Below, in pieces: positions 1 through 64,000 of a DNA stretch of 64,000 nucleotides; the stretch's first letter is position 1; each line of letters opens with the position of its first letter. The position numbers were made by a program, and so were the translations under genes. Under the pieces are notes generated by a model. That model was not told where the DNA came from. It worked only from the letters and a program-made list of their open reading frames with translations, and made no database searches. This DNA is from Prevotellaceae bacterium. Lineage in GTDB: Bacteria > Bacteroidota > Bacteroidia > Bacteroidales > Paludibacteraceae. The DNA lies in the NCBI GenBank assembly GCA_020636675.1, contig JACJXK010000010.1:8583-72582 (forward strand), written 5' to 3'.

Positions 1-521
1 TAAAGAAAGAGGGGATTACAGTCAAACAACGTTTTATATCCGCTATTTCCAACCTGATGGAGGGGGAAATTGAAACTTGCGATGGTAGGATATTATTGCC
101 CAACGACCTTTATATACTGACAAAAGATAGTGTTCCGCTATACTGCCACTCACAATGCAACTGACCAACAAACAATTGATGTGTATATTGAGGATATTTT
201 GGGCAAGTGATAAAAAGTACTTTTCATTCCAAAATGAAAGCGGAGAAGAAATGAACCTTTAAAACGATTTTGTACTATGATTTTTATTGTGGGGTATATA
301 ATCTTCAGCGTCCTTTGCAACTTGTTGTTATCTATAAACAGAAGAATGCCCAACAGATATCAAATTGTGGAGTAAAGAGAAATCGAATAACTAATAATAC
401 GAAGAAGTATAGATAGCTTTTGAATACCGTCCGGATTTTTACAAAGAAATTACAACAAAAATAGGGAATAAATAAATTTCCTTATTATTGAATTGTTTTT
501 CTACTTCTTTTCAGCATCTTC

Positions 522-563
522 AAGGAATTAGATAGGCGGAAAACCACCTATCTAATTCCTTTT
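522..563. terminator. Strong hairpin followed by a short T run (possible terminator)
   Basis: aaggaattagatagg (522-536) pairs with cctatctaattcctt (547-561), followed by TTT. It lies in a non-coding stretch downstream of the decayed thioredoxin-like gene. Confidence 0.3.
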
Positions 564-680
564 GATCGATCTAAAATATGCTTCTAATGCTCCAAACTGT
601 TTAAATTCAATGACTAGTTCTGGTAAAACTGAAAGTGTAAAAAACGAACCTCAACCGGATGGGTTCAAGGCCTCGATCTT

Positions 681-1048
681 CTAAATTAAAAATCGTTTTA
701 TTTTGATTTTAACAACACTCATCAATAACTCTTTTAGTTCATCTTTTGGCAATTCTTTGAGTCATCTGAGGCGCTTCGCCCATCGGAATAAAGAAAGTGA
801 AGGAATATGCGGATACCGAACAAAGCGGCTAATTCCTTTTTCGGTGTTTATTTTTGTAAATGTAGATCTTGTCGTCGTATTCGCAGCAAGTTCTTCGAGC
901 ACTGGTGCATATCATCTTATGGAAGCACCAGTGGCATAGAAATCGATAGTGCAGGTTTGTCCCCCAGATATTTCCATTCTTGCGGATTGTTTTGAAAGTC
1001 CATTACTTTGGTTAAAAATCTGTTTTGGGTTAATTGAATTGTTTTCAT
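681..1048 (-). pseudogene. Thioredoxin-like gene, disrupted by frameshifts and stops
   Basis: Minus-strand translation from ATG at 1048 reads MKTIQLTQNRFLTKVMDFQNNPQEWKYLG. Thioredoxin-type segments (IDFYAT.., APVLEELAA, ..IPSL.., LPKDELKELL) then continue in different frames. The ORF track has no intact minus-strand ORF here. Confidence 0.55.
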
Positions 1049-1181
1049 TTCTTTCTGCTTTTATTATTGTTTGTTTTATTTGAATAATTCTGACAAAAAC
1101 CTAATTGTACAATAGCTATTAGAATTAAATACAATCATAAATAATCTTTTCTTGTTCATTTTTAATCTGTTGTTTCTGACT

Positions 1182-1909
1182 TTAAATAAATAAGCTCATG
1201 TTCGATTTTTCGCACTCAAATAAGTAGCAACGCCGCCTCAATTGAACATTGTCTGTCAACAACTCTTCCGGCTTTACTCCATCCCACATCCATCGACATA
1301 GGTGCAGGTAATCATTTCTACCCGAATCAATAGCTTGCTGCATGTGTTCCAAACTTTCAATATTTTTCTTTTCATAATAATGCGCATCATCCGGCTGCCT
1401 ATGCCTCCCATGTTCATTTTAGAAGGGCTAATTTAGTGCTGTTTGAAGGAAGCATCATACCGAACATTTTGCCGAAAATATCTTTCTTCACGCCGGCTTT
1501 TGTTTCTTTTTGATTACGTTCTAATCCCCTGAAGGTAAAGAAAAAGAGTAGCCTTTTTTCCGGTAGCAGCAATTCCATTTGCAATCAAAAAGCGGCCAAT
1601 GCTTTATCAAATCATCGCTAAAGACTATCATTGTTTTGTTGCCTCCCCATCGAAACGGCAGGTACAGTATCTAGCCGCGTACTTTTTCTACAGTAGATGA
1701 GACCGTTCCTGCTTCGTTTTTTCTTTTCTACCAATTTTGCACCGGTAATGCTACAACTTTCGGCATCTTTGCCCAAATGCCATATCGGTTGCTTTAACCT
1801 CAAATCGTTCGTCTAACATTGAGGTGTATCGTAATGTTTTTTAAGCTGAACAATTGTCCGGACAAGCCAAGCCGCAAGCATCTACTTGAATTATTTTTGT
1901 ATTGCTCAT
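1182..1909 (-). pseudogene. TusA/SirA-like plus DsrE-family sulfur-relay gene, multiple frameshifts and stops
   Basis: The minus strand starts MSNTKIIQVDACGLACP (TusA-type Cys-Pro motif). It then has DsrE-like pieces (TMIVFSDDL.., ..KKKQKPA.., MNMGG.., GVKPEEL.., EKSNMSLFI*) scattered over three frames. Only a 61-aa ORF survives (1618..1803). Confidence 0.5.
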
Positions 1910-1917
1910 ATCTTGAT

Positions 1918-3596
1918 TTATTTCATTTTGATTTCGTCCAAATTGTCCGGTTCGTGATAGCAGGATTGCTCACTATTACCGACAGAGTAGGTTTTTGAAG
2001 CCTCCCGAAAGATTGTACACGTTCAAATCCTTTTTGAATCAGTATTCTGTAGGCCAAATAAGCTCGCAGACCAATGCCGCAATACAAAATAATTCTTTTG
2101 TCAGTGGTAATTTATCCAAGCTTTTCGCAAATCGTCAACAGGAATATTTACCGCTCCGTCTATGTGGTTTAAACTGTATTCGTATGCGCCGTGCGGACAT
2201 CCAACAGAAAATCCTTTACCGAATCAATTGCTTCAATGTCCCTCCAATGTACAACCTTCATTTTACCTTTTAGAATATTTTCTGCCACAAATCCGGCAAT
2301 ATTCATAGGTCATTTAGCCGACGAAAATTGGGTAGTAGTTGTTCAAACAATTCTGTCAGGTCGTAATCAATTAGCAGCTTTTGTTTTGTATAACTTGCGC
2401 CAGCATCTCAATTCGTTTGTCCACCATCGAAACCAACGACCTGCGCTCCGTACACACCGCCTGTTTTGGGTGCAAAACTATTTTAATCGAAAGCGGCAGC
2501 GAGCCGATAATATCCTGCATGCGAAAAACTATGGGTATAGACGAAGATAATCCACGTTCAGCTTTTTCAGTATTTTGGCAGGAACTCCGGCAGCGGCAAA
2601 CCGTCATATATCAAACTACTTTGGCAATGGAATTCCCTATTGTTCCTTTGTAAATATGCTTGTTTCCTTCTAATATATTATCGACCGCAATTAAGCGCTT
2701 GTTTGTTTGCTTAATATGCCAGCGGAATAAGCGCGGAAGGTTGGTTGCCGGATTAGTTACCTCAACGGCATCTCCACTGCATATATATGTTCGTTCGGAA
2801 GTTTGCATGTATTCAACTCCAAATTCCACCAAACTGCCAATTTTTCAATCCGGCGGCTTCTGCCAATTGTTTTTCCGGTTAACACTGATACTGTTGATTA
2901 CCATGTCGGTTTCAATCTGTTTATCGCCGTTCAACAATACATTCAACCGATTTCCAGCTGTCAAATCCGATAACTTTTCTTTCAGCCAAGATTTTTTTTC
3001 TCTTTCAAATGTTGGAGAACCATAGCTGCCCATCGAAAAATCTAGGCCATCACTTGATCGTTCATTTCAACAATATCTACTTCCAAGCCTGCTTCATGGT
3101 ACGGTTTCCGCCATTCAAACCGATAAATCCATGCCATAAGTACTGCTCGTTTGGCTTGTATTGTTCGATATAGTTTTTGATAGCATCTGTATCCGGTACA
3201 CTTCTAATGAATATTTTAGGATTATCAATGCGGGAAGCGGAAGTTTACGGGTTTCTGCTCCGGTAGAAATAATAAGTTTATCGTACGATTCAGCATACTC
3301 TTCTCCGTTTTTAAGTCCTTTACACTTACGGTTTTATCTTTGGGAGAGATAAACATAACTTCTGATTGCAAGCGGATATCAATATTGAAACGATTAATAA
3401 ATCCGTCTGCCGTTTGAACAAACAACCGGTCGCGCTCAGCAATTGTGCCGCCTATATAATAAGGAAGTCCGCAATTAGCGTACGAAACATATTCTCCTCG
3501 CTCAAACAGGATAATTTCAGCATTTTCATCCATTCGGCGAAGTCGGGCTGCCGCGGTTGCTCCTCCTGCCACTCCTCCAATAATTAGTATTTTCAT
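1918..3596 (-). pseudogene. CoA-disulfide reductase / NADH oxidase with C-terminal rhodanese domain, fragmented
   Basis: ORF 3225..3596 encodes an intact FAD-binding N-terminus (MKILIIGGVAGGATAAARLRR...YANCGLPYYIGG) and then stops. ORFs 2845..3033 and 2611..2832, plus a rhodanese-like tail around 1920-2300 (..LLDVRT..EY...HI.GA.NIP..), continue the family in other frames. Confidence 0.65.
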
Positions 3597-3656
3597 ATAT
3601 AATTTGTGTTTATTGTAAATATTGTCTATTAGAAAATAAAAAGATAAAAAAAACGA

Positions 3657-4013
3657 TTACTCGTTTTTTATCAGTTTCGATAGAACATTGTCTAATGGAA
3701 TAGGTCGTTTTTTCATCGATTCCACTATTTTTTCACCCTCTTTCGATAACGAGAAAATCATTTTCCGCTTATCTTCCATTCCTATTTCACGCTTAATCCA
3801 ACCTTTTTCTTCTACCGACATAATAATTTTTGATACGCGCGAGTTGGAAAGACCTATAAATTCCGAAATTTCGTTGGCTGCATGAGGTTGTCCGTCTTTC
3901 ATGCAGCACAAGAGCATTGCTTCGTTTATCGTCATATCGAATTCCTTAGCAAACTCTTTTTCAACCGCATACAATGCTTTGTATATATCTTTTATCTGAC
4001 AAATTAATTCCAT
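3657..4013 (-). CDS. MarR-family winged-helix transcriptional regulator
   Basis: Intact 118-aa ORF of MarR-like size. It has a wHTH-type segment (ANEISEFIGLSNSRVSKIIMSVEEKGWIKRE). Confidence 0.75.
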   Translation of the reverse strand: MELICQIKDIYKALYAVEKEFAKEFDMTINEAMLLCCMKDGQPHAANEISEFIGLSNSRVSKIIMSVEEKGWIKREIGMEDKRKMIFSLSKEGEKIVESMKKRPIPLDNVLSKLIKNE

Positions 4014-4177
4014 TGAAAATAGTTTCTACTGTGAAATATTTTGCAAATAAAACAATAATCTTTGAAATATACAACTCTGAACTATTAAAGTTTTAAAAAT
4101 ACAGTTTGTCACAGCGGCAGCAACTCAAGGTTTTGGTTGCTGCCGGTTGAAAAAAAATAATCTTTTTAAGTCGAGCG

Positions 4178-4504
4178 TTATCCCTTAATCATTGTAAGCA
4201 ACATTTTAAATTGTTGCTTTGCAAATAAAGCATGCGGAATATTGGCCGGCATAATTACCGACTGACCTGCTGTCAATAATAATGGCTTACCATTAATAGT
4301 GATTTCGGCTTCTCCATCTATGATTTCGACCACTGCATCGAATGGTGCGGTATGTTCGCTTAATCCCTGCCCTTTATCGAACGAAAAAAGGGTAATGTTT
4401 CCCGCATCGTTCTTTAGAACTTGTTTGCTGATTACTCCTCCTTCGGAATATTCAATCATTTCCGCCATGTTAAGAATGGCACCTTTTTCAAATAATTCGC
4501 TCAT
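4178..4504 (-). CDS. Cupin-domain protein
   Basis: Intact 108-aa ORF with a cupin-like pattern (G.GLSEHTAPFDAVV.IIDGEAEI.I.G....L.AGQSVIMPANIPHAL). Confidence 0.7.
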   Translation of the reverse strand: MSELFEKGAILNMAEMIEYSEGGVISKQVLKNDAGNITLFSFDKGQGLSEHTAPFDAVVEIIDGEAEITINGKPLLLTAGQSVIMPANIPHALFAKQQFKMLLTMIKG

Positions 4505-4529
4505 GATTATATGTGTTTATTTGTGAATT

Positions 4530-6177
4530 TTATCCTAAAAATATCTTCATATCCTCATCCGGCGTTGTAATTCCCGCGATACCGAAATTATCTATTAACA
4601 CCTTGGCAACATTTGGCGAAAGGAATGCCGGCAGTGTAGGTCCTAAGTGGATATTCTTTACGCCCAACGACAATAAAGCCAACAGAACAATCACCGCTTT
4701 TTGCTCGTACCAAGCAATGTTGTAGGCTATCGGCAACTCGTTCACATCATGCAGTTCAAACACCTCTTTCAGTTTCAGCGCTATCAGTGCCAATGAATAG
4801 CTGTCGTTGCATTGTCCGGCATCCAACACGCGAGGAATACCGCCTATATCGCCTAACGGTAATTTATTGTAACGATATTTGGCGCAACCTGCTGTAAGGA
4901 TAACGGTATCTTTCGGAAGTTTTTCGGCAAATTCGGTGTAATAATTCCGGCTTTTCATGCGCCCATCGCAACCTGCCATGACGAAGAATTTACGGATAGC
5001 GCCCGATTTTACGGCATCGACAACTTTGTCGGCAAGCGCGAATACCTGTTCGTGAGCAAAACCTCCGGATTATTTCTCCTGTTTCAATCTCTGTTGGCGC
5101 TTTACATTGTTTGGCGTGTTCGATTAATTTTGAAAAATCTTTCGATTGCCCGGTTTTGCGGTCTTCGATGTGTGTGAATCCGCTGAATCCGGAAGCGCCT
5201 GTGAGTGTAAACCCGATCGGCATAAGTCGAAGTGGAACGAGGCGGCACAATACAGTTGGTTGTAAACAGAAAAATAACGCCATTGAACGTTCAGAAATCT
5301 TCGTTTTGCTTCCACCAGGCGCTGCCGTAGTTGCCCGCGAAATGTTTGTATTTCTTGAATGCCGGATAGTAATGTGCCGGAAGCATTTCGCTGTGTGTAT
5401 AAACATCTACGCCTGTGCCTTCGGTTTGCTCCAGTAAATCCTGCATATCGCGCAGGTCGTGTCCCGAAATCAAAATAGCGGGATTATTACGCACACCGAT
5501 ATTGACTTTGGTAATTTCAGGATTTCCGAAATTGGAAGTGTCATGGCTTTATCGAGCAACGCCATTGTTTTAACGCCGTATTCGCCGCATTTCAACACCA
5601 ATGCTGTCAGTTCATCGGCAGAAAGTTCTTGCGTTGTAGCTACCAATGCTTCTTGCATAAAAGCATGAATATCATTATCTTCGAAACCCAGATTTACAGC
5701 GTGTTCGGCATAAGCCGCCATGCCTTTCAGACCGTAAGTAAGCAGTTCGCGCAATGAACGCACATCTTCGTTTTCGGTTTTGAGTACGCCGACTGTCGTC
5801 GCCTTCGCTTCCATTTCGTCCAAGTTGTTCCCACTCCAAGTCATACAGTCGCAATCGGACACAACATCCATTTCTGCTGCAAGCTTATCGCGCAAAGCAA
5901 TAGCTTCTTTAATGCGAGCAACAAAGCGTTCTTTGTCGAAATTGGCATTGGTAATGGTCATAAATAGCGATTCCATCACAAAGTGATTAGTTTGGGCAGA
6001 CACCTCAACGCCCTTTTTACGCATTTCTGCAGTATAGCGCGAAAAATACCTTTCAGCAGGAATATCAATAAAATCCTGCAAGTTAAGCCACATCCGGAAG
6101 TCTTTCCGCATACTCCTTTTATTGTACAGCCTTTGTTCTGGGCTGTTTCCTGACGTGATAAAGCAAAACATACTCAT
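4530..6177 (-). pseudogene. hcp: Hydroxylamine reductase / hybrid-cluster protein, at least 4 frameshifts
   Basis: Hcp-type sequence is split over ORFs 5470..6177, 5291..5494, 4990..5406 and 4530..4979. The pieces include [56 protein letters not shown] and [24 protein letters not shown]...AWYEQKAV. The N-terminal Cys-cluster region also reads out of frame (MSMFCFITSG..). Confidence 0.85.
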
Positions 6178-6270
6178 AATTTTAATTTCTAAAGGTTTAC
6201 AATTGTTTTTAAATTAGCACTTTATCAAGCGGGAACTCTTACAACCAAATTCGTAATTCGTAATTGATAA

Positions 6271-7120
6271 TTATATCCAGTTTTCTTCTAATATTTCTCC
6301 TTGAATACCGATAACAACTTTTTTTATCGGAATTTTGTTTGAAGCCTTTCCCAAAGCCATTTTTACTAATTGCAGCAATCCTCCGCAGCAAGGTACTTCC
6401 ATGACAACAACCGTCAATGTGTTAATGTTTGATTGTTCTATCATGGCGGTTATTTTTTTCGACATAGATTTCTTTTCCGCTGTCGAGTTTGGGGCAGGCA
6501 ATGGCTAATACGCGATTTTTAATAAACCGATCGTGAAAATTGCCATACGAAAAGGCTGTACAATCGGCGGCAATCACCACATCGGCACCTTGGAAATACC
6601 CGGCCTGCGGATTCAACAAATGAAGTTGAACCGGCCATTGACGTAGTTGCGAAGGTGTATCCTTTGCCGTGGCGATTGAATTTACCGGAGCAAAGGACAT
6701 TTCCCTGCTGCCCGGACAGGCGGTAAAGCCTTGTCCGCAACTGCCTTTTTTATCATTGTTCTCTGTATCCATATTTATTTCTATATTATGTTCTTTGAGA
6801 TAACGAAGACCTTGGGCTAAAAGCTCTGTTTCATTGTGATTTTTCAAATGATTCAAATGAGCCAAAATTGTTTTCTTGCCTTTGGGCACAAGTCTTTCCA
6901 TAACCGCAATTTCGTCGTAAGGTTCTGCTTCGCGTTCTTCAAAGTCTATTGCTCCCAGAGGGCATTCGCCGATACAAGCTCCCAAACCGTCGCAATACAA
7001 ATCGCTGATCATTCGCGCTTTTCCATCAATCAACTGCAATGCTCCTTCGTGACAACCATCGACACAAATTCCGCAGCCGTTGCACAATTCTTCATCTATT
7101 TTTATAACTGTTCTTTTCAT
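6271..7120 (-). pseudogene. 4Fe-4S dicluster domain protein (hcp-associated), single frameshift in a homopolymer
   Basis: ORF 6422..7120 carries CNGCGICVDGC and CDGLGACIGECP motifs. The conserved C-terminus (KKITAMIEQSNINTLTVVVMEVPCCGG...) continues in ORF 6271..6501 in another frame. The switch coincides with a T7 run at 6453-6459. Confidence 0.7.
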
Positions 7121-7172
7121 TAATCTTTTTCAATTATCTTTTTGCAAACATACAGTAGTATAGAAACAAAAA

Positions 7173-7190
7173 CCGTAACATTCGTTACGG
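7173..7190. promoter_or_regulatory. Crp/Fnr(HcpR)-type palindromic box ccGTAAC-attc-GTTACgg between divergent promoters
   Basis: Perfect inverted repeat GTAAC-N4-GTTAC at 7175-7188. Its centre lies about 41 bp from the inferred TSS of TAnnTTTG-type -7 boxes on both strands (TATGTTTG on minus at 7152-7145; TAACTTTG on plus at 7210-7217). Confidence 0.5.
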
Positions 7191-7232
7191 GTATGAGATT
7201 TATTATGTATAACTTTGCAAAAAATAGAATTT

Positions 7233-7895
7233 ATGAATCAAGACTTACTGTTTTTCTGTACAATGTGCCAAGAAAAATCTCCGAAAGAGATTGATAAAAT
7301 AAGATGTACAATAGACCATACGGTAAAAAACTATAAAAGGGGGGATTTGATTGCTTCGCAGGGTGACCGCATATCAAGCTTGTACATGCTGACGAAAGGG
7401 AAAGTGAAGACGGAGATTATTTCCAAATCGGGGCTTACTGTTTCTGTAGAAGAGATCACGGCTCCTTATCCATTAGCAGCAGCTTTCATCTTTGCGGATA
7501 ATAACCGATTTCCGGTGGAGGTTACTGCAATGGAGGATTGTGAAGTGGTACTTATTAGTAAATCGTCTATTGAAAAACAGATGGCTAAATGCCCTGGATT
7601 TCTGAGAGGATTTATGGCTTTTATAGCTAACCGGGTACAGTTTTTGTTGGAAAGGTTGAAAATTTTTTCACAAAAAGGAATTAAGGCTAAAATGGCCTAT
7701 TATATTCTGCAACACGACAAAAACGGTTCTTTTGAATTGGGACGGAGCATCGCATCACTTGCCGAGTATTTTGGAGTGGAACGCCCTTCTCTTTCAAGAG
7801 CCATATCCGAGATGACTCACGATGGTATTATCGAGTTTGAAGCAGGTAAAGGAAAAATTTTAAGGTATAATGATCTGAAAGAATTATTGGGATGA
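7233..7895 (+). CDS. Crp/Fnr-family transcriptional regulator (HcpR-like by context)
   Basis: Intact ORF with a cNMP-binding-like N-terminal part and a C-terminal HTH (RSIASLAEYFGVERPSLSRAISEMTHDGII). ATG 7233 is preferred over the TTG at 7215. It is divergent from the Fe-S/hcp genes. Confidence 0.85.
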   Translation: MNQDLLFFCTMCQEKSPKEIDKIRCTIDHTVKNYKRGDLIASQGDRISSLYMLTKGKVKTEIISKSGLTVSVEEITAPYPLAAAFIFADNNRFPVEVTAMEDCEVVLISKSSIEKQMAKCPGFLRGFMAFIANRVQFLLERLKIFSQKGIKAKMAYYILQHDKNGSFELGRSIASLAEYFGVERPSLSRAISEMTHDGIIEFEAGKGKILRYNDLKELLG

Positions 7896-7912
7896 AAACT
7901 AACTGTTAAAAA

Positions 7913-8881
7913 TTAAACCGTCATATTGTAATAACTTAATTTATTCTTGTATTTCTCTATAATCATCAACGGAATATTGAAAAGAGGAACATTGTAGTTT
8001 ATGCCAGTTTTTATACGCTTTCCTTTTAGCCAAAGATTTCCGTCAAACGATTGACAGATATTACTTTCAAGTAAATGAACAATATCAATGTATGATAACC
8101 CGGTATAACAAGCAAATAGAAATATATCCTTTACATGTTCTAGTCTTAAACAATCAAATTGTTTTCCAATGATTGCCTCTAATTCTTTTTCGGTCAAATA
8201 TCCTTTATCCACTTTCTTGACTGAAATTATATAACCTGTGAACGGATGACGTTGAATTATGCCTGTATTATGAGCAAATGTTACTATTTTTTTGAGGTAT
8301 TGAATCATCTTTGCCGCTACATTATGGCTTAATCTGCATTCGGTTTTTAAGAATACCTCGTAATCATTTACAAACATCAGATTCATATCTCGTAACAGCA
8401 TATCCGCCATTTTATAGCGATATTTTATAAATTCGCTTACACGTTGTCGTGCCAATAGGTATTTTTTATAAGTAGAATCTGATCTATCTACACCTACCAG
8501 TTTCTTTAAATCTGTGTTATGTTTATCAAAAAGAGTAAGGATAGTTTCATAGGAATCATCTATGCCTAGAAAAGAGTTTTTCAGAATGTCGGAAGTAACC
8601 CCCTTGCCGCCTGCTAATAAAGTATGGTAATGAGATTTTATTTTGGCTTTAATTCCATCCAATATATCATTGATCTGCCCAACTTCTTTGTTTCGTCCGA
8701 CAGCTTTTCCGGCCGAAACATTCCACAAATCAGGATCAATTTCAAGTTTTGTGCTAAACTGTGCCACTTCTCCATTAACTGTTATCCGAGCAATAATAGG
8801 CATATTGCCATTTGCTTTTTGCGCGTTCCTTTTTAGAAAAAACGATACGCTAAATGTACTTTTTGTTGTCTTCATTTTCAT
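7913..8881 (-). pseudogene. Tyrosine site-specific integrase, 3'-truncated
   Basis: The 322-aa ORF has a Bacteroidetes integrase N-terminal arm-binding and SAM-like region and the start of the catalytic domain (FLFACYTGLSYIDIVHL). It ends (..KYKNKLSYYNMTV*) before the expected H-x-x-R and catalytic Tyr segment. Its stop sits 18 bp from the Crp gene stop. Confidence 0.7.
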
Positions 8882-9076
8882 TAATTTTAATGTTACAAAC
8901 CTAAATTAAAACTCTAAAAATGAGATACTTCCGACAAGGACAATATGCGACAGGAATCAGGCAATTTTGAACAATCTGTGACCTATTTTTAAGATTTTCT
9001 GATAGGTCACGATTAAGTCATAAAAACTTGTCTTTTTTTGTCTAATCTTTGACTTTATGTGGTAAGGAGTTAGAAA

Positions 9077-9112
9077 CGAAAAAATCCTACAACCTGTTGA
9101 GATTGTAGGATT
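9077..9112 (-). terminator. Rho-independent terminator downstream of tRNA-Asp
   Basis: Stem aatcctacaa (9083-9092) pairs with ttgtaggatt (9103-9112). It is followed on the minus strand by a T6 run. Confidence 0.5.
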
Positions 9113-9159
9113 TGTCTTGTTTTTGTCGCCTTTTCGGCGCGTTACAATTGAACTTTTAG

Positions 9160-9233
9160 CGGTGCGGACGGGACTCGAACCCGTGACCCCATGCGTGACA
9201 GGCATGTATTCTAACCAACTGAACTACCGCACC
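9160..9233 (-). tRNA. tRNA-Asp (anticodon GTC)
   Basis: The reverse complement folds as a 74-nt cloverleaf: GGTGCGG-TA-GTTC-AGTTGGTTA-GAAT-A-CATGC-CTGTCAC-GCATG-GGGTC-ACGGG-TTCGAGT-CCCGT-CCGCACC-G. CCA is not encoded. Confidence 0.95.
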
Positions 9234-9398
9234 ATTTCTTTTTATCTTTTTACTGTGCAACTCTCTCCTGAATTGCGATGCAAAGATATGCGTATTTTGC
9301 CAATTGTGCAAGAGGTGTAGCGACTTTTTTTTGAAAAATATTTACTTTTTTTGGGGAGAAAATGAAACCCAATTTCTCCCCAATCTTTTGGTGTGTGG

Positions 9399-12065
9399 TT
9401 ATCTCCCTGATTGCGAGATGATAGACCTAATGTTGCTCTTGAGGACCTCATTCTTTGCCAGCTCGTCAATATTGAGGTGTAACCGATATCTCCAATAGTT
9501 GTTCGGGTTGGCAGGGTCGTTTATCCGTTCAGAGAACGTCTCTTTCCAACGTATGTTTCCGTCTATGGATATCCAGTCTTGTATTGGGAGAATAACCCAC
9601 ATGGACGGACAGTTCAGATGCTTCTCTATAATCTGTTGGCAGATCCATGGCTCGCAGAACAGAGGGGCCATGCCGTATTGGTTCAGCTCGTTGTTGAAGA
9701 ATCTCTGCGTACGTGCGCGGTCCTCTTCCCACCACGCCCGCATGGTGCTCATGTCGTGGGTGGATGTGGTGCATACCGACAGATACGGATTTTTTGAGAG
9801 GTCGCCGAACTCTTTGCCCATCTCTTTTGGCATCCTTTGAATCTCGAGACTAAGCATCTCCAGTTCTTTCATGACTTCCGGGACGCAGAAGGGTAGCATT
9901 CCTAAGTCTTCCCCGCAAGAAAGAAGGTTGGTGGCGTTCGTTAGAGAGGGAAGTCGTTTTAGTGCTTGTTCTTTCCAAAATTCGTCTTGTCTTTTGTAAT
10001 AATAGTAATCGTATATTTTACTTAATATTTCCTTCGTTTTTATCTCCTGATGGCGGAATGCGAAACTTTGGTGGGTGGCAATCCTCGGATGGTAATGGTG
10101 CGGTTTCTCGATGTCTTCGATGAAGAGTACCTGACAAGTAAGTATCATCAGTCCTTCCTTTATCCTGACGTCCCTCTCGTTGTCTTTCCCTGCGAATAGT
10201 TCCGTTATCTTGTGTTGGGATTTCACCGATTCCTTTAGCTCGTACCGGTCGTCGACCTTTATGAGATAATTGTCCTTCACATAGGTGGTGTCTTCTCCAA
10301 ACAGAGAGTCCAGATATGCGTCTATAATATAGGGCTGACAGAAGTGCTCGTTGTTGAAGTTTAGTCCGAATTTCTTTATTTCGGTCTCTGTCATTGGCAA
10401 GGAAGGGGAAAACTGGCCTAAAAGACCTATTGTCTGGTCGGTCGGTATTCTGAAGATTCTAAAAAAGCCCAAAATATGGTCTATGCGATAAGCGTCAAAA
10501 TATTCGGACATTTTCTCGAAGCGGAGTTTCCACCAACGGTATCCGTCTTTTTCCATCTCTTTCCAATTATAGATAGGAAATCCCCAGTTTTGACCTGTTC
10601 TGGAAAAATCGTCAGGCGGTGCGCCTGCTTGTCCGTTGCAGTCGAATAGGTTTGGATACATCCATGTCTCCACGCTGTGGCGGTTCACTCCGATTGGAAT
10701 GTCTCCTTTTATGGACACACCTATGCTGTGTGCATACTCTATGGCCTCCTTCAGTTGCTTATGCAGGTGGTATTGTATGAAAATGTGAAATCCCAGTTCG
10801 TTTTTATCCTTGCTCTTCTTCTCGAAATATTTGGAGACCTTCTCTTTGGCGTATATGCTGTCTTTCTTCCATTGTGAGAAGTCTGAAGTTCCAAATTTGT
10901 CTCTCAGTAGGCAGAATACGGCGTATGGCTTTAGCCAATATTCATTTTCTTTGTAGAAGGATAAGAAATGCTCGTCTTGGAAGGTGCTTTTCTTCTGCTT
11001 GTCATACAGTTCTTTCAAAAATTCGAATTTGTACTTGATCGTGTTTCCGTAGTCCACGAACTTATGCGAATTGAGCTCTTCTTTTTCCGTCTCGTATTTC
11101 TGGACGTCGTCTATTTCCCCTATCTTTTCCAACGAGATGTAGATGGGGTGTAACGCAAATACGGAGATGGCGCTGTATGGATAGGAATCTTTCCATGTCT
11201 TCGTAATCGAAGTGTCGTTGATGGGAAGTGTCTGTATGATTTTTTGTCCGCAAGAAGAGACCCAATCGGCCATTTCTTTCAGGTCGGAGAACTCGCCGCA
11301 ACCAAAGCTACTTTGTGTCCGTAGTGAAAAAACAGGGACCGAAGTGCCTGCTCCTTTGAAATCTGGCTGGTTGAATCTTGGCTCGTTGTCGTTTATGATG
11401 ATGGCGTCGATGATGTGTGTCAGGGTGGGGTTTATGTATCTGTTTGATCCCTCCTCCCAGCAAATCACGGTTTCATTTTTCTTGTCGAATATGACGTATT
11501 TGTATTCGAGTGGAAAGTTTATTTTGCTGGCGTCAGCTATGTGTGTGTAGTTGGGGTAGCGGCTGCCGTCCATCTCGACCATGTCCGCTTCCACCCATGT
11601 GCCTAAAATGGCGGTGTCTCCGCTAATGGCTAGACTGTAATTTCTGTCTATCTTGTCCGATTGAGTGTTGAATATGATGGGTATGTGCGTGTCGTCGATC
11701 CGATTGCTTATGTGGGAATGGTTGCGAAGTGCATTGGCAAATACGGCAGACCTCATTGCTTTGGATATCACCCTGTTTTCGGAAAAAGTGTCGAATACCA
11801 GCGGACTCTTTATTCTGCTGTTTGGCAACTGAAATGGTCGTGATAGAGGTTGCTCCGTTTTGACTAATTCGCCATCCCTTTTTACGAGATAATAGTATTG
11901 GAAGTCGGATGTGGGTGTGTTGATGGTGATTTTCCATCCTGAGTTCCGATATGCCATGGGCAAAGGATTCCCCTCCCGATCTTTTAGTTCGTCAATGTCT
12001 CCTGTTATATATACGTTCTCACCGAGAAGAGTGTCGCACCGAAGTGTAAATGTTATAGATATCAT
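9399..12065 (-). CDS. malQ: 4-alpha-glucanotransferase (amylomaltase, GH77) with N-terminal CBM20-like starch-binding module
   Basis: Intact 888-aa ORF. The N-terminus (ITFTLRCDTLLGENVYITGDIDELKD) is CBM20-like. GH77-type segments include DYFDAYRIDHILGFFRIF and LSCGEDLGMLP. Confidence 0.92.
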   Translation of the reverse strand: MISITFTLRCDTLLGENVYITGDIDELKDREGNPLPMAYRNSGWKITINTPTSDFQYYYLVKRDGELVKTEQPLSRPFQLPNSRIKSPLVFDTFSENRVISKAMRSAVFANALRNHSHISNRIDDTHIPIIFNTQSDKIDRNYSLAISGDTAILGTWVEADMVEMDGSRYPNYTHIADASKINFPLEYKYVIFDKKNETVICWEEGSNRYINPTLTHIIDAIIINDNEPRFNQPDFKGAGTSVPVFSLRTQSSFGCGEFSDLKEMADWVSSCGQKIIQTLPINDTSITKTWKDSYPYSAISVFALHPIYISLEKIGEIDDVQKYETEKEELNSHKFVDYGNTIKYKFEFLKELYDKQKKSTFQDEHFLSFYKENEYWLKPYAVFCLLRDKFGTSDFSQWKKDSIYAKEKVSKYFEKKSKDKNELGFHIFIQYHLHKQLKEAIEYAHSIGVSIKGDIPIGVNRHSVETWMYPNLFDCNGQAGAPPDDFSRTGQNWGFPIYNWKEMEKDGYRWWKLRFEKMSEYFDAYRIDHILGFFRIFRIPTDQTIGLLGQFSPSLPMTETEIKKFGLNFNNEHFCQPYIIDAYLDSLFGEDTTYVKDNYLIKVDDRYELKESVKSQHKITELFAGKDNERDVRIKEGLMILTCQVLFIEDIEKPHHYHPRIATHQSFAFRHQEIKTKEILSKIYDYYYYKRQDEFWKEQALKRLPSLTNATNLLSCGEDLGMLPFCVPEVMKELEMLSLEIQRMPKEMGKEFGDLSKNPYLSVCTTSTHDMSTMRAWWEEDRARTQRFFNNELNQYGMAPLFCEPWICQQIIEKHLNCPSMWVILPIQDWISIDGNIRWKETFSERINDPANPNNYWRYRLHLNIDELAKNEVLKSNIRSIISQSGR

Positions 12066-12429
12066 GCTCGTTGTTTTTTTTAATGACGGTCTTTCCCAAA
12101 GATAATAATAAGAATTGACAATAACGAGGGCTCTTATGTGTTTAATTTTGCTTTTCCTGGCCCAAAAGGAGCACAGATTGAATGGTTGTCTGGAATGGAG
12201 AAAAACGGGAGACTATAAAAAACAAATTGCTAAAGGTCAAGGCATCTTTTTTAAGAATCAATCCATCCAATCGGGATGGGTCTGTCGACAGAAAAGGAAG
12301 ACGGGACGACATTCCATAGAATTGCGCCGAGGATTTCCGCTGTCGTATTTTTTTGACATGATTTGTCGGATAAAACAGTTTCTTTTTCAAAAACACCTCA
12401 CCATCATCGGCAGGAGGATGTCTGTAATC

Positions 12430-12465
12430 TTAAAAGAGGGAATCGCTAAAGTTGCGACTCCCTCT
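12430..12465 (-). terminator. Rho-independent terminator after the vWA/DUF3883-like gene
   Basis: A 12-bp stem, 12435-12446 with 12454-12465 (one mismatch), is followed on the minus strand by TTTT. Confidence 0.5.
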
Positions 12466-12476
12466 GTCTTTCATGT

Positions 12477-14081
12477 CTACCCAATGAGAGTGAACATGAC
12501 ACGTTCTGATTTGACTTTCTGGTTTTTCTGGGCATAAGGCCTCACTCTGCCGTTCAGAATCCATCCCATCAGATTGTCTATGATCGTTGTCTTTGGACTT
12601 CCGTTTATGTCGTTGACTAAATAGACCTGGTAGTTGCGGTTGTTTTCCAAACATAGCTCCCACTCCTGTTTGGTGAGGAAGAATGTTTTGCTGGAGTCGA
12701 CTTTGCCTTTGCATGCGATGTAGTACTCTATGTTCTCGTTGTCGAACATAATCTCGAAGTCATAGCCCTTTTCCTGCTTTTCCGTCTTGTTTGTCCAGTT
12801 GACACGGTCGGGATATTTTTTTTGAAGCAGCTGGTAGACAATCTCCTCGCTTTTTTGCGAGGTGCGGTGAATCTTCTCCTTGTCTTCTAATAGAATGACC
12901 TCCTCATCAATCTGCTTAAGTTTGCTAATCTCCTCCTTGTCTGCCTCCTGAACAGACAGAAGTGCTTTTATCTTGTTTTCTTTCTCCGTCACTAGAGATT
13001 CCAACTTTTCGATTTCCGCTTGCGCGTTTCTGTTGATCTCCTTCAACTCTTCTACCTTCTTCAGTGATTCTTTCCCTGCATTCCTCAACTTCTCAATCTC
13101 CTCGTTCTTCTCTTTCTCTTTGTTTAAAAAATCATGGATGGTTTTTATGTTTTCGTTGAGGATGTTGCTTATCTCCGTGTTTTTTGCCTCAATTTGCTTG
13201 ATGGCGTCTGTCTTGTCATCTTCTTTGTTTTCGGATGCGAATAGTTTGGAGTCGATGGGCGCGTTGTCTTCAAAAATGACGACCGTTTTTTTCTGTGTCG
13301 GTTGGGTCATTTCTGCCTTTGGTGTGATTCCGACTTTTGGAGCCTCTGTCTTGATTGCTGTTTGGATGGGTTCCGTGTCCTTTCCCTTCTTTTCTGCCGC
13401 TTCTGTTGTTTGTGTGGATGTTTGCTCCTGTTTTACCTCGGTGGCAAACTCTTCTTTTTTCTCTGGGGTGCTTTCTCCGTTTGTTTTCTCCGCATTAGCA
13501 ACGGAATTCAGAGACTCTTTTCCGTTCAGAATGTCGATGAGAGGTTGTAATGTGGTCTTTGTTGCAAGACGGTCTCCGCTGTTTTCCAACGCAAGATTGC
13601 AAAATACGCCATTGCTTATGTTCGCCACTTTTTGAGCCATCTTCTCTTCAAATCCGGTTAGTCCGAGCCCGATGACGTTTACTTGTATTGATCCGTCTTT
13701 TTTTGATTTCTCCACCTCAAATTCGTAGTTCCCTCCGTCTGTTTCCATTCCGGCTGTGACTAGGATGATTCGTTTCTTATCAGCATCACGTCCTTTCATT
13801 GCGGCTAATGATTTTTGCACTGTGTAGCCGATAGGGGAGCCTCCGTTAGGAATGGGCAGTTTTTCTATCTTTTCGGAAAAATCGTGTTCGTTTGTCAGCC
13901 CCAGATCTATGGAGTTGATGACAATCGGTGACTTTACGATGGAAAGAAATGTCCTCAACCCTATTGGATCCGAGAAATTTAGAAGAGGAATGATTTCGTC
14001 TTTTATGGCTTTCTGCGCGATAGGGAGCTTCTTGCTCATGTTGTCTGAAATGTCAATCAGAAAATCGGTAATTGTACTCAT
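12477..14081 (-). CDS. vWA-like domain / long E,K-rich coiled coil / C-terminal DUF3883-like (PD-(D/E)xK-fold) protein
   Basis: The N-terminus has a vWA-like pattern (FLIDISDNM...RIILVTAGMETDGG). The middle of about 220 aa is E/K/T-rich. The C-terminus (GYDFEIMF...EYYIACKGK...TFFLTKQEWE...NYQVYLV) resembles DUF3883. ATG 14081 (MSTITDF) is preferred; the ORF is open to 14156. Confidence 0.7.
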   Translation of the reverse strand: MSTITDFLIDISDNMSKKLPIAQKAIKDEIIPLLNFSDPIGLRTFLSIVKSPIVINSIDLGLTNEHDFSEKIEKLPIPNGGSPIGYTVQKSLAAMKGRDADKKRIILVTAGMETDGGNYEFEVEKSKKDGSIQVNVIGLGLTGFEEKMAQKVANISNGVFCNLALENSGDRLATKTTLQPLIDILNGKESLNSVANAEKTNGESTPEKKEEFATEVKQEQTSTQTTEAAEKKGKDTEPIQTAIKTEAPKVGITPKAEMTQPTQKKTVVIFEDNAPIDSKLFASENKEDDKTDAIKQIEAKNTEISNILNENIKTIHDFLNKEKEKNEEIEKLRNAGKESLKKVEELKEINRNAQAEIEKLESLVTEKENKIKALLSVQEADKEEISKLKQIDEEVILLEDKEKIHRTSQKSEEIVYQLLQKKYPDRVNWTNKTEKQEKGYDFEIMFDNENIEYYIACKGKVDSSKTFFLTKQEWELCLENNRNYQVYLVNDINGSPKTTIIDNLMGWILNGRVRPYAQKNQKVKSERVMFTLIG

Positions 14082-14241
14082 GCTGTTTGCTTTTTTTGTG
14101 TTTTTTACGTTTAAGGTTGTTTTTTCGCCTCTTAAAAACGTTTTAAAATTACACAAAAAGGGTAGATTGTCAACGCAAACTTGAAGAAGAAAAACATGTT
14201 ATGCAATACAAAAGGGAGGCTTTTCTGATTCCCGAGTTCTG

Positions 14242-15669
14242 TCAATAAGCCTTTTCTTCTCCTCTCAACATATTAACGACGGTAAGTATGATGATTTTCA
14301 AATCCAACCAGAATGTCCAATTCTCTATATACCAGACATCTCGTTTTACGCGGCCTTCCATCTCTTCGATGGTTTTTGTCTCTCCTCTAAATCCAGTTAC
14401 TTGTGCCCAACCTGTGATGCCTGGTTTGGCGTAGTGCCGTACCATGTACTCGTTAATGAGTTCCGAATACATTTGCGTATGTTTCAACATGTGCGGACGA
14501 GGACCCACGATGGACATGTTTCCGATGAATACATTGACGAATTGTGGCATTTCGTCCAAGTTCGTTTTCCGTAAAAATGCGCCTATCCTTGTGATTCTGG
14601 CATCACCTTTGGTGGCTTGTTTCGTGTCTGAGTCTTTGTTGATCCTCATCGTTCTGAATTTCAGACAGGTGAAGTCTTTTCCGTTCTTTCCTGTGCGTAC
14701 CTGTTTGAAAAATATAGGGCCGGAAGACGTTGCCTTTATGATGCTGCCTATGATGACATAAAGGAACGGAAATGCGAAAGTTAGAAAAGAGGCGGAGGCG
14801 AGAATGTCGAAAGTTCTCTTCGCCAGTTTGTTTTGTGGACTGAGAAGAGGCTCGTCCCTAAGAGAAATGATAGGGATGGCATCGGAGACGTCGCCTAAAA
14901 AGGTCAGAGACACCTGCTTTTTTATGAATCGTTTGAAGTCGGGCACGATGAAGCACCTGATCATGTTTTTTTCCGCATATCTAATGATTGGAAGCACTTT
15001 CCTGTCTTCCCCCGCAGGAAGAGCGCAGAAAATCTCGTCGACATCGTTCGTCGCGACAAATTCGTAGACGTCGTTTATTGTCCCTTTTACGAGACTGTCT
15101 GCAACTTTGTAGTCGGATTTGTCCCTGTCGTCGAAGAATCCCAAAAATTTATATCCGTAGAAGGTGTTCATGCTGATGGTCCGGTATAGCTCGTTGGCGA
15201 TGGAGCCGGCGCCGAGAATTATGACCCGTTTGTAGTTGTTTCCCTTGCTTCTGTAATGTTTTAATATGATTCTGGCACAGATGCGCCAAAATGATGTGCT
15301 ACAAAAGAACATGGATATAAATAGAATCCAATAGAGATTGGAAAATATGTCGAAGTCGTTCAGAAAGGTGACAATCATCAGTAACATGAGAGAAAACAGT
15401 ACGCAGGTTTTTGTCACTTTGTTGAGTATGTTCTCAATGTTGACAATCCTTTGGTCCAAAATGATTCCTACGTAAGAAAGACTGATGGTGTAGGAGAGGT
15501 TGATCAATACAAAATAGGATCTTGGTATTGTCCTTATCAATTCGTGGATGTTGTATTCCTTCTCTGATATGGCAAATGTGAAGATGAAGCATGCGTTAAG
15601 GAGTAGGAATTCTCCAAACGCAACTAAATTTTTTATAGTGACAATGTTATGCTCTTTATTTGTTTCCAT
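14242..15669 (-). CDS. Undecaprenyl-phosphate hexose-1-phosphate transferase (WbaP / bacterial sugar transferase family)
   Basis: 475 aa with N-terminal TM helices and a C-terminal sugar-transferase core (KRTFDILASA...GPIFFKQVRTGKNGKDFTCLKFRTM...DEMPQF.NV..G.MS.VGPRP). Confidence 0.9.
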   Translation of the reverse strand: METNKEHNIVTIKNLVAFGEFLLLNACFIFTFAISEKEYNIHELIRTIPRSYFVLINLSYTISLSYVGIILDQRIVNIENILNKVTKTCVLFSLMLLMIVTFLNDFDIFSNLYWILFISMFFCSTSFWRICARIILKHYRSKGNNYKRVIILGAGSIANELYRTISMNTFYGYKFLGFFDDRDKSDYKVADSLVKGTINDVYEFVATNDVDEIFCALPAGEDRKVLPIIRYAEKNMIRCFIVPDFKRFIKKQVSLTFLGDVSDAIPIISLRDEPLLSPQNKLAKRTFDILASASFLTFAFPFLYVIIGSIIKATSSGPIFFKQVRTGKNGKDFTCLKFRTMRINKDSDTKQATKGDARITRIGAFLRKTNLDEMPQFVNVFIGNMSIVGPRPHMLKHTQMYSELINEYMVRHYAKPGITGWAQVTGFRGETKTIEEMEGRVKRDVWYIENWTFWLDLKIIILTVVNMLRGEEKAY

Positions 15670-15810
15670 TCTTTGTTCCTTAGAATCTCATCCTATTTTG
15701 ATATAAATTTACGGAACTGCAAAAATAAAAAAAAAATCTAAGAATCATGGAAAAACTGAATGGAATGAATGCCTGAACTCTTAGTTGGTGGAATGAACGT
15801 ATGCCTGAAA

Positions 15811-15847
15811 AGAGAAAATCCCTGATTGTCAAAATGATAATCAGGGA
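15811..15847 (-). terminator. Rho-independent terminator after the OM beta-barrel gene
   Basis: Stem 15819-15830 pairs with 15836-15847 (one mismatch). The minus strand continues with a T-rich tract (ttttctctttt). Confidence 0.5.
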
Positions 15848-15888
15848 CTTTTGGTGAAATCCTATTTGAAGAAATGTCTCTTATGAAG

Positions 15889-16569
15889 TTAGAATGACCA
15901 TCCTAATCTCAAAGAAGGAACAATGTAAGGTGCGAAGTCAATGGTTGATTCATCAACGTCTGATGTTACTTTTGTGGTTTTCCCGTTGATGGTTGTTTCT
16001 ACTTCTTTGTCTTTGTTGACAGTTCCCTTCAGGCCGATACCGAATTCGATTCCTGCATAAAGATGTTCTGCAAAATAGTAGTTGAATCCGGCAAAAGCGT
16101 TGATGCCAAAAGTATTGAGAGGTTTATTCCCGTTTGTTGTCACCACTTTCGCGTTTTCGCCTTCTATCGTAGTTTTATCTCCTTCGAAAGCGAATAGAAG
16201 TTCGCCGCCGATGTAAGGGGTTAGTCTGCTGGTGCCTTCCATTGCGTAAGAGACTCCAGGAGTCAACGATAATTGTCTTGTGGTAGTTGTGGTTTTGGTT
16301 CCGTCATCTTCGCTTTTTTCGCTGTTAATGCCGAATCCCAGCCCTAGTCTTAGGCTGAATTTGTCGTTGAGGGCATAGATTCCTTTCAATTGTCCACCTT
16401 CGAGAGCAACGGAGTTGCTGGTAGAAAGAGGAGCGTAACAAACTTCAGTGGAGAATGTTCCTGCTTCTGGTTTGTAGCCTTTTGAAGCTGCAGACTCTTG
16501 TTGTTCTTCCTGTGCATGGATGGTGCTTGTTGCAAGCATCGCTAGTGCGATCAAAATGTACTTTTTCAT
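15889..16569 (-). CDS. Outer-membrane beta-barrel protein (porin/OmpW-like), secreted
   Basis: Signal peptide MKKYILIALAMLATSTIHAQ, alternating beta-strand pattern, and a C-terminal aromatic residue (..LRLGWSF). Confidence 0.7.
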   Translation of the reverse strand: MKKYILIALAMLATSTIHAQEEQQESAASKGYKPEAGTFSTEVCYAPLSTSNSVALEGGQLKGIYALNDKFSLRLGLGFGINSEKSEDDGTKTTTTTRQLSLTPGVSYAMEGTSRLTPYIGGELLFAFEGDKTTIEGENAKVVTTNGNKPLNTFGINAFAGFNYYFAEHLYAGIEFGIGLKGTVNKDKEVETTINGKTTKVTSDVDESTIDFAPYIVPSLRLGWSF

Positions 16570-16966
16570 CTTTTTTTTTGTTTTGTATAAGAGTTTAATA
16601 AAAATTGTGCAAAGATACGCTTTGTTTTGAAAAATGAGCTGTTCTTCCTCTCTTTTGTTGTGTTCTGATTTTCTCCTATTTTTTGTCGGTCGGGCACTTG
16701 ATGCTTTGTATGTGTCTGTCTTCTCGTTTTTTCAATTCGAAAAAGAAATGCGACAAATAAATTTTAGTTTTTTATGTAAAAATAGAGGTTATTGTGGTTG
16801 CTACTTCCTTATTTTACTTAATTTTGTGACGGCTAGGAATTGAATAAATAATTAAAGTTTAATTATCGATGGCCTTCCTTACTCTTTCGTGAAAAAGAAA
16901 AAATATTTTTAGAGAATAGAGGCAGGAAACGTCCATTTGAGAGAAATAAATACATTTTTAAAATAT

Positions 16967-19900
16967 ATGGGACTTAATGATTTTTTATCCAAGTTGTTTG
17001 GAAATAAGGCACAACGGGATATGCGGGACATTCAGCCATACGTGCAGAAGATAGAGCTGGTGTATCCATCCGTAAAGGAGTTGTCTAACGACGGTTTGCG
17101 TACTCGTACTCTCGATATCAGAAAAAAGATACAAGTTTATGTCTCTACAGAAAAGAGCCGTATTACCGAATTGAAATCTCAGATTGAAAGTCAGGAAATC
17201 GAAGAGAGAGAAAAAACCTACGAGGAGATTGACAGATTGGAGAAGGTGGTTCTGGATAAATACGAAGAGGTTTTGGAGGAAGTTCTGCCTGAAGTGTTTG
17301 CTATCGTGAAAGATACGGCGCGTCGTTTCTCCGAATCGGAAGAAATAGAGGTGACAGCAACGGATATGGATAGGCAGTTTGCTGCGGAAGGTCGTGATTT
17401 CCTAACTATAGACGGAGACACGGCTGTCTACAAAAACCATTGGCAGGCAGGCGGAAACGATATGGTCTGGAATATGGTCCATTATGATGTCCAACTCTTT
17501 GGCGGCGTGGTTCTTCACAAAGGAAAGATTGCGGAAATGGCTACAGGAGAGGGTAAGACCTTGGTGGCTACTCTGCCCGTGTTTCTGAATGCGCTTACCG
17601 GTAACGGTGTGCATGTGATCACCGTCAACGATTATTTGTCAAGACGTGACTCCGAGTGGATGGGACCTTTGTATATGTTCCACGGATTGACGGTCGATTG
17701 CATCGATAAGCATCAGCCCAACTCTGACGAACGTAGAAAGGCATATTTGGCAGACATCACCTTTGGTACAAATAATGAATTCGGTTTCGACTATTTGCGC
17801 GATAATATGGCAACCGCTCCGTCTGATTTGGTTCAGAGAAAGCACAATTATGCCATTGTGGATGAGGTGGATTCAGTGTTGATTGATGATGCCCGTACTC
17901 CATTGATTATATCTGGTCCTGTACCTAAGGGTGACAATCAACAATACGAGGAGCTTTGCCCTCGTGTGGAAAAGCTGGTGGCTCTCCAACGTGTGATGGC
18001 CACCAATTATCTTACGGAGGCCAAACGGTTACTGAAGTCTGACGATAAAAAAGAACAGGAAGATGGTGCTTTGGCATTGTTCCGCTCATACAAGGCGTTG
18101 CCTAAAAATACGCCGTTGATTAAGTTCTTGAGCGAACAGGGAATGAGGGCTGTTCTGTTGAAGACGGAAGAGTTCTATATGGCGGAGAATAATAAGAATA
18201 TGCATATCGCTACCGATCCTCTTTATTTTGTCATAGATGAGAAGAACCGTAGCATAGAGTTGACGGATAAGGGTATTGATGCACTTACCGGAGCGTCTGA
18301 GGATCCTGAATTTTTCGTATTGCCGGATATGTCTGTGAAAATCGCAGATTTGGAGAACTCTTCCCTCTCAAAAGAAGAGATTCAGCAACAGAAGGATGAA
18401 CTGATGCAGGATTATTCTTCCAAGGCAGAACGAGTACATACGGTCAATCAGCTATTAAAGGCTTATACCTTGTTTACTAAAGATGATGAATATGTCATCG
18501 TGGATAATAAGGTGAAGATAGTCGATGAGCAGACTGGCCGTATTATGGAGGGTCGCCGCTATTCGGACGGATTGCACCAGGCTATCGAGGCAAAGGAACG
18601 TGTGAAGGTGGAGGATGCGACGCAGACGTATGCAACCATCACTTTACAGAACTATTTCAGAATGTACCACAAGTTGTCTGGTATGACCGGTACGGCCGAA
18701 ACGGAAGCTGGCGAGTTCTGGAGCATCTATAAGTTGGATGTAGTGGTTATCCCTACAAACAAGAAGATATCCCGAAACGATATGGAAGATCGTGTTTATC
18801 GCACGAAGAGGGAAAAATACAATGCCGTTATCGAAGAGGTCGTTTCTTTGGTTGGCCAAGGTCGTCCGGTATTGGTGGGAACTACTTCTGTGGAAATTTC
18901 AGAGCTGATCAGTAAAATGCTGACTCTTCGAAAAATCAAACATAATGTATTGAATGCCAAACTGCACCAGAAAGAGGCCGATATCGTAGCCGAGGCAGGA
19001 AAGAACAGTATCGTGACCATTGCAACCAACATGGCAGGTCGTGGTACCGATATCAAACTGTCTGACGAGGTGAAGGCTGCCGGTGGATTGGCTATCATAG
19101 GTACTGAGCGTCATGAGTCTCGCCGCGTTGACAGACAGTTGAGAGGTCGTGCCGGACGTCAGGGCGATCCGGGATCTTCCGTGTTCTTCGTCTCTTTGGA
19201 AGACAATCTGATGCGTCTGTTCGGTTCGGAGAAGATTACGAAAGTGATGGATCGTTTGGGATTCAAGGAAGGTGAGGTTATTGAGCATGGTATGATTTCG
19301 AAGTCTATCGAACGCGCGCAGAAGAAGGTGGAGGAAAATCATTTTGGAGTGCGTAAACGTTTGTTGGAATATGATGACGTGATGAACGCCCAAAGAGAGG
19401 TGATTTATAAGAAGCGTAGGGAGACATTGATGGGCGAACGTATGGGCGTCAATATCATGAATATGATGTATGATTCTATCGTTTCTATTGTCGATACGGC
19501 TAAGAATGAGACGGGATATGCCTCTTTTGAAGAGGAACTGATGCGTGTCGCTTCTATAGATTCCCCTGTTTCGGAAGCAGAATTTGCTTCTATGAAGGAG
19601 GATGCGATTGTAGATAAGGTGTTTGATGCTGCGATGCTGGCCTTCAAACGTAAGACGGAAACTATGACAACAACGGCAATGCCTGTTATCTCGGAGGTGT
19701 TTGATAAGTATAAAGACATGTATGAAAATATCATCATCCCTATCACTGACGGGAAGATGGCATATAGAATGCCTGTCAATCTGAAGGAGGCTCACGATAC
19801 AAACTGCAAATCTATCGTGAAGGTATTTGAGAAGGCAATCTTGCTTCGGGCCATCGACGAAAACTGGAAAGAGCATCTTCGTGAGATGGATGATCTGCGA

Positions 19901-20245
19901 AATTCGGTGCAGAATGCGACGTACGAACAGAAGGATCCTTTGCTTATCTATAAACTGGAGTCGTATAACCTCTTCAAGAAGATGGTAGACGATATGAACC
20001 ATAAGGCTATCTCCGTGTTGATGCGTGCTCAGATCCCTATGCCGGATCGTGCGGAAGAGGCTCCTGAAGAGCGGAGGGTGCAACGCCCTTCCTATACGGA
20101 AAGCCGTTCGGACGCATCCTCTCCGGAGGCTAATCGCCCTCAGAAACCACAGCCAATACATGTGGAGAAGAAAATAGGGCGTAATGATCCTTGTCCTTGT
20201 GGAAGTGGAAAGAAATATAAAAACTGCCACGGAAGAGATTTGTAA
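16967..20245 (+). CDS. secA: Preprotein translocase ATPase SecA
   Basis: Start [19 protein letters not shown]. The Walker A region is [14 protein letters not shown]. It also has the [19 protein letters not shown] motif and the C-terminal zinc motif [14 protein letters not shown]. Confidence 0.97.
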
Positions 20246-20261
20246 ATAACTGATTATATAG

Positions 20262-20300
20262 ACGGACGTATTGGGTTATCATATTACGTCCGTTATTTTT
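20262..20300 (+). terminator. Hairpin plus T run between secA and lgt
   Basis: acggacgta (20262-20270) pairs with tacgtccgt (20285-20293), followed by tattttt. Confidence 0.4.
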
Positions 20301-20320
20301 GAAAAAAAAAAGAAAGAGAT

Positions 20321-21157
20321 ATGTTGTCTTATATAACATGGACGGTAGACCCTGATCTGTTTAGTTTTGGGAGTCTGACAGTTCGCTGGTATGGCCTGAT
20401 GTGGGCTTTGGGCTTTTTCATTGGGTATATGGTGGAATCCAAAATCTATAAGAAGGAAGGACTGCCGGATGATGCAATGGATAAGTTGTTCATATATATG
20501 ATGATCGGTACGATAGCCGGTGCTAGGTTGGGTCATTGCTTCTTTTATGATTGGGGCTATTATTCGGAGCATCTTTATAAAGTCTTGTTTATTTGGGAAG
20601 GCGGACTTTCTAGTCATGGAGGTGCGTTTGGTATTTTGGCGTCCCTTTGGCTGTTTCATAAGCGGGTGGCCAAGAAAAGTTATATCTGGGTACTTGATAG
20701 GGTGGTGATAGCCGTAGCTGTTTGTGGCGCATGTATCCGTTTAGGAAACCTGATGAATCATGAAATATATGGGCATGCGACAGATTTGCCTTGGGCCTTC
20801 CGTTTTATTACGAACATCCATGCATGGCAAAATGGGGCGGAGCCTATCTTCTCGGCACCAAGTCATCCTACTCAGATTTACGAGATTGTCTATTGTTTGG
20901 TGACGTTCTCCGTTCTTCTGTTCCTTTATTGGAAGACCAATGCAAGGAAATATGAAGGATTGCTTTTCGGTGTGTTCCTGATAGGTATATTCTTGACTCG
21001 ATTCTTGTTGGAATTTATAAAAAATAACCAGGAGTCGTTCGAGGATGGTATGCCAATTAACATGGGTCAGATTTTGAGCGTGCCGTTTTTTCTTTTCGGT
21101 TTCTATTTTGTTATAAAAGCATGGTTGAAAAGCCGTAAATCACTGCAAAATCGTTAA
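20321..21157 (+). CDS. lgt: Prolipoprotein diacylglyceryl transferase
   Basis: 278-aa polytopic protein with Lgt-type segments (VRWYGLMWALGF, WEGGLSSHGGAFG). Confidence 0.92.
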   Translation: MLSYITWTVDPDLFSFGSLTVRWYGLMWALGFFIGYMVESKIYKKEGLPDDAMDKLFIYMMIGTIAGARLGHCFFYDWGYYSEHLYKVLFIWEGGLSSHGGAFGILASLWLFHKRVAKKSYIWVLDRVVIAVAVCGACIRLGNLMNHEIYGHATDLPWAFRFITNIHAWQNGAEPIFSAPSHPTQIYEIVYCLVTFSVLLFLYWKTNARKYEGLLFGVFLIGIFLTRFLLEFIKNNQESFEDGMPINMGQILSVPFFLFGFYFVIKAWLKSRKSLQNR

Positions 21158-21161
21158 AGTT

Positions 21162-22343
21162 ATGAAAATAGTAGACAATGTTTATTATGTTGGGGTGAAT
21201 GACAGAAATAAGACTCTGTTTGAAAACCAATGGCCGTTGCCTTGTGGTGTATCCTACAACTCTTATCTGTTAGTGGACGATAAGGTTGCGTTGGTCGACA
21301 CAGTGGATATTTCTTGTTGTGAAGTTTTCTTTAATGAGATAGAAGAAGTCCTTGCCGGACGTAAAATAGATTATTTGATCATCAACCACATGGAACCGGA
21401 CCATTCTGGCTCTATAGGCTTGGTCAGACAGAAATATCCGGACATTAAGATAGTGGGCAATGCCAAGACCTTTTCTATGATAAAAGGTTATTTTGGCATA
21501 GAAGATGGATTGCTGGAGGTCAAAGATGGAGATTCATTAAGCCTTGGGTCTTTGAAACTCTCTTTCTTCCTTACGCCGATGGTCCATTGGCCGGAGACGA
21601 TGATGACCTATGATACAACGCATCAGATCCTTTTTTCTGGCGATGCTTTTGGTTGCTTTGGTGCGTTGGATGGGGGAGTGTTGGATTCTACAATCAATCC
21701 GGATAGATACTGGGACGAAATGCGCCGATATTATGCGTGCATCGTCGGGAAATACGGATCTCCCGTACAGAAGGCTTTGTCCAAATTGAAGGATGTGAAA
21801 TTGGAATATATTTGTTCTACGCATGGTCCTGTCTGGCAGAAGGAAACGGCGAAGGCGGTTGCTTTGTACGACAGATGGAGCCGTTACGTCGCAGAACCGG
21901 GCGCTGTGGTTGTTTATGGTTCTATGTATGGAAATACGGAGCAGATGGCGGAGTCTGTTGCGAGAGGCCTAGTGCAGGGAGGCGTTAAGAATGTGGTCGT
22001 TTATAATGCTACAAAAACTGATCCCTCTTTTATCTTGTCAGACGTGTTCCGTTATTCTGCTTTGGTGGTAGGTAGTCCTACTTATATGAATGAACTGTTT
22101 CCTGTAGTGGAATCTTTTCTTCAGAAAGTGGCACGGAGAGACGTGAAAAATAGAATATTCGCATCTTTCGGCTCTGCTTCTTGGGCTGGTGTTTCCGTAA
22201 AACGGATATCTGAAATTATAGATAAGTGCGGTTGGCGGTTGGTCGGTTCGGTCGATAACCTTCATGCTGCGACTTCACAGAAAAAGGCTGAATGCGAACT
22301 TTTGGGCAAACAAATAGCTTTGGAAATACAGAAGGAGGGTTGA
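21162..22343 (+). CDS. FprA-family flavodiiron protein (metallo-beta-lactamase-like plus flavodoxin-like domains)
   Basis: Diiron motif HMEPDH within YLIINHMEPDHSG. The C-terminal flavodoxin-like part is VVVYGSMYGNTEQMAE. Confidence 0.87.
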   Translation: MKIVDNVYYVGVNDRNKTLFENQWPLPCGVSYNSYLLVDDKVALVDTVDISCCEVFFNEIEEVLAGRKIDYLIINHMEPDHSGSIGLVRQKYPDIKIVGNAKTFSMIKGYFGIEDGLLEVKDGDSLSLGSLKLSFFLTPMVHWPETMMTYDTTHQILFSGDAFGCFGALDGGVLDSTINPDRYWDEMRRYYACIVGKYGSPVQKALSKLKDVKLEYICSTHGPVWQKETAKAVALYDRWSRYVAEPGAVVVYGSMYGNTEQMAESVARGLVQGGVKNVVVYNATKTDPSFILSDVFRYSALVVGSPTYMNELFPVVESFLQKVARRDVKNRIFASFGSASWAGVSVKRISEIIDKCGWRLVGSVDNLHAATSQKKAECELLGKQIALEIQKEG

Positions 22344-22443
22344 TTTTGTTCCATAGTTCACGAAAAAATGTACAAATAGATTATTTATCTTGTGTTTTTT
22401 GTATTTTTGTCAACTTTTTGAAAAAAGAATAAGGAGGAAGACA

Positions 22444-22486
22444 AAGAAACCCTTATCTGCTTCGAGATAGTGGGTTTCTTTTTTTT
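22444..22486 (+). terminator. Rho-independent terminator after the flavodiiron gene
   Basis: aagaaaccc/ttatct pairs with agata/gggtttctt (22444-22480), followed by a T run to 22486. Confidence 0.6.
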
Positions 22487-22605
22487 GAAGATCTTCTTTC
22501 TGCTGCTCTTGAATTTATTGGGAATATATATATAAGAAGAAAAATTGCAAAAGGACGGAGTGTCCGTAATGAATCTATTTTAATAATAAAAAACGACAAG
22601 AAAAA

Positions 22606-23418
22606 ATGAGAATTCTTATTCAACCTGACTACGCGTCTGTTTCTAAATGGGCTGCTAATTATGTTGCTTCGGCTATTAATAAATTTAATCCGACGGAGAG
22701 CAACAAATTTGTTTTGGGTCTTCCCACTGGATCGTCTCCATTGGGAATGTACAAGGAGTTAATCGAACTCAACAAGAAGGGGGTTGTCTCTTTCAAGAAT
22801 GTCATTACGTTCAACATGGACGAGTATGTTAACTTGCCCAAAGAACATCCGGAAAGCTATTATTCTTTTATGTGGAATAATTTCTTCCATCATATAGACA
22901 TTCCTGAAAAACAGGTGAACATTTTGAATGGCAATGCTTCTGATTTGCAGAAAGAGTGTGCCGATTACGAGGCTCGCATTAAAAATGCGGGAGGCATCGA
23001 TTTGTTCGTGGGCGGTATTGGCCCCGATGGCCATATCGCATTCAACGAACCCGGATCGTCCCTTACTTCACGTACACGCATGAAATCGTTGACGCAAGAC
23101 ACCATCATTGCCAATTCCCGTTTCTTCGAGAACGATACGGCTAAAGTGCCGGTCTCTGCGTTGACCGTGGGTGTGGGCACCATCATGGATGCCAAGGAGG
23201 TTTTGATTTTGGTGAACGGCTACAATAAGGCTCGTGCTTTGCAGCAGGCAGTAGAGGGTGGCGTGAGCCAGATGTGCACGTTGAGTGCCTTGCAGTTGCA
23301 CCCTAAGGGCATCATCGTCTGTGATGAGATGGCTACTTATGAAATGAAGGTTTCGACCTACCGTTATTTCCAATCTATAGAGAGGGATAATATCTCTCCC
23401 TCTTCTTTGTTGAAGTAA
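22606..23418 (+). CDS. nagB: Glucosamine-6-phosphate deaminase
   Basis: 270 aa with [17 protein letters not shown] and FNMDEYV motifs typical of NagB. Confidence 0.93.
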
Positions 23419-23611
23419 TTCGGGACGATATGCAGATGCGCTTTTCTTCTGGAGAAAAGCGTTCGAATTAAATAAAGATTCCGCATAAAGGTTAATTGAA
23501 TTTTTATTCTTGTGACTTTTGTGTGGAATCTTTGTTATCTTTGCGAATCTGTTTTTCCGATTGCTGAAATCGGAAAGGATTATATCGTTTAGAAACTTTA
23601 TAGAAACTTTT

Positions 23612-25360
23612 ATGGATAATAATACAGCATTATTGAATGAGGTTACAGCCAAGGCAAACGTATGGCTGAATGGTAATTATGATGCGGAGACCAAAGATGA
23701 GGTTCGCCGTATGTTGCAAAATTCGGATAAGATGGATTTGATAGAGGCTTTTTATAGGGATCTTGAATTCGGAACCGGAGGCTTGCGCGGTATTATGGGT
23801 GTTGGAACTAACAGAATGAATATATATACTGTAGGTTCTGCAACGCAAGGCCTTGCCAACTATCTGAAGATGCAGTTCAAAAACGAGTCTCAAATCAAAG
23901 TGGTTATCGGTCATGATTGCCGTAACAATAGCCGCCTTTTTGCGGAGACGGCTGCCAATATATTTTCTGCGAATGGAATAAAGGTGTATTTGTTCGAAGA
24001 TTTGCGTCCGACGCCGGAGATGTCGTTCACCATCCGTGAGTTGGGTTGCCAAAGCGGCATCATACTTACCGCCAGCCATAATCCTAAAGAATACAACGGA
24101 TATAAGGCTTATTGGAATGATGGTGGCCAGTTGATTCCTCCTCATGATGTGGATGTGATTAAAGAGGTGGAGAAAATCAAGTCTGTTGATGAGATTAAGT
24201 TTGAGGGCAATAAGGGCCTTATCGAAATAATAGGCAAAGAGGTGGATGACAAATATATCAAATGCATCACCAAATTGACGCTTTCTCCTGAGTCTATCAA
24301 GAGAAACGAGGATATGAAGATTGTTTATACCCCTATTCATGGTACAGGAGTGAATATCATTCCTGCTACGATGAAGGCTTTCGGTTTCAAAAATATTATC
24401 AATGTTCCGGAACAGGATGTGGTAAGCGGAAATTTCCCTACGGTTGTTTCTCCGAATCCGGAAGAGCCTGCGGCTTTGGATCTTGCTGTTAAGAAGGCCA
24501 TAGCAACGGATGCCGAATTGGTGCTGGCCTCTGATCCTGACGCTGACCGTGTGGGTGCTGCCGTGAAAAACGACAAGGGTGAGTTCATTCTTCTGAACGG
24601 AAACCAAACGGCTATGATGCTGACTTATTACTTGGTGCGCCGTTGGAAGGAACTTGGTAAGATTAACGGAAAGGAATATGTCGTTAAGACTATCGTTACT
24701 ACAGAGTTGATTAAGGAGATTGCAGACCGTAATGGAGTTGAGTGCTTCGATGTGTTTACCGGATTCAAATGGATTGCGGCTATTATGCGCGAGAACGAAG
24801 GAAAGTTGAACTATATCGGAGGTGGAGAGGAAAGCTACGGTTATTTGCCGGAAGACTTTGTCCGCGATAAGGATGCCGTTTCTACTTGTACCATGTTGGC
24901 CGAGGTCGCTGCTTGGGCTAAGGATAACGGAATGTCAATGTTCGAGTTGCTTCGTAATATATATGCAGAGTATGGCTTCTCTATGAACAAAGGCATCTCT
25001 GTGACCAAGAAGGGTAAGGCCGGCGCTGATGAAATCAAACAGATGATGGCAGACTTCAGAAGCAATCCGCCAAAGGAAATCGCAGGTTCTCCTGTCGTTA
25101 TGGTCAAAGATTATGCGTCGCTAGAGGCTAAAGATAGAAATGGAAATGTTTCTAAGCTGGTAATGCCTACCACGTCGGATGTACTCCAAATCTTCACGGA
25201 AGAGGGTGACAAGATTTCTATCCGTCCATCAGGAACGGAGCCTAAAATCAAATTCTACGTGGAGGTTCGTGGTGAGATGAAGTCTGTCGCTGATTATGAA
25301 GCTGCCAATAAGAAGGCATTGGATAAGATAGAGGCAGTAAAGAAATCACTGGGACTATAA
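23612..25360 (+). CDS. Phospho-sugar mutase (alpha-D-phosphohexomutase family, phosphoglucomutase-like)
   Basis: Active-site loop TASHNPKEYNGYK and metal-binding DPDADR. ATG 23612 (MDNNTALLNEV) is preferred over the upstream-extended ORF start 23519. Confidence 0.9.
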   Translation: MDNNTALLNEVTAKANVWLNGNYDAETKDEVRRMLQNSDKMDLIEAFYRDLEFGTGGLRGIMGVGTNRMNIYTVGSATQGLANYLKMQFKNESQIKVVIGHDCRNNSRLFAETAANIFSANGIKVYLFEDLRPTPEMSFTIRELGCQSGIILTASHNPKEYNGYKAYWNDGGQLIPPHDVDVIKEVEKIKSVDEIKFEGNKGLIEIIGKEVDDKYIKCITKLTLSPESIKRNEDMKIVYTPIHGTGVNIIPATMKAFGFKNIINVPEQDVVSGNFPTVVSPNPEEPAALDLAVKKAIATDAELVLASDPDADRVGAAVKNDKGEFILLNGNQTAMMLTYYLVRRWKELGKINGKEYVVKTIVTTELIKEIADRNGVECFDVFTGFKWIAAIMRENEGKLNYIGGGEESYGYLPEDFVRDKDAVSTCTMLAEVAAWAKDNGMSMFELLRNIYAEYGFSMNKGISVTKKGKAGADEIKQMMADFRSNPPKEIAGSPVVMVKDYASLEAKDRNGNVSKLVMPTTSDVLQIFTEEGDKISIRPSGTEPKIKFYVEVRGEMKSVADYEAANKKALDKIEAVKKSLGL

Positions 25361-25392
25361 GAGATGAAATCCGTTTTCTATACGGTAATTTT

Positions 25393-25420
25393 GAGGCGGA
25401 CTATATGGTCCGCCTCTTTT
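25393..25420 (+). terminator. Rho-independent terminator after the phospho-sugar mutase gene
   Basis: gaggcggac (25393-25401) pairs with gtccgcctc (25408-25416), followed by TTTT. Confidence 0.65.
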
Positions 25421-25801
25421 GTTGATGCCATGAGCCCGAAGTGGTTTTGGTGAAAGCCATTGCCATGAACGATGACGACAACCGTTTGTTCCGAGGTCCG
25501 TTGACGGAATTCCGTGAAGAGATTGGAAACGAGTTTCCGACAGCCGGATTACTTGTCTGCTCAATAGACGAAGTTGAGGCGGAAATGATGGATGTCGCCG
25601 GATTTTTTCAGATGCGCAGAGAAAGGTATCTGAAGTGGTATGGAGAAAAAACTAATTGACAACTCAAATTATTTCTATTCGGAAACTGCATTTTTGGAGA
25701 TATTTCTTTCTTTTGATGCTACGAATAATATAAACAAAGATGATGAACCTGATTCTTTAGGTTGATTGAAAATTGATAGTAAGACGTAATAATAAGAAAC
25801 T

Positions 25802-26344
25802 ATGCAACTAACGACAGGACGTCCGGCAAATATGAGTGGCCGTTTGGATAAGGAGGTGCGCGTATATGATTTGTTGGATCAGCTCCAGATGGCGTATCAG
25901 TATGTCGATCATGAGGCGGCGGAATCGATGACCGTCTGCGAGGCGATTGAAAAGGAGCTGAATCTGACTATCTGCAAAAACTTATTCCTCTGCAACCGTC
26001 AACAGACTAAATTCTACCTCTTGATGATAAGGGGTGATAAGGTCTTCAAAACAAAGGAAATATCTAGTCAGATAAACAGCCCGAGGTTGTCGTTCGCATC
26101 GTCCGAGCGGATGGCTGAATTTCTGGACATCACGCCGGGTTCCGTGAGTGTCATGGGCTTGATGAACGATACGGACAATAACGTCAGCTTGCTGATAGAC
26201 AGTGAAATTCTCTCCGATGAATATTTCGGTTGCCATCCCTGTATCAACACCACTAGCTTGAAAATTAAGGCGTCCGACTTGCTGGATAAATTCTTGCCCG
26301 CCGTACATCACGACTATACAGAAGTGTACCTGACCGGCGAGTAG
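25802..26344 (+). CDS. YbaK/ProX-type aminoacyl-tRNA editing domain protein
   Basis: 180 aa. It has the pattern of prolyl-tRNA-synthetase-associated editing domains (..CKNLFLCNRQ...YLLM...DITPGSVSVMGLMND...GCHPC.NT). Confidence 0.75.
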   Translation: MQLTTGRPANMSGRLDKEVRVYDLLDQLQMAYQYVDHEAAESMTVCEAIEKELNLTICKNLFLCNRQQTKFYLLMIRGDKVFKTKEISSQINSPRLSFASSERMAEFLDITPGSVSVMGLMNDTDNNVSLLIDSEILSDEYFGCHPCINTTSLKIKASDLLDKFLPAVHHDYTEVYLTGE

Positions 26345-26520
26345 TATTTTGGCCGTTTGGAAAGGTGCCATCCGGTCAGAAGACGGGAACAATTACCAAA
26401 TCTCCCGGCGTACGTTTTCAGGACGGGAGGTCGAGCCGTGTTTCAAAATGGAAATGTATAGGTTTGTCCGTAGCATACTTTTTTCTCTAAAGAATGCTTT
26501 TCTTGCAAAGAAAGTTTGTA

Positions 26521-26567
26521 AATTATCATATTGATATTATCTTTGTGATAATATCAATATGATAATT
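26521..26567. promoter_or_regulatory. Perfect 21-bp inverted repeat with 5-bp spacer immediately upstream of the radical-SAM/NrtR fusion gene (candidate operator)
   Basis: aattatcatattgatattatc (26521-26541), then tttgt, then gataatatcaatatgataatt (26547-26567). The arms are exact reverse complements. The repeat ends 15 bp before ATG 26582. Confidence 0.6.
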
Positions 26568-26581
26568 TATTGAATAAGCCT

Positions 26582-28744
26582 ATGAAATGTATTGAAACGT
26601 ATGAGACGGGGTTGCTTTATCACCATTATGCTAATACGGCATATCCTTTGACTCCTCAATCTTTTAAAGAGTACAGATTGGATGGAGATGAGAAAATTGA
26701 CAAGTTTGTTCGTACAGAATGGAAAAATGTGGACGAATTGTCGCTTTATATTCATGTTCCGTTCTGTAAGTCTCGATGCAAATTCTGTGAATATGTTGTA
26801 CTTGATACCTGTGATGCGCAGTTAGAGGATGAGTATGTTGATTTGCTCCTGAAGGAGATGTCCATGTATGCTGAGATTCTTAAGGGAAAGAGGATTGTGG
26901 GATATGATTTAGGAGGAGGGACTCCAGCCAAATTGTCTGTTAGAAATCTGAAACGTCTTACAGACGCAGTTACATCTCTATTTTCATTTGCCGATAATGT
27001 GGTTTTCAGTGTGGAAACGACACCTCTTGTGGCGGCACAAGAACCGGAGAAAATAAAAGCTCTTTTTGATATGGGGTATGCTCGCATCAGTATGGGAATT
27101 CAGACGGTTTCGGAAAAGTTGCTAGAGGAATTGGGCCGAGATGGATCTACTTCGTTGTATGAGAAGGCTATGCGTTCTATAAGAGATGCTGGTTACGAGC
27201 GTTTTAATATTGATCTGATGTATGGCTTTTTGCATCAGACGGATGTCGATTTCAAAAATACGTTGAAATACGCAATCGGACTGAATCCTGAGTATATTAC
27301 GCTATATAGGAACCGATATAAAGGAACTAAGTTGGAATCCGAGGCAGGTGGCGTTTCAATTTACAAGGCACTCTACCAATATCGGATTGCGTACCGTTTG
27401 TTGACGGAGAATGGGTATGAGGCCAACGTAGGTAAGAACACGTTTAGTAGGGTCCCTGAAGATTATGGTACGAGTGATTATCTGACCAAACGCGTTATAT
27501 ATGGTACCCCTTATGTGGGGATGGGGCTCGGTGCTCAGTCGTTCGGAATGAACTATTTGGCTTATAATTTGGGAGCTGCGGAAAAACGCATGGAGCGTTA
27601 TAAGTCTGCAATTTTGGCAGGTAAACTGCCATTGCAGGATATTTATGATTTGCCGAAGGAGGAATCTATAGCTAAGATGGTTTCGGTGGCTTTCTATTTC
27701 GCGTTTGTTGATCTTAATGCTTTCAAAAATCGGTTTGGTGTCGATTTTGAATCTTATTTTGCCGAAGAGATTGCTTTCGTAATCGAGAATGGATTGATGG
27801 AGAAAAAAGATGATAGACTATATTTGACGGAACGGGGAGCTGATTTTATCAATGGTGTGATTCCATTGTTTTACTCGAAGCGCTCGAAGAAAGAACTAAA
27901 TTATATTTTTGAGAAGAGACATACGGATGGAAAGTCGGATGAAGAATTGTTTCTTGAGTCGTATGATATAAAGAATTATGAACAAGTGTCTGCGACTGTT
28001 GATGTCGCTGCTTTTGCTTTGCAGCCGCAAAAGACGGAGCAATATCGGCAAGATGATGTGCAGACGTTGTCTTTGTTGTTGGTGAAGCGTGGAGAACATC
28101 CGTATATGAATAAGTGGGCATTGCCGGGTGGCTTCTTAAGAGGTGACGAGAATATTAAGGATTGTGCTTATCGTGAAATTAGAGAGGAAACTGGTGTCGT
28201 CCCGAATGCTTTGATGCAGATAGGTACATTCAGTGAGCCTAATAGGGATCCGCGTGGTAGAATCATCTCCAATGCCTTTGTCTCAATCATGACAGATACT
28301 GTGACTGCCAGAGGCGGAGATGACGCCATAGATGCGAGGTGGTTTGATGTTGATTTTATAAGGAAGGATGGTAGGTTGTTATTGACACTTTCCTCTGGCG
28401 ATCTGAAACTGACGGCAACTTTGTATGAAACGCAGCATAAATTTGGCCAGTTTGAGTTCGAAATAGAGAAGAGCGACGGTTTGGCTTTCGACCATGCTAA
28501 TATTATTGCTACTGCGCTATCTGTGCTTCAGGTTAATATTGTCGATTTCGATATGATTTTCGATTTTATGCCGGAGAAGTTTACACTAGCGAGCTTGCAG
28601 AGAGTGCAGGAAACTATCTTGAATATTTCGATCCTGCCCGCAAATTTCAGGAGAAAGGCTTCTGCTTATATAGAGGAGACAAATGAATATACAGAAGGCT
28701 CCGGACATCGGCCGGCACAACTTTTCCGAAAGAAAATGAAATAA
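26582..28744 (+). CDS. Fusion protein: HemN/HemW-like radical SAM domain + Nudix hydrolase domain + NrtR-type winged-helix domain
   Basis: The radical SAM motif is CKSRCKFC and the GGGTP motif reads YDLGGGTPAKL. The Nudix box is intact (GGFLRGDENIKDCAYREIREETGV). The C-terminus (LAFDHANIIATAL...MPEKFTLASLQRVQETIL...NFRRK...GHRPAQLF) matches the NrtR wHTH pattern. Confidence 0.85.
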   Translation: MKCIETYETGLLYHHYANTAYPLTPQSFKEYRLDGDEKIDKFVRTEWKNVDELSLYIHVPFCKSRCKFCEYVVLDTCDAQLEDEYVDLLLKEMSMYAEILKGKRIVGYDLGGGTPAKLSVRNLKRLTDAVTSLFSFADNVVFSVETTPLVAAQEPEKIKALFDMGYARISMGIQTVSEKLLEELGRDGSTSLYEKAMRSIRDAGYERFNIDLMYGFLHQTDVDFKNTLKYAIGLNPEYITLYRNRYKGTKLESEAGGVSIYKALYQYRIAYRLLTENGYEANVGKNTFSRVPEDYGTSDYLTKRVIYGTPYVGMGLGAQSFGMNYLAYNLGAAEKRMERYKSAILAGKLPLQDIYDLPKEESIAKMVSVAFYFAFVDLNAFKNRFGVDFESYFAEEIAFVIENGLMEKKDDRLYLTERGADFINGVIPLFYSKRSKKELNYIFEKRHTDGKSDEELFLESYDIKNYEQVSATVDVAAFALQPQKTEQYRQDDVQTLSLLLVKRGEHPYMNKWALPGGFLRGDENIKDCAYREIREETGVVPNALMQIGTFSEPNRDPRGRIISNAFVSIMTDTVTARGGDDAIDARWFDVDFIRKDGRLLLTLSSGDLKLTATLYETQHKFGQFEFEIEKSDGLAFDHANIIATALSVLQVNIVDFDMIFDFMPEKFTLASLQRVQETILNISILPANFRRKASAYIEETNEYTEGSGHRPAQLFRKKMK

Positions 28745-28822
28745 CGGGTTCATGAGAAGAGGGATGTGTCTTGCCTATTCTATTAATGCTATGTAGGATT
28801 TTTTGACGATTACCAAAAGAGG

Positions 28823-28856
28823 AAAAGCCAATCGGAATAGATTCCGGTTGGCTTTT
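28823..28856. terminator. Bidirectional hairpin between convergent genes
   Basis: aaaagccaatcgga pairs with tccggttggctttt (one mismatch), with A and T runs on either side. Confidence 0.55.
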
Positions 28857-28890
28857 TGTAAGTAACTGAAAAATGAAAAAATGTGTTTTT

Positions 28891-29184
28891 TTAAATAGCC
28901 TGTTCTATGTTCCACACAAAGGCTCTTAGTCCTAGTTGCTCTGTTTCCAAATCCATCTCATGGAGGATTTTTAGGATAGAGTCAACTTTGTCGTCTTCTA
29001 CCACACTGATGATAGCTGAGCACATAGATGGCCACGCATGGCTTCCGTAATGAGGGTCTCCCGTTTTGGATCCTCTGCCTTGAACCTGCTCCAAATAAGA
29101 GAATCCACGGCAGTTCATCTTCTCAAGTGTGCTTATTATTCTTTCGTAATAAGCTTGGTCGAATGTTATTAATATTGATTTCAT
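28891..29184 (-). CDS. Small PG0541-type / P-II-fold-like transporter-associated protein
   Basis: A 97-aa product from ATG 29184 (MKSILITFDQAYYERIISTLEKMNCRGFSYLEQVQGRG...). It lies directly downstream of the RND permease gene. The longer ORF (to 29418) overlaps the permease and is rejected. Confidence 0.6.
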   Translation of the reverse strand: MKSILITFDQAYYERIISTLEKMNCRGFSYLEQVQGRGSKTGDPHYGSHAWPSMCSAIISVVEDDKVDSILKILHEMDLETEQLGLRAFVWNIEQAI

Positions 29185-29273
29185 TGTAATCTTGTATTTG
29201 GACAAGTGTGGATCCGGAAGACTGCACATCGGAAAATCTCTTCCGATGGCAGTCTTTGGATTCTTCCACGTTG

Positions 29274-32200
29274 TTATGAGTTTAACTTTGCTAGTTTCTT
29301 TCGTGTATTCTTGACGCCGGTACCTGCAAATATGCAGTAGAGTACAGGAACCAATATCAACGTAAGGATGGTGGATATGGTCAGACCTCCGATAACGGAG
29401 ATACCCATTGGACTCCACATCTCCGAACCTTCGCCCGTTCCGATGGCCATTGGCACCATACCAAGGATGGTGGTTAGCGTGGTCATAACGACCGGACGCA
29501 GACGTGATTTTCCTCCCATCACCACGGAGCTGATGATGGACATTCCTCTCTCTCTGTTCAATGATATGTAGTCAATCAGCACAATACCATTCTTTACTAC
29601 GATACCGATCAACAAGATGCCTCCTAATAGGGACATTACGTTCAATGTCTGGTTGGTGAGGAACAGTGCGAGAATGATACCGGACAAAGCAAATGGAATG
29701 GAGAACATGATGATGAACGGATATGTCAGTGATTCGAACTGGGCCGCCATTACGATGAACACCAAGATGATGATCAGGATGGCTAATGTTCCTAAGTCGC
29801 GGAAGGAGTCTTGCTGGTCTTCGTAAGATCCGGAAAGCTCTACGTTGATGCCATAAGGAATGTCCATGTTGGCAATCTTCTTTTGTGACTCGGCAACCAC
29901 ATCGCCCAATGCTGCGCCTGAAATTACGGCAGTCACCGTATTGACACGTTCGCGGTCTTTTCGTTGGATGTTAGGAGGTGTGCTTCGTTCCACCACTTTT
30001 CCTAAATCCTTTACTCGTATGCCTTGACCTGCTGCGTTGTATATCAGAATGTTCTCGATGTCTTCGATAGACTGCCTATTCTCTGGGTCATACATGACTT
30101 TTATCTTGTATTCGTCGCCATCTTCGCGGTAATAAGAGGCAGTGGCTCCGCTGATGCGGTTTCTTAGATAATTGGCGGCTCCGGTGGTGTTGAGCCCGTG
30201 AAGTGCCAATTTCTCTCGGTCGAAATCTACCTGATATTCCGGTTGGTAGTCGGATCGGCTAATGCGGACTTCCGAACAGCCATTGACGGTCAACAACTCC
30301 TTCTTCAAATCTTGAGCCACTTTGTCTGTCTCGGTGAAGTCGTAACCATAGATTTCGAAGTCGATGGTTGATTGGCCTCCCATTACGGAGTTACCACCTC
30401 CTAGCATTACCTGGTATTTCTTCAATTCGGGATATTGGTCCAGATCTTTACGCATCATGTCGCATATCTCAGCAAGACTACTTTCTCGGTCTTTTGGATC
30501 GCTCAGCCTGATGTTGTAATTGACGATATGTGAGCCATTGTCGCTCATGGAGGCCCAAATGTTGTCGGAGCTTGCTTGTCCGGCAGTGTAACTGATTACA
30601 TTTATCTCCGGATATTTTCTCACCCATTCGTCGTTTATCTTCTTTGCAAGGGCCTTACTCACCTCTGCTCTCGTTCCGATAGGAAGTTCGTAGGTGACCT
30701 TTATTCTGGAGTTGTCTTGTGTTGGGAAAAACTCGGAACCGATGTATTTTCCTAAGAACATACTGGCGACAAAGAAAACGATACAGCTTAAAAATACGGT
30801 GGCTCTATGCCTTACTGCCCAGTTGAGCATTTTTGAGTAGGTGCTGTCGAATTTGTCCAAGGCCTTCTCTACTGGACCGTAAATCGTAGTGAATATCTTG
30901 CTTTGTTTCCTCTGTAGTCTCAGCAGTTGCGAACATAGCATCGGAGTGAGGGTCAGGGCGCATATTGTGGATATGACCATGATGATACAAACCATCCAAC
31001 CTAACTCCTTGAACAGAACACCCGTCATGCCGGTAACCAGTGTGAGTGGGAAGAATACGGCGATCAATGTGAGCGTTGAGGCTACTACGGATACGGCCAC
31101 CTCGTTGGTTCCGTGTATGGCTGCCTGTTTAGGCTCGCTGCCTCGTTCTATGTGTGTCGTCACATTCTCCAATACCACGATGGCGTCATCCACTACCATA
31201 CCGATGGCGATGGAAAGGGACGACAAGGAGATGATGTTCAGTGAACTTCCTGTCGCTGCCAAATAGATAAAGGATGCGATTAATGACAGCGGGATGGTGA
31301 TGAGCACGATGACAGTGGCTCTCCATCTTCCTAAGAATAGGAATATGACCAGAGACACGAATATCATGGCGTCACGGATCGTGTCTGCCAAACTCTGGAT
31401 GGTGTTTCGGATGTTGTCCGATGTGTCGACGATGATACCTAGCTTGACGTCGCTTGGCAAAGACTTTTGTAACTTAGGCAGTGCCTTCATTACCTTGTCC
31501 GAAATGTCGACGGAGTTGGCTCCTGATTGCTTTTGGATGACAATCATGGCTCCTTGTTCGCCGTTGTTGTAGGTCTCTTGCGCACGTTCTTCCACTGAAT
31601 CGTCAATTTTGGCCACGTCGCTTAGGTAGATGTTTGCTCCGCTTTTGCTACCTACAACTATCTTTGCCATCTCCTTCGCATCTTTAAATTCTCCTTCCAC
31701 ACGGAGAGAGTAGGTCTGCGTACCGATGTCGAAAGTACCTCCGGGAACGTTCCTGTTCTCGGCTCCGATGATGGAGGAGATGCTCTCGACGGTGAGGTTG
31801 TAGGCCTCTAGTTTGACGGGGTTCACATATACGTGGATCTCGCGTTCTGGAGCTCCGGAAATGGAGACGGTACCCACACCCTTGATACGGGCAAGAGGGT
31901 TGACTACATTGTCGTCCAGAATCTTGTATAGTGCGGGCAAGCTCTCTTTTGCTTTGACAGACAGTAGAACCACGGGAATCATGTCCGTACTGAACTTGAA
32001 TAGTATGGGCTTCTCTGCTCCGTCTGGCAAAGTGGTGACCATGTCCAGTTTGTCTCGGACGTCATTGGTCTTGACGTCTATGTCATTGCCGTACTCAAAC
32101 TCCAATGTGATGATGGAGTAGTTTTCGTAAGATTTTGAAGTGATGTGTTTCAAGTCACTTACGGAGTTCAACGTATTCTCGAGCGGACGAGTGATGTTAT

Positions 32201-32381
32201 TCTCTATGTCCGATGCGCTTGCACCTGCGTATGAGGTCATCACCATGATGGTGTTTGACTCAATGTCCGGATACAAGTCGATAGGTAATTTTGATAATGA
32301 AAACAGACCCATAATCACCACTGCAAGAAAGCAGAGGGATGTCATGACTGGCCGTTTTACTGCACCTTCATATAAACTCAT
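29274..32381 (-). CDS. RND (HAE1/AcrB-family) efflux transporter permease
   Basis: 1,035 aa with 12-TM/large-loop architecture and typical AcrB-type segments (LSSLSIAIGMVVDDAIVVLEN, MSLLGGILLIGIVVKNGIVLID). Confidence 0.95.
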   Translation of the reverse strand: MSLYEGAVKRPVMTSLCFLAVVIMGLFSLSKLPIDLYPDIESNTIMVMTSYAGASASDIENNITRPLENTLNSVSDLKHITSKSYENYSIITLEFEYGNDIDVKTNDVRDKLDMVTTLPDGAEKPILFKFSTDMIPVVLLSVKAKESLPALYKILDDNVVNPLARIKGVGTVSISGAPEREIHVYVNPVKLEAYNLTVESISSIIGAENRNVPGGTFDIGTQTYSLRVEGEFKDAKEMAKIVVGSKSGANIYLSDVAKIDDSVEERAQETYNNGEQGAMIVIQKQSGANSVDISDKVMKALPKLQKSLPSDVKLGIIVDTSDNIRNTIQSLADTIRDAMIFVSLVIFLFLGRWRATVIVLITIPLSLIASFIYLAATGSSLNIISLSSLSIAIGMVVDDAIVVLENVTTHIERGSEPKQAAIHGTNEVAVSVVASTLTLIAVFFPLTLVTGMTGVLFKELGWMVCIIMVISTICALTLTPMLCSQLLRLQRKQSKIFTTIYGPVEKALDKFDSTYSKMLNWAVRHRATVFLSCIVFFVASMFLGKYIGSEFFPTQDNSRIKVTYELPIGTRAEVSKALAKKINDEWVRKYPEINVISYTAGQASSDNIWASMSDNGSHIVNYNIRLSDPKDRESSLAEICDMMRKDLDQYPELKKYQVMLGGGNSVMGGQSTIDFEIYGYDFTETDKVAQDLKKELLTVNGCSEVRISRSDYQPEYQVDFDREKLALHGLNTTGAANYLRNRISGATASYYREDGDEYKIKVMYDPENRQSIEDIENILIYNAAGQGIRVKDLGKVVERSTPPNIQRKDRERVNTVTAVISGAALGDVVAESQKKIANMDIPYGINVELSGSYEDQQDSFRDLGTLAILIIILVFIVMAAQFESLTYPFIIMFSIPFALSGIILALFLTNQTLNVMSLLGGILLIGIVVKNGIVLIDYISLNRERGMSIISSVVMGGKSRLRPVVMTTLTTILGMVPMAIGTGEGSEMWSPMGISVIGGLTISTILTLILVPVLYCIFAGTGVKNTRKKLAKLNS

Positions 32382-32462
32382 ATTATTTGTTTTATAAAGT
32401 TCTTAATTTTTCGAATGAATGATCCTTCTTTGTGGGTCTGCGCGTTTGGATGGAGTTCCCTG

Positions 32463-33500
32463 TTATCGGATAACCTCCACTTTGGCTCCGTCATTAAGTT
32501 TTGCTTGTCCTGACGTTACGATGACAGCTCCGTTCTCGATGCCGGAGACCAATTCGTATTCGGCTCCCATCCTTCTTCCTAGCTCAACTTTGTCGTAAGA
32601 TACGGTTCCGTCATTGTTATATACATATATATAACGGTCGCCTGATCCTGCCCTTTTTACGATGGCGTTGTCCGGAACTACGATATGGTTCTTTGTCCCG
32701 AAGTTCATGGATACTCTGGCAAACATTCCCGGACGTATAGCTCCGTTGTTATTGGGAATGCTTATCTCAACAGGAAATGTTCTTGTCTTTTCGTCGATAG
32801 TAGGATATATCAGACTGACTTTTCCTGGAAACTTCTTGTCTCCGAAGACGTCTGTCGTCACGTCTACCTTCATGCCGTTCTTGATGTTGGTGAAGTAGCT
32901 CTCCGAGACGTTGATGAGAATCTTCACCGGACGAATCTGCATGATGGTTAAGATTGGCGTGGCTGTGTTGGAATAAAGGTCTCCGCTGTCGAAGTTTCTT
33001 GCAGTGACAACTCCGTTGATCGGACTCCTTAGGTTGGCGTTGTCCAACAGATTCTGATAAGAAGCCTTAGCTACGTCTAGTTGTGTCTTTAGTTGGTCTA
33101 CCGCCTGTTGTGATGCACCTCCTGCTTTCCGGAGTTCCTCCGTACGGTTGTATTGCAGCTCGATGTTGGCGAGTTGGGCCTTTTGGTTGATCAGCGAGGT
33201 GGGATCCATCTTTACCAGGAGTTGTCCCTTCTGTACCGTCTGTCCTACCTCGGTCATGATGTCCATGATTCGGCCGGGAGAGGTGGGCGCAATGTTGTTT
33301 TTGATTTCGGGTTCTACTGTTGCTGTAAACTCGTAGGTCTGTTCTACGGGTTGTAGTTTCACGGTGTCGACCTTTACCTTGAATACATTTACCACTGTGC
33401 TGTCTTTAGCTCCTTGCTCGTTAGACTCTGAGCTGCTGTTGCAGGCTGACAATGTGGCGATAGCTATCGCCAAACAGCCGAATTGTTTTACTTTTTTCAT
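32463..33500 (-). CDS. RND efflux periplasmic adaptor (membrane fusion protein), lipoprotein
   Basis: Lipobox ..IATLSAC, plus coiled-coil and beta-barrel pattern typical of HlyD/AcrA-family adaptors. It sits in an operon with the permease. Confidence 0.92.
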   Translation of the reverse strand: MKKVKQFGCLAIAIATLSACNSSSESNEQGAKDSTVVNVFKVKVDTVKLQPVEQTYEFTATVEPEIKNNIAPTSPGRIMDIMTEVGQTVQKGQLLVKMDPTSLINQKAQLANIELQYNRTEELRKAGGASQQAVDQLKTQLDVAKASYQNLLDNANLRSPINGVVTARNFDSGDLYSNTATPILTIMQIRPVKILINVSESYFTNIKNGMKVDVTTDVFGDKKFPGKVSLIYPTIDEKTRTFPVEISIPNNNGAIRPGMFARVSMNFGTKNHIVVPDNAIVKRAGSGDRYIYVYNNDGTVSYDKVELGRRMGAEYELVSGIENGAVIVTSGQAKLNDGAKVEVIR

Positions 33501-33526
33501 CGTATAATGTTTTTTTATTGTCGGAA

Positions 33527-34894
33527 TTATTTGTTTAAATATTGATTATAAGCATTGCCCAGAACCTCGTTCAGAGAATTTTTGGCGATGATGTAGTTGT
33601 ATATGGCCTGATAGTAGGAGAGACTTGCCTGTGTCAGCGAATTCTCCGAAGTAATCAGTTCCAAGGATGAGCCGGATCCAACTTCGTACCTTTTCTGTGA
33701 TATGTTCAGACCCTTCTCTGCAAATGCCATGGCCTCTTTCGTCGATTCTATTTGATCTACCGCAACCTTTATATTGTCTATGCTGGACTGTAGCTGCATG
33801 CCAAGTTTGCGGCGGGTGTCTTCTTTTGTGTATTCAATCTCGTCCAAGGCAATTTGTGCTTGCTTCTGCTTGTAGTAGCGGGCACCGCCTTGAAATATAG
33901 GCCAGGAGAGTGTGATGCCTAGCGTTGAATAAGGATTGATCTGATAATCGGCGAACTTGAAGTTGTCGTTGAGGGATGTCCATTGATAGACGGCAGACAA
34001 CGATAGGGTTGGGTACCAACTCGCTTTCTGGAGCTTCAGCTGCCTTTCTAGTAAAGTGGTCGATATGTCGAGCAGTCTGATGTTTGGATTGTCCGTCAGT
34101 GTCGTGTCTACGGCGTTGATGTCTACCGTCTCGAACGCATCTTTCGCATAGTCTCCCAACGTTCCTTCTACCTTTATCGGGTAGTTGGCGGGTAGGCTCA
34201 TCAATACCTTTAGTTGTAGAAGAGCCAAGTCGATGCCGTTTTTTGTGGAGATGAGCGTAGGTTGTATGTTCCTTACCTGTACTTCGGCTTGTATGACGTC
34301 ATATTCGGAAGTCAGGCCTTGCTCGTACCTCTTTTTCGTGATCCTCAAGTTCTCATTGGCGGTGTTGTAGCTGTCTTCTAAAACCTTATACGAATCTTGA
34401 GCGTTCATGATGGCGTAGTAGGCGGCAATGACAGTAGACACGTGCGAAATCTGAGAGCTGCGGGCAGTTTCTACCTTCTGCATGACAGACTCGGTGCTCA
34501 GTTTTATCGATTGCCACAATGGCACGTTTATCAAAGGGAGTGATGCGCTGAATCCTGCGGCCCAGCTGTTGTCTGTGCCTATCTCCATGGTGTTGCCGGC
34601 AAAACTCATGGTCTGTTTCTTTAGTGTTCTGGTGTAACTGGCAGATGCGGCCACGGAAGGAAATAGTCCGGCTATCGCCTCTTTCTTCGCATAATTGGCT
34701 TTGGTTATGTCCATGCCGGCTACCTTGATGGTCGGATTCTGATCCAAGGCTATTGTTATGGCTTGGTCCAAATTCAGACGCAGCGTGTCTGTTGGAGCTT
34801 GGGAGGACAGTGAGTCCTGTCCGAAGACATTCATTTGCAGTAGCAGACACGTTGCTACAAACGAACTTTTTTTAATGAAATTACTTGTCTTCAT
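33527..34894 (-). CDS. TolC-family outer-membrane efflux protein
   Basis: The signal peptide begins at ATG 34894 (MKTSNFIKKSSFVATCLLLQMNVFGQ). The protein has two OEP-type repeats. The upstream-extended ORF start at 35014 overlaps the TetR gene and is rejected. Confidence 0.9.
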   Translation of the reverse strand: MKTSNFIKKSSFVATCLLLQMNVFGQDSLSSQAPTDTLRLNLDQAITIALDQNPTIKVAGMDITKANYAKKEAIAGLFPSVAASASYTRTLKKQTMSFAGNTMEIGTDNSWAAGFSASLPLINVPLWQSIKLSTESVMQKVETARSSQISHVSTVIAAYYAIMNAQDSYKVLEDSYNTANENLRITKKRYEQGLTSEYDVIQAEVQVRNIQPTLISTKNGIDLALLQLKVLMSLPANYPIKVEGTLGDYAKDAFETVDINAVDTTLTDNPNIRLLDISTTLLERQLKLQKASWYPTLSLSAVYQWTSLNDNFKFADYQINPYSTLGITLSWPIFQGGARYYKQKQAQIALDEIEYTKEDTRRKLGMQLQSSIDNIKVAVDQIESTKEAMAFAEKGLNISQKRYEVGSGSSLELITSENSLTQASLSYYQAIYNYIIAKNSLNEVLGNAYNQYLNK

Positions 34895-34938
34895 AAAAAT
34901 GTTATCTGATTTTTTAATTGTATTCTTTATTTCCAGTA

Positions 34939-35553
34939 TTATTTTTCCGACATTATCTTCTCCATCATCTCGATTCCCTTGCTGGTGGCGATGCCTCTGA
35001 AAAATATCAGGCACAAGGTCTTATATACCTCCATGAAGTGGGTTTTGCTGGTGTTGAATTGCTGTGCCGAGAATATTAGCTCCATCTCTTCCGCAAGGAG
35101 AAGGCTGAGGTTGTTCGGGTCAAAGTCTTTTACGATAAATCCTTCGTCCATGCCTTTCTTGAAAATCTCGGAGCTCTTTTTCAGATGAAGGGCTTTCGCC
35201 TTTTCTCTCTCTTTGTTTATTTCTGGAAAATATTTCTTTATGTCTTCAATGAACTTTTTGTCGACACGCTGCATCCCTTCCAGATTTGCCTTGTATATTT
35301 TTAAGAGAGCTTCGAATGCGTTGCTTGATTCTGCGAATACCTTTCTCGACATGGATTTCTTCATCTCCTCGAAGAATGCCAAGCACTCTTTCACAAGGCT
35401 CTTCTTGTCCCGAAATAATTCGTATAAGGTCCTTTTGGACATTCCCAACTGTTCTGCCAGCTCGTCCATAGTTATGCCCTTTATGCCATTGGAAGCAAAC
35501 TTCCATGCTGCGTATTCTATAACTCGTGCCCTTATTTCTGTTTCTGAACTCAT
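34939..35553 (-). CDS. TetR/AcrR-family transcriptional regulator
   Basis: N-terminal TetR HTH (GIKGITMDELAEQLGMSKRTLYELFRDKKSL). It is the first gene of the efflux operon. Confidence 0.9.
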   Translation of the reverse strand: MSSETEIRARVIEYAAWKFASNGIKGITMDELAEQLGMSKRTLYELFRDKKSLVKECLAFFEEMKKSMSRKVFAESSNAFEALLKIYKANLEGMQRVDKKFIEDIKKYFPEINKEREKAKALHLKKSSEIFKKGMDEGFIVKDFDPNNLSLLLAEEMELIFSAQQFNTSKTHFMEVYKTLCLIFFRGIATSKGIEMMEKIMSEK

Positions 35554-35949
35554 TTCTATATTCCTTGATTTCTTTGTTGGCTTTCCTCTCTTTTCTCTTT
35601 TGGAGATGCTTTCCCATTTTCAAGTGGATGCAAATTTAGGCAAAAAACTTTAGAAACTAAAAAAGTTTTTTGTGTTTTCATGTTATTTAACACAGAACGG
35701 CTGGTTGTTTTCTCTCTTGTTAAGTAAGGTTATATATAATGGTCTAAAATTCATGAAATAAGGTCTGCTTTTTCTTTCGGGACGGTTGGTATAAGCCTAA
35801 TTCATTCCCTGTTTCGAATCGTGTGGGAATTGAAAGCATTTGCCTTTATGTCTGCAACCTGTATTTGTTAAAACGGTTCACATTAGTACAACCTATAGTT
35901 CTTCTCTTGACAATTTGAATTTTTGAATATAGACTTTCTGTTTCGCTAT

Positions 35950-36280
35950 TAGTGATTGTGAAAAAAAAACAACTTGGTGAAGTCGTTGCATTGTCGGCAA
36001 AATGCCACGTAGATTAACGGACGGAAACTATACGATGGACGTTTTTTATCGTCCCTTTTCTTCGGTAGTCCGATAATTGCCTTTGGCCGCGGAGTAGGGG
36101 ATGTGCGTGCCGCAGCGGGAAGAAACCTTTTTGTCCGAGGCAAGAGAGAATAAAAAAGGTTTTAGCGGAGGAACTTGTCGTACCTCTAGGAAAGCGGACA
36201 GCATCGCAGGTGCTACAAATAGATAATGCCTACGGCATTTTGTCAAAGTCGTCATAATTTGATTTTTTTTTTGACAATTA
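35950..36280 (+). repeat. Copy A (short, diverged) of the structured GC-rich repeat family
   Basis: It aligns with copies B and C through the ends (tagtgattgtgaaaaaaaaacaactt... / ...gataatgcctacggcattttgtcaaagtcgtcataattt). It also aligns through the core (gcctttggccgcggag.agggga.gtgcgtgccgcagcg...aaacctttttg.ccgagg...aataaaaaaggttttagcggagg...). It lacks about 115 nt that are present in B and C. Confidence 0.7.
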
Positions 36281-36474
36281 TTTAAATGAATTTTTTGGAA
36301 AATTCCAGCAAAACCGGAAAGTTTTAAAAAAAACGTTGTTTCTGATAAAATACTTTGAGGGATGCGAAAAAATGTATAATTTAATGGTTGTGAATTGAAG
36401 ATGTTTGTGGGCTTGGCTATATCCGGCTATCATTGACATCTCTCAATAAATGTAAAGAAATAGAGTGCTATTTC

Positions 36475-36505
36475 TTTGTTTTATTAAATTATGTTCATAA
36501 TTTTG
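36475..36505 (+). promoter_or_regulatory. Candidate Bacteroidetes sigma-A promoter for the giant gene
   Basis: TTTG (36475-36478) is followed 19 bp later by TAATTTTG (36498-36505), matching the -33 TTTG / -7 TAnnTTTG consensus. This would give a leader of about 285 nt. Confidence 0.3.
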
Positions 36506-36795
36506 CCAAACCCATGCTTTAGTGATAGATATATGGAAGCGTGGCCGGGGAGTATAGGAACTAATTACAAATTATATATAAGGAAGAAGACACTTCCTCT
36601 TTTTTGAAATTTAATTGATTGCATTTCGGGTTGGTCCCTTTATGGATAGGGGGAAGCCTTTTAGTTTATGCCGAATTGATTTTACTTATTTGTCTATTTT
36701 AAAGAGAGGTGTCTTTGGCTGAAATTTTACCCTTTTATAAGGAGGGAGTGTATGTTATGGAAAGAAATTTATTACATAGGGAAATACGGGTTGAT

Positions 36796-39700
36796 ATGAA
36801 AATCACAACAACATTATGGAAGAGGGGCGTGTTGTCGTTCCTTGCATTGCTGGCTGGTGTGGCGATGCTGGAGGCGCAGACTATCAGTGCGGATGAAACG
36901 TCTGCGTGTGAAAACGACCCGGTGGTATTGAAGGCCGAAGGTTTCGCCTCTTCGGTGAAAGCTATTGATTGGCTTAGAAGTACGGACGGAACGAACTGGA
37001 CTACAGTGAGGTCTACCTCCGGAAATGTGGGGACTTTCGTGGATGATATGCCTGGAATGGCTGTCCGTTATAAGGCGAAAGACCAAAACTCGGCAACAAT
37101 AACCAATACGGTCACTGTGACGTTGAGTACTAATTGTGCCGCAATTTGCCATACCACATCCACCGGTGATTATTTTTCCGGTACAGACTTCGATCCTGAA
37201 TCCGGAGTGACAACACCAACTCCTGCAATTCCAAGTGAGGTGGTCAATTATTTTGAAGAGAATGACATTACTCTTATTTCTCAGAATTCAACTTATGAAG
37301 TTACTACAGATTTGAGTTCCCAGTTTGGTTCGTATGTTCCTTCTCTGGATGAAGGTGGTAATAGTAACTATTATTATATGTATACGAATCCTCCGAGTAG
37401 CTCCCAACCTTTTGAATACCGGTTTAAATGTTCCACGTATGTGGGTAAGCATTACCGGTATACCATGCGTTTTTATTTGTTGAAGAAGAGCGATAATTGC
37501 GGAGGTTCTGCAAAAATAAAATTGGAGACCGGACATGGTAACCAGACTACGGATAGGGCTACTCTCGATATCTATGACGATGCCGCAGATGTGAAGATGA
37601 AATCGTTGGATATTACTGAGACTTTTGGATCTACAGATCTCAATATAGGAGGTTCTGATTATGCCAATAAGCTGTTGCGTGTGGAAATCACCTATTATGG
37701 TTATTTTCCGGATGACAAATACGATCCGAATAGTGGCACATATAATGGATTGCAGTATTTTACACTGAAACCTCTATTCCAACAGTTTGATGGCTGCTTT
37801 GCTTTGGCCATCGACTATATCTCTGCGGAGATTGAGTCTGTTTGTATGAACCGAGGTGCTGTCTGTGTGGGTGAGAGTGCGGTTGTCAATGCGGCTGGTT
37901 TCCCTAAAAATGCAAAATATACATGGGAAGTGGAAAATGGAGGTGTATGGGAACCTGTTGTTATCGGCGGAATCACTATGGATAGAACCGATTTGCAAAG
38001 TGTCAATATTCCAGTCACAACGGTGGGAAAAAAGATATATAGGGTTAGGGATGCAAATAGTACTGTATCTATTGAATTTACAGTGACAGGTAAGGATTGT
38101 GATCCGGTTCAGCCTACCGATATTCTTGGCCCGGAATCTTCTTGTGCACCTGTTAATAATTTGAAGTTCTCGGTGTCGCCGGTAGATGCCAACAGCTTGG
38201 TCCGTTACTCTTGGGAGATGATAACACCTAGCGGAAACGTTTTGACAAATAATGTCTCGTTTACAGGTGGTTCCCTTAATCCTGCAGGTAGAGGAGATAC
38301 GATTTATGTCACTTTGAATGGACAGGCAGAGGAGGGTGAGTATACGCTGAAGGTGCAGCCTATCATCAAGAGAAATGGAGTGGATGAATTGGTGGGGGCT
38401 CCGATAACGCGGACATTTAGGCTACATCAGACTCCTAGCGTCTCTCTGAAACTTTCCGGTTACGCCGACGGAGTGAGTGAGGGCGACAAGAAACTTTGTC
38501 CTTCCGATAAGAATCAACGCATAGTGGCTGTCGCTGATGTGATGCCACCGTCCTATTCTGACTATATTTATACTTGGGAACATGCTACTGCCATAGCAAA
38601 TACGGACAGTGCGGTAGTTAATCTACCGACAGCATCCTCTTGTGATGGCTCGATGAAGTCGTTGGCTATTGGAGTTACGGTCAGTATCAAGGACATTGGC
38701 TGTCCTGCGACGAAATCCAATACCTATACTTTGGAAGACGTTGTAGCTCCAACTGTCGACTGTGGGTCGTTGACCTCTGCCCAATTGAATTATGTGTTGG
38801 GTGCAACTCAGAAGGAAGTGACAGTCGACCTCCCTATTCCGAATTTCGGCGCCGGTTGTGATTCTAATCCTTCCTTAGATATTGATGTGTTGTTTTCCGG
38901 TAAGGATGGAACTTCTTTCGTGAAGAATTTCCATATAGAAAAGAAGAATTTGGCAACTGCCGACAAGAAGGTGACTCTTCCTGCCGGTACGGCAGCCGTG
39001 ACTTATACGGTGACGGATGGTTGTGGGAAGACTGCTTCCTGTACGGCAACGATTACGGTGGTAGACAATACCGCTCCAAAAATTGATTGTGACAAAATAA
39101 AATCATATACAGCCCATTTGTCTAAACAGGAAGCCTGTGTGGCTGTGCCCGGTTATGCTCCTACGGAGTTGCCTATGTTGACGGCTCCTGTCTTGACGGA
39201 CATGAACGGAGTGGATGGCAACATTACAGGAATATATATGGGACGCAGGGAAAACTGTGTGTCTGAACCTGCCGCATCGCCATCTTTGTTCACGGAGTCA
39301 ATCGGACTGAATGCCAGCTATAAGTTGGGAACATCTTATATCCTTTGGGCTTTCACGGATAAGTCTGGTAATACCTCTTACTGCTTGTCGTCTGTTTCTG
39401 TGATTGATGACAAAGAGCCTACGCTAAATTGTCCGGCTGATGCCGATTTAGGAGATATTGCCGCTAATGTGGGCACCTGTTCCTTGTCTTTGGACTCTTT
39501 GTTGGTCAAGATGCCGCAAGGCCAAAAGCCTTCGGCTACCGATAACTGTTCGTCTAGCAGCAGCATCACCGCAAAGATGTATTACCGTAAGGTGGGCGAC
39601 GCTACTTGGATTGAGATTGTCGACCCTACGGCACTCCTCTTTGATAAAGGCGTGCAATATGAGTTGGATTGGCGTTTCTACAAGAAAACAACTAGTGCGT

Positions 39701-42700
39701 CGGTAGACAAAACGGTATATGTGGATTGTCCTCAGACATTCAAGGTCGTAGATAAGGAGGCTCCGGACTTCGACTGCGAATCGTTGCAGGATATCCGTGT
39801 CATGGCAAACAGTTATCGTCTATGGCATAGGGACAATGGAGGATATTGGTCTACGGAGTATGATGACTTCGCTTCCGGATCCGGATCAAGCTCGGAATCG
39901 GATTATGTCTTCTCCCTGAAGCCATATTTTGATGACAAGACACTTCAGATGCATGGGGATGTGACCGACAATTGTGGCGGTGGTGTAAAGGTGAAGATAG
40001 AGATAGATAATGTGGACGGAGAGAAAACCGTTATCGCATCTCTCTCTGCTTTCCAAAAATATGAGTTCCAAATCGGAGCTTCCACTGTTTACTATACCTT
40101 CTCTGACGATGCCGATCCTGCCAACTCGAAGACTTGTGAACAGACGGTTGTTGTCTCTTCCCAAGATGCTCCGATTCCTGATTGTGGCGCATTGCACGAT
40201 ACCGTGCTTTATGCCAATGCAGACTGCGAGGCAACCATGCCGATAGCTTTGTCGCAGATTCCGACGGCTACCATCAAATACAATAAGGAGGTGAAATACG
40301 TAAATGATGAGACATCTGGTTGTAATGCCATCTATGATTATGATCGGTTGAGTTATCGTAAATCTCTTACCGGAGAACGAACAATGCTTGGTTATCCTTA
40401 TGCTGTAAAATTAATAAGAGAAGATGGAACATCTGATCTGTGCGAAAATATATATACAGATGCAGATACGGTACAAAGCAAGTTGGTTCAACACCGAAAG
40501 TACTGGCCGATAGAAACAATTTGTAAAACAGATGTTGTAAGCACATTGAAGATAAAACGGACGAATTTTGCCTCCGTACCGACATGCGCCACTGCTCCGT
40601 TCCATTTGGGAACCAATAAGTTGGTTTGGTATTTCGAAAATGCGGATGGATTGAATGATAGTTGTACCACCGTCATTGTGGTGAAAGACACGACAGCTCC
40701 GTCTGTTATCTGTGGCGATTGGGAAAAGAACGGTACTTTCTATGCGGACGAAGAGTGTAAGGTGCCGGCTTCTGAGGTGGCTCTGAAAAAGCCAACAGCA
40801 ACAGATCTTCATGCAACGGACAACTGTACGGTATCTTCAGACTTTGATATATCTTGGAATAGGACGTTTAATGGCACTACTACAACAGATTTGTCCGCAC
40901 CGTTTGAGGTTGGAATGACAACCATAAAATGGATTGTCAAAGATGAATCGGGCAACGCCTCGTTCTGCTACCAAGAGATTGAGGTGTTAGATACTATTGG
41001 TCCTAAGTTTGATTGTAGCACATTAGTAGACTTGAAGGTTTCTGCCGATGGTGATTGTGAGGCGAAATCCTCTGCGGTTATTGCTGCCGGACTGGTTACT
41101 CCGGAGACGGCGGCCGACGATGCTTGTTCGCCTACCGGCGCAACAATAAAAGGCGTTGGAGAACGTAGTGACGGAAAAGATATATTTACCGATCCATATC
41201 CAAAGGGAACGACCACAATCACATGGACATTCACAGATGGAGTCGGCAATAAAACGGTTTGTAAACAAAATGTCATAGTGACCGATGATACGGATCCTCT
41301 CTTTGTTGATTGTGATGCAATGACGGATGTTGTGGTAAAACTAAATCCGGAGGAGTGCTCTGCTTCGCTCGACAAGGTGAAGGCGTCTCTTGGTTCTCAT
41401 ACGGCAGAGGATAACTGTACGGGAACGATTGATGGTGTCCCTATGTTGTTACTGCCGGACGGATCGTTGACGGCATTGCCTTCTGCATTTAAGAAAGATA
41501 CGACATTTGTTATCGTTTGGGTGTTTGAAGATGAGAGTGGCAATAAGACGGAGTGTAGCCAAAAATTGGTGATTAAGGATGTTACTCCTCCAGATCCGTC
41601 CGGTTCTTGCCCGGATCCGACGAAGACGGTGACTGCGACCGTTGAATGTAGTGTAAGTTACAGCGACTTAGGTCTTTCCCCAATCACCATAGATGATCCT
41701 TGCGACGGACCTCTTGTTTCTGAAATGGTCGGAAAGATTAAGCAACATGACGGTTCCGTCATCACTTATAGAGGGGAAGCAGAATTGAATGCCGCCACTT
41801 ATCCTGTTGGAACACATACATTCTATTGGATATTCACAGACAAAGCCGGACTAAAAGATACTTGCGAGATGCGGCTGACGGTGACAGATGGCATCCTTCC
41901 TGTTGTGGAAGACTGTGACGTCGCTAAGGATATTACAGTGACAGTTTCCGATGATGAGTGTGCCATCCATCCGGAAGATCTGAAAGGTTTGATAGTTCAT
42001 CCAAAAGCATACGACGAATGTGATGATGAAGCCGCCGGAATAGGAAAGGTTTTCTTGGATCCTATCATTGAACGTTGGTTTGATGGCTATCGTCTGGACG
42101 ATGCCGAAGGTAAACCGATAGATTGGGATTCTCAGGATTTTCCAAAGGGGACTACTACTATAAAATGGATATTTAAAGATAAGGCCGGCAATGAGGTCAC
42201 TTGTGAAAAACGTGTGACGGTAGAGGATCATACGGCTCCTTATTTCGATTGCTCGACACTTGATCCGGATACGCTTCGTCCTGTTGCGTTGGCCGGCCGT
42301 TGTGACGTGCAGTTCAATGAAATCACTTTCAATGACTATTATGCCGAGGATAAGTGTACGACAGACTCGATAAAAGGTGTCTTGACACTGAATGGATCGA
42401 CGTTCTTGCCTACTGATTACACAATGGAGGTTGGCAAAATTTACACATTGCAGTGGGTCTTTGTGGATGAGGACGGAAACAAGAAAACTTGTCCGCAATG
42501 GATAGTGCCAAGCCATAGCATGCCGATCAACTTTGACTGCTCTACATTGCAGACGGTTGAAAAATTGGCAACGGAAGGCGAATGCACCATCTCTTCTACA
42601 GACTTGGCATTGCCTGTCCCTGAAACAAGGGATACTTGTACGAAAGAGCAGATTGTGGCAACGGGTTCTCGTAGCGACGGACTGGCAATGACGGCCGACT

Positions 42701-45700
42701 ACCCGACGGGAACGACCATTGTGACGTGGACTTTTGTGAGTCCATACAATCTGGATTCTGTCAAGACTTGCGATCAGACAGTTTCTGTTTTAGGCAACAA
42801 GAAGTTTGACATAGATTGTGAGACTTTGATCTCCGTGGCCCGCGATACAATTAGCGGTTGTGGCACTAGCGATATTGGTGCTGATATTGAGGCTCCGGTA
42901 GTGGACGACCCTTGTGCCAATCCTGATTCCTCTTATTTCAAGAGAGTTGGTGTGGGTACACGTAGTGATGCGTTGGCATTGACAGATCCTTATCCGTTGG
43001 GTGTTACAACTATCAAATGGATATTTACGGACTTCACCGGCTCGGTAAAGGACTCTTGTAACCAAGATGTGGTTGTGAAGACGGATCTTGAAGTTGACTT
43101 TGATTGTGATTCGCTTACAAAAGATACTATCAAGGTGGCTGTGAAACCTGGCGAATGTACGGTTTCTTCTGATAAGTTGAACTTGCATTTCCCTAAGGCG
43201 GCCAATCCTTGTACCGGTGATTCTATAGAAGGTGTCCCTTCCCGTCAGGGAGGATTGTCAATGTCCGATCCTTATCATACGGGTATGACGAAGATCACGT
43301 GGACATTCACGGACACAACGGGTATTTTGGCAAAACCAGTTTCTACTTGTTTCCAATGGGTGCAGGTGGGTGATGTTAATAAAGTGCCGGTAGATTGTGA
43401 TAATATGCCGGATACGTTGATAAAACTGCCGGAGAATGATTGTGAGATATTGTTCAAGGAGTTGAACTTTAATATACCTCCGGTTTATGACTTGTGTACG
43501 GGAGTTCATATCGACTCCGTTGTAACCCGTACTTCGGGTGCGGCGTTGGATGATCCGTTTAAGGTGGGCAGGGATACCATCTATTGGGATTATTCGTTCG
43601 AAGGTCAAGATTTCAGATGTACGCAGATTATTGCGGTGAAAGATAGCATGGCTCCTGAATTCGATTGTTCTACGTTGGATACAATCCGCTTGGCTTCGGT
43701 TCCCGGTAAGTGCTATACCGATTTGGACAGTGTCTTGGCAGAGTTTCCTAATCCACTGCCAACGGCAACGGAGGTCTGTACGGGACAGAAGATCGAAGGT
43801 AAATATGCTCAGGCTGATGGTTCTCCATTGCCTTCTAAAATAGCTGTGGGTGATACGCTCTTTGTCTATTGGACATTTATGGATACGGCGATCAATCTTG
43901 TTCCGAAGATTTGTGAACAACCGGTGATTGTGATTGGAGACTTGGAGCCGGAGGTTAATTGTGACGAGATAATGCCTATCAATATTTATATAGAGAGTGG
44001 ATGTGATACCACACTGAAGCCAATAGATATTGTCACTCCGTTCGCATTGGACGCTTGTACAAAGGATACGGTTTATGGCGTGGCTACCCGTTCGGATGGG
44101 AATGAATTGTTCTCCAAATATCCGGTAGGCGCTACGACGATAACATGGAAGTTCATAAGTCCATACTCTACGGCTGTCGCCTCTTGCGAACAAGAGGTCC
44201 ATGTCTATACGGAGAGCCAGCTGATATTTGATTGTGAGACATACTCCAATGATACGGTCAAGGTGAAAGTTCCGGAAGGGGAGTGCTTTGTGGATGTGAC
44301 ATTGGAAACTCCATTTGCGTTGAATCCTTGTCCTGACAACACGGATCAAGATACTATTTGGGGTGAGCCTAAGCGTAATGATAATAAACTTATCTCCGAT
44401 CCATTCCCTACCGGAATAACAAAGGTGGAATGGACGTTCACCGACCATTCCGGTACGTTGCGTGATAGTATAATCATGTGTACTAAGGTTGTTCAAGTAG
44501 GTGACGTGAATGAAATTCCGGTGAAGTGCGAAAATATTCCGGATACGGTGTTCGTGCTAGAACCGAATGATTGTGACATCAACTGGAGCGAGATGAACTT
44601 CAATGTCCCTGATGTGAAGGATTTGTGTACAGGAGCGTTGGTTACGCCAACTTTTGATCGTACATCTGGCATCGATATGTCGCTTCCTTTCAAGGTGGGT
44701 GTGGATACGGTAAAATGGCATTATGACTTCTCGGGACAGACATATACCTGCTCGCAGGTGATAAAGGTGAAGGATAGCATGGAGCCAGAATTTGATTGTT
44801 CTACGTTGGATACGATAAGGATGAAGTCTTTGGCGGGTGAGTGTTATACTACACTGGATAGTCTGAAACTTGCGTTGGGTAATCCGGAGGCGTTGGATAA
44901 ATGTAGTGATAAGAAGATTCCGGGAGTGCCGACCATGATGGACGGATCGGCTTTGCCTTCGCAGATAGCAGTGGGCGATACGTTGATCGTGAAGTGGACC
45001 TTCTTTGATGATACAATAAATACTGTCGCTAAGGTTTGCGAACAGGCTGTTCTCGTAATTGGTGACGGAGAACCGAAATTCGAATGTTCTTCTTTGAAGG
45101 ATACGGTCCTCTATTTGCAGTTGGTTGATGAGTGCGAACTGCCAGCAGGTAGGTTGACGCTGAATGTTCCGGTAGCAAAAGACTCCTGCACGGATGCGGA
45201 TGTTCCGGGTGTGGCCACCCGTTTGGATGGCGCCAATCTGACCGACGTTTACCCTAAGGGTACTACGGAGGTAAGTTGGACATTTATCAGTCCATATAGC
45301 ACTGCAACCAGAACATGTTCTCAAAATGTGATTGTAAAAGATACGTTCCCTCCTGTGCTCTCTTGTGAGACACTGAAGGATACCATAAAGGTGAGGATTA
45401 CCACCTCCTCTGCTTCCGACAATTCGGTGACTTCTGCTGAGGCGGAGGCTGCAGGTCTGGTTGCTCCTTCGGTGACCGACCCTTGTGACGGAAACATCAC
45501 GGCGGTTGGTTCTCGTGACGATGGTAAAACCATGCAGGATGTTTATCCATTAGGCTCTACCAATATAGTGTGGACCTATACGGACAAATCCGGCAATTCG
45601 GATACTTGCCGTCAGGTGGTTCTGGTGGAAGACTGGATTTTGGATACGTTGTATTGTCCTCAGGATTTGGAAGGAAAGACATTCTCTTGTGTGACCGGAG

Positions 45701-47778
45701 TTCCTGATCCTTACGCTACATTTGAAGAGTTCAAGTTGGCGGGAGGTTCCTTCTCCAATGAGGGAAAGATAAAGGAAGGCTCGTTCACCTACACGGATAA
45801 GATGGATGGAGACTCTTGCTTGATGACCTTTATCCGTACTTATAAGGTGACGGATGTCAGAAATAATGAGATTGCTTGTTCTCAGACGGTCTCTGTTAAG
45901 GATGACGTTGCTCCTGTCTTTGACCAAGAGTTGTCGGACATTAAGATCTCTTGTACGGATGAGATTCCTGCTGTTCCTGTGGTCACGGTTACAGACAACT
46001 GCGATCCGAACCCGACATTGAGTTATTACACAACAGACGACAGGTCGGACAATCCTTCTGATTGTTCTTACTATACGTATGATATCAGACATATATGGAA
46101 GGCAATTGATCGATGTGGAAATGAAGAAACTAAGATTCAAGTTGTTCATGTGGTGGACGATCAGAATCCGGTTATCGATTTCCCGAAGGATTGGAAGGAT
46201 ACGGTACTTTCCATTTACCGAAAGGGATGTGTGTTTGAGGTTCCTGATTTCACGGATACCGTTCGTACTTTTGTCTCTGACAATTGTACGGATATATCTA
46301 ACATTAAGGTTTGGCAGCATCCTTCAGCTGGCGACACTCTCCTGAGTTCTGTGCGGGTTTGGGTGTACATCAGCGATATGTGCGGCAATATGGATAGCTT
46401 GTCACGTTATGTGCTTGTCCCTGCTGCGGGTAGTGTGGTCTCCTTGGTGGCTCATGATACTACGCTTTGCGGATCTGACGCTTCTGTTATCAACTTGTGG
46501 AGTCAGCAGATCCGTTATGCGGAGGGTACGATTACGGTGAAGGATTGGGACGAAAGTCTTATTGACATCGCAAGCTCATTCGTGTATGATTGTTATAGGG
46601 ATACGTTGGCTGAGTCCAATCTGGTTTATAGCGATAACCCTAATACTTATTATTCGAAGTTCTATGGTTCGAATAAGGTGGAGAGGGATTCGATAAGAAA
46701 TTCGAGAATCAAGATAAAAAAGATGTTGCAAAGCGGACGATACTACTTTGTCGCAATGGATACGATGACCTTGTGCTCTGATACGGCTTCGGCCTATCTC
46801 ACAATACATGAACGTCCTCGTATCTCGATGAGGTCTGAGTTGCAGAAGATATGTGAGCTGAACGGTGTGGATACGGATGAGTTACACGAATATGTGAATT
46901 GTGTGAATAATATGGGCGCAGAGATTACAGATCAAGGTTGGTTGTTGGGCGACTCTATATATAACAGCAATGATACGATTTATTACGAGGATGACAAGAA
47001 GTCGTTTGTCTATTTCGCCGAGAATGAGTGCGGACGTAGTACGAGTCTTGATACGTACAAAGACTTCTGTAATAATCCTCCAAGAACATACAAGGATAGT
47101 CTTGCTGCGGTAGGTGGAAGTGCCGACTTGTACAATCTGTTAAAGACGGACGACCTCAAAACAAGGGATTCTTTGTTTGCCGAGGTTCACAGACGTTATA
47201 GTCCGGATTCTCTATTCTTATTGCCGACGCCTAATGATCCTGCCCGCATCTGGCTGGGAGATGAGGTTACTCTGACTGTGGTCACGAATTATGTTTATGA
47301 TGAGGTCTCTTGGTTTGAGGTAATGGGCAACTACGACCGTAGGTTTACGACAGGATTCGAACATGATGAATTTGTCTTCTCTGATCCTTCTGACCAAGAA
47401 GACGATAAGTTGTATTCGAGTGAGTATGGCGATATGAACTATATCACCCAAACTCCTAGAGACACGGTTAGATATTATGTCACTATTACAGACAAGGTCT
47501 GCCCTTCTGTGGCAAGTAATGTGGTGAGTGTTGATGTTCTGAGCAAGGTGCCTACGGCAATCACTCCTTATGATAGGGATGGATTGAACGACGTCTTTAT
47601 GAAGGGGCATTCGGTCATGGTATTTAATCGCTACGGACAGAAGTTGTTCGAAGGAGTGGATGGATGGGATGGTACTTATAGAGGTCAATTGGTTGATCCT
47701 GGTGTCTATTTCCATCAAGTTGTAATGCGTGACGGAACGGTGATTAAGGGTACTATAGAAGTAGTGAAAGTGAAATAA
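36796..47778 (+). CDS. Giant (about 3,660 aa) secreted HYR/Ig-like repeat protein with T9SS type-B C-terminal sorting domain (putative adhesin)
   Basis: Single uninterrupted 11-kb ORF. ATG 36796 gives the signal peptide MKITTTLWKRGVLSFLALLAGVAMLEAQ. There are at least 24 tandem 90-100-aa modules with the recurring pattern P.A.DNC...G.RSDG...YP.GTT.I.W.F.D..GN...C.Q.V.V.D..P.F.C. The last 80 aa or so (ITPYDRDGLNDVF...VFNRYGQKLFE...WDGTYRG...GVYFHQV...GTIEVVKVK) resemble the gliding-motility/T9SS type-B CTD. Confidence 0.9.
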   Translation: MKITTTLWKRGVLSFLALLAGVAMLEAQTISADETSACENDPVVLKAEGFASSVKAIDWLRSTDGTNWTTVRSTSGNVGTFVDDMPGMAVRYKAKDQNSATITNTVTVTLSTNCAAICHTTSTGDYFSGTDFDPESGVTTPTPAIPSEVVNYFEENDITLISQNSTYEVTTDLSSQFGSYVPSLDEGGNSNYYYMYTNPPSSSQPFEYRFKCSTYVGKHYRYTMRFYLLKKSDNCGGSAKIKLETGHGNQTTDRATLDIYDDAADVKMKSLDITETFGSTDLNIGGSDYANKLLRVEITYYGYFPDDKYDPNSGTYNGLQYFTLKPLFQQFDGCFALAIDYISAEIESVCMNRGAVCVGESAVVNAAGFPKNAKYTWEVENGGVWEPVVIGGITMDRTDLQSVNIPVTTVGKKIYRVRDANSTVSIEFTVTGKDCDPVQPTDILGPESSCAPVNNLKFSVSPVDANSLVRYSWEMITPSGNVLTNNVSFTGGSLNPAGRGDTIYVTLNGQAEEGEYTLKVQPIIKRNGVDELVGAPITRTFRLHQTPSVSLKLSGYADGVSEGDKKLCPSDKNQRIVAVADVMPPSYSDYIYTWEHATAIANTDSAVVNLPTASSCDGSMKSLAIGVTVSIKDIGCPATKSNTYTLEDVVAPTVDCGSLTSAQLNYVLGATQKEVTVDLPIPNFGAGCDSNPSLDIDVLFSGKDGTSFVKNFHIEKKNLATADKKVTLPAGTAAVTYTVTDGCGKTASCTATITVVDNTAPKIDCDKIKSYTAHLSKQEACVAVPGYAPTELPMLTAPVLTDMNGVDGNITGIYMGRRENCVSEPAASPSLFTESIGLNASYKLGTSYILWAFTDKSGNTSYCLSSVSVIDDKEPTLNCPADADLGDIAANVGTCSLSLDSLLVKMPQGQKPSATDNCSSSSSITAKMYYRKVGDATWIEIVDPTALLFDKGVQYELDWRFYKKTTSASVDKTVYVDCPQTFKVVDKEAPDFDCESLQDIRVMANSYRLWHRDNGGYWSTEYDDFASGSGSSSESDYVFSLKPYFDDKTLQMHGDVTDNCGGGVKVKIEIDNVDGEKTVIASLSAFQKYEFQIGASTVYYTFSDDADPANSKTCEQTVVVSSQDAPIPDCGALHDTVLYANADCEATMPIALSQIPTATIKYNKEVKYVNDETSGCNAIYDYDRLSYRKSLTGERTMLGYPYAVKLIREDGTSDLCENIYTDADTVQSKLVQHRKYWPIETICKTDVVSTLKIKRTNFASVPTCATAPFHLGTNKLVWYFENADGLNDSCTTVIVVKDTTAPSVICGDWEKNGTFYADEECKVPASEVALKKPTATDLHATDNCTVSSDFDISWNRTFNGTTTTDLSAPFEVGMTTIKWIVKDESGNASFCYQEIEVLDTIGPKFDCSTLVDLKVSADGDCEAKSSAVIAAGLVTPETAADDACSPTGATIKGVGERSDGKDIFTDPYPKGTTTITWTFTDGVGNKTVCKQNVIVTDDTDPLFVDCDAMTDVVVKLNPEECSASLDKVKASLGSHTAEDNCTGTIDGVPMLLLPDGSLTALPSAFKKDTTFVIVWVFEDESGNKTECSQKLVIKDVTPPDPSGSCPDPTKTVTATVECSVSYSDLGLSPITIDDPCDGPLVSEMVGKIKQHDGSVITYRGEAELNAATYPVGTHTFYWIFTDKAGLKDTCEMRLTVTDGILPVVEDCDVAKDITVTVSDDECAIHPEDLKGLIVHPKAYDECDDEAAGIGKVFLDPIIERWFDGYRLDDAEGKPIDWDSQDFPKGTTTIKWIFKDKAGNEVTCEKRVTVEDHTAPYFDCSTLDPDTLRPVALAGRCDVQFNEITFNDYYAEDKCTTDSIKGVLTLNGSTFLPTDYTMEVGKIYTLQWVFVDEDGNKKTCPQWIVPSHSMPINFDCSTLQTVEKLATEGECTISSTDLALPVPETRDTCTKEQIVATGSRSDGLAMTADYPTGTTIVTWTFVSPYNLDSVKTCDQTVSVLGNKKFDIDCETLISVARDTISGCGTSDIGADIEAPVVDDPCANPDSSYFKRVGVGTRSDALALTDPYPLGVTTIKWIFTDFTGSVKDSCNQDVVVKTDLEVDFDCDSLTKDTIKVAVKPGECTVSSDKLNLHFPKAANPCTGDSIEGVPSRQGGLSMSDPYHTGMTKITWTFTDTTGILAKPVSTCFQWVQVGDVNKVPVDCDNMPDTLIKLPENDCEILFKELNFNIPPVYDLCTGVHIDSVVTRTSGAALDDPFKVGRDTIYWDYSFEGQDFRCTQIIAVKDSMAPEFDCSTLDTIRLASVPGKCYTDLDSVLAEFPNPLPTATEVCTGQKIEGKYAQADGSPLPSKIAVGDTLFVYWTFMDTAINLVPKICEQPVIVIGDLEPEVNCDEIMPINIYIESGCDTTLKPIDIVTPFALDACTKDTVYGVATRSDGNELFSKYPVGATTITWKFISPYSTAVASCEQEVHVYTESQLIFDCETYSNDTVKVKVPEGECFVDVTLETPFALNPCPDNTDQDTIWGEPKRNDNKLISDPFPTGITKVEWTFTDHSGTLRDSIIMCTKVVQVGDVNEIPVKCENIPDTVFVLEPNDCDINWSEMNFNVPDVKDLCTGALVTPTFDRTSGIDMSLPFKVGVDTVKWHYDFSGQTYTCSQVIKVKDSMEPEFDCSTLDTIRMKSLAGECYTTLDSLKLALGNPEALDKCSDKKIPGVPTMMDGSALPSQIAVGDTLIVKWTFFDDTINTVAKVCEQAVLVIGDGEPKFECSSLKDTVLYLQLVDECELPAGRLTLNVPVAKDSCTDADVPGVATRLDGANLTDVYPKGTTEVSWTFISPYSTATRTCSQNVIVKDTFPPVLSCETLKDTIKVRITTSSASDNSVTSAEAEAAGLVAPSVTDPCDGNITAVGSRDDGKTMQDVYPLGSTNIVWTYTDKSGNSDTCRQVVLVEDWILDTLYCPQDLEGKTFSCVTGVPDPYATFEEFKLAGGSFSNEGKIKEGSFTYTDKMDGDSCLMTFIRTYKVTDVRNNEIACSQTVSVKDDVAPVFDQELSDIKISCTDEIPAVPVVTVTDNCDPNPTLSYYTTDDRSDNPSDCSYYTYDIRHIWKAIDRCGNEETKIQVVHVVDDQNPVIDFPKDWKDTVLSIYRKGCVFEVPDFTDTVRTFVSDNCTDISNIKVWQHPSAGDTLLSSVRVWVYISDMCGNMDSLSRYVLVPAAGSVVSLVAHDTTLCGSDASVINLWSQQIRYAEGTITVKDWDESLIDIASSFVYDCYRDTLAESNLVYSDNPNTYYSKFYGSNKVERDSIRNSRIKIKKMLQSGRYYFVAMDTMTLCSDTASAYLTIHERPRISMRSELQKICELNGVDTDELHEYVNCVNNMGAEITDQGWLLGDSIYNSNDTIYYEDDKKSFVYFAENECGRSTSLDTYKDFCNNPPRTYKDSLAAVGGSADLYNLLKTDDLKTRDSLFAEVHRRYSPDSLFLLPTPNDPARIWLGDEVTLTVVTNYVYDEVSWFEVMGNYDRRFTTGFEHDEFVFSDPSDQEDDKLYSSEYGDMNYITQTPRDTVRYYVTITDKVCPSVASNVVSVDVLSKVPTAITPYDRDGLNDVFMKGHSVMVFNRYGQKLFEGVDGWDGTYRGQLVDPGVYFHQVVMRDGTVIKGTIEVVKVK

Positions 47779-47799
47779 TTTCTTGAGATTATAGGTGAG

Positions 47800-47832
47800 G
47801 AGGGTTCCATGGGTGCCATGGGACCCTCTTTT
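47800..47832 (+). terminator. Rho-independent terminator of the giant gene
   Basis: A 13-bp stem, gagggttccatgg pairing with ccatgggaccctc (one G-U), has a 3-nt loop and is followed by TTTT. Confidence 0.7.
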
Positions 47833-47878
47833 GGTATGTGGGCTGTCCGAACCTTTGCGGCGTTGGATTTGTTGTTTG

Positions 47879-47913
47879 CTTAGTAATGATAAAAAAATAA
47901 CTTCCGCAACTTT
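47879..47913 (+). repeat. 35-bp segment duplicating the right-flank sequence of repeat copies B and C
   Basis: cttagtaatgataaaaaaataacttccgcaacttt matches cttagtaatggttaaggaataacttccgcaacttt (48366-48400) at 31 of 35 positions by eye. Copy B is therefore bracketed by imperfect direct repeats. Confidence 0.6.
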
Positions 47914-48369
47914 AAGTGATTATGAAAAAACAACTTGCTAAAGTTCAAAACATCTTGAAAGTATGCTTTCCAGGCATTGCATTGATAGCAAGCATTTCGT
48001 AGATTTTCGAACATGATTTCTAAAACGTCTCTTTTTCAACAGGCGTACACTCGCCTTTGGCCGCGGAGGAGGGGAGTGCGTGCCGCAGCGTGAAAAAACC
48101 TTTTTGCCCGAGGTACGAGGGAATAAAAAAGGTTTTAGCGGAGGGACGTGCCGTACCTCCCGGAAAGCGGGCAACAGCGCAGGCACTTTTGCTTACTTTT
48201 CTTGCCGGAGAAAAGTAAGTGCCCGTCCGGCAGGAGGACGGAAATAATTGTCGTGTATGGTGCATTCCTCCGGAATGCGGTTGCCGATGCCTATTTCCCC
48301 CTCTACAAAGAGATAATGCCTATGGCATTTTGTCAAAATCGCCATAAGTTGTTTTTTACCGATTACTTA
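47913..48369 (+). repeat. Copy B (full length, 457 bp) of the structured GC-rich repeat; MITE-like imperfect terminal inverted repeats
   Basis: The left end taagtgattatgaaaaaacaacttg matches the reverse complement of the right end taagtaatcggtaaaaaacaactta at 19 of 25 positions. The GC-rich core has several hairpins (48095-48136, 48140-48160, 48192-48219, 48262-48278). It differs from copy C at only a few percent of positions by eye. Confidence 0.8.
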
Positions 48370-48382
48370 GTAATGGTTAAGG

Positions 48383-48462
48383 AATAACTTCCGCAACTTT
48401 TTAACAGAAACTCTTTGCATTTAAATTTCGGTAAGCAGAAATCTGCGGAAGTTATTTTTTTT
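48383..48462 (+). terminator. Conserved long hairpin module plus T run adjoining repeat copy B
   Basis: aataacttccgca (48383-48395) pairs with tgcggaagttatt (48444-48456), followed by a T run to 48462. The same module follows copy C. Confidence 0.45.
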
Positions 48463-48520
48463 ACTGTTACTTAATGAATTTTGTTAATGAAAAGTCTATC
48501 TTTTCAAAAAAAAGAGGAAC

Positions 48521-49941
48521 ATGAGATGGAACGACTCTTTGGTCTCGAATAGTAACCGTTATCAGTGGTTTGTGTTGGCCAATGTCATGTTTGGCACATT
48601 CATGGCAGTGCTGGATGCAACGGTGGTTAATGTGGCAGTGCCTGATATGATGAAGGCTTTTGGTGTGGGTATGTCTGAGATGGAATGGGTGGTAAGTGGT
48701 TATATGTTGGCATTTGCCTTGGTTTTGCCAGCCTCATCTTGGTTTGCTGACAGGTATGGCAATAAACTCCTATATTTTGTGGGCTTGTTTATGTTCACTT
48801 TGGGCTCTTTTTTGTGCTCGTTGTCCGTGAGTGAGCATATGCTTGTCGCTTCTCGTATTGTGGAGGGGATGGGTGCCGGCGTTATACAGCCGGTAGGTCT
48901 GACTATAGTTACAAGGGCATTTCCTCCTGAGAAAAGGGGGGTGGCGCTTGGCTTTTGGGGTGTCGCAATTGCGGCTTCCGTCTCTTTTGGCCCTATCGTG
49001 GGTGGATTTTTAGTGTATTAATTTGGATGGAAGTATATATTCTTGGTCAACGTTCCTATTGGAATCTTGGCTATGGTTCTGACTTGGTTGCTCCAAAAGG
49101 AGTTCTCTTTCTCAAAGAAGACGAGGTTCGATTATTTGGGTTTTATTCTTATTTCTGTCTCGCTTGTATCTTTGTTGTATGCGCTCGATTATGTGAATAG
49201 GTCGACCAATCTGCTAGGATGGTCATCTCCCGTTGTCTCTGTGTTGATGCTTGTGTTTGTCCTGTTTCTTGGCCTCTTTGTCGCCTTTTCTCTTAAAGCA
49301 AAAAGTCCGTTGTTGAATTTACGTCTGTTTGCCAATCGCAATTTTATGGTCGGGAATCTTATCTCTTTTGTTTTTGGCTTTGCCGTTTTTGGTACTAATC
49401 TTGTCCTTCCTTTGTATCTGCAGAATGTGTTAGGCTATACGGCCCTCCAGTCGGGGTTGGTGTTTCTGCCGGTTGGGTTTGTCCAAGGTTTGCTCTCTCC
49501 CTTTGCCGGAAAGTTGACGGACCGGTTGGATGCTCGCTATTTTGTTGTGGTCGGGTTGCTCCTGTTGGCTTTGAGTTTTGAATTATGTTCCTCATTTTCT
49601 CTTCGAACAACGCATGATTCGGTGATGCTTCCTTTGTATATCAGAGGGGTGGGGATGGGCCTTTTGTTCTCTCCTATGACAACGTTGTCGTTCGTAGGCT
49701 TAAATAGGTTGAAAATGGGTGATGCCTCTGGTATTTTGAATACGATGCGTCAGGTAGGAGGCTCTTTTGGAGTGGCGGTTTTAGGCGGTCTGTTGTCCGA
49801 ACCATATCATGCAACTTGAATGCGGTGTCGTCGGAAAGGTTGTTGCAGTACGTTATTTCTGTTGATTTCTCATTCAAAATAGCTGTCTATCTTATGGTTG
49901 CCGGTGTTGTCTTGTCATTCTTCTTTACACGTAATAAGTAA
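48521..49941 (+). pseudogene. DHA2 (EmrB/QacA-type) MFS transporter, in-frame TAA plus a 3' frameshift
   Basis: ORFs 48521..49021 and 49043..49819 are in the same frame, separated by TAA at 49019-49021 within the conserved GPIVGGFLVY*FGWKYIFLVNVPIG segment. The last TM helix (..KIAVYLMVAGVVLSFFFTRNK*) reads in another frame from about 49819. Confidence 0.8.
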
Positions 49942-49948
49942 AGTCTCC

Positions 49949-50614
49949 TTATTGGTTCGATTTTGCTATGGAGTTTTCTTTCTCGGCACGCAACTTCATG
50001 TTGTTCAGAAATTCGGCCAGCCTCCATTCTATGATGTCTTTATATCTGGTTTGTGTGAAAAACATATCAATCAGAAAGCCGAATTTCAGTTTGGAGTGGA
50101 GAATGAGTACGGTGGTGTTGTCTTCTCTAGGAATGGCGGATATGCTGATGATACCGTCGTTCAGTACTTTTACTTTTTTTGTGACATTTAGACACAATTC
50201 TCGTCTGCCAGTGTTATAGCATACGTTTTTTAGCTCGCCTTCTATGCGTAATTCCATCTCGTCGTTGTCATCCATTATCATCAATAGCGTGACAATGTAA
50301 GCGGATGTCTTGGGGTCGTAAGAGACGCTTTTTTCATATAGTTGTACGTTGTCGTCTTGCGTTTTTGCTTTCCCTAGTCCGTCGAATGCCCATCTGAGAC
50401 TTTGGGTCGGGGTCGATTTTAGGCCGTTAAACACCTCGTTTATGACAGCCTCCGTTTTCTTAAATGGAGCGTTGACCACGCATGTGCTGTATGTGTGGAA
50501 GTATCTGCCGTCTTTATATTCCGACCTTGTTGTGTTTTTGCTTTTGGGATTTTGTGCAAATAGTAAGATAGGAATGGAAATAGCTAGTATGAGTAAAAAG
50601 AAATGCCGCATCAT
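49949..50614 (-). CDS. Secreted hypothetical protein
   Basis: Intact 221-aa ORF with signal peptide MMRHFFLLILAISIPILLFAQ. I did not recognise a family. Confidence 0.6.
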   Translation of the reverse strand: MMRHFFLLILAISIPILLFAQNPKSKNTTRSEYKDGRYFHTYSTCVVNAPFKKTEAVINEVFNGLKSTPTQSLRWAFDGLGKAKTQDDNVQLYEKSVSYDPKTSAYIVTLLMIMDDNDEMELRIEGELKNVCYNTGRRELCLNVTKKVKVLNDGIISISAIPREDNTTVLILHSKLKFGFLIDMFFTQTRYKDIIEWRLAEFLNNMKLRAEKENSIAKSNQ

Positions 50615-50745
50615 AATTCATCTTTTTCGCATGTAAATATATTAAAAATGGATGGAAAATAAGAGAAATGGGACTGAAATTTGAGAAAATATCAATGTGT
50701 TATGTTTGAAAGGAGATATAAAACTTAAATTCTGAATTTTTAGTT

Positions 50746-50775
50746 TTTGAAATTCCCGATATATAAATATCTTTG
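50746..50775 (+). promoter_or_regulatory. Candidate promoter for the polysaccharide-export gene pair
   Basis: TTTG (50746-50749) is followed 18 bp later by TATCTTTG (50768-50775), about 65 bp upstream of ATG 50840. Confidence 0.3.
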
Positions 50776-50839
50776 TGTTTCCTAAATAATAGCATATTGC
50801 TAATAAATGAATTTTATAATTGTTGAAGACTTGTAGGTT

Positions 50840-53284
50840 ATGACAAAAAGATTTCTGATTACCGTTCTCTTTTGTTCTTTCTCATTGCTGATGTCGTATT
50901 CGCAGATATCTATGCAAAATGTTGCCACTGTGAAGGTGGATGAGCTTTCTGATCAACAAATCCAAGCCTTTGTTAAAAAATATACATCGGCAGGTTATAC
51001 TTTTGCGGATGTGGAGAACATTGCCAAAGGAAAGGGTATGCCGGTTTCCGAGTTGGAAAAGCTAAGGCAGCGTGTGCAGTCCGCTCAGAATACACAGACG
51101 GAAGATGCTTCCATCAATGCGGGCAGAGAGGCAGACATTAAGATGAGTCAAGTGGAGAAAGCTTCTTTGGAGGAAGAGAAAAAAGAATCTAGGGAGTCTG
51201 TTTCCGTGTTTGGATCTCATCTTTTCAATAATAAGAACATGACCTTTGAGCCTAACATGAATCAGGCAACACCGCGTAACTATCAGATTGGTCCTGAAGA
51301 TGAATTGGTTGTCGATGTGTTCGGAATGTCAGAGAATACGATGAAGCTGAAGGTCTCGCCGGAAGGTATGATACGCATCCCGAATGTGGGGCAGGTCTCT
51401 GTTGGTGGAATGACAATTGAAAATGCGGAGAAGATGATTCGCAAACAGTTGTCGTCTATCTATAGCACCATTAATTCGGGTCAGACAAGGGTTGCCGTCT
51501 CTTTGGGGAATATAAGAAGCATAAAGGTGTTTATAATTGGCGAGGCTCAACGTCCGGGAACTTATACGCTATCTTCCCTGTCTTCTCTCTTTAATGCTTT
51601 GTATGCGTGTGGAGGCCCTTCTAATGCTACGGGTTCTATGCGAAATATAAAGGTGATGAGAGGCGGGAAAGAGGTGGCTGTCGCTGACCTATATGGATTC
51701 CTTCTGAAAGGAAAGATGGAGAATAATATAACCTTGCAAGATCAGGATGTTGTTTATATCCCTACCTATACGAACAGGGTCTCGGTAAAGGGTGCCTTGA
51801 AACATAATGGAATCTTTGAAATGAAGGATGGTGAGTCATTGAGTGATTTGATCTCTTTCTGTGGAGGTTTTACGGATGATGCTTATATGGATAGAATCTC
51901 TGTTGTTCGTAACTCGGAGAACGAGAAGAGCGTCGCCGATATTCCGAAGGAGCTTTATCCGATGTTTATCCCGAAGTCGGGCGATGAGTTTACCATAGGT
52001 AAAATATTGGACAGGTATTCTAATAGGGTGCAGATCCTTGGTGGAGTTTTCCGTCCTGGCACTTATGCTTTGACGGATGGTATGACATTGAAAGATTTGG
52101 TGAATAAGGCGGACGGGTTGAGAGAAAATGCTTATATGCAGAGAGCTTCCATCTTGAGGCTGAAAGAAGATTTAACTCCTGAATTGGTCTCCTTTAGTGT
52201 GAGCGACTTGATTGATGGTAAGTATAACATTGAACTGAAGAAGGAGGATATTGTCACGATTGGTTCGAATGAGGAGTTTGAACGCGATAAACAGGTCTCG
52301 ATAGCAGGGCAGGTACTTGCTCCTGGCACATTCCCTTATTCGGAGAATATGACGCTGAAAGATCTCATCTTTATGGCAAAAGGATTTACTGAATTTGCCG
52401 CAATGGATCGAATCGAGGTGACGAGACGTGTCTTGGATGGAGATAAGTTGAAGGAGGATTCAGAGAAGGTGCAGGTGTTCTCATTGTCTGTTGATAAGGA
52501 TTTGAATTCGGATGGTGAGGATTTTATGCTACAACCTAAGGATGTCGTCTCCGTCCGTACGTTAGAAGGTCTGGAAGATTTGTCTTCCATGCAGGTTCTG
52601 GGGGAGGTCCGTTTGCCAGGTACTTACGCCATTATAAGTAAGAAAGAGAAGATATCTGATGTAATGAAACGGGCTGGTGGCTTTTCTCCATATGCCTATC
52701 CAAAGGGGGCGTTCCTTATTAGACGCAGCCAACGTAGTACAGCCGAGCAGATGCGCGACTTGAAATTGATCGAACTACTTAGTAATATGACAGAGGGGGA
52801 TGATAAGGATGAGTTGAGAAAGTCTCTTTTGTCGAGAACGGATATGGTTGGTATTGAACTGAAAGAGATTGTTGATAATCCGGGTTCTACTACTGATCTG
52901 TATCTGGAGAAGGGTGATATCATCTTCGTGCCGAAACAATTGCAGACCGTTTCCGTATCGGGTGCAGTCCAGGTGCCGGGTATGGTAGTCTATTCTGGAC
53001 GTTCGTTTAAAAAGTACGTGAATTATGCGGGTGGATTTGCCGATAATGCCGACAAAAAACATTCTTATGTGGCGTATGCTAATGGTTCTATTGGTGCAAC
53101 GAAACGCTTTTTGTGGATGAGGGCTTATCCGAAGATGGAACCTGGCGCTCATGTCTTTGTCCCTGAAAAGAAGAAAGAGGAGAGCCATACAAAGGAAAAT
53201 CTATCCTTCTTTACCTCCATATTTGGAACGATGGTCACTATCACGACGTCTATCGTTTCTTTGATAATCATACTTGATAAGTAA
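50840..53284 (+). CDS. Polysaccharide export outer-membrane protein (Wza-like Poly_export domain plus multiple SLBB repeats)
   Basis: Signal peptide MTKRFLITVLFCSFSLLMSYSQ and a Poly_export-like segment (YQIGPEDELVVDVFG...VSPEGMIRIPNVGQVSVGGMTIENAEKMI). It has repeated SLBB-like units (V.V.G.V..PG.Y......TL.D.I..AGG). Confidence 0.87.
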   Translation: MTKRFLITVLFCSFSLLMSYSQISMQNVATVKVDELSDQQIQAFVKKYTSAGYTFADVENIAKGKGMPVSELEKLRQRVQSAQNTQTEDASINAGREADIKMSQVEKASLEEEKKESRESVSVFGSHLFNNKNMTFEPNMNQATPRNYQIGPEDELVVDVFGMSENTMKLKVSPEGMIRIPNVGQVSVGGMTIENAEKMIRKQLSSIYSTINSGQTRVAVSLGNIRSIKVFIIGEAQRPGTYTLSSLSSLFNALYACGGPSNATGSMRNIKVMRGGKEVAVADLYGFLLKGKMENNITLQDQDVVYIPTYTNRVSVKGALKHNGIFEMKDGESLSDLISFCGGFTDDAYMDRISVVRNSENEKSVADIPKELYPMFIPKSGDEFTIGKILDRYSNRVQILGGVFRPGTYALTDGMTLKDLVNKADGLRENAYMQRASILRLKEDLTPELVSFSVSDLIDGKYNIELKKEDIVTIGSNEEFERDKQVSIAGQVLAPGTFPYSENMTLKDLIFMAKGFTEFAAMDRIEVTRRVLDGDKLKEDSEKVQVFSLSVDKDLNSDGEDFMLQPKDVVSVRTLEGLEDLSSMQVLGEVRLPGTYAIISKKEKISDVMKRAGGFSPYAYPKGAFLIRRSQRSTAEQMRDLKLIELLSNMTEGDDKDELRKSLLSRTDMVGIELKEIVDNPGSTTDLYLEKGDIIFVPKQLQTVSVSGAVQVPGMVVYSGRSFKKYVNYAGGFADNADKKHSYVAYANGSIGATKRFLWMRAYPKMEPGAHVFVPEKKKEESHTKENLSFFTSIFGTMVTITTSIVSLIIILDK

Positions 53285-53310
53285 GTAATAAAAATAGAAA
53301 ATAGGAAACA

Positions 53311-54447
53311 ATGTCAGATATAGAAGAGTTCTACAAATCAATAATGGAGGAGGATAAAAAATCCGGATCCAACATCTCTTTTAAAGAGATATGGGCTGTC
53401 GTTTGTGAATATGTCGCATACCTTTGGTCTAAAAAGATAATTGTCATTATATGTGGCGTGTCATTCGGAATTTTGGGCCTTGTATATTCATTGGTTAGAA
53501 AGGTGGATTACACTTCTACCTATATTTTCTCGATAGAAGGCGGTAGTGGAGGTGGAGCTTCTTCCTTCTCCTCTTTATCCTCATTGTTTGGCTTGGGAGG
53601 TGGGTCGATGGGCGCATTCTCTGGCGATAATTTGGTGGAGTTGATGAAGACGAGAGCTATGGTTGAGAAAACTTTGTTGCGGGAGGTTCCTGACATGGAA
53701 GAGAAGATGAATTTTATGGAATATTGTCTTTTGGTGGATAGCGCAAGAGTAAAGTGTGGCGAGGAGGAGAAAAAGCCGGATGTTGTCACTATCTGTGATG
53801 TCACATTTCCTTTGGGACAAGAAAGAAAGTCGTTCACGAGGGCTCAGGATAGTATTTTGATGGCAACGGCATTTGAATTGACAAAGAATATATCGGTCGC
53901 AAAGAATGACAAGAAACTCTCTTTTGTTACCTTCTCTTTTGTCCATGGAAATGAGGAATTCTCGAAGAAATTTGCAGATGCTTTTGTGGATGAAGTTTCT
54001 AGCTTTTATGTGGATACTAAAACTGCCCTTTCTCGTAAAAATATAGCTTCTTTTCAGAAACAGGCCGACTCTATCAGACGGGAATATGACATGGCTCTCT
54101 CTTCTAGAGCTTATTATGCGGATGAAAATGTAAATGCAGCCAGACAGGTGGTCGGCGTCCAGATTCAGAAGAAACAGACGGATATTCAGATCCTAGGAAC
54201 GGCTTATGCTGAGATGATAAAGAACATTGAAGTGCTGAAGTTGGATTTGGCAAAAGAGTCGCCTCTTATTCAGATTATTCAAGAGCCGGTCTTGCCTCTT
54301 GAAAATAATAAGATGAGAAAACTAAAGGGACTAGTGGGTGGTGGATTCTTAGGTGGATTCCTCTCTTGTCTTGCTTTGTGTGGTGTTTGTTTCTTGAAAA
54401 ATGCAATGAAAGAGGAATCTCATGATAATTTGCCGGCGGAAGTTTAA
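53311..54447 (+). CDS. Wzz-like polysaccharide chain-length determinant protein
   Basis: Two terminal TM helices (IIVIICGVSFGILGLVYSLV and LVGGGFLGGFLSCLALCGVCFL) flank a long soluble region with coiled-coil character. The gene is adjacent to the Wza-like gene. Confidence 0.72.
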   Translation: MSDIEEFYKSIMEEDKKSGSNISFKEIWAVVCEYVAYLWSKKIIVIICGVSFGILGLVYSLVRKVDYTSTYIFSIEGGSGGGASSFSSLSSLFGLGGGSMGAFSGDNLVELMKTRAMVEKTLLREVPDMEEKMNFMEYCLLVDSARVKCGEEEKKPDVVTICDVTFPLGQERKSFTRAQDSILMATAFELTKNISVAKNDKKLSFVTFSFVHGNEEFSKKFADAFVDEVSSFYVDTKTALSRKNIASFQKQADSIRREYDMALSSRAYYADENVNAARQVVGVQIQKKQTDIQILGTAYAEMIKNIEVLKLDLAKESPLIQIIQEPVLPLENNKMRKLKGLVGGGFLGGFLSCLALCGVCFLKNAMKEESHDNLPAEV

Positions 54448-54474
54448 GAAACCGATTGTTGGAATGATAAAAGG

Positions 54475-54508
54475 GAAAGGGAAGACTTGATTTTAAGTCT
54501 TCCCTTTC
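54475..54508. terminator. Hairpin between convergent genes
   Basis: A 14-bp perfect stem, gaaagggaagactt pairing with aagtcttccctttc, with a 6-nt loop. Confidence 0.5.
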
Positions 54509-54566
54509 TCCTGATTTGAGATTTTTGTTTTATTTCAGAGACGGCTGGAGTTATCATCCGTCTTTT

Positions 54567-57500
54567 TTATTTCGAAATTTCTTCTTTTGCTTGTTTCGCC
54601 AGAAAATGAAGTCGGTTCAGAACATTGACTTCGCTAACGCCGCTGTCGAAATCAAGAAAGAGCAGGTTCATATCCGGATAGGTGTCCTTCAGCCGCTTCT
54701 CTATGCCTTTTGAAATGATGTGGTTGGCTATGCAGCCAAATGGTTGCAGGCTGATGGCAAAGTGGATGCCACGCTCGGCAAATGAGGCAAATTCGGCTGG
54801 TATGAGCCATCCTTCTCCGAATTGGGCCGCCAGATTGATGATCTTTTGAGCATGTTTGGCCTCTTCATGAATGTTGTCGTTGACTTCGTAGTATCTGAAT
54901 TTTTGTGCCGATTTGTCGATTTTATGCGCCATCCTATTCAACCAAGTCTCACCGAGGAGGGAGAGCATCTTCCCTTTTATGGAACGCTCTTTGTCCAAGT
55001 AGCTATTCTCGTTGAATTTGGCGTTTGGAAAATATTGGGTGAAGAATTCGATCAGAGATGGTATCACGGGCTCGATGCCCTGTTTTATCAACCAATCAAC
55101 CACATGTTGCTGCCCGAACGAGTTGTATTTTATGAATATTTCTCCAACGATACCTACCCTTGCAACCTTTTTTTCAGAGGCGGCTTCGTTAAATCGAATG
55201 GCGGCCTCTTCGAGCGTTTTGCAGAGTTTGTTCGTGTCTTTCTTCTCAATACAGGCGATGCCTCTGTCCAAAAACTCCTTCTTCAGCTTGTTGGCGATGC
55301 CAGGCGTTTTTTCCCTTACTATTGTGGCGTAGTACATTTTGCTGAGAGCGTCGCCGTATAACAGTGCGTAGATGGTGGCTTTTGCTCCGTTCTTGACATT
55401 TAGCTCAAAACCGGGCTGGTCGTTGATGGTATTCATTATGGAGACGGAAATGACCGGTATGTCGTCATATCCGGCGGTGAGCAGAGCCTTCTTTATCAGA
55501 GCTATGTAGTTGGTGGCTCGACACTGTCCTCCTGTCTGTGTGATGGCAAAGGCGATGTTGTTGTTATCGTATTTGCCGGACTGGAGGGCGCGGATGCAGT
55601 CTCCCACTATAAGCGTGGCGGGATAGCAGATTTCATTGTTCGCATATTTTAATCCCAACTCTGCCGATTTCTCGTCGCTAGGTTCCATGTTCTCCATCCT
55701 GCATCCCATCAGTCCGAATGCGGCAGGGATGAAAGGGGAATGAAATTCCGAAAAGAAAGGCACTAACACACGTTTGCCTTGGTCTTTCTTTTCGTATGTA
55801 GGTGTTGTATGGAACGCTGATTTGTTTAATTCCGTTTCGTCCTTGAATTTCAGTGACTCGATGAGTGATCTGATTCTTAGTTTCAAAGAGCCCGCATTGT
55901 TCACGTCGTCCACTTTTAGTACGGTGTATGTCTTGCCGTTTCGGTGCAGTAGGTCGCCGATCTCATCTATGATGAAAGAGTCTGGCCCGCAACCGAATGA
56001 AGTTATCTGAACGAAGTAAACCTTGTCGTTGGTGTTGGCTACCCATTGGGCGGCTTTCATGATGCGGTTCATGTAAGACCATTGCGGAATGAGGTGAGAA
56101 CCCTCTATCTTTTTGTCCGCGCCTCTCATCATGTCTTCGGTGATTACATCAACGCCGAACGATGTGATTATCTCCGAAATCTTGTGCTGTATGAGTTGGT
56201 CGTTATGATAAGGACGCCCGGCAAGTAGGATGGCAAAACGATTCTCCTCTTTTGCCTTCTCTATCAGATGCATCGCTTTCTCGTGCAGTGTCAGTTCGTA
56301 TTTTTCCTTGGCGCATAACGCTTCCTTGAATGCTTTGTCAAATTGTTTTTCGAAGAAGCAGTCCCGTAAGATCGTTTTCAGATATTGCTTGCAGGCTTTT
56401 TTTAGAAGCGTTTTGTCGTTGAAGTTTATGACGGGAGCGTCCAGTGGAATTCCAAACTTTCCTTCCGGGTTGATGGAACTTCTTATCACGTCTGAATAGC
56501 CTGATACAACTGGACAGTTATAGCTGTTGTTGGATTGTGGCTCTTGCTGCTCGTAGATGACGTAGGGTAGTAGAATGCGGTCTACCTTCTTCTCTATTAG
56601 GTCGAAGATGTGTCCGTGCGTAATCTTTGCAGGAAAGCAGATGTTGTCTGCCATTACCGTGTTCAGACCCTTTTCGTATAGTCTGAAGGTGGAACGGGCG
56701 GATGTCTTTACCTCTATGTTGTTGAGGGTGAGTAGCGTGTTCCAAAATTGGAAGTTTTCGTACATGTTCAGTGCACGAGGGATGCCGATGGTGCAGAACG
56801 GCTTTTGCTCCGCTTCCAGACGTATGTTCTTCTTGAAGGATAGCTCGTTCCTGAATAGACTCATGTTGAATGCCAACCGTCCCTTCTCTCCTTTGTTGGT
56901 ATATACTTTCTCACATTTGTTGCCTGAATAGAATGTCTTTCCGTTCCCGAATGTGTTCTTTAAAATCTGGCAGTTGTTTTCACAGCCTACGCATCGTAAT
57001 TGTTCCGTTTCGTAGCCTTTGATGTCGGCTAGTGTTTCCAATGAGATGGTGTCGAATTCGCCGTTTGTGCTGCGCTTTTTCGCATGGAGGGCGGCGCCGT
57101 AAGCTCCCATTAATTCAGGATAGTTGGATACAATCACATTTTTGCCCGTCAGTTGTTCGAATGCACGTACTACGGCTTTGTTGCGCATTGTCCCTCCTTG
57201 CAGCACAATGTGTTCGCCGAGTTCTTTGGGGTCTTTTATTTTCAGTACCTTGTAAAGGCAGTTTTTGATGACGGAATAGGCAAGCCCGGCGGAGATGTCC
57301 TCGACGGATGCGTTTTCCCGTAGACATTGCTTTACCTTGGAGTTCATGAACACCGTGCATCTTGTGCCTAAGTCTGACGGATTGTTGCTATGGCACGCTT
57401 TCTCCACGAAGTCGCTGATGTTGCACTCCAGGGAGGTGGCGAAATTGTCGATGAACGACCCACATCCGGACGAACACGCCTCGTTGATCTCCAATCTGTT

Positions 57501-58868
57501 GATGGCGCCGTCTTCCACAAAAATGGCCTTCATGTCTTGTCCGCCAATGTCCAGGATGAACGACACCTGCGGATTGAGTCTGTATGCTGCCGTATAATGG
57601 GCGATGGTCTCTACCATTCCGCAAGAGAGGCCGAAGGCTGTCTTTATCAAGTCTTCTCCGTATCCGGTCGAACAGCTGGCTTTAACTCGGAGGCTCTTTC
57701 CGGCGTTTTTTGCTTCCTGACAAAGGAGGGAAAGCCCCTCTTTGACCGTCTCCAATGATTTTCCTCCGTTCTTTTTGTAGAATGTGAAGAAAATATGGTC
57801 GTCATTGCTGATGGCTACTATTTTGGTGGTTGTGGACCCGGAGTCGATGCCTATGTAGCACTCTTCGTCCTGAATGTCCTTTATCTCCGTTTTTTCTATC
57901 TTATGCAGGGATTTTTCTCTCTTCCATTCGGAACGCTCCTTTTCGTCTACAAATAGAGGTTTCAGTCCGGACGGTGTCCGTTTGAATGGTTTCGCTTCTT
58001 TGAATATGGTGATGTATTCGCTTATCTTTTTCGGACATGACTCTTCTTCTTCCGAGTCCAGACTTGCGCCCCAAGCTGGAATCACGGACGCATTCTCGGA
58101 CAAGACGAGGTCTTCTTCTCCTATTCCCAGCTTCTCTTTGAATGCGGAGCGTAGTGCGGGGATGAATGTCAACGGGCCTCCGCACAAAAATATCTTAGGT
58201 TGTATGTCGCATCCTCTTGATAGCGTAGATATTACTTGTGTGGCTACTGCATGGAATATGGAGGCGGCAATGTTTTCGCGTTTTACATTCAGACTGATCA
58301 GGTTCTGGATGTCTGTTTTTGAAAACACACCACATCTGGATGCTATCGGGTAGATGGTGTCGGCATTCAGCGCTAGCTGGCCTAAGGCGGATGGTGTCAC
58401 GCCAAGTATGGCAGACATTTGGTCGATGAATGCGCCCGTTCCTCCGGCGCAGTTCCCGTTCATCCGGATGTCGGCTTGCCGTTGGCTGTTGAAGAATATC
58501 ATCTTGCTGTCCTCTCCTCCTATGTCAACCAATGTCTTTACCTCCGGATATTTCTTCTCGATGACGATGGTTGCTGCAACAACCTCTTGTACGAATGGTA
58601 TGTTGTACCTTTCAGACAGACCCATGCCTGCCGATCCGGTTGCTGTGATGCTGATGTCGATGTCTCCGAATTCTGATAGGGCTTTCTCCAATGATAGGGA
58701 GAGTGCCAAAGGAATGTTTGCGTGATGTCTGTTGTAGTCTGAGAATAGAATGTTGCCTTTGTGGTCTGTTATGACTAGCTTTAAAGTTGTAGAACCTGCA
58801 TCCAAACCTGCTTTGTACAGATTGTTTGGGTTTGTTCCGTCGCTTTTCTTTTGAAGGGTTTCTGCCAT
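54567..58868 (-). CDS. 1,433-aa fusion: two BadF/BadG/BcrA/BcrD-type activase ATPase modules plus a 2-hydroxyacyl-CoA-dehydratase-related (DUF2229-like) region
   Basis: There are two ASKHA-type phosphate-1 motifs (GLDAGSTTLKLVI; GIDSGSTTTKIVAI). Each module carries the activase-type CAGGTGAFID / CSSGCGSFID segment. A Cys cluster (CVGCENNC) precedes a long C-terminal half typical of 'CoA-substrate-specific enzyme activase' fusions. Confidence 0.87.
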   Translation of the reverse strand: MAETLQKKSDGTNPNNLYKAGLDAGSTTLKLVITDHKGNILFSDYNRHHANIPLALSLSLEKALSEFGDIDISITATGSAGMGLSERYNIPFVQEVVAATIVIEKKYPEVKTLVDIGGEDSKMIFFNSQRQADIRMNGNCAGGTGAFIDQMSAILGVTPSALGQLALNADTIYPIASRCGVFSKTDIQNLISLNVKRENIAASIFHAVATQVISTLSRGCDIQPKIFLCGGPLTFIPALRSAFKEKLGIGEEDLVLSENASVIPAWGASLDSEEEESCPKKISEYITIFKEAKPFKRTPSGLKPLFVDEKERSEWKREKSLHKIEKTEIKDIQDEECYIGIDSGSTTTKIVAISNDDHIFFTFYKKNGGKSLETVKEGLSLLCQEAKNAGKSLRVKASCSTGYGEDLIKTAFGLSCGMVETIAHYTAAYRLNPQVSFILDIGGQDMKAIFVEDGAINRLEINEACSSGCGSFIDNFATSLECNISDFVEKACHSNNPSDLGTRCTVFMNSKVKQCLRENASVEDISAGLAYSVIKNCLYKVLKIKDPKELGEHIVLQGGTMRNKAVVRAFEQLTGKNVIVSNYPELMGAYGAALHAKKRSTNGEFDTISLETLADIKGYETEQLRCVGCENNCQILKNTFGNGKTFYSGNKCEKVYTNKGEKGRLAFNMSLFRNELSFKKNIRLEAEQKPFCTIGIPRALNMYENFQFWNTLLTLNNIEVKTSARSTFRLYEKGLNTVMADNICFPAKITHGHIFDLIEKKVDRILLPYVIYEQQEPQSNNSYNCPVVSGYSDVIRSSINPEGKFGIPLDAPVINFNDKTLLKKACKQYLKTILRDCFFEKQFDKAFKEALCAKEKYELTLHEKAMHLIEKAKEENRFAILLAGRPYHNDQLIQHKISEIITSFGVDVITEDMMRGADKKIEGSHLIPQWSYMNRIMKAAQWVANTNDKVYFVQITSFGCGPDSFIIDEIGDLLHRNGKTYTVLKVDDVNNAGSLKLRIRSLIESLKFKDETELNKSAFHTTPTYEKKDQGKRVLVPFFSEFHSPFIPAAFGLMGCRMENMEPSDEKSAELGLKYANNEICYPATLIVGDCIRALQSGKYDNNNIAFAITQTGGQCRATNYIALIKKALLTAGYDDIPVISVSIMNTINDQPGFELNVKNGAKATIYALLYGDALSKMYYATIVREKTPGIANKLKKEFLDRGIACIEKKDTNKLCKTLEEAAIRFNEAASEKKVARVGIVGEIFIKYNSFGQQHVVDWLIKQGIEPVIPSLIEFFTQYFPNAKFNENSYLDKERSIKGKMLSLLGETWLNRMAHKIDKSAQKFRYYEVNDNIHEEAKHAQKIINLAAQFGEGWLIPAEFASFAERGIHFAISLQPFGCIANHIISKGIEKRLKDTYPDMNLLFLDFDSGVSEVNVLNRLHFLAKQAKEEISK

Positions 58869-59179
58869 GAAATAGATATTCAGCTTTTGCTATTTTTGTT
58901 TACAAAGATAGTGATTTAGTTGTTGCATAAAAATCTGAATTTGATGAAAATGATTTCGGATGGCATGAAAAATTAATCTTTCTGCTCTTTGCTTTTGCTG
59001 TTTCTGAAAGAGACGGAGCTTCGTCTGCCATTTGTTGCCATTTGTTGAATAAAAAAATGGTGGTTGCGGATATTTTTCTTTTGATAGATTATATCTTTGC
59101 ACCTTGGATGCAGACAGAGGCAAGGGTGGATGTCCTGAGTGTGTTTGTTCATTCGTATATCAAATTCAAATAAAAAGGA

Positions 59180-61576
59180 ATGAAAAAAATTTTTTCTTTC
59201 TTCCGTTTGGTGATGAATTTCATAAAGCGGTGTGTTTCATGGTATTTCGGATTGTATAGGAATGCCAAATGGTATAAGAAACTTTTGTTGGGGGGTGCCT
59301 CCTTTTTTGTCTTCTTTATGCTTTTCCTTGGTGCCATAGATGTGAATTTCTTGTGGCTTTTTGGCAAATCTCCGAGCATGGATAATATTGCCAATCCCAT
59401 TCAGGCCGAAGCTTCCGAGATTTATAGTGCTGATGGTGTGGTGATGGGTAAGTTTTTCAGGGAGAATCGTTCGCCTGTCGGGTATAAAGACATTTCGCCT
59501 ATTTTGATACAAACGTTGGTCTGTACCGAAGATGAACGTTTCTATGGACATTTCGGCATAGATGTGCAGGGCCTTTTTTCTGCCACGAAAGATGTCTTTA
59601 GTGGAAAGAAGAGGGGAGCCAGTACCATTACGCAACAGCTGGTAAAGAATATGTTCAAGGTCCGCTCCCAATATTCGAAGGGTTTGTTTGGCTATATTCC
59701 GGGTATGAGCCTTGTGATTATGAAGTTCAAGGAGTGGATATCTGCGGTGAAAATAGAGATGCGGTATGATAAGGACCAAATCATCACGATGTATCTGAAC
59801 ACGGTCGATTTCGGAAGTAATGCTTATGGCATAAAAACCGCCAGCCGAACCTATTTCCAGACCTCACCTCGAAAGTTGAACTATGAACAGTCTGCTACCT
59901 TGGTCGGATTGTTGAAGGCCACAAGCTATTATAATCCGCGCATCAATCCTAAGAATAGTTTGAGTAGACGTAATGTGGTGCTTGGTAATATGTTATCTCA
60001 CGGACACATAACCAAAACGCAATACGATTCGCTGTGTGCTCTGCCTATTGATCTGAAATATGAGGTGGAGTCCAATTATGACGGGAAGGCCTTGTATTTT
60101 CGTGATGCGGTTTTCAATAGCGTGAGGGATACGCTGAAAAGTCTTGGATACGACATCTATTCGGATGGTTTGAAAATCTATACTTCGTTGGATTCCCGTC
60201 TGCAGATGTATGCTGAGAATGCGGTCGTGAAGAAGATGCGCTCCTTGCAGCGCACGTTCAACCGCCATTGGGAAAATGCCAATCCGTGGCAGAATGAGGC
60301 TCATCAGGAGATTCCCGGATTCATAGAGAATATAGCGAAACATGGCGATTATTACAGATTCTTGGATAAAAAGTTTAAACGCAATGCCGACTCCATAGAC
60401 TATTATATGAATTTGCCTCATAAGATGAAGGTGTTCGAGTATCAACGCATAGGTGACAGAGATACGACGGGGCGTGTGGATACGGTTCTTAGTACCATGG
60501 ACTCTATCCGTCATATGGTGAAGTTCATGCATTGTAGTTTTGTGGCCATCGAGCCGCAGACCGGACTGGTTAAGGCTTGGGTGGGTGATGTCGATTTTTC
60601 TTCATGGAAGTACGACAAGGTTACGGCCAAACGTCAGCCGGGTTCCACGTTCAAGATATTTGACTATACGGAAGCGATGAAACAGGGCTATTCTCCTTGC
60701 GACGAACGGGAGGATTCCTACATCGCATGGGAGGTGTGGGATAAGGGAAGACGCGTCAATTGGGCGCCTCATAATGCTGATGGTTATTTCTCCGGGCAGA
60801 CATTCTCATTGAAGGCTGCTTTCGCAAGGTCGTTGAATAGTATTGCCGTGAAAATTTCGCAGGAGGTGGGTGTTCCTAATATTAACCGTACGGCACATGA
60901 TATGGGCATCAAATCTCCGTTGAACGATACGGTGCCGGCTACCTGCTTGGGCGCGAGCGATGTCTCTCTTCTGGAACTGGTCAACTCTTATTGTACGGTC
61001 ATAAACGAAGGTGTGACGCACGAACCTGTTTTGGTGACGAAGATTGTGGACCGTGACGGAAAAGTCATATACAAGGCTCCGAAGACGGACCGACAGGTGC
61101 TGGACTATGAGGTGGCGTTCCTGATGCGAGAGATGCTGCGTGGTGGACTTACGGAGGTGGAAGGTACTACTGCTGCTCTTTGGAGCTATATCCATCCGGT
61201 GTTGGGCGAAACGGATTTCGGAGGAAAAACGGGTACTTCGTCCAACCATTCTGACGCTTGGTTCGTAGGCATCACGCCTAAGTTAGTGGCCGGTTGTTGG
61301 GTGGGAGGCGAATATCGCTGCATCCATTTCCGTTCGGGCGAGTTGGGACAGGGAAGCCGAACGGCTTTGCCGGTGTTCGGCTATTTTGTACAGGATGCTT
61401 TGCAGGATCCGGCATTGGCTGAGTATAGAGGAAAGTTTGGTAAACCGAAACGGAAAATTTCAAGGGAATATAACTGTCAGCGGTATTTCCGCACTACAAT
61501 GGAAGAGGATTCTCTAAGTGCCGACTCTGCTTCTGTGTCTGCCGATGCAGGTGCATTGGATGTTTTAACGGAGTGA
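59180..61576 (+). CDS. mrcA: Class A penicillin-binding protein (PBP1A; glycosyltransferase GT51 plus transpeptidase)
   Basis: GT51 motifs (CTEDERFYGHFGID; RGASTITQQLVKN), transpeptidase SxxK (QPGSTFK), SxN-like (SLNS) and KTG (GKTGTS). Confidence 0.93.
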   Translation: MKKIFSFFRLVMNFIKRCVSWYFGLYRNAKWYKKLLLGGASFFVFFMLFLGAIDVNFLWLFGKSPSMDNIANPIQAEASEIYSADGVVMGKFFRENRSPVGYKDISPILIQTLVCTEDERFYGHFGIDVQGLFSATKDVFSGKKRGASTITQQLVKNMFKVRSQYSKGLFGYIPGMSLVIMKFKEWISAVKIEMRYDKDQIITMYLNTVDFGSNAYGIKTASRTYFQTSPRKLNYEQSATLVGLLKATSYYNPRINPKNSLSRRNVVLGNMLSHGHITKTQYDSLCALPIDLKYEVESNYDGKALYFRDAVFNSVRDTLKSLGYDIYSDGLKIYTSLDSRLQMYAENAVVKKMRSLQRTFNRHWENANPWQNEAHQEIPGFIENIAKHGDYYRFLDKKFKRNADSIDYYMNLPHKMKVFEYQRIGDRDTTGRVDTVLSTMDSIRHMVKFMHCSFVAIEPQTGLVKAWVGDVDFSSWKYDKVTAKRQPGSTFKIFDYTEAMKQGYSPCDEREDSYIAWEVWDKGRRVNWAPHNADGYFSGQTFSLKAAFARSLNSIAVKISQEVGVPNINRTAHDMGIKSPLNDTVPATCLGASDVSLLELVNSYCTVINEGVTHEPVLVTKIVDRDGKVIYKAPKTDRQVLDYEVAFLMREMLRGGLTEVEGTTAALWSYIHPVLGETDFGGKTGTSSNHSDAWFVGITPKLVAGCWVGGEYRCIHFRSGELGQGSRTALPVFGYFVQDALQDPALAEYRGKFGKPKRKISREYNCQRYFRTTMEEDSLSADSASVSADAGALDVLTE

Positions 61577-61660
61577 CTGCTCCGAACTGCCATGTCGCTA
61601 GGGTGGTGTAGTCCGGAAAGTGTAAATTAGTTGTGGAGATAATCCATATTTTTGAAATTA

Positions 61661-62118
61661 TAAGTGATCATGAAAAAACAACTTGCTAAAGTTCAAAACA
61701 TCTTGAAAGCATGCTTTCCGGGCATTGCATTGATAGCAAACATTTCGTAGATTTTTGAACATGATTTCTAAAACGTCTCTTTTTCAACAGGCGTACACTC
61801 GCCTTTGGCCGCGGAGGAGGGGAGGTGCGTGCCGCAGCGTGAAAAAACCTTTTTGCCCGAGGTAAGAGGAAATAAAAAAGGTTTTAGCGGAGGGACGTGC
61901 CGTACCTCCCGGAAAGCGGGCAACAGCGCAGGCACTTTTGCTTACTTTTCTTGCTGGAGAAAAGTAAGTGCCCGTCCGGCAGGAGGACAGAAATGATTGT
62001 CGTGTATGGTGCATTCCTCCGGAATGCGGTTGCCGATGCCTATTTCCCACTCTACAAAGAGACAATGCCTATGGCATTTTGTCAAAATCGACATAAGTTG
62101 TTTTATGCCGATTACTTA
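61661..62118 (+). repeat. Copy C (full length, 458 bp) of the structured GC-rich repeat
   Basis: It is collinear with copy B from taagtgatcatgaaaaaacaacttgc to ccgattactta, with only scattered substitutions and the same orientation. Confidence 0.8.
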
Positions 62119-62131
62119 GTAATGGCTAAAG

Positions 62132-62210
62132 AATAACTTCCGCAACTTTTTGACAGAAACTCTTTGCATTTAAATTTCGGTAAGCAGAAATCTGCGGAAG
62201 TTGTTTTTTT
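62132..62210 (+). terminator. Conserved long hairpin module plus T run adjoining repeat copy C
   Basis: aataacttccgca (62132-62144) pairs with tgcggaagttgtt (62193-62205), followed by a T run to 62210. It is homologous to 48383-48462. Confidence 0.45.
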
Positions 62211-62557
62211 ACTGTTGCATAAAATAAAAGTTGAAAATACATGCTGGATCCGGTTTGTGAAAATTATGTTGTGTTTGGTTCTGTTGTTTAGATTATCAAA
62301 AATCAGAATGTTGAAATGAAAATTCGTTTTATATACTTAATTTATAGAAGTCCCCTTCATTCCTTCTGCTGAAATCGTTACCCACTTAATTTGACACGGA
62401 CCTATGTTTTTTTGTCAATAACAAGAAGCTGGAAATATAGGGACTGTTAATCCGGTGTTAAAAGAAAATGATTTAATTTAAGAAAACATATGGGCAACTC
62501 CTGAGTTTTCATAGTCTGTTATTTTGAAGTACCTTTGTCTGGAAAAAATCGAGTGGT

Positions 62558-63919
62558 ATGAATCTGATAGGCTATATAAAGGATTATCTTCCGTTTTATC
62601 GGAGAAATTTGATTGTTGCCATTCCTGTTGTGTTGTCGCAATTGGGGCAAGGCGTGGTTATTCTTGCCGATTCTATCATGGTGGGTAGTTTGGGTACGAA
62701 TGAGTTGGCGGCAGCTTCGTTTGCCAATGCCATCATATTGGTCGGTTATCTTTTTGTGTTGGGCATTTCGTTTGGTGCTACACCTGTCATAGGTAAACAT
62801 TATTCAGGAGGCAAACATAGGGAAGCTGCCGTCTTGTTTCAGAACTCCATATTGTTGGATATGCTAATTCTCCTAATTGTGGGGGCTGGGCTCTATGTGA
62901 CCTCTTTCTACTTGGATAGGATGGGGCAGGATACTGCAGTTTGTGAACTGGCCGCACCCTATTACCGATGGTTGCTCTATTCATTACCACCTCTTTTCCT
63001 GTTCCAGTCGTTCAAACAGTTTATGGAGGGCATTGGCGATACAAAGTATGCTATGATGATCACCCTCTTTTCCGATGCTCTCAACATTGTGCTCAATTAT
63101 CTTTTAATCTTCGGAAAACTGGGATTTCCGGAGATGGGGATGGTCGGTGCGGGTGTGGCTACGTTTTTAGCCCGGCTGACTATGCCTATCCTTTATCTCT
63201 GTGTTTTTTTCATGAGACCATCGCTCATGCGGTATTTCTATTTTTTCAGGGTGAAGGTTTTTTCCTTGTCCAGACTGAAGAACTTGGGCTCGATAGGTAT
63301 CCCTATCGGATTCCAAATGTTGATAGAGTCGGTTACCTTCAGCCTGTCGGCGGTGATGGTGGGGTGGTTTGGTGCTGCGTCGTTGTCTAGTCATCAGGTG
63401 GCGATGAATCTTTCTTCCATTACGTTTATGATGGTGAGCGGTATATCATCGGCAACTACCATCCGTGTAAGTCATCAGTTGGGGTCCCATGATTATGTTT
63501 CGATGCAGAAGGCCGGTTTCGCCTCCATGCATTTGTGCTCCTGTTTCAACTTTGTCTGTGCCTTGCTTTTCATTCTGTTCAGGTATCAGATACCGTTGGC
63601 GTTTTCCTCCGATCCGGAGGTTGTCGAACTGTCGGCTACGTTGCTCATCATGGCTGCGTTGTATCAGATAGCAGACGGGCTGCAGGTGGTGACTCTTGGC
63701 GCTTTGCGTGGCATGTCAGATGTGAAGGCTCCCATGCGGGTGGCGGTGTTCTGCTATCTGGTGGTGAACCTGCCGGTGGGTTATCTGCTTGGTGTCGTGT
63801 TGGAGATGGGGGCTGTGGGGATATGGATAGGGTTTATCGTCGGTTTGAACTTGGCGGCTGTCTTGTTGATACGTCGATTTATAAAAACATCGTCCAAAAT
63901 AATGGCTGATAATCGATAA
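62558..63919 (+). CDS. MATE-family multidrug/sodium efflux transporter
   Basis: 453 aa with 12 predicted TM segments and NorM-like N-terminal (PVVLSQLGQGVVILADSIMVG) and internal-repeat patterns. Confidence 0.92.
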   Translation: MNLIGYIKDYLPFYRRNLIVAIPVVLSQLGQGVVILADSIMVGSLGTNELAAASFANAIILVGYLFVLGISFGATPVIGKHYSGGKHREAAVLFQNSILLDMLILLIVGAGLYVTSFYLDRMGQDTAVCELAAPYYRWLLYSLPPLFLFQSFKQFMEGIGDTKYAMMITLFSDALNIVLNYLLIFGKLGFPEMGMVGAGVATFLARLTMPILYLCVFFMRPSLMRYFYFFRVKVFSLSRLKNLGSIGIPIGFQMLIESVTFSLSAVMVGWFGAASLSSHQVAMNLSSITFMMVSGISSATTIRVSHQLGSHDYVSMQKAGFASMHLCSCFNFVCALLFILFRYQIPLAFSSDPEVVELSATLLIMAALYQIADGLQVVTLGALRGMSDVKAPMRVAVFCYLVVNLPVGYLLGVVLEMGAVGIWIGFIVGLNLAAVLLIRRFIKTSSKIMADNR

Positions 63920-63924
63920 AAAGA

Positions 63925-63956
63925 GACGCCGTGATCTGTTTGGAAATCACGGCGTC
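63925..63956 (+). terminator. Hairpin after the MATE gene
   Basis: gacgccgtgat pairs with atcacggcgtc (11-bp perfect stem). The T tract is weak. Confidence 0.4.
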
Positions 63957-64000
63957 AGTTCTGGTTCCTTCGTTTGCCTATTTTATCGTTACCATAGTCG

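Follow-up and report, generated by a model that had tools for sequence, protein, structure and literature searches.

A HemN-like radical SAM module fused to a Nudix-NrtR repressor that appears to control its own promoter, with family ties to NAD salvage

The 64,000-nucleotide stretch of DNA analysed here (the window), which derives from a metagenome-assembled genome of the Paludibacteraceae, encodes a polypeptide in which a HemN-like radical SAM (rSAM) module is joined to a complete Nudix-NrtR regulator, and the fusion gene appears to repress itself via three overlapping operator sites at its promoter. The reading that we favour, with a probability of roughly 0.7, is that of a self-repressing NrtR which probably responds to ADP-ribose (ADPR), is likely an active ADPR pyrophosphatase and carries a HemN-like enzyme with an NAD-linked reaction. 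The three-module protein would thus repress its own promoter, its C-terminal half (residues ~455-720) comprising all parts of an NrtR-type regulator, from the Nudix effector domain to the winged helix, and, by analogy with characterised NrtRs, being expected to act as a dimer. This regulator is predicted to bind sites of the form TTATC-N5-GATAA, three of which overlap in a 51-bp palindrome, and occupancy of these sites would block RNA polymerase since both the -7 box and the expected start of transcription fall within the central site. ADP-ribose, the product of NAD consumption, is reported to release NrtR from DNA (PMC2330246), and by the same analogy it would bind to the Nudix domain and free the promoter. 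As the Nudix signature is intact, a feature which correlates with ADPR pyrophosphatase activity as judged from NuhA versus Slr1690 (PMC2330246), hydrolysis of ADP-ribose to AMP and ribose-5-phosphate is probably a further activity of the protein, one that would reset the switch. The N-terminal half (residues 1-445) would be a radical SAM enzyme of the HemN-like kind, apparently active and from an uncharacterised clade, whose clostridial members belong to NrtR-controlled operons for nicotinate/NAD salvage and ADP-ribose recycling, and which may act on an NAD-related metabolite, be it ADP-ribose or a pyridine nucleotide or base.

The reading frame is uninterrupted on the forward strand, without stops or frameshifts, from a TTG at 26570 or an ATG at 26582 to 28744. 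Because homologues open with M-x-C-x-E-V/I-Y-E-T-G, we take the ATG at 26582 as the true start, which gives a predicted product of 720 amino acids (26582-28744 including the stop codon). Residues 1-50 (26582-26731) form an N-terminal extension with the family signature GLLYHHYANTAYPLTP that is analogous to the N-terminal region of HemN; within it, G10, H14, Y16 and N18-L23 are invariant among 52 sequences, and the hemN model aligns from residue 19 (to 433), the STM4012 model from residue 38. The extension is followed on the same strand by the radical SAM core (residues 56-230, 26747-27271; PF04055, E=9.9e-18, and a match to HemN, 1OLT), HemN_C (residues 376-421, 27707-27844; PF06969, E=1.4e-8), the Nudix domain (residues 498-593, 28073-28360; PF00293, E=8e-16, with matches to 2FML, 3GZ5/3GZ8 and NadM-Nudix) and, directly behind it, an NrtR-type winged helix (residues 660-716, 28559-28729; PF21906, E=3.8e-16) that aligns with the wHTH of 2FML and of NadQ (7Q91). 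All four Pfam domains (Radical_SAM, HemN_C, NUDIX, NrtR_WHD) score over their gathering cut-offs, NrtR_WHD with 59.4 bits against 27, so that the profile search proposed as a check on the winged helix speaks in its favour. The motifs named in the original prediction are all in place, namely CKSRCKFC at residues 62-69 (the CxxxCxxC [4Fe-4S] motif C62/C66/C69, 26765-26788), the SAM-binding GGGTP at residues 111-115 (26912-26926) and, by regular expression, an intact Nudix box G-x5-E-x7-REIREETGV at residues 517-539 (28130-28198). The three cysteines, GGGTP and RxSxGxQ are invariant in 52/52 family members, as are G517, E523, R531, E532 and E536 of the Nudix box, with E535 present in 51 of the 52. 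In a sequence search of the PDB, E. faecalis NrtR (2FML) covers residues 457-718 (E=2e-28) and HemN (1OLT) residues 51-431 (E=7.6e-27), and the AlphaFold model of the protein (pLDDT 82) matches 1OLT (TM 0.77), 2FML (0.71), BtAraR (0.71-0.77) and the SoNrtR-DNA complex 3GZ6 (0.69) in Foldseek. Pfam, NCBIfam, PDB and structure comparisons therefore bear out the original description of a HemN-like half joined to a complete Nudix-NrtR half. A search for a link to defence with PADLOC gave only a weak generic Nudix match (E=6e-5).

The fusion is by no means confined to this genome. In the survey of domain architectures, the best 120 database clusters were all rSAM-Nudix fused, 88 of them with the wHTH and 32 without it, and the named clusters among them are mostly from Clostridia. 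The view of the original prediction that no such fusion had been described holds in so far as our literature search found no published account of an rSAM-Nudix/NrtR fusion, but the arrangement belongs to a widespread, mainly clostridial family and not to one genome alone. Sequence identity of the protein amounts to 57-70% with clostridial fusions and to about 53% with stand-alone NrtRs encoded in pncB operons. Since most of the named relatives are Clostridia and the window is from a Paludibacteraceae genome, horizontal transfer of the gene to this lineage is likely, with Clostridia as the presumed source; the composition profile showed no GC anomaly that would mark the gene as foreign. The family also occurs split from a separate nrtR, unfused, and in pseudo-enzyme forms. 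Our view of its loci rests on about 16 distinct ones, picked for long contigs: a scan of genome contigs with a single protein query contributed nine loci, the window's own genome not among them, and a metagenome scan with an alignment query returned mostly generic HemN/HemW, because the peptide pattern chosen was the radical SAM motif, so that only L014-L017 were useful.

It is these loci that tie the family to NAD. The 64-kb window contains no NAD genes near the fusion gene, whereas such linkage is present in the homologous loci L094, L005, L006, L013, L097, L003, L004 and L015. The gene order is fusion-methyltransferase-pncA-prs-pncB-nadE in L094/L095/L096 and L005, nrtR-(x)-rSAM-Nudix-(y or pncA)-pncB in L013, L097, L002, L003 and L004, pncA-nadD-like-pncB-unfused rSAM-nadE-nrtR in L015 and nrtR-NADAR-rSAM in L100. 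The proposed connection to an NAD-related metabolite thus gains support, as homologues head or sit within pncA-prs-pncB-nadE operons, and pncA, prs, pncB and nadE are the genes of clostridial NrtR regulons (PMC2330246). For the remaining partners in the split operons (231 aa; 99-106 aa) and for the 252-aa methyltransferase, searches of Pfam, NCBIfam and the PDB gave no informative matches, and these proteins are unrelated to the partners in L101 or L012. Altogether there are four independent links between this HemN-like clade on the one side and NrtR and pncA-prs-pncB-nadE on the other, in which it occurs with fused Nudix and wHTH, with fused Nudix only beside nrtR, unfused within the operon, and with fused NADAR beside nrtR. 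In the manner of a Rosetta-stone argument, this points to a missing NAD/ADP-ribose reaction in gut and rumen anaerobes (such as Oscillospiraceae, Ruminococcus and Paludibacteraceae). The pathway of NAD salvage is considered completely mapped, and the NAD-regulon papers and HemN-like reviews that we searched assign no radical SAM enzyme to it. We therefore propose, tentatively and at somewhat less than even odds, that the HemN-like module represents a radical SAM enzyme so far overlooked in the NAD/ADP-ribose metabolism of strict anaerobes, acting on ADP-ribose or a pyridine nucleotide or base and coupled to an ADP-ribose hydrolase and an ADP-ribose-sensing repressor, and that it has decayed to a pure sensor in some lineages. 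If so, a single polypeptide would detect, convert and remove one and the same pool of metabolite. The family also provides a natural series from enzyme-regulator to pseudo-enzyme-regulator.

The regulatory part of our reading draws on the region in front of the gene. An inverted repeat of 23+5+23 (26519-26569), with fully complementary arms at 26519-26541 and 26547-26569 around a 5-nt centre, ends 12 nt ahead of the ATG, and we read it as a composite NrtR-type operator. The original prediction was right about the perfection of the repeat but too short in its extent (21+5+21, 26521-26567) and placed it 15 bp from the ATG. Its 21-mer half-site occurs at the two palindrome positions and nowhere else in the 64 kb (0 expected), so the search for additional copies suggested at the time yields, within the window, none beyond these two. 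The 51-bp palindrome resolves instead into three overlapping 23-bp candidate sites with a TTATC-N5-GATAA core and a 14-bp step: TAAATTATC-ATATT-GATATTATC (26519-26541; 18.9 bits, core TTATC-N5-GATAT), the central and best GATATTATC-TTTGT-GATAATATC (26533-26555; 24.5 bits) and GATAATATC-AATAT-GATAATTTA (26547-26569; 18.9 bits). With this spacing the sites cannot be filled simultaneously in a simple one-dimer-per-21-bp manner. When sites are scored by a leave-one-out 23-mer matrix that draws on other genomes, the central one is the top match in the 64 kb and also the only TTATC-N5-GATAA without mismatch in the window; the maximum in 30 shuffled windows was 16.5 bits, and the next-best match in the window (30970, 17.4 bits) lies within an RND pump gene. 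Other matches to the core motif (8782, 15826, 38496 and 42339) were dismissed as chance, with 7 matches against 3.2 expected and positions in or beside unrelated genes.

The Bacteroidetes promoter consensus TTTG-N19-TAnnTTTG (PMC7366714) is matched exactly at 26515-26545 on the forward strand as TTTG-N19-TATCTTTG, with a candidate -33 box of the sigma-AB type at 26515-26518 and a candidate -7 box TATCTTTG at 26538-26545; exact matches in the 64 kb number 2 against 0.48 expected. Going by the consensus, we infer that this is a Bacteroidetes-type promoter and that transcription would start at about 26549-26553. The central operator site overlies the -7 box and this expected start, and the left arm of the palindrome would stay untranscribed because the -7 box sits at its centre. 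A sigma-70 match inside the palindrome (TTATCA-N18-GATAAT) was set aside, as Bacteroidetes are without sigma-70-type promoters (PMC7366714).

Comparison across loci lends the autoregulation envisaged in the original prediction strong support. In the window, where it covers the promoter consensus, and in 16 other loci, the same operator type precedes the family gene or operon by 36-90 bp, and it is the best match of the whole locus in the window, L003-006, L010, L012-014, L017, L094, L097-099, L103, L105 and L107. It is usually accompanied by a second site at a distance of 14 bp, an offset that recurs in most homologous loci. Every sampled locus carrying a closely related NrtR has the operator; the matrix scan did not detect the TTATC-N5-GATAA type in L015 and L100, which carry distant NrtRs (~31% identity in L015). 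In Clostridia the operator, as seen by eye, lies between TTGACA and an extended -10 box and overlaps the latter. Most likely the operator was refitted onto a Bacteroidetes promoter after transfer from Clostridia, an example of how an operator can exchange the sigma-70 -10 box for the -7 box of Bacteroidetes following probable horizontal transfer.

But is the N-terminal half really an enzyme? It might instead serve mainly as a sensor or scaffold, in that its cluster, SAM site or substrate pocket informs NrtR of the redox state, of SAM or of a second ligand, or that it acts as a HemW-like cofactor carrier, which would make the protein a two-input regulator. The pseudo-enzyme lineages P0140, P0143 and P0146 (L103, L105-107) have lost CxxxCxxC and GGGTP and yet keep the full-length fusion and the operator, and in L006, where the rSAM core is absent, HemN_C and NrtR alone head pncA-prs-pncB-nadE. 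Because these forms retain the regulator, the N-domain can, to judge from the sequences, have a non-catalytic role and be of value independent of catalysis; moreover, the window gene is solitary, as the pseudo-enzyme forms are. Nevertheless we consider such a role unlikely for the window protein. Its cluster and SAM motifs are those that are invariant in all 52 close relatives, and conservation along the protein is highest in the rSAM half (mean identity 74-78% versus 41-61% for the NrtR half in the family alignment). In addition, the rSAM domain persists without a DNA-binding domain in the 32 of the best 120 clusters mentioned above and unfused in the NAD operon of L015, which is the pattern expected of an enzyme, and the HNxxYW motif conserved in HemW (PMC10114718) is absent. 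That this half is an ordinary tetrapyrrole enzyme (HemN, HemW or a heme degrader of the ChuW type), joined to NrtR without metabolic meaning, appears quite improbable to us. E. coli HemN is its best structural and sequence match, with the hemN model spanning most of the half, and some family members are publicly annotated as coproporphyrinogen oxidase. However, the scores remain far under the cut-offs of hemN (TIGR00538, 185.7 versus 324.95 bits), HemW (TIGR00539, 146.1 versus 205.4) and ChuW/HutW (139 versus 400), the fourth Cys of the HemN motif CX3CX2CXC is replaced by Tyr (Y71) in 52/52 sequences, HemN CyfCgC aligning with CkfCeY, and none of the about 16 loci has heme genes beside the family gene, whereas NAD-salvage genes or NrtR recur with fused, split and unfused forms. 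The earlier HemN/HemW-type label is therefore apt for the fold, which resembles HemN, but not as a statement of orthology to either protein.

With regard to the palindrome, it could be argued that it works as RNA, be it to terminate the deacylase gene upstream or as a hairpin or attenuator in the 5' leader, and its predicted fold is indeed stable (-27.9 kcal/mol, z=-7.7). We regard this as very improbable, since the stem is nearly all A-U and has no U-tract behind it, an Rfam search found no fitting family, homologous loci keep the motif and its position over the promoter but not a long hairpin, and the promoter consensus puts the transcription start within the right arm. There is similarly little to be said for a regulator of the Bacteroidetes-style AraR/XylR branch that would respond to pentoses rather than to ADP-ribose. 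The host belongs to the Bacteroidales, NrtR-family proteins run arabinose and xylose genes in this phylum (PMC2330246), and BtAraR is a good structural match; but the identities to clostridial fusions and to NrtRs of pncB operons given above, the Pfam scores (59 bits for PF21906 versus 15 bits for AraR_C, the latter under its cut-off), the intact Nudix catalytic signature and the absence of pentose genes near the fusion gene in the 64-kb window all speak against it. Finally, the chance that assembly or sequencing has joined two genes is practically negligible. Apart from the metagenomic origin of the genome we found nothing to suggest it, whereas the frame is continuous, the identical 720-aa protein is encoded by 7 contigs in four repositories (NCBI, JGI, ENA and Logan), and the fused clusters, including the 88 full-length ones with wHTH, come from independent assemblies.

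An ADPR-responsive, self-repressing enzyme fusion, as we favour it, has relatives among known systems but no exact counterpart. Its Nudix and wHTH parts align end to end with 2FML (E. faecalis EF2700), and like NrtR (also S. oneidensis SO1979, 3GZ5/3GZ6) it has a palindromic operator over the promoter, of 23 bp in the window and the 16 loci as compared with about 21 bp in the NrtR family, and homologues which control pncA, prs, pncB and nadE as in clostridial NrtR regulons. It differs in its 450-residue N-terminal radical SAM module, in the intact Nudix signature, which is lost in most NrtRs, in the overlapping tandem operator copies in place of a single 21-bp site, and in being solitary in this genome. 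Its operator core, TTATC-N5-GATAA (TC-N5-GA), is not the GT-N7-AC common to most NrtR groups, a core from which several NrtR lineages diverge (PMC2330246). The score with the ADPR-responsive repressor equivalog NF050029 (100.9 bits) does not reach the cut-off of 400, but this model is narrower than the NrtR family because the stand-alone clostridial NrtR of L013 fails as well (111.6 bits). The enterobacterial NadR, which senses NAD as co-repressor, likewise has an NAD-metabolism regulator physically fused to pathway enzymes. In that case a HTH repressor is combined with NMN adenylyltransferase and ribosylnicotinamide kinase, which are still active (PMC2330246). Its folds and domain order are unrelated to those of the present fusion, which combines a Nudix hydrolase with a radical SAM protein. 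NadM-Nudix (2QJO/2QJT), a bifunctional NMN adenylyltransferase/ADP-ribose pyrophosphatase, and cyanobacterial NuhA share the ADPR-pyrophosphatase-type Nudix domain with intact signature, fused in NadM-Nudix to another NAD-pathway module; here a radical SAM enzyme takes the place of that module, and there is a DNA-binding domain in addition. The protein would thus join a short list of enzyme-repressor fusions, to which NadR, BirA and PutA belong.

On the enzyme side, HemN (1OLT) resembles the protein in overall fold, down to the N-terminal extension and HemN_C, and shares CxxxCxxC, GGGTP and RxSxGxQ, but is only 24% identical, and the context here is NAD salvage, not heme. The protein stays under every NCBIfam equivalog cut-off, its best-scoring model being that of the STM4012 family (NF006067, 195.3 versus 380 bits), and NocN (9P2U) matches the core alone (residues 53-258, E=1.3e-18). 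The HemN-like class C methyltransferases, whose chemistry involves two SAM molecules and gives SAH as co-product, and cyclopropanases (NocN, NosN, TbtI, ChuW/HutW, C10P), HemW and STM4012 belong to the same superfamily branch, of which no described HemN-like member is fused to Nudix/NrtR or tied to NAD genes. A 2022 review of HemN-like proteins notes uncharacterised bacterial subclades, and the words "Nudix" and "fusion" are absent from it (PMC10114718).

In the window, the gene lies downstream of the deacylase gene. A hairpin with flanking A and T runs at 28822-28857, predicted to be a bidirectional intrinsic terminator (RNA fold -23.5 kcal/mol, z=-7.35), separates it from the convergent P-II-like/RND pump genes. 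With a promoter of its own and this terminator the fusion gene would therefore be monocistronic.

The gene at 26582-28744 lies in a single unbroken reading frame on the forward strand, which could open at 26570 (TTG) or 26582 (ATG); the ATG is taken as the start, giving a product of 720 amino acids, because homologues begin M-x-C-x-E-V/I-Y-E-T-G. Four Pfam domains score above their gathering thresholds in this one frame, namely Radical_SAM (residues 56-230), HemN_C (376-421), NUDIX (498-593) and NrtR_WHD (660-716), which bears out the original prediction of a complete Nudix-NrtR regulator fused to a radical SAM enzyme. The motifs noticed at that time are likewise in place: CKSRCKFC at residues 62-69, GGGTP at 111-115 and a canonical Nudix box, G-x5-E-x7-REIREETGV, at 517-539. 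Within the family C62, C66, C69, GGGTP, RxSxGxQ and the Nudix residues G517, E523, R531, E532 and E536 are invariant, and mean pairwise identity is 74-78% in the radical SAM half as compared to 56% in the Nudix domain and 61% in the winged helix. Invariant motifs together with the better conservation of the radical SAM half are the pattern expected for a working enzyme. In most NrtR proteins the Nudix signature has degenerated and activity is absent; NuhA, with its signature intact, is an active ADP-ribose pyrophosphatase (PMC2330246). By this criterion the Nudix module of the fusion should be active as well.

Neither NrtR regulators nor HemN-like enzymes are new as kinds of protein, and many copies of the fusion are present in databases under generic names ('radical SAM protein', 'NUDIX domain-containing protein', 'coproporphyrinogen-3 oxidase'). 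In the open-access literature we found no paper on the fusion or on a HemN-like protein tied to NAD salvage, in agreement with the earlier remark that no described fusion of this sort was known. When domain architectures were surveyed in a search of 5.8 billion proteins, the best 120 clusters (57-70% identity) all combined Radical_SAM with NUDIX; 88 of them carry the NrtR winged helix and 32, of 636-680 residues, stop just past the Nudix domain. With clustering at 50%, fused representatives number just a few, against many orthologues without the fusion (430-480 residues, 35-53% identity). The named members are mostly clostridial (Oscillospiraceae, Clostridia, Ruminococcus, Acutalibacteraceae and Acetivibrio). 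Among the matches listed, Bacteroidota are represented only by the window protein's own 90% cluster, and horizontal acquisition of the gene from Clostridia is therefore likely; its base composition shows no anomaly pointing to a foreign origin. Three window proteins have cluster mates named Paludibacteraceae (Bacteroidales).

The inverted repeat ahead of the gene is perfect, as originally claimed, but it is longer than the 21+5+21 nucleotides first given and ends closer to the ATG than 15 nucleotides: the two arms, 26519-26541 and 26547-26569, are perfectly complementary over 23 nucleotides each, enclose a 5-nucleotide centre and finish 12 nucleotides upstream of the start codon. A wider search for the half-site had been proposed as a means of defining a regulon; run in the 64-kb window, it yielded no further copy. 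An element of the form G-W-TATTATC-N5-GATAATA-W-C recurs upstream of homologues, and in Clostridia it lies downstream of a TTGACA -35 box and overlaps the extended -10 box (TGnTATTAT) that follows. When a 23-mer matrix made from the homologue sites is applied leave-one-out, the top match of the whole locus (5-64 kb) falls upstream of the family gene, or of the leading gene where there is an operon, at a distance of 36-90 bp. This is so in the window and in the homologous loci L003, L004, L005, L006, L010, L012, L013, L014, L017, L094, L097, L098 and L099. The same holds for L103, L105 and L107, loci of motif-less forms discussed below; these three as well as L006, L013 and L097 were outside the training set. 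So consistent a position across these loci strongly supports, by comparison, the autoregulation originally suggested. Most loci have a second, overlapping site at exactly 14 bp, and in the window sites begin at 26519, 26533 and 26547 (18.9, 24.5 and 18.9 bits; 30 shuffled windows gave no score above 16.5 bits). Since adjacent sites have GATAnTATC half-sites in common, the whole forms a perfect 51-bp palindrome. The predicted operator core differs from the GT-N7-AC of most NrtR groups, a core from which several NrtR lineages diverge (PMC2330246). Finally, the sequence at 26515-26545 fits TTTG-N19-TAnnTTTG, the consensus given for Bacteroidetes promoters in PMC7366714, without a mismatch, one of just two exact matches in the 64 kb, and the TTTG of its -7 box is part of the TTTGT spacer of the central site. 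The other match, at 36475-36505, is upstream of a giant open reading frame at 36709 (3689 amino acids, HYR-domain repeats); promoter match and frame together span 36475-47778.

What links the fusion to NAD is the company its homologues keep. In a Clostridia MAG (L094, L095, L096) and in an Acutalibacteraceae locus (L005) a full-length fusion heads an operon that continues with a class I methyltransferase, the nicotinamidase PncA, a PRPP-synthetase-like protein, PncB and NadE. In Ruminococcus and relatives (L013, L097, L002, L004, L003) a stand-alone nrtR, whose product is about 53% identical to the C-terminal half of the fusion, precedes a winged helix-less radical SAM-Nudix gene and pncB, with pncA or genes for conserved proteins of about 100 and about 231 amino acids in between. 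The latter (L013:7681-7980 and 9930-10625; L097:7662-7982 and 9946-10638; L004:3247-3978) flank the radical SAM-Nudix gene and have no match in Pfam, NCBIfam or the PDB. Locus L015 (2231-7761) contains pncA, a nadD-like nucleotidyltransferase gene, pncB, an unfused radical SAM gene (444 amino acids, 50% identity) whose start overlaps the end of pncB, nadE and nrtR; the NrtR here is only remotely related (31%), and no TTATC-N5-GATAA operator is present. In a Ruminococcus sp. MAG (L006:5448-6584) a 378-residue protein, which consists of HemN_C, Nudix and winged helix only and seems to have arisen from the fusion by truncation, heads pncA-prs-pncB-nadE, with the family operator at -36/-50. These four genes make up the classical clostridial NrtR regulon, by which nicotinamide and ADP-ribose are recycled into NAD (PMC2330246). 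Altogether, NAD-salvage genes share the operon in 9 of about 16 distinct loci sampled, and NrtR, fused or adjacent, or the TTATC-N5-GATAA operator is present in all of them except L101, which has only a weak operator-like match; the presumed coupling to an NAD-related metabolite thus gains support from genomic context. Solitary members that keep the operator are those of L010, L098, L012, L099 and L014, the motif-less forms and the window gene itself. A second, independent pairing of the HemN-like branch with an ADP-ribose-related module and NrtR is found at L100 (4511-8150), where nrtR is followed by a NADAR-radical SAM fusion (P0242, 34% identical to the window's N-terminal half) and a DegT/DnrJ/EryC1 aminotransferase gene. 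In other proteins of this branch (P0152, P0153, P0156, P0191, P0158 and L101:451-3235) a second small radical SAM/Fer4_12 domain is either fused to the protein or follows it, and P0158 is fused to a 2Fe-2S ferredoxin; these lineages may therefore have a partner or electron donor of their own.

But is the joining of the two halves real, and are they what they resemble? An assembly artefact, which the original prediction had itself raised, is very unlikely: the frame has no stop or frameshift, and the identical 720-residue protein occurs on seven contigs from four repositories. An ordinary heme-related role is likewise unlikely for the N-terminal half, even though E. coli HemN (1OLT) can be aligned over residues 51-431 (E=7.6e-27): the fourth cysteine of HemN is a tyrosine in 52 of 52 members, and the HemW motif HNxxYW is absent. 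A HemN-like N-terminal extension is retained here, unlike in HemW, and carries the family's most distinctive signature, GLLYHHYANTAYPLTP. NocN, a class C methyltransferase, is a further match to the core. Judging from profile scores, which remain under the cut-off of every named family (STM4012, 195 bits versus 380; hemN, 186 versus 325; HemW, 146 versus 205; ChuW/HutW, 139 versus 400), this half is the orthologue of none of them. As to the regulator half, the E. faecalis NrtR-family structure 2FML aligns with residues 457-718 over their full length (E=2e-28), and there are further matches to BtAraR, the NrtR of S. oneidensis and the winged helix of NadQ. An AlphaFold model from a 52-sequence alignment (pLDDT 82, pTM 0.72) gave Foldseek TM-scores of 0.77 with HemN, 0.71 with 2FML, 0.71-0.77 with AraR and 0.69 with the NrtR-DNA complex 3GZ6; a pentose-sensing regulator of the AraR type is nonetheless unlikely. 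It is also unlikely that the palindrome acts as an RNA hairpin, as its stem is A-U without a U-tract, no Rfam family fits, and transcription is inferred to start at about 26549-26553, within the right arm, so that the mRNA would not contain the whole hairpin. Rather, we read the 51-bp element as a DNA operator that would occlude the -7 box and start site.

A more serious alternative is that the N-terminal half serves chiefly as a sensor or scaffold. The 50%-cluster representatives P0140 (L103:7001-9142), P0143 and P0146 (L105:7001-9040) are full-length fusions and solitary genes, as in the window, that have lost CxxxCxxC and GGGTP, and in the case of P0146 the Nudix box too, but keep the winged helix and upstream operator; by their sequences they are pseudo-enzyme regulators. 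These forms, and the L006 protein which lost the core altogether, prove that the domain has non-catalytic value. However, the invariant motifs of the window's clade speak for an enzyme both ancestrally and today, as does the existence of unfused and winged helix-less forms, and we consider a mainly sensory or scaffolding role rather improbable.

We therefore favour, with a probability of about 0.7, an autoregulated NrtR-enzyme fusion with a link to NAD. In such a protein the C-terminal half would dimerise and bind the TTATC-N5-GATAA sites, ADP-ribose in the Nudix pocket would release the DNA, and the intact Nudix site would hydrolyse the ADP-ribose and thereby make induction self-limiting. The radical SAM half would, by association, act on an NAD-related metabolite, either by HemN-type oxidation or by class C methyl or methylene transfer. 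That it catalyses a hitherto unrecognised step in the metabolism of NAD or ADP-ribose is a more tentative proposal, to which we give somewhat less than even odds; if true, it would add a new enzyme to a pathway thought complete.

In the window the fusion gene is monocistronic, since a strong hairpin with flanking A and T runs (28822-28857) sets it off from a convergent P-II-like gene and RND pump operon. Its upstream neighbours encode a YbaK-type tRNA-editing protein, phosphoglucomutase, NagB and a flavoprotein, and no NAD genes are among the window reading frames scanned. As listed, the P-II-like frame (28891-29418) extends into the RND pump gene (29274-32381) at its 3' end; the true P-II-like start is probably internal, the P-II domain beginning only at residue 79. 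Adjacent same-strand frames of 166 and 258 amino acids (48521-49819) match the N- and C-terminal halves of one MFS transporter, split by a frameshift or a sequencing error. A 235-residue fragment (5470-6177), whose match to the Prismane/hybrid-cluster profile is confined to positions 42-184 of 513, and an integrase-like frame (7913-8881) with Arm-DNA-binding and SAM-like domains and no catalytic-domain match, may be mobile-element remnants. Finally, a 1433-residue protein (54567-58868) has the architecture of a CoA-enzyme activase, with two BcrAD/BadFG ATPase stretches and DUF2229, and von Willebrand A domains occur together with NOV_C (NO VEIN C-terminal) in a 559-residue protein (12477-14156).

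Follow-up and report, generated by a model that had tools for sequence, protein, structure and literature searches.

Three copies of a repeat, designated A, B, and C, lie in the 64,000-nt stretch of DNA analyzed here (hereafter the window). The 0.46-kb repeat reported in a preliminary description of this DNA is genuine, and the three copies are in the positions given there, all on the same strand and all intergenic. Their extents had to be revised, as B and C each reach ~100 nt farther in the 3′ direction and B also has an extra 34-nt piece at its left. A candidate for a fourth, degraded copy lies far upstream. The features are as follows.

12215–12390, + strand: candidate degraded fourth copy (relic), with its 5′-end motif ATAAAAAACAAATTGCTAAAGGTCAAGGCATCTT still recognizable (nhmmer E = 0.009, a weak match)
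35949–36285, + strand: copy A, of the short subfamily (~335 nt), with the same ends and core
47881–48471, + strand: copy B, the fullest form (~590 nt; nhmmer model positions 2–593)
47881–47914, + strand: outer left end of copy B, 34 nt, TTAGTAATGATAAAAAAATAACTTCCGCAACTTT
47913–47936, + strand: inner left terminal inverted repeat of copy B (I2, 24 nt, 79% complementary), TAAGTGATTATGAAAAAACAACTT, with TA directly before it
48030–48300, + strand: core of copy B, GC-rich (50–57%), hairpin-dense and non-coding
48346–48369, − strand: inner right terminal inverted repeat of copy B, AAGTTGTTTTTTACCGATTACTTA when read on the + strand, followed by TA
48368–48471, + strand: 3′ hairpin module of copy B, in which the left arm AATAACTTCCGCAAC and the right arm GCGGAAGTTATT pair around a loop of 38 nt, with a T run behind them (I3)
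61661–62218, + strand: copy C, with inner left end, core, inner right end, and hairpin module

The genes of the window near these copies include TetR and RND efflux genes and those for a 3689-aa HYR-domain protein, an MFS protein, Wza/Wzz-like proteins, a PBP1-type penicillin-binding protein, and MatE. At the loci outside the window (which carry L numbers below) the neighbors include ClpB, the leu operon, RimM, GltB, and a NusG-like protein, and the genes beside the copies are ordinary housekeeping genes. The copies are mostly co-directional with their neighbors, and divergent and convergent cases also occur. No transposase gene was found in the window or adjoining any copy.

Several other features of the neighborhood were recorded. 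The MFS gene just 3′ of copy B is split into two ORFs (48521–49021 and 49043–49819), whereas in another sample (L002) it is a single ORF of at least 385 aa, a difference that suggests a pseudogene polymorphic among strains. A single ORF of 3689 aa (36709–47778), in which HYR is the only Pfam match and which has internal repeats at 43434 and 44565, lies between copies A and B (35949–48471), which are in direct orientation; this arrangement could be fortuitous, or the ORF could belong to a unit flanked by MITEs. The Bacteroidetes-type promoter consensus nearest to any copy, a perfect TTTG-N-TAnnTTTG, is at 36475–36505, past copy A and ahead of the giant ORF, which it probably serves from outside the element. 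The relic at 12215–12390 sits between a 4-alpha-glucanotransferase gene and a NOV_C/VWA gene. On the minus strand, a tyrosine-integrase-like ORF with Arm-DNA-bind_5 and Phage_int_SAM_5 domains, and no match to a catalytic domain, adjoins a tRNA gene (9160–9233, − strand), and the region 7913–9233 may be the edge of an integrated element. At one locus outside the window (L097), an ORF at 1–748 with a PDDEXK_2 domain (Rpn-like “putative transposase”) is convergent with the copy and stops 83 nt from the end of its hairpin module; as this is a single case, the adjacency is probably a coincidence.

Architecture of the Copies

Read 5′ to 3′, copy B consists of an outer left end, an inner left end, the GC-rich core, an inner right end, and the hairpin module, which includes the outer right end. 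The core was correctly described as richer in GC than the spacers that flank it (26–35%), and the four hairpins reported in it are all present, at most ~1 nt from where they had been placed. It is also the most conserved part of the element across diverged copies. Every unit is limited by a ~22-nt end motif, AGTRAT-N4-AAAAAA-YAACTT, in inverted orientation, and the same motif is found at all ends and all loci. The imperfect inverted-repeat ends noted previously correspond in B and C to arms of 24 nt that are 79% complementary and include a perfect AAAAAACAACTT. Copy B has an additional, outer inverted-repeat pair that is 91% complementary. Its outer left piece (47881–47914) is a direct repeat of 48368–48402, is complementary to the outer right arm, and forms the arm pairs I1 (23 nt at 91%) and I5 (16 nt at 81%). 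The same 34-nt piece is found on four other copies at unrelated loci (L100, L106a, L108, and L113). Copy C does not have it, and the sequence directly upstream of the TA of copy C is unrelated. Copy A lacks both a 117-nt internal block and the hairpin module. Copies B and C are 96% identical, and A is about 71–83% identical to them in the shared core.

The flanking TA that had been suggested for the three window copies is found at nearly all ends of the family. Over all copies, TA directly adjoins, or lies no more than 1 nt from, 30 of the 33 left-type ends, as it does 28 of the ~31 credible right-type ends, and the ends that do not have it mostly have TT or AA. This TA could belong to the element itself instead of being a duplicated target. 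Identity between copies ends at the end motifs or TA, and flanking sequence is never co-duplicated.

The fullest copies contain five end motifs, three direct and two inverted, in the following arrangement.

First: outer left, direct
Second: inner left, direct
Third: inner right, inverted
Fourth: left arm of the hairpin module, direct
Fifth: outer right, inverted

All five are present in copy B, L106a, L108, and L113, while L100 has both left motifs and is cut by the end of its contig. Other copies use fewer of them. Copy C, L089, L093, L097, L102, and L104 start cleanly at the inner left motif, and copy A, L105a, L105b, L105c, L107, L099, and L109 stop cleanly at the inner right motif, the 3′ flanks of copies without the hairpin module diverging directly past the inner right terminal inverted repeat. 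The hairpin module itself (~100 nt) bears the same 22-nt motif at its ends and is missing in short copies. Two explanations of this modular arrangement were rejected. Insertion of the core into a hairpin module at an internal TA is ruled out because the whole module, rather than the remainder of one, stands after the core, and the module is not an independent MITE because there is no solo module among all of the copies mapped. The 34-nt outer left piece is not consistent with simple nested insertion, and its origin is not explained by the MITE model proposed below.

Copies at Other Loci

Further copies were reached in two ways, through relatives of a spurious ORF on the minus strand of the element and by scanning metagenomes with a 21-mer from the core. 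The ORF has eight relatives in 5.8 billion proteins, from MAGs labeled Paludibacteraceae; the six that were retrieved are all inside copies of the element, and their contigs hold further copies. The 21-mer scan gave 16 more stretches from two JGI samples. All copies were placed by a profile search (nhmmer), and loci repeated across samples were merged before counting. The total is 24 or more loci whose flanks are unrelated, at least 20 of them outside the window, in Paludibacteraceae-type MAGs and metagenomes. The copies come from at least two lineages, being found in the species of the window, in MAG GCA_041669085.1, in two JGI metagenomes, and in ENA and Logan runs.

Two subfamilies can be distinguished, a long one of 455–590 nt and a short, A-type one of ~335 nt, whose members (copy A, L105b, L105c, L107, and L112c) are only ~70–80% alike by eye. 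Beyond this, a 76-nt deletion between CGGAGG repeats is found in L089 and L097, the 117-nt block is present or absent, L109 has a deletion between A runs, L110, L091, and L094 are truncated at the 5′ end, and a lone 5′-end fragment is present in L089 near 2480–2562. Indels of 1 nt are scattered even among near-identical copies. Such variation looks like decay, whole modules having been lost between direct repeats, 5′ ends truncated, and in one case only an end fragment left.

Every strain recovered (by identical TetR, MFS-fragment, or MatE proteins) has A, B, and C, with no empty site or insertion polymorphism, and copy A is 99% identical in all of them. The nearest other relatives found, with 69% protein identity in MatE, lack the element over 11 kb of sequence that is rearranged and not collinear at this locus, and none of the loci recovered is orthologous to a filled site of another lineage. 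Short-read contigs of other samples stop inside copies B and C (L001 and L003 break within copy C), as is expected of a multi-copy repeat. Twice, one 3′ half with its downstream flank follows different 5′ halves and upstream genes in different samples (L115, 2150–2700, versus the window, and L098 versus L109), which reflects either recombination between copies or chimeras of metagenome assembly. The flanks of some copies (L089 at ~1160–1190 and ~2470–2490, L110 at ~370–390) contain a short palindrome, ATATCCCGYAGGGATA, that appears to be a distinct, REP-like repeat in these genomes.

Searches of wider collections did not extend this distribution. A GC-rich pattern of 18–19 bases from the core had 82 chance matches in high-GC genomes among GTDB species representatives and a single chance match, in coding sequence, in Bacteroidales; all three window copies match the pattern exactly, and therefore no GTDB species representative has it in a true copy. 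Four scans of viral contigs (three core patterns and the end motif) gave zero matches or chance singles, and distant-mode BLAST against plasmids and phages gave no match.

Coding Capacity

The element is non-coding. The ORFs inside it had been dismissed as not credible genes, and all of them are indeed broken by frameshift or deletion among the copies; a 1-nt indel that distinguishes B from C already interrupts those on the minus strand. The ORF of 79 aa is frameshifted or interrupted in 9 of the 15 copies with the region and missing in eight more, and substitutions are spread over the three codon positions (125/145/173). A 27-codon N-terminal ORF that runs from the left end was considered as the remnant of a transposase and rejected because its frame is not kept among copies.

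The Structured RNA Alternative

The preliminary description left open whether the element is a MITE, a structured RNA, or both. The RNA reading supposes a set of paralogous non-coding RNA genes of ~450–550 nt on the plus strand, with or without a mobile carrier, in which the ends would form a closing helix and the 3′ hairpin and T run a terminator. Some properties of the element agree with this. Its plus strand has a strong predicted fold (−190 kcal/mol, z = −5.4), and long copies finish in a hairpin and a T run. The fold of the minus strand (−167 kcal/mol, z = −4.9), however, departs from its shuffled controls almost as strongly, and base composition accounts for about half of the 23-kcal/mol gap between strands. 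The 3′ hairpin was not called in a simple terminator scan because its 38-nt loop is too long. The element had not been assignable to a known RNA before, and it matches none in Rfam: with the covariance models of release 15, nothing was found for it at gathering score, the only such match in the window being the tRNA (9160–9233), and even at E ≤ 10 the element region yields only sub-threshold chance matches. No Bacteroidetes −33/−7 promoter consensus (TTTG…TAnnTTTG) is present at or in any window copy, and orientation to neighboring genes varies and includes the convergent cases. An internal TAGATTTT box was considered as a promoter and rejected because it is not conserved between copies.

Covariation in the hairpins does not exceed that of shuffled alignments. 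When the reported hairpins, the end pairing, and the 3′ hairpin were scored jointly over 23 copies, covariation was 0.046 compared with 0.047 for shuffles, and 367 of 500 shuffles equaled or exceeded the observed value; double changes are seen in five pairs, and 110 of 500 shuffles have at least as many. In hairpins iii and iv, as in several other stems, the only departures are broken pairs, and diverged copies do not compensate. By our own tally, ~62 single changes in stems preserve the pair and ~105 break it, that is, 37% are preserving, which by our own estimate is roughly what unconstrained drift would give at a 2:1 transition bias. RNAalifold on 17 cores gave −15 kcal/mol with an unfavorable covariation term (+0.4). 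In this core structure 95% of the cells are paired and four pairs have double changes, a number reached by 6 of 500 shuffles, but this slight excess is marginal and, as the tool itself warns, relatedness alone can produce it. Four diverged short copies have a consensus fold of just −10 kcal/mol, and whole helices are deleted in otherwise intact copies.

It had also been argued that C-G to U-G changes in two stems are tolerated only if the plus strand is the RNA. The two changes are there, although they do not form a significant pattern over the 23 copies, and the strand argument is weak. G-U-type departures outnumber A-C-type ones (60 to 36), with a nominal p of 0.018 for cells that share ancestry and so are not independent. 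Moreover, the plus strand is the G-rich one, and a strand-asymmetric C-to-T bias could therefore account for the excess.

Taken together, the Rfam, covariation, fold, promoter, and terminator results leave an RNA role for the element unsupported, and this reading is considered unlikely. Of the interpretation offered earlier, the MITE half is supported (ends, TA, dispersal, and lack of coding capacity) and the RNA half, with neither an Rfam match nor covariation, does not. One property is unusual for a MITE, namely that in old copies the GC-rich core is kept better than the ends, as are two stretches within it, GACACTCGCCTTTGGCC and GGCAACAGCGCAGG, that are unpaired and yet conserved. This hints at gene conversion or some function. 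The core also has a slight bias toward pairing on the plus strand. There is a slim chance that the core is a functional RNA or protein-binding DNA module riding a TA-targeting MITE, or that the nested, five-motif ends represent a mode of transposition so far undescribed for bacterial MITEs. In the former case, the core might, for example, act in trans as a regulatory or scaffold RNA, or it might be a signal for processing or termination that has been co-opted where genes end.

Proposed Transposition Model

The reading that best accommodates the family, to which we assign a probability of about 0.65, is a MITE moved in trans by a TA-targeting DDE transposase of the IS630/Tc1-like type or of an IS5 subgroup. 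It is based on the combination of inverted-repeat ends, terminal TA, dispersed copies with unrelated flanks, lack of coding capacity, neutral internal drift, and indel-rich variants. At 335–590 nt the copies fall within the 50–1000 bp of MITEs, they have terminal inverted repeats, and they occupy many unrelated sites (at least 24 loci). From these properties we infer that the element is mobile. An autonomous element or transposase with these ends was not found in the window, in ~290 kb of related loci, or in viral contigs, plasmids, or phages.

In the proposed mechanism, a DDE transposase encoded elsewhere in the genome, of the IS630/Tc1-mariner type or of a TA-duplicating IS5 subgroup, would bind the end motifs, cut at the ends, and insert the element at TA, which would be duplicated. 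The use of different pairs of left and right motifs may give rise to the ~590-, 555-, 455-, and 335-nt forms, so that the choice among five end motifs would produce discrete length classes, and the remaining forms would result from truncations and from deletions between short internal repeats. The GC-rich, palindromic interior would be cargo under neutral drift. As side effects, the host would acquire stable hairpins and T runs in its intergenic regions and sequences through which copies could recombine, and its short-read assemblies would break at these points. Some IS5 subgroups generate duplications of TA or TNA, and one of these may be the mover. In vitro, ISY100, an IS630-family element, inserts at TA, and occasionally at AA or TT, and needs only its 24-bp inverted repeats (PMC2170065). 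The TA flanks of the element, with their occasional AA or TT, and its ~24-bp ends agree with what the ISY100 transposase requires and does in vitro (PMC2170065).

Two other modes of spread have to be weighed against transposition by a DDE enzyme. The many hairpins, the slightly favored plus strand, and the usual co-orientation of copies on the same contig (three to four in the window, three in L105, and two in L106) would suit an element that an HUH enzyme mobilizes in single-stranded form, such as an IS200/IS605-type PATE or a REP/RAYT-like element, or the carrier of an omega-RNA-like guide or scaffold used in trans. The ends of IS200/IS605 are not known to have terminal inverted repeats. The element has true ones, with one motif in both orientations, and one contig has two copies 4.5 kb apart in opposite orientation, so that the lack of inverted-repeat ends and the strand-specific orientation that define IS200/IS605-type PATEs are both contradicted. 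Genes for TnpA, TnpB, IscB, or RAYT are absent from all loci examined, and there is no Rfam match, which covers HEARO and other omega-RNA-type families if Rfam 15 holds them. Movement of this kind is hence very unlikely.

Equally improbable is site-specific integration of small units by a tyrosine or serine recombinase, with the 34-nt direct repeats of copy B as attL and attR. Such imperfect repeats do flank the core at five unrelated loci, and the window contains the tyrosine-integrase-like ORF (7913–8881). This ORF is, however, 27 kb away and adjoins a tRNA gene, at least seven copies with an intact left end have clean ends and no left repeat, and there is no common att-like target in the flanks. 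In addition, the left version of the 34-nt sequence is distinguished from the right one by the same differences at most loci, and both are therefore inherited parts of the element rather than fresh duplications. Finally, that plain segmental duplication or recombination spread a non-mobile intergenic sequence is barely credible, for although no empty sites were found and the two cases of the same 3′ flank with a different 5′ half could reflect exchange or chimeras, homology at the 24 or more loci stops exactly at the inverted-repeat ends or TA and flanks are never co-duplicated.

Comparison With Known Elements

The MITE reading places the family beside several described in other bacteria. Published bacterial MITEs have inverted-repeat ends and 5′-TA-3′ termini, and their transcripts are predicted to fold stably (PMC2229807). 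RUP (repeat unit of pneumococcus) and the other bacterial MITEs derived from IS630/Tc1-mariner elements are, like the present element, non-coding, intergenic, multi-copy, and presumed to be moved in trans, and they share with it terminal inverted repeats of ~24 bp and TA at both termini (PMC2229807; PMC2170065). The ends of RUP match those of IS630-Spn1, whereas no cognate IS was found for the present element in the loci examined. The element (335–590 nt) is also four to five times longer than RUP (107 nt), has a GC-rich interior and several nested end motifs, and comes from a different phylum. Correia/NEMIS elements of Neisseria resemble it in their inverted-repeat ends, terminal TA, and length variants that differ by an internal block, as well as in having transcripts that fold into long stem-loops and in being able to sit at gene ends (PMC2229807), but they are 107–155 bp and have no sequence similarity to it.

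Similar to the element in size and variability are the MITEs of Porphyromonas gingivalis (MITE239, MITE700, MITEPgRS/MITE464, and BrickBuilt), which belongs to the same order and whose MITEs are 240–720 bp or more (PMC2575886; PMC4596501). They have “highly variable structures” that arise from internal deletions, insertions, and repeats, and few are intact at both ends (PMC2575886; PMC4596501); indel-rich MITE forms of 700 bp are known in Bacteroidales (PMC2575886). Their ends (GAGACC…, ACGTCAG…) match the IS5-family elements ISPg1, ISPg3, and ISPg4 (PMC4596501) and are unlike AGTRAT-N4-AAAAAA-YAACTT. The P. gingivalis MITEs have known parent IS elements, and the present element does not have an internal tandem minisatellite. 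MITE464, suggested by its size, was rejected on end sequence and internal structure.

A modular organization is also known from BOX elements of Streptococcus pneumoniae, where, as in the present element, modules are present or absent between copies and a strong secondary structure is predicted. BOX is not known to have clear transposon-type inverted-repeat ends with TA flanks, and there is no sequence relation between the two.

Significance

The element is most likely a fresh example of a well-known kind, the small, gene-less relics of transposons, rather than a new structured RNA, and the family does not open a new class of system. Its presence explains why assemblies of this uncultured Bacteroidales lineage are fragmented at these points, and the copies mark likely sites of recombination or mis-joining. 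The hairpins and T runs lie beside genes such as those for the 3689-aa HYR-domain surface protein, efflux transporters, and a penicillin-binding protein, and they could affect where the transcripts of these genes end. To the few MITE families described in Bacteroidales, the element would add a long, GC-rich one with several nested ends.
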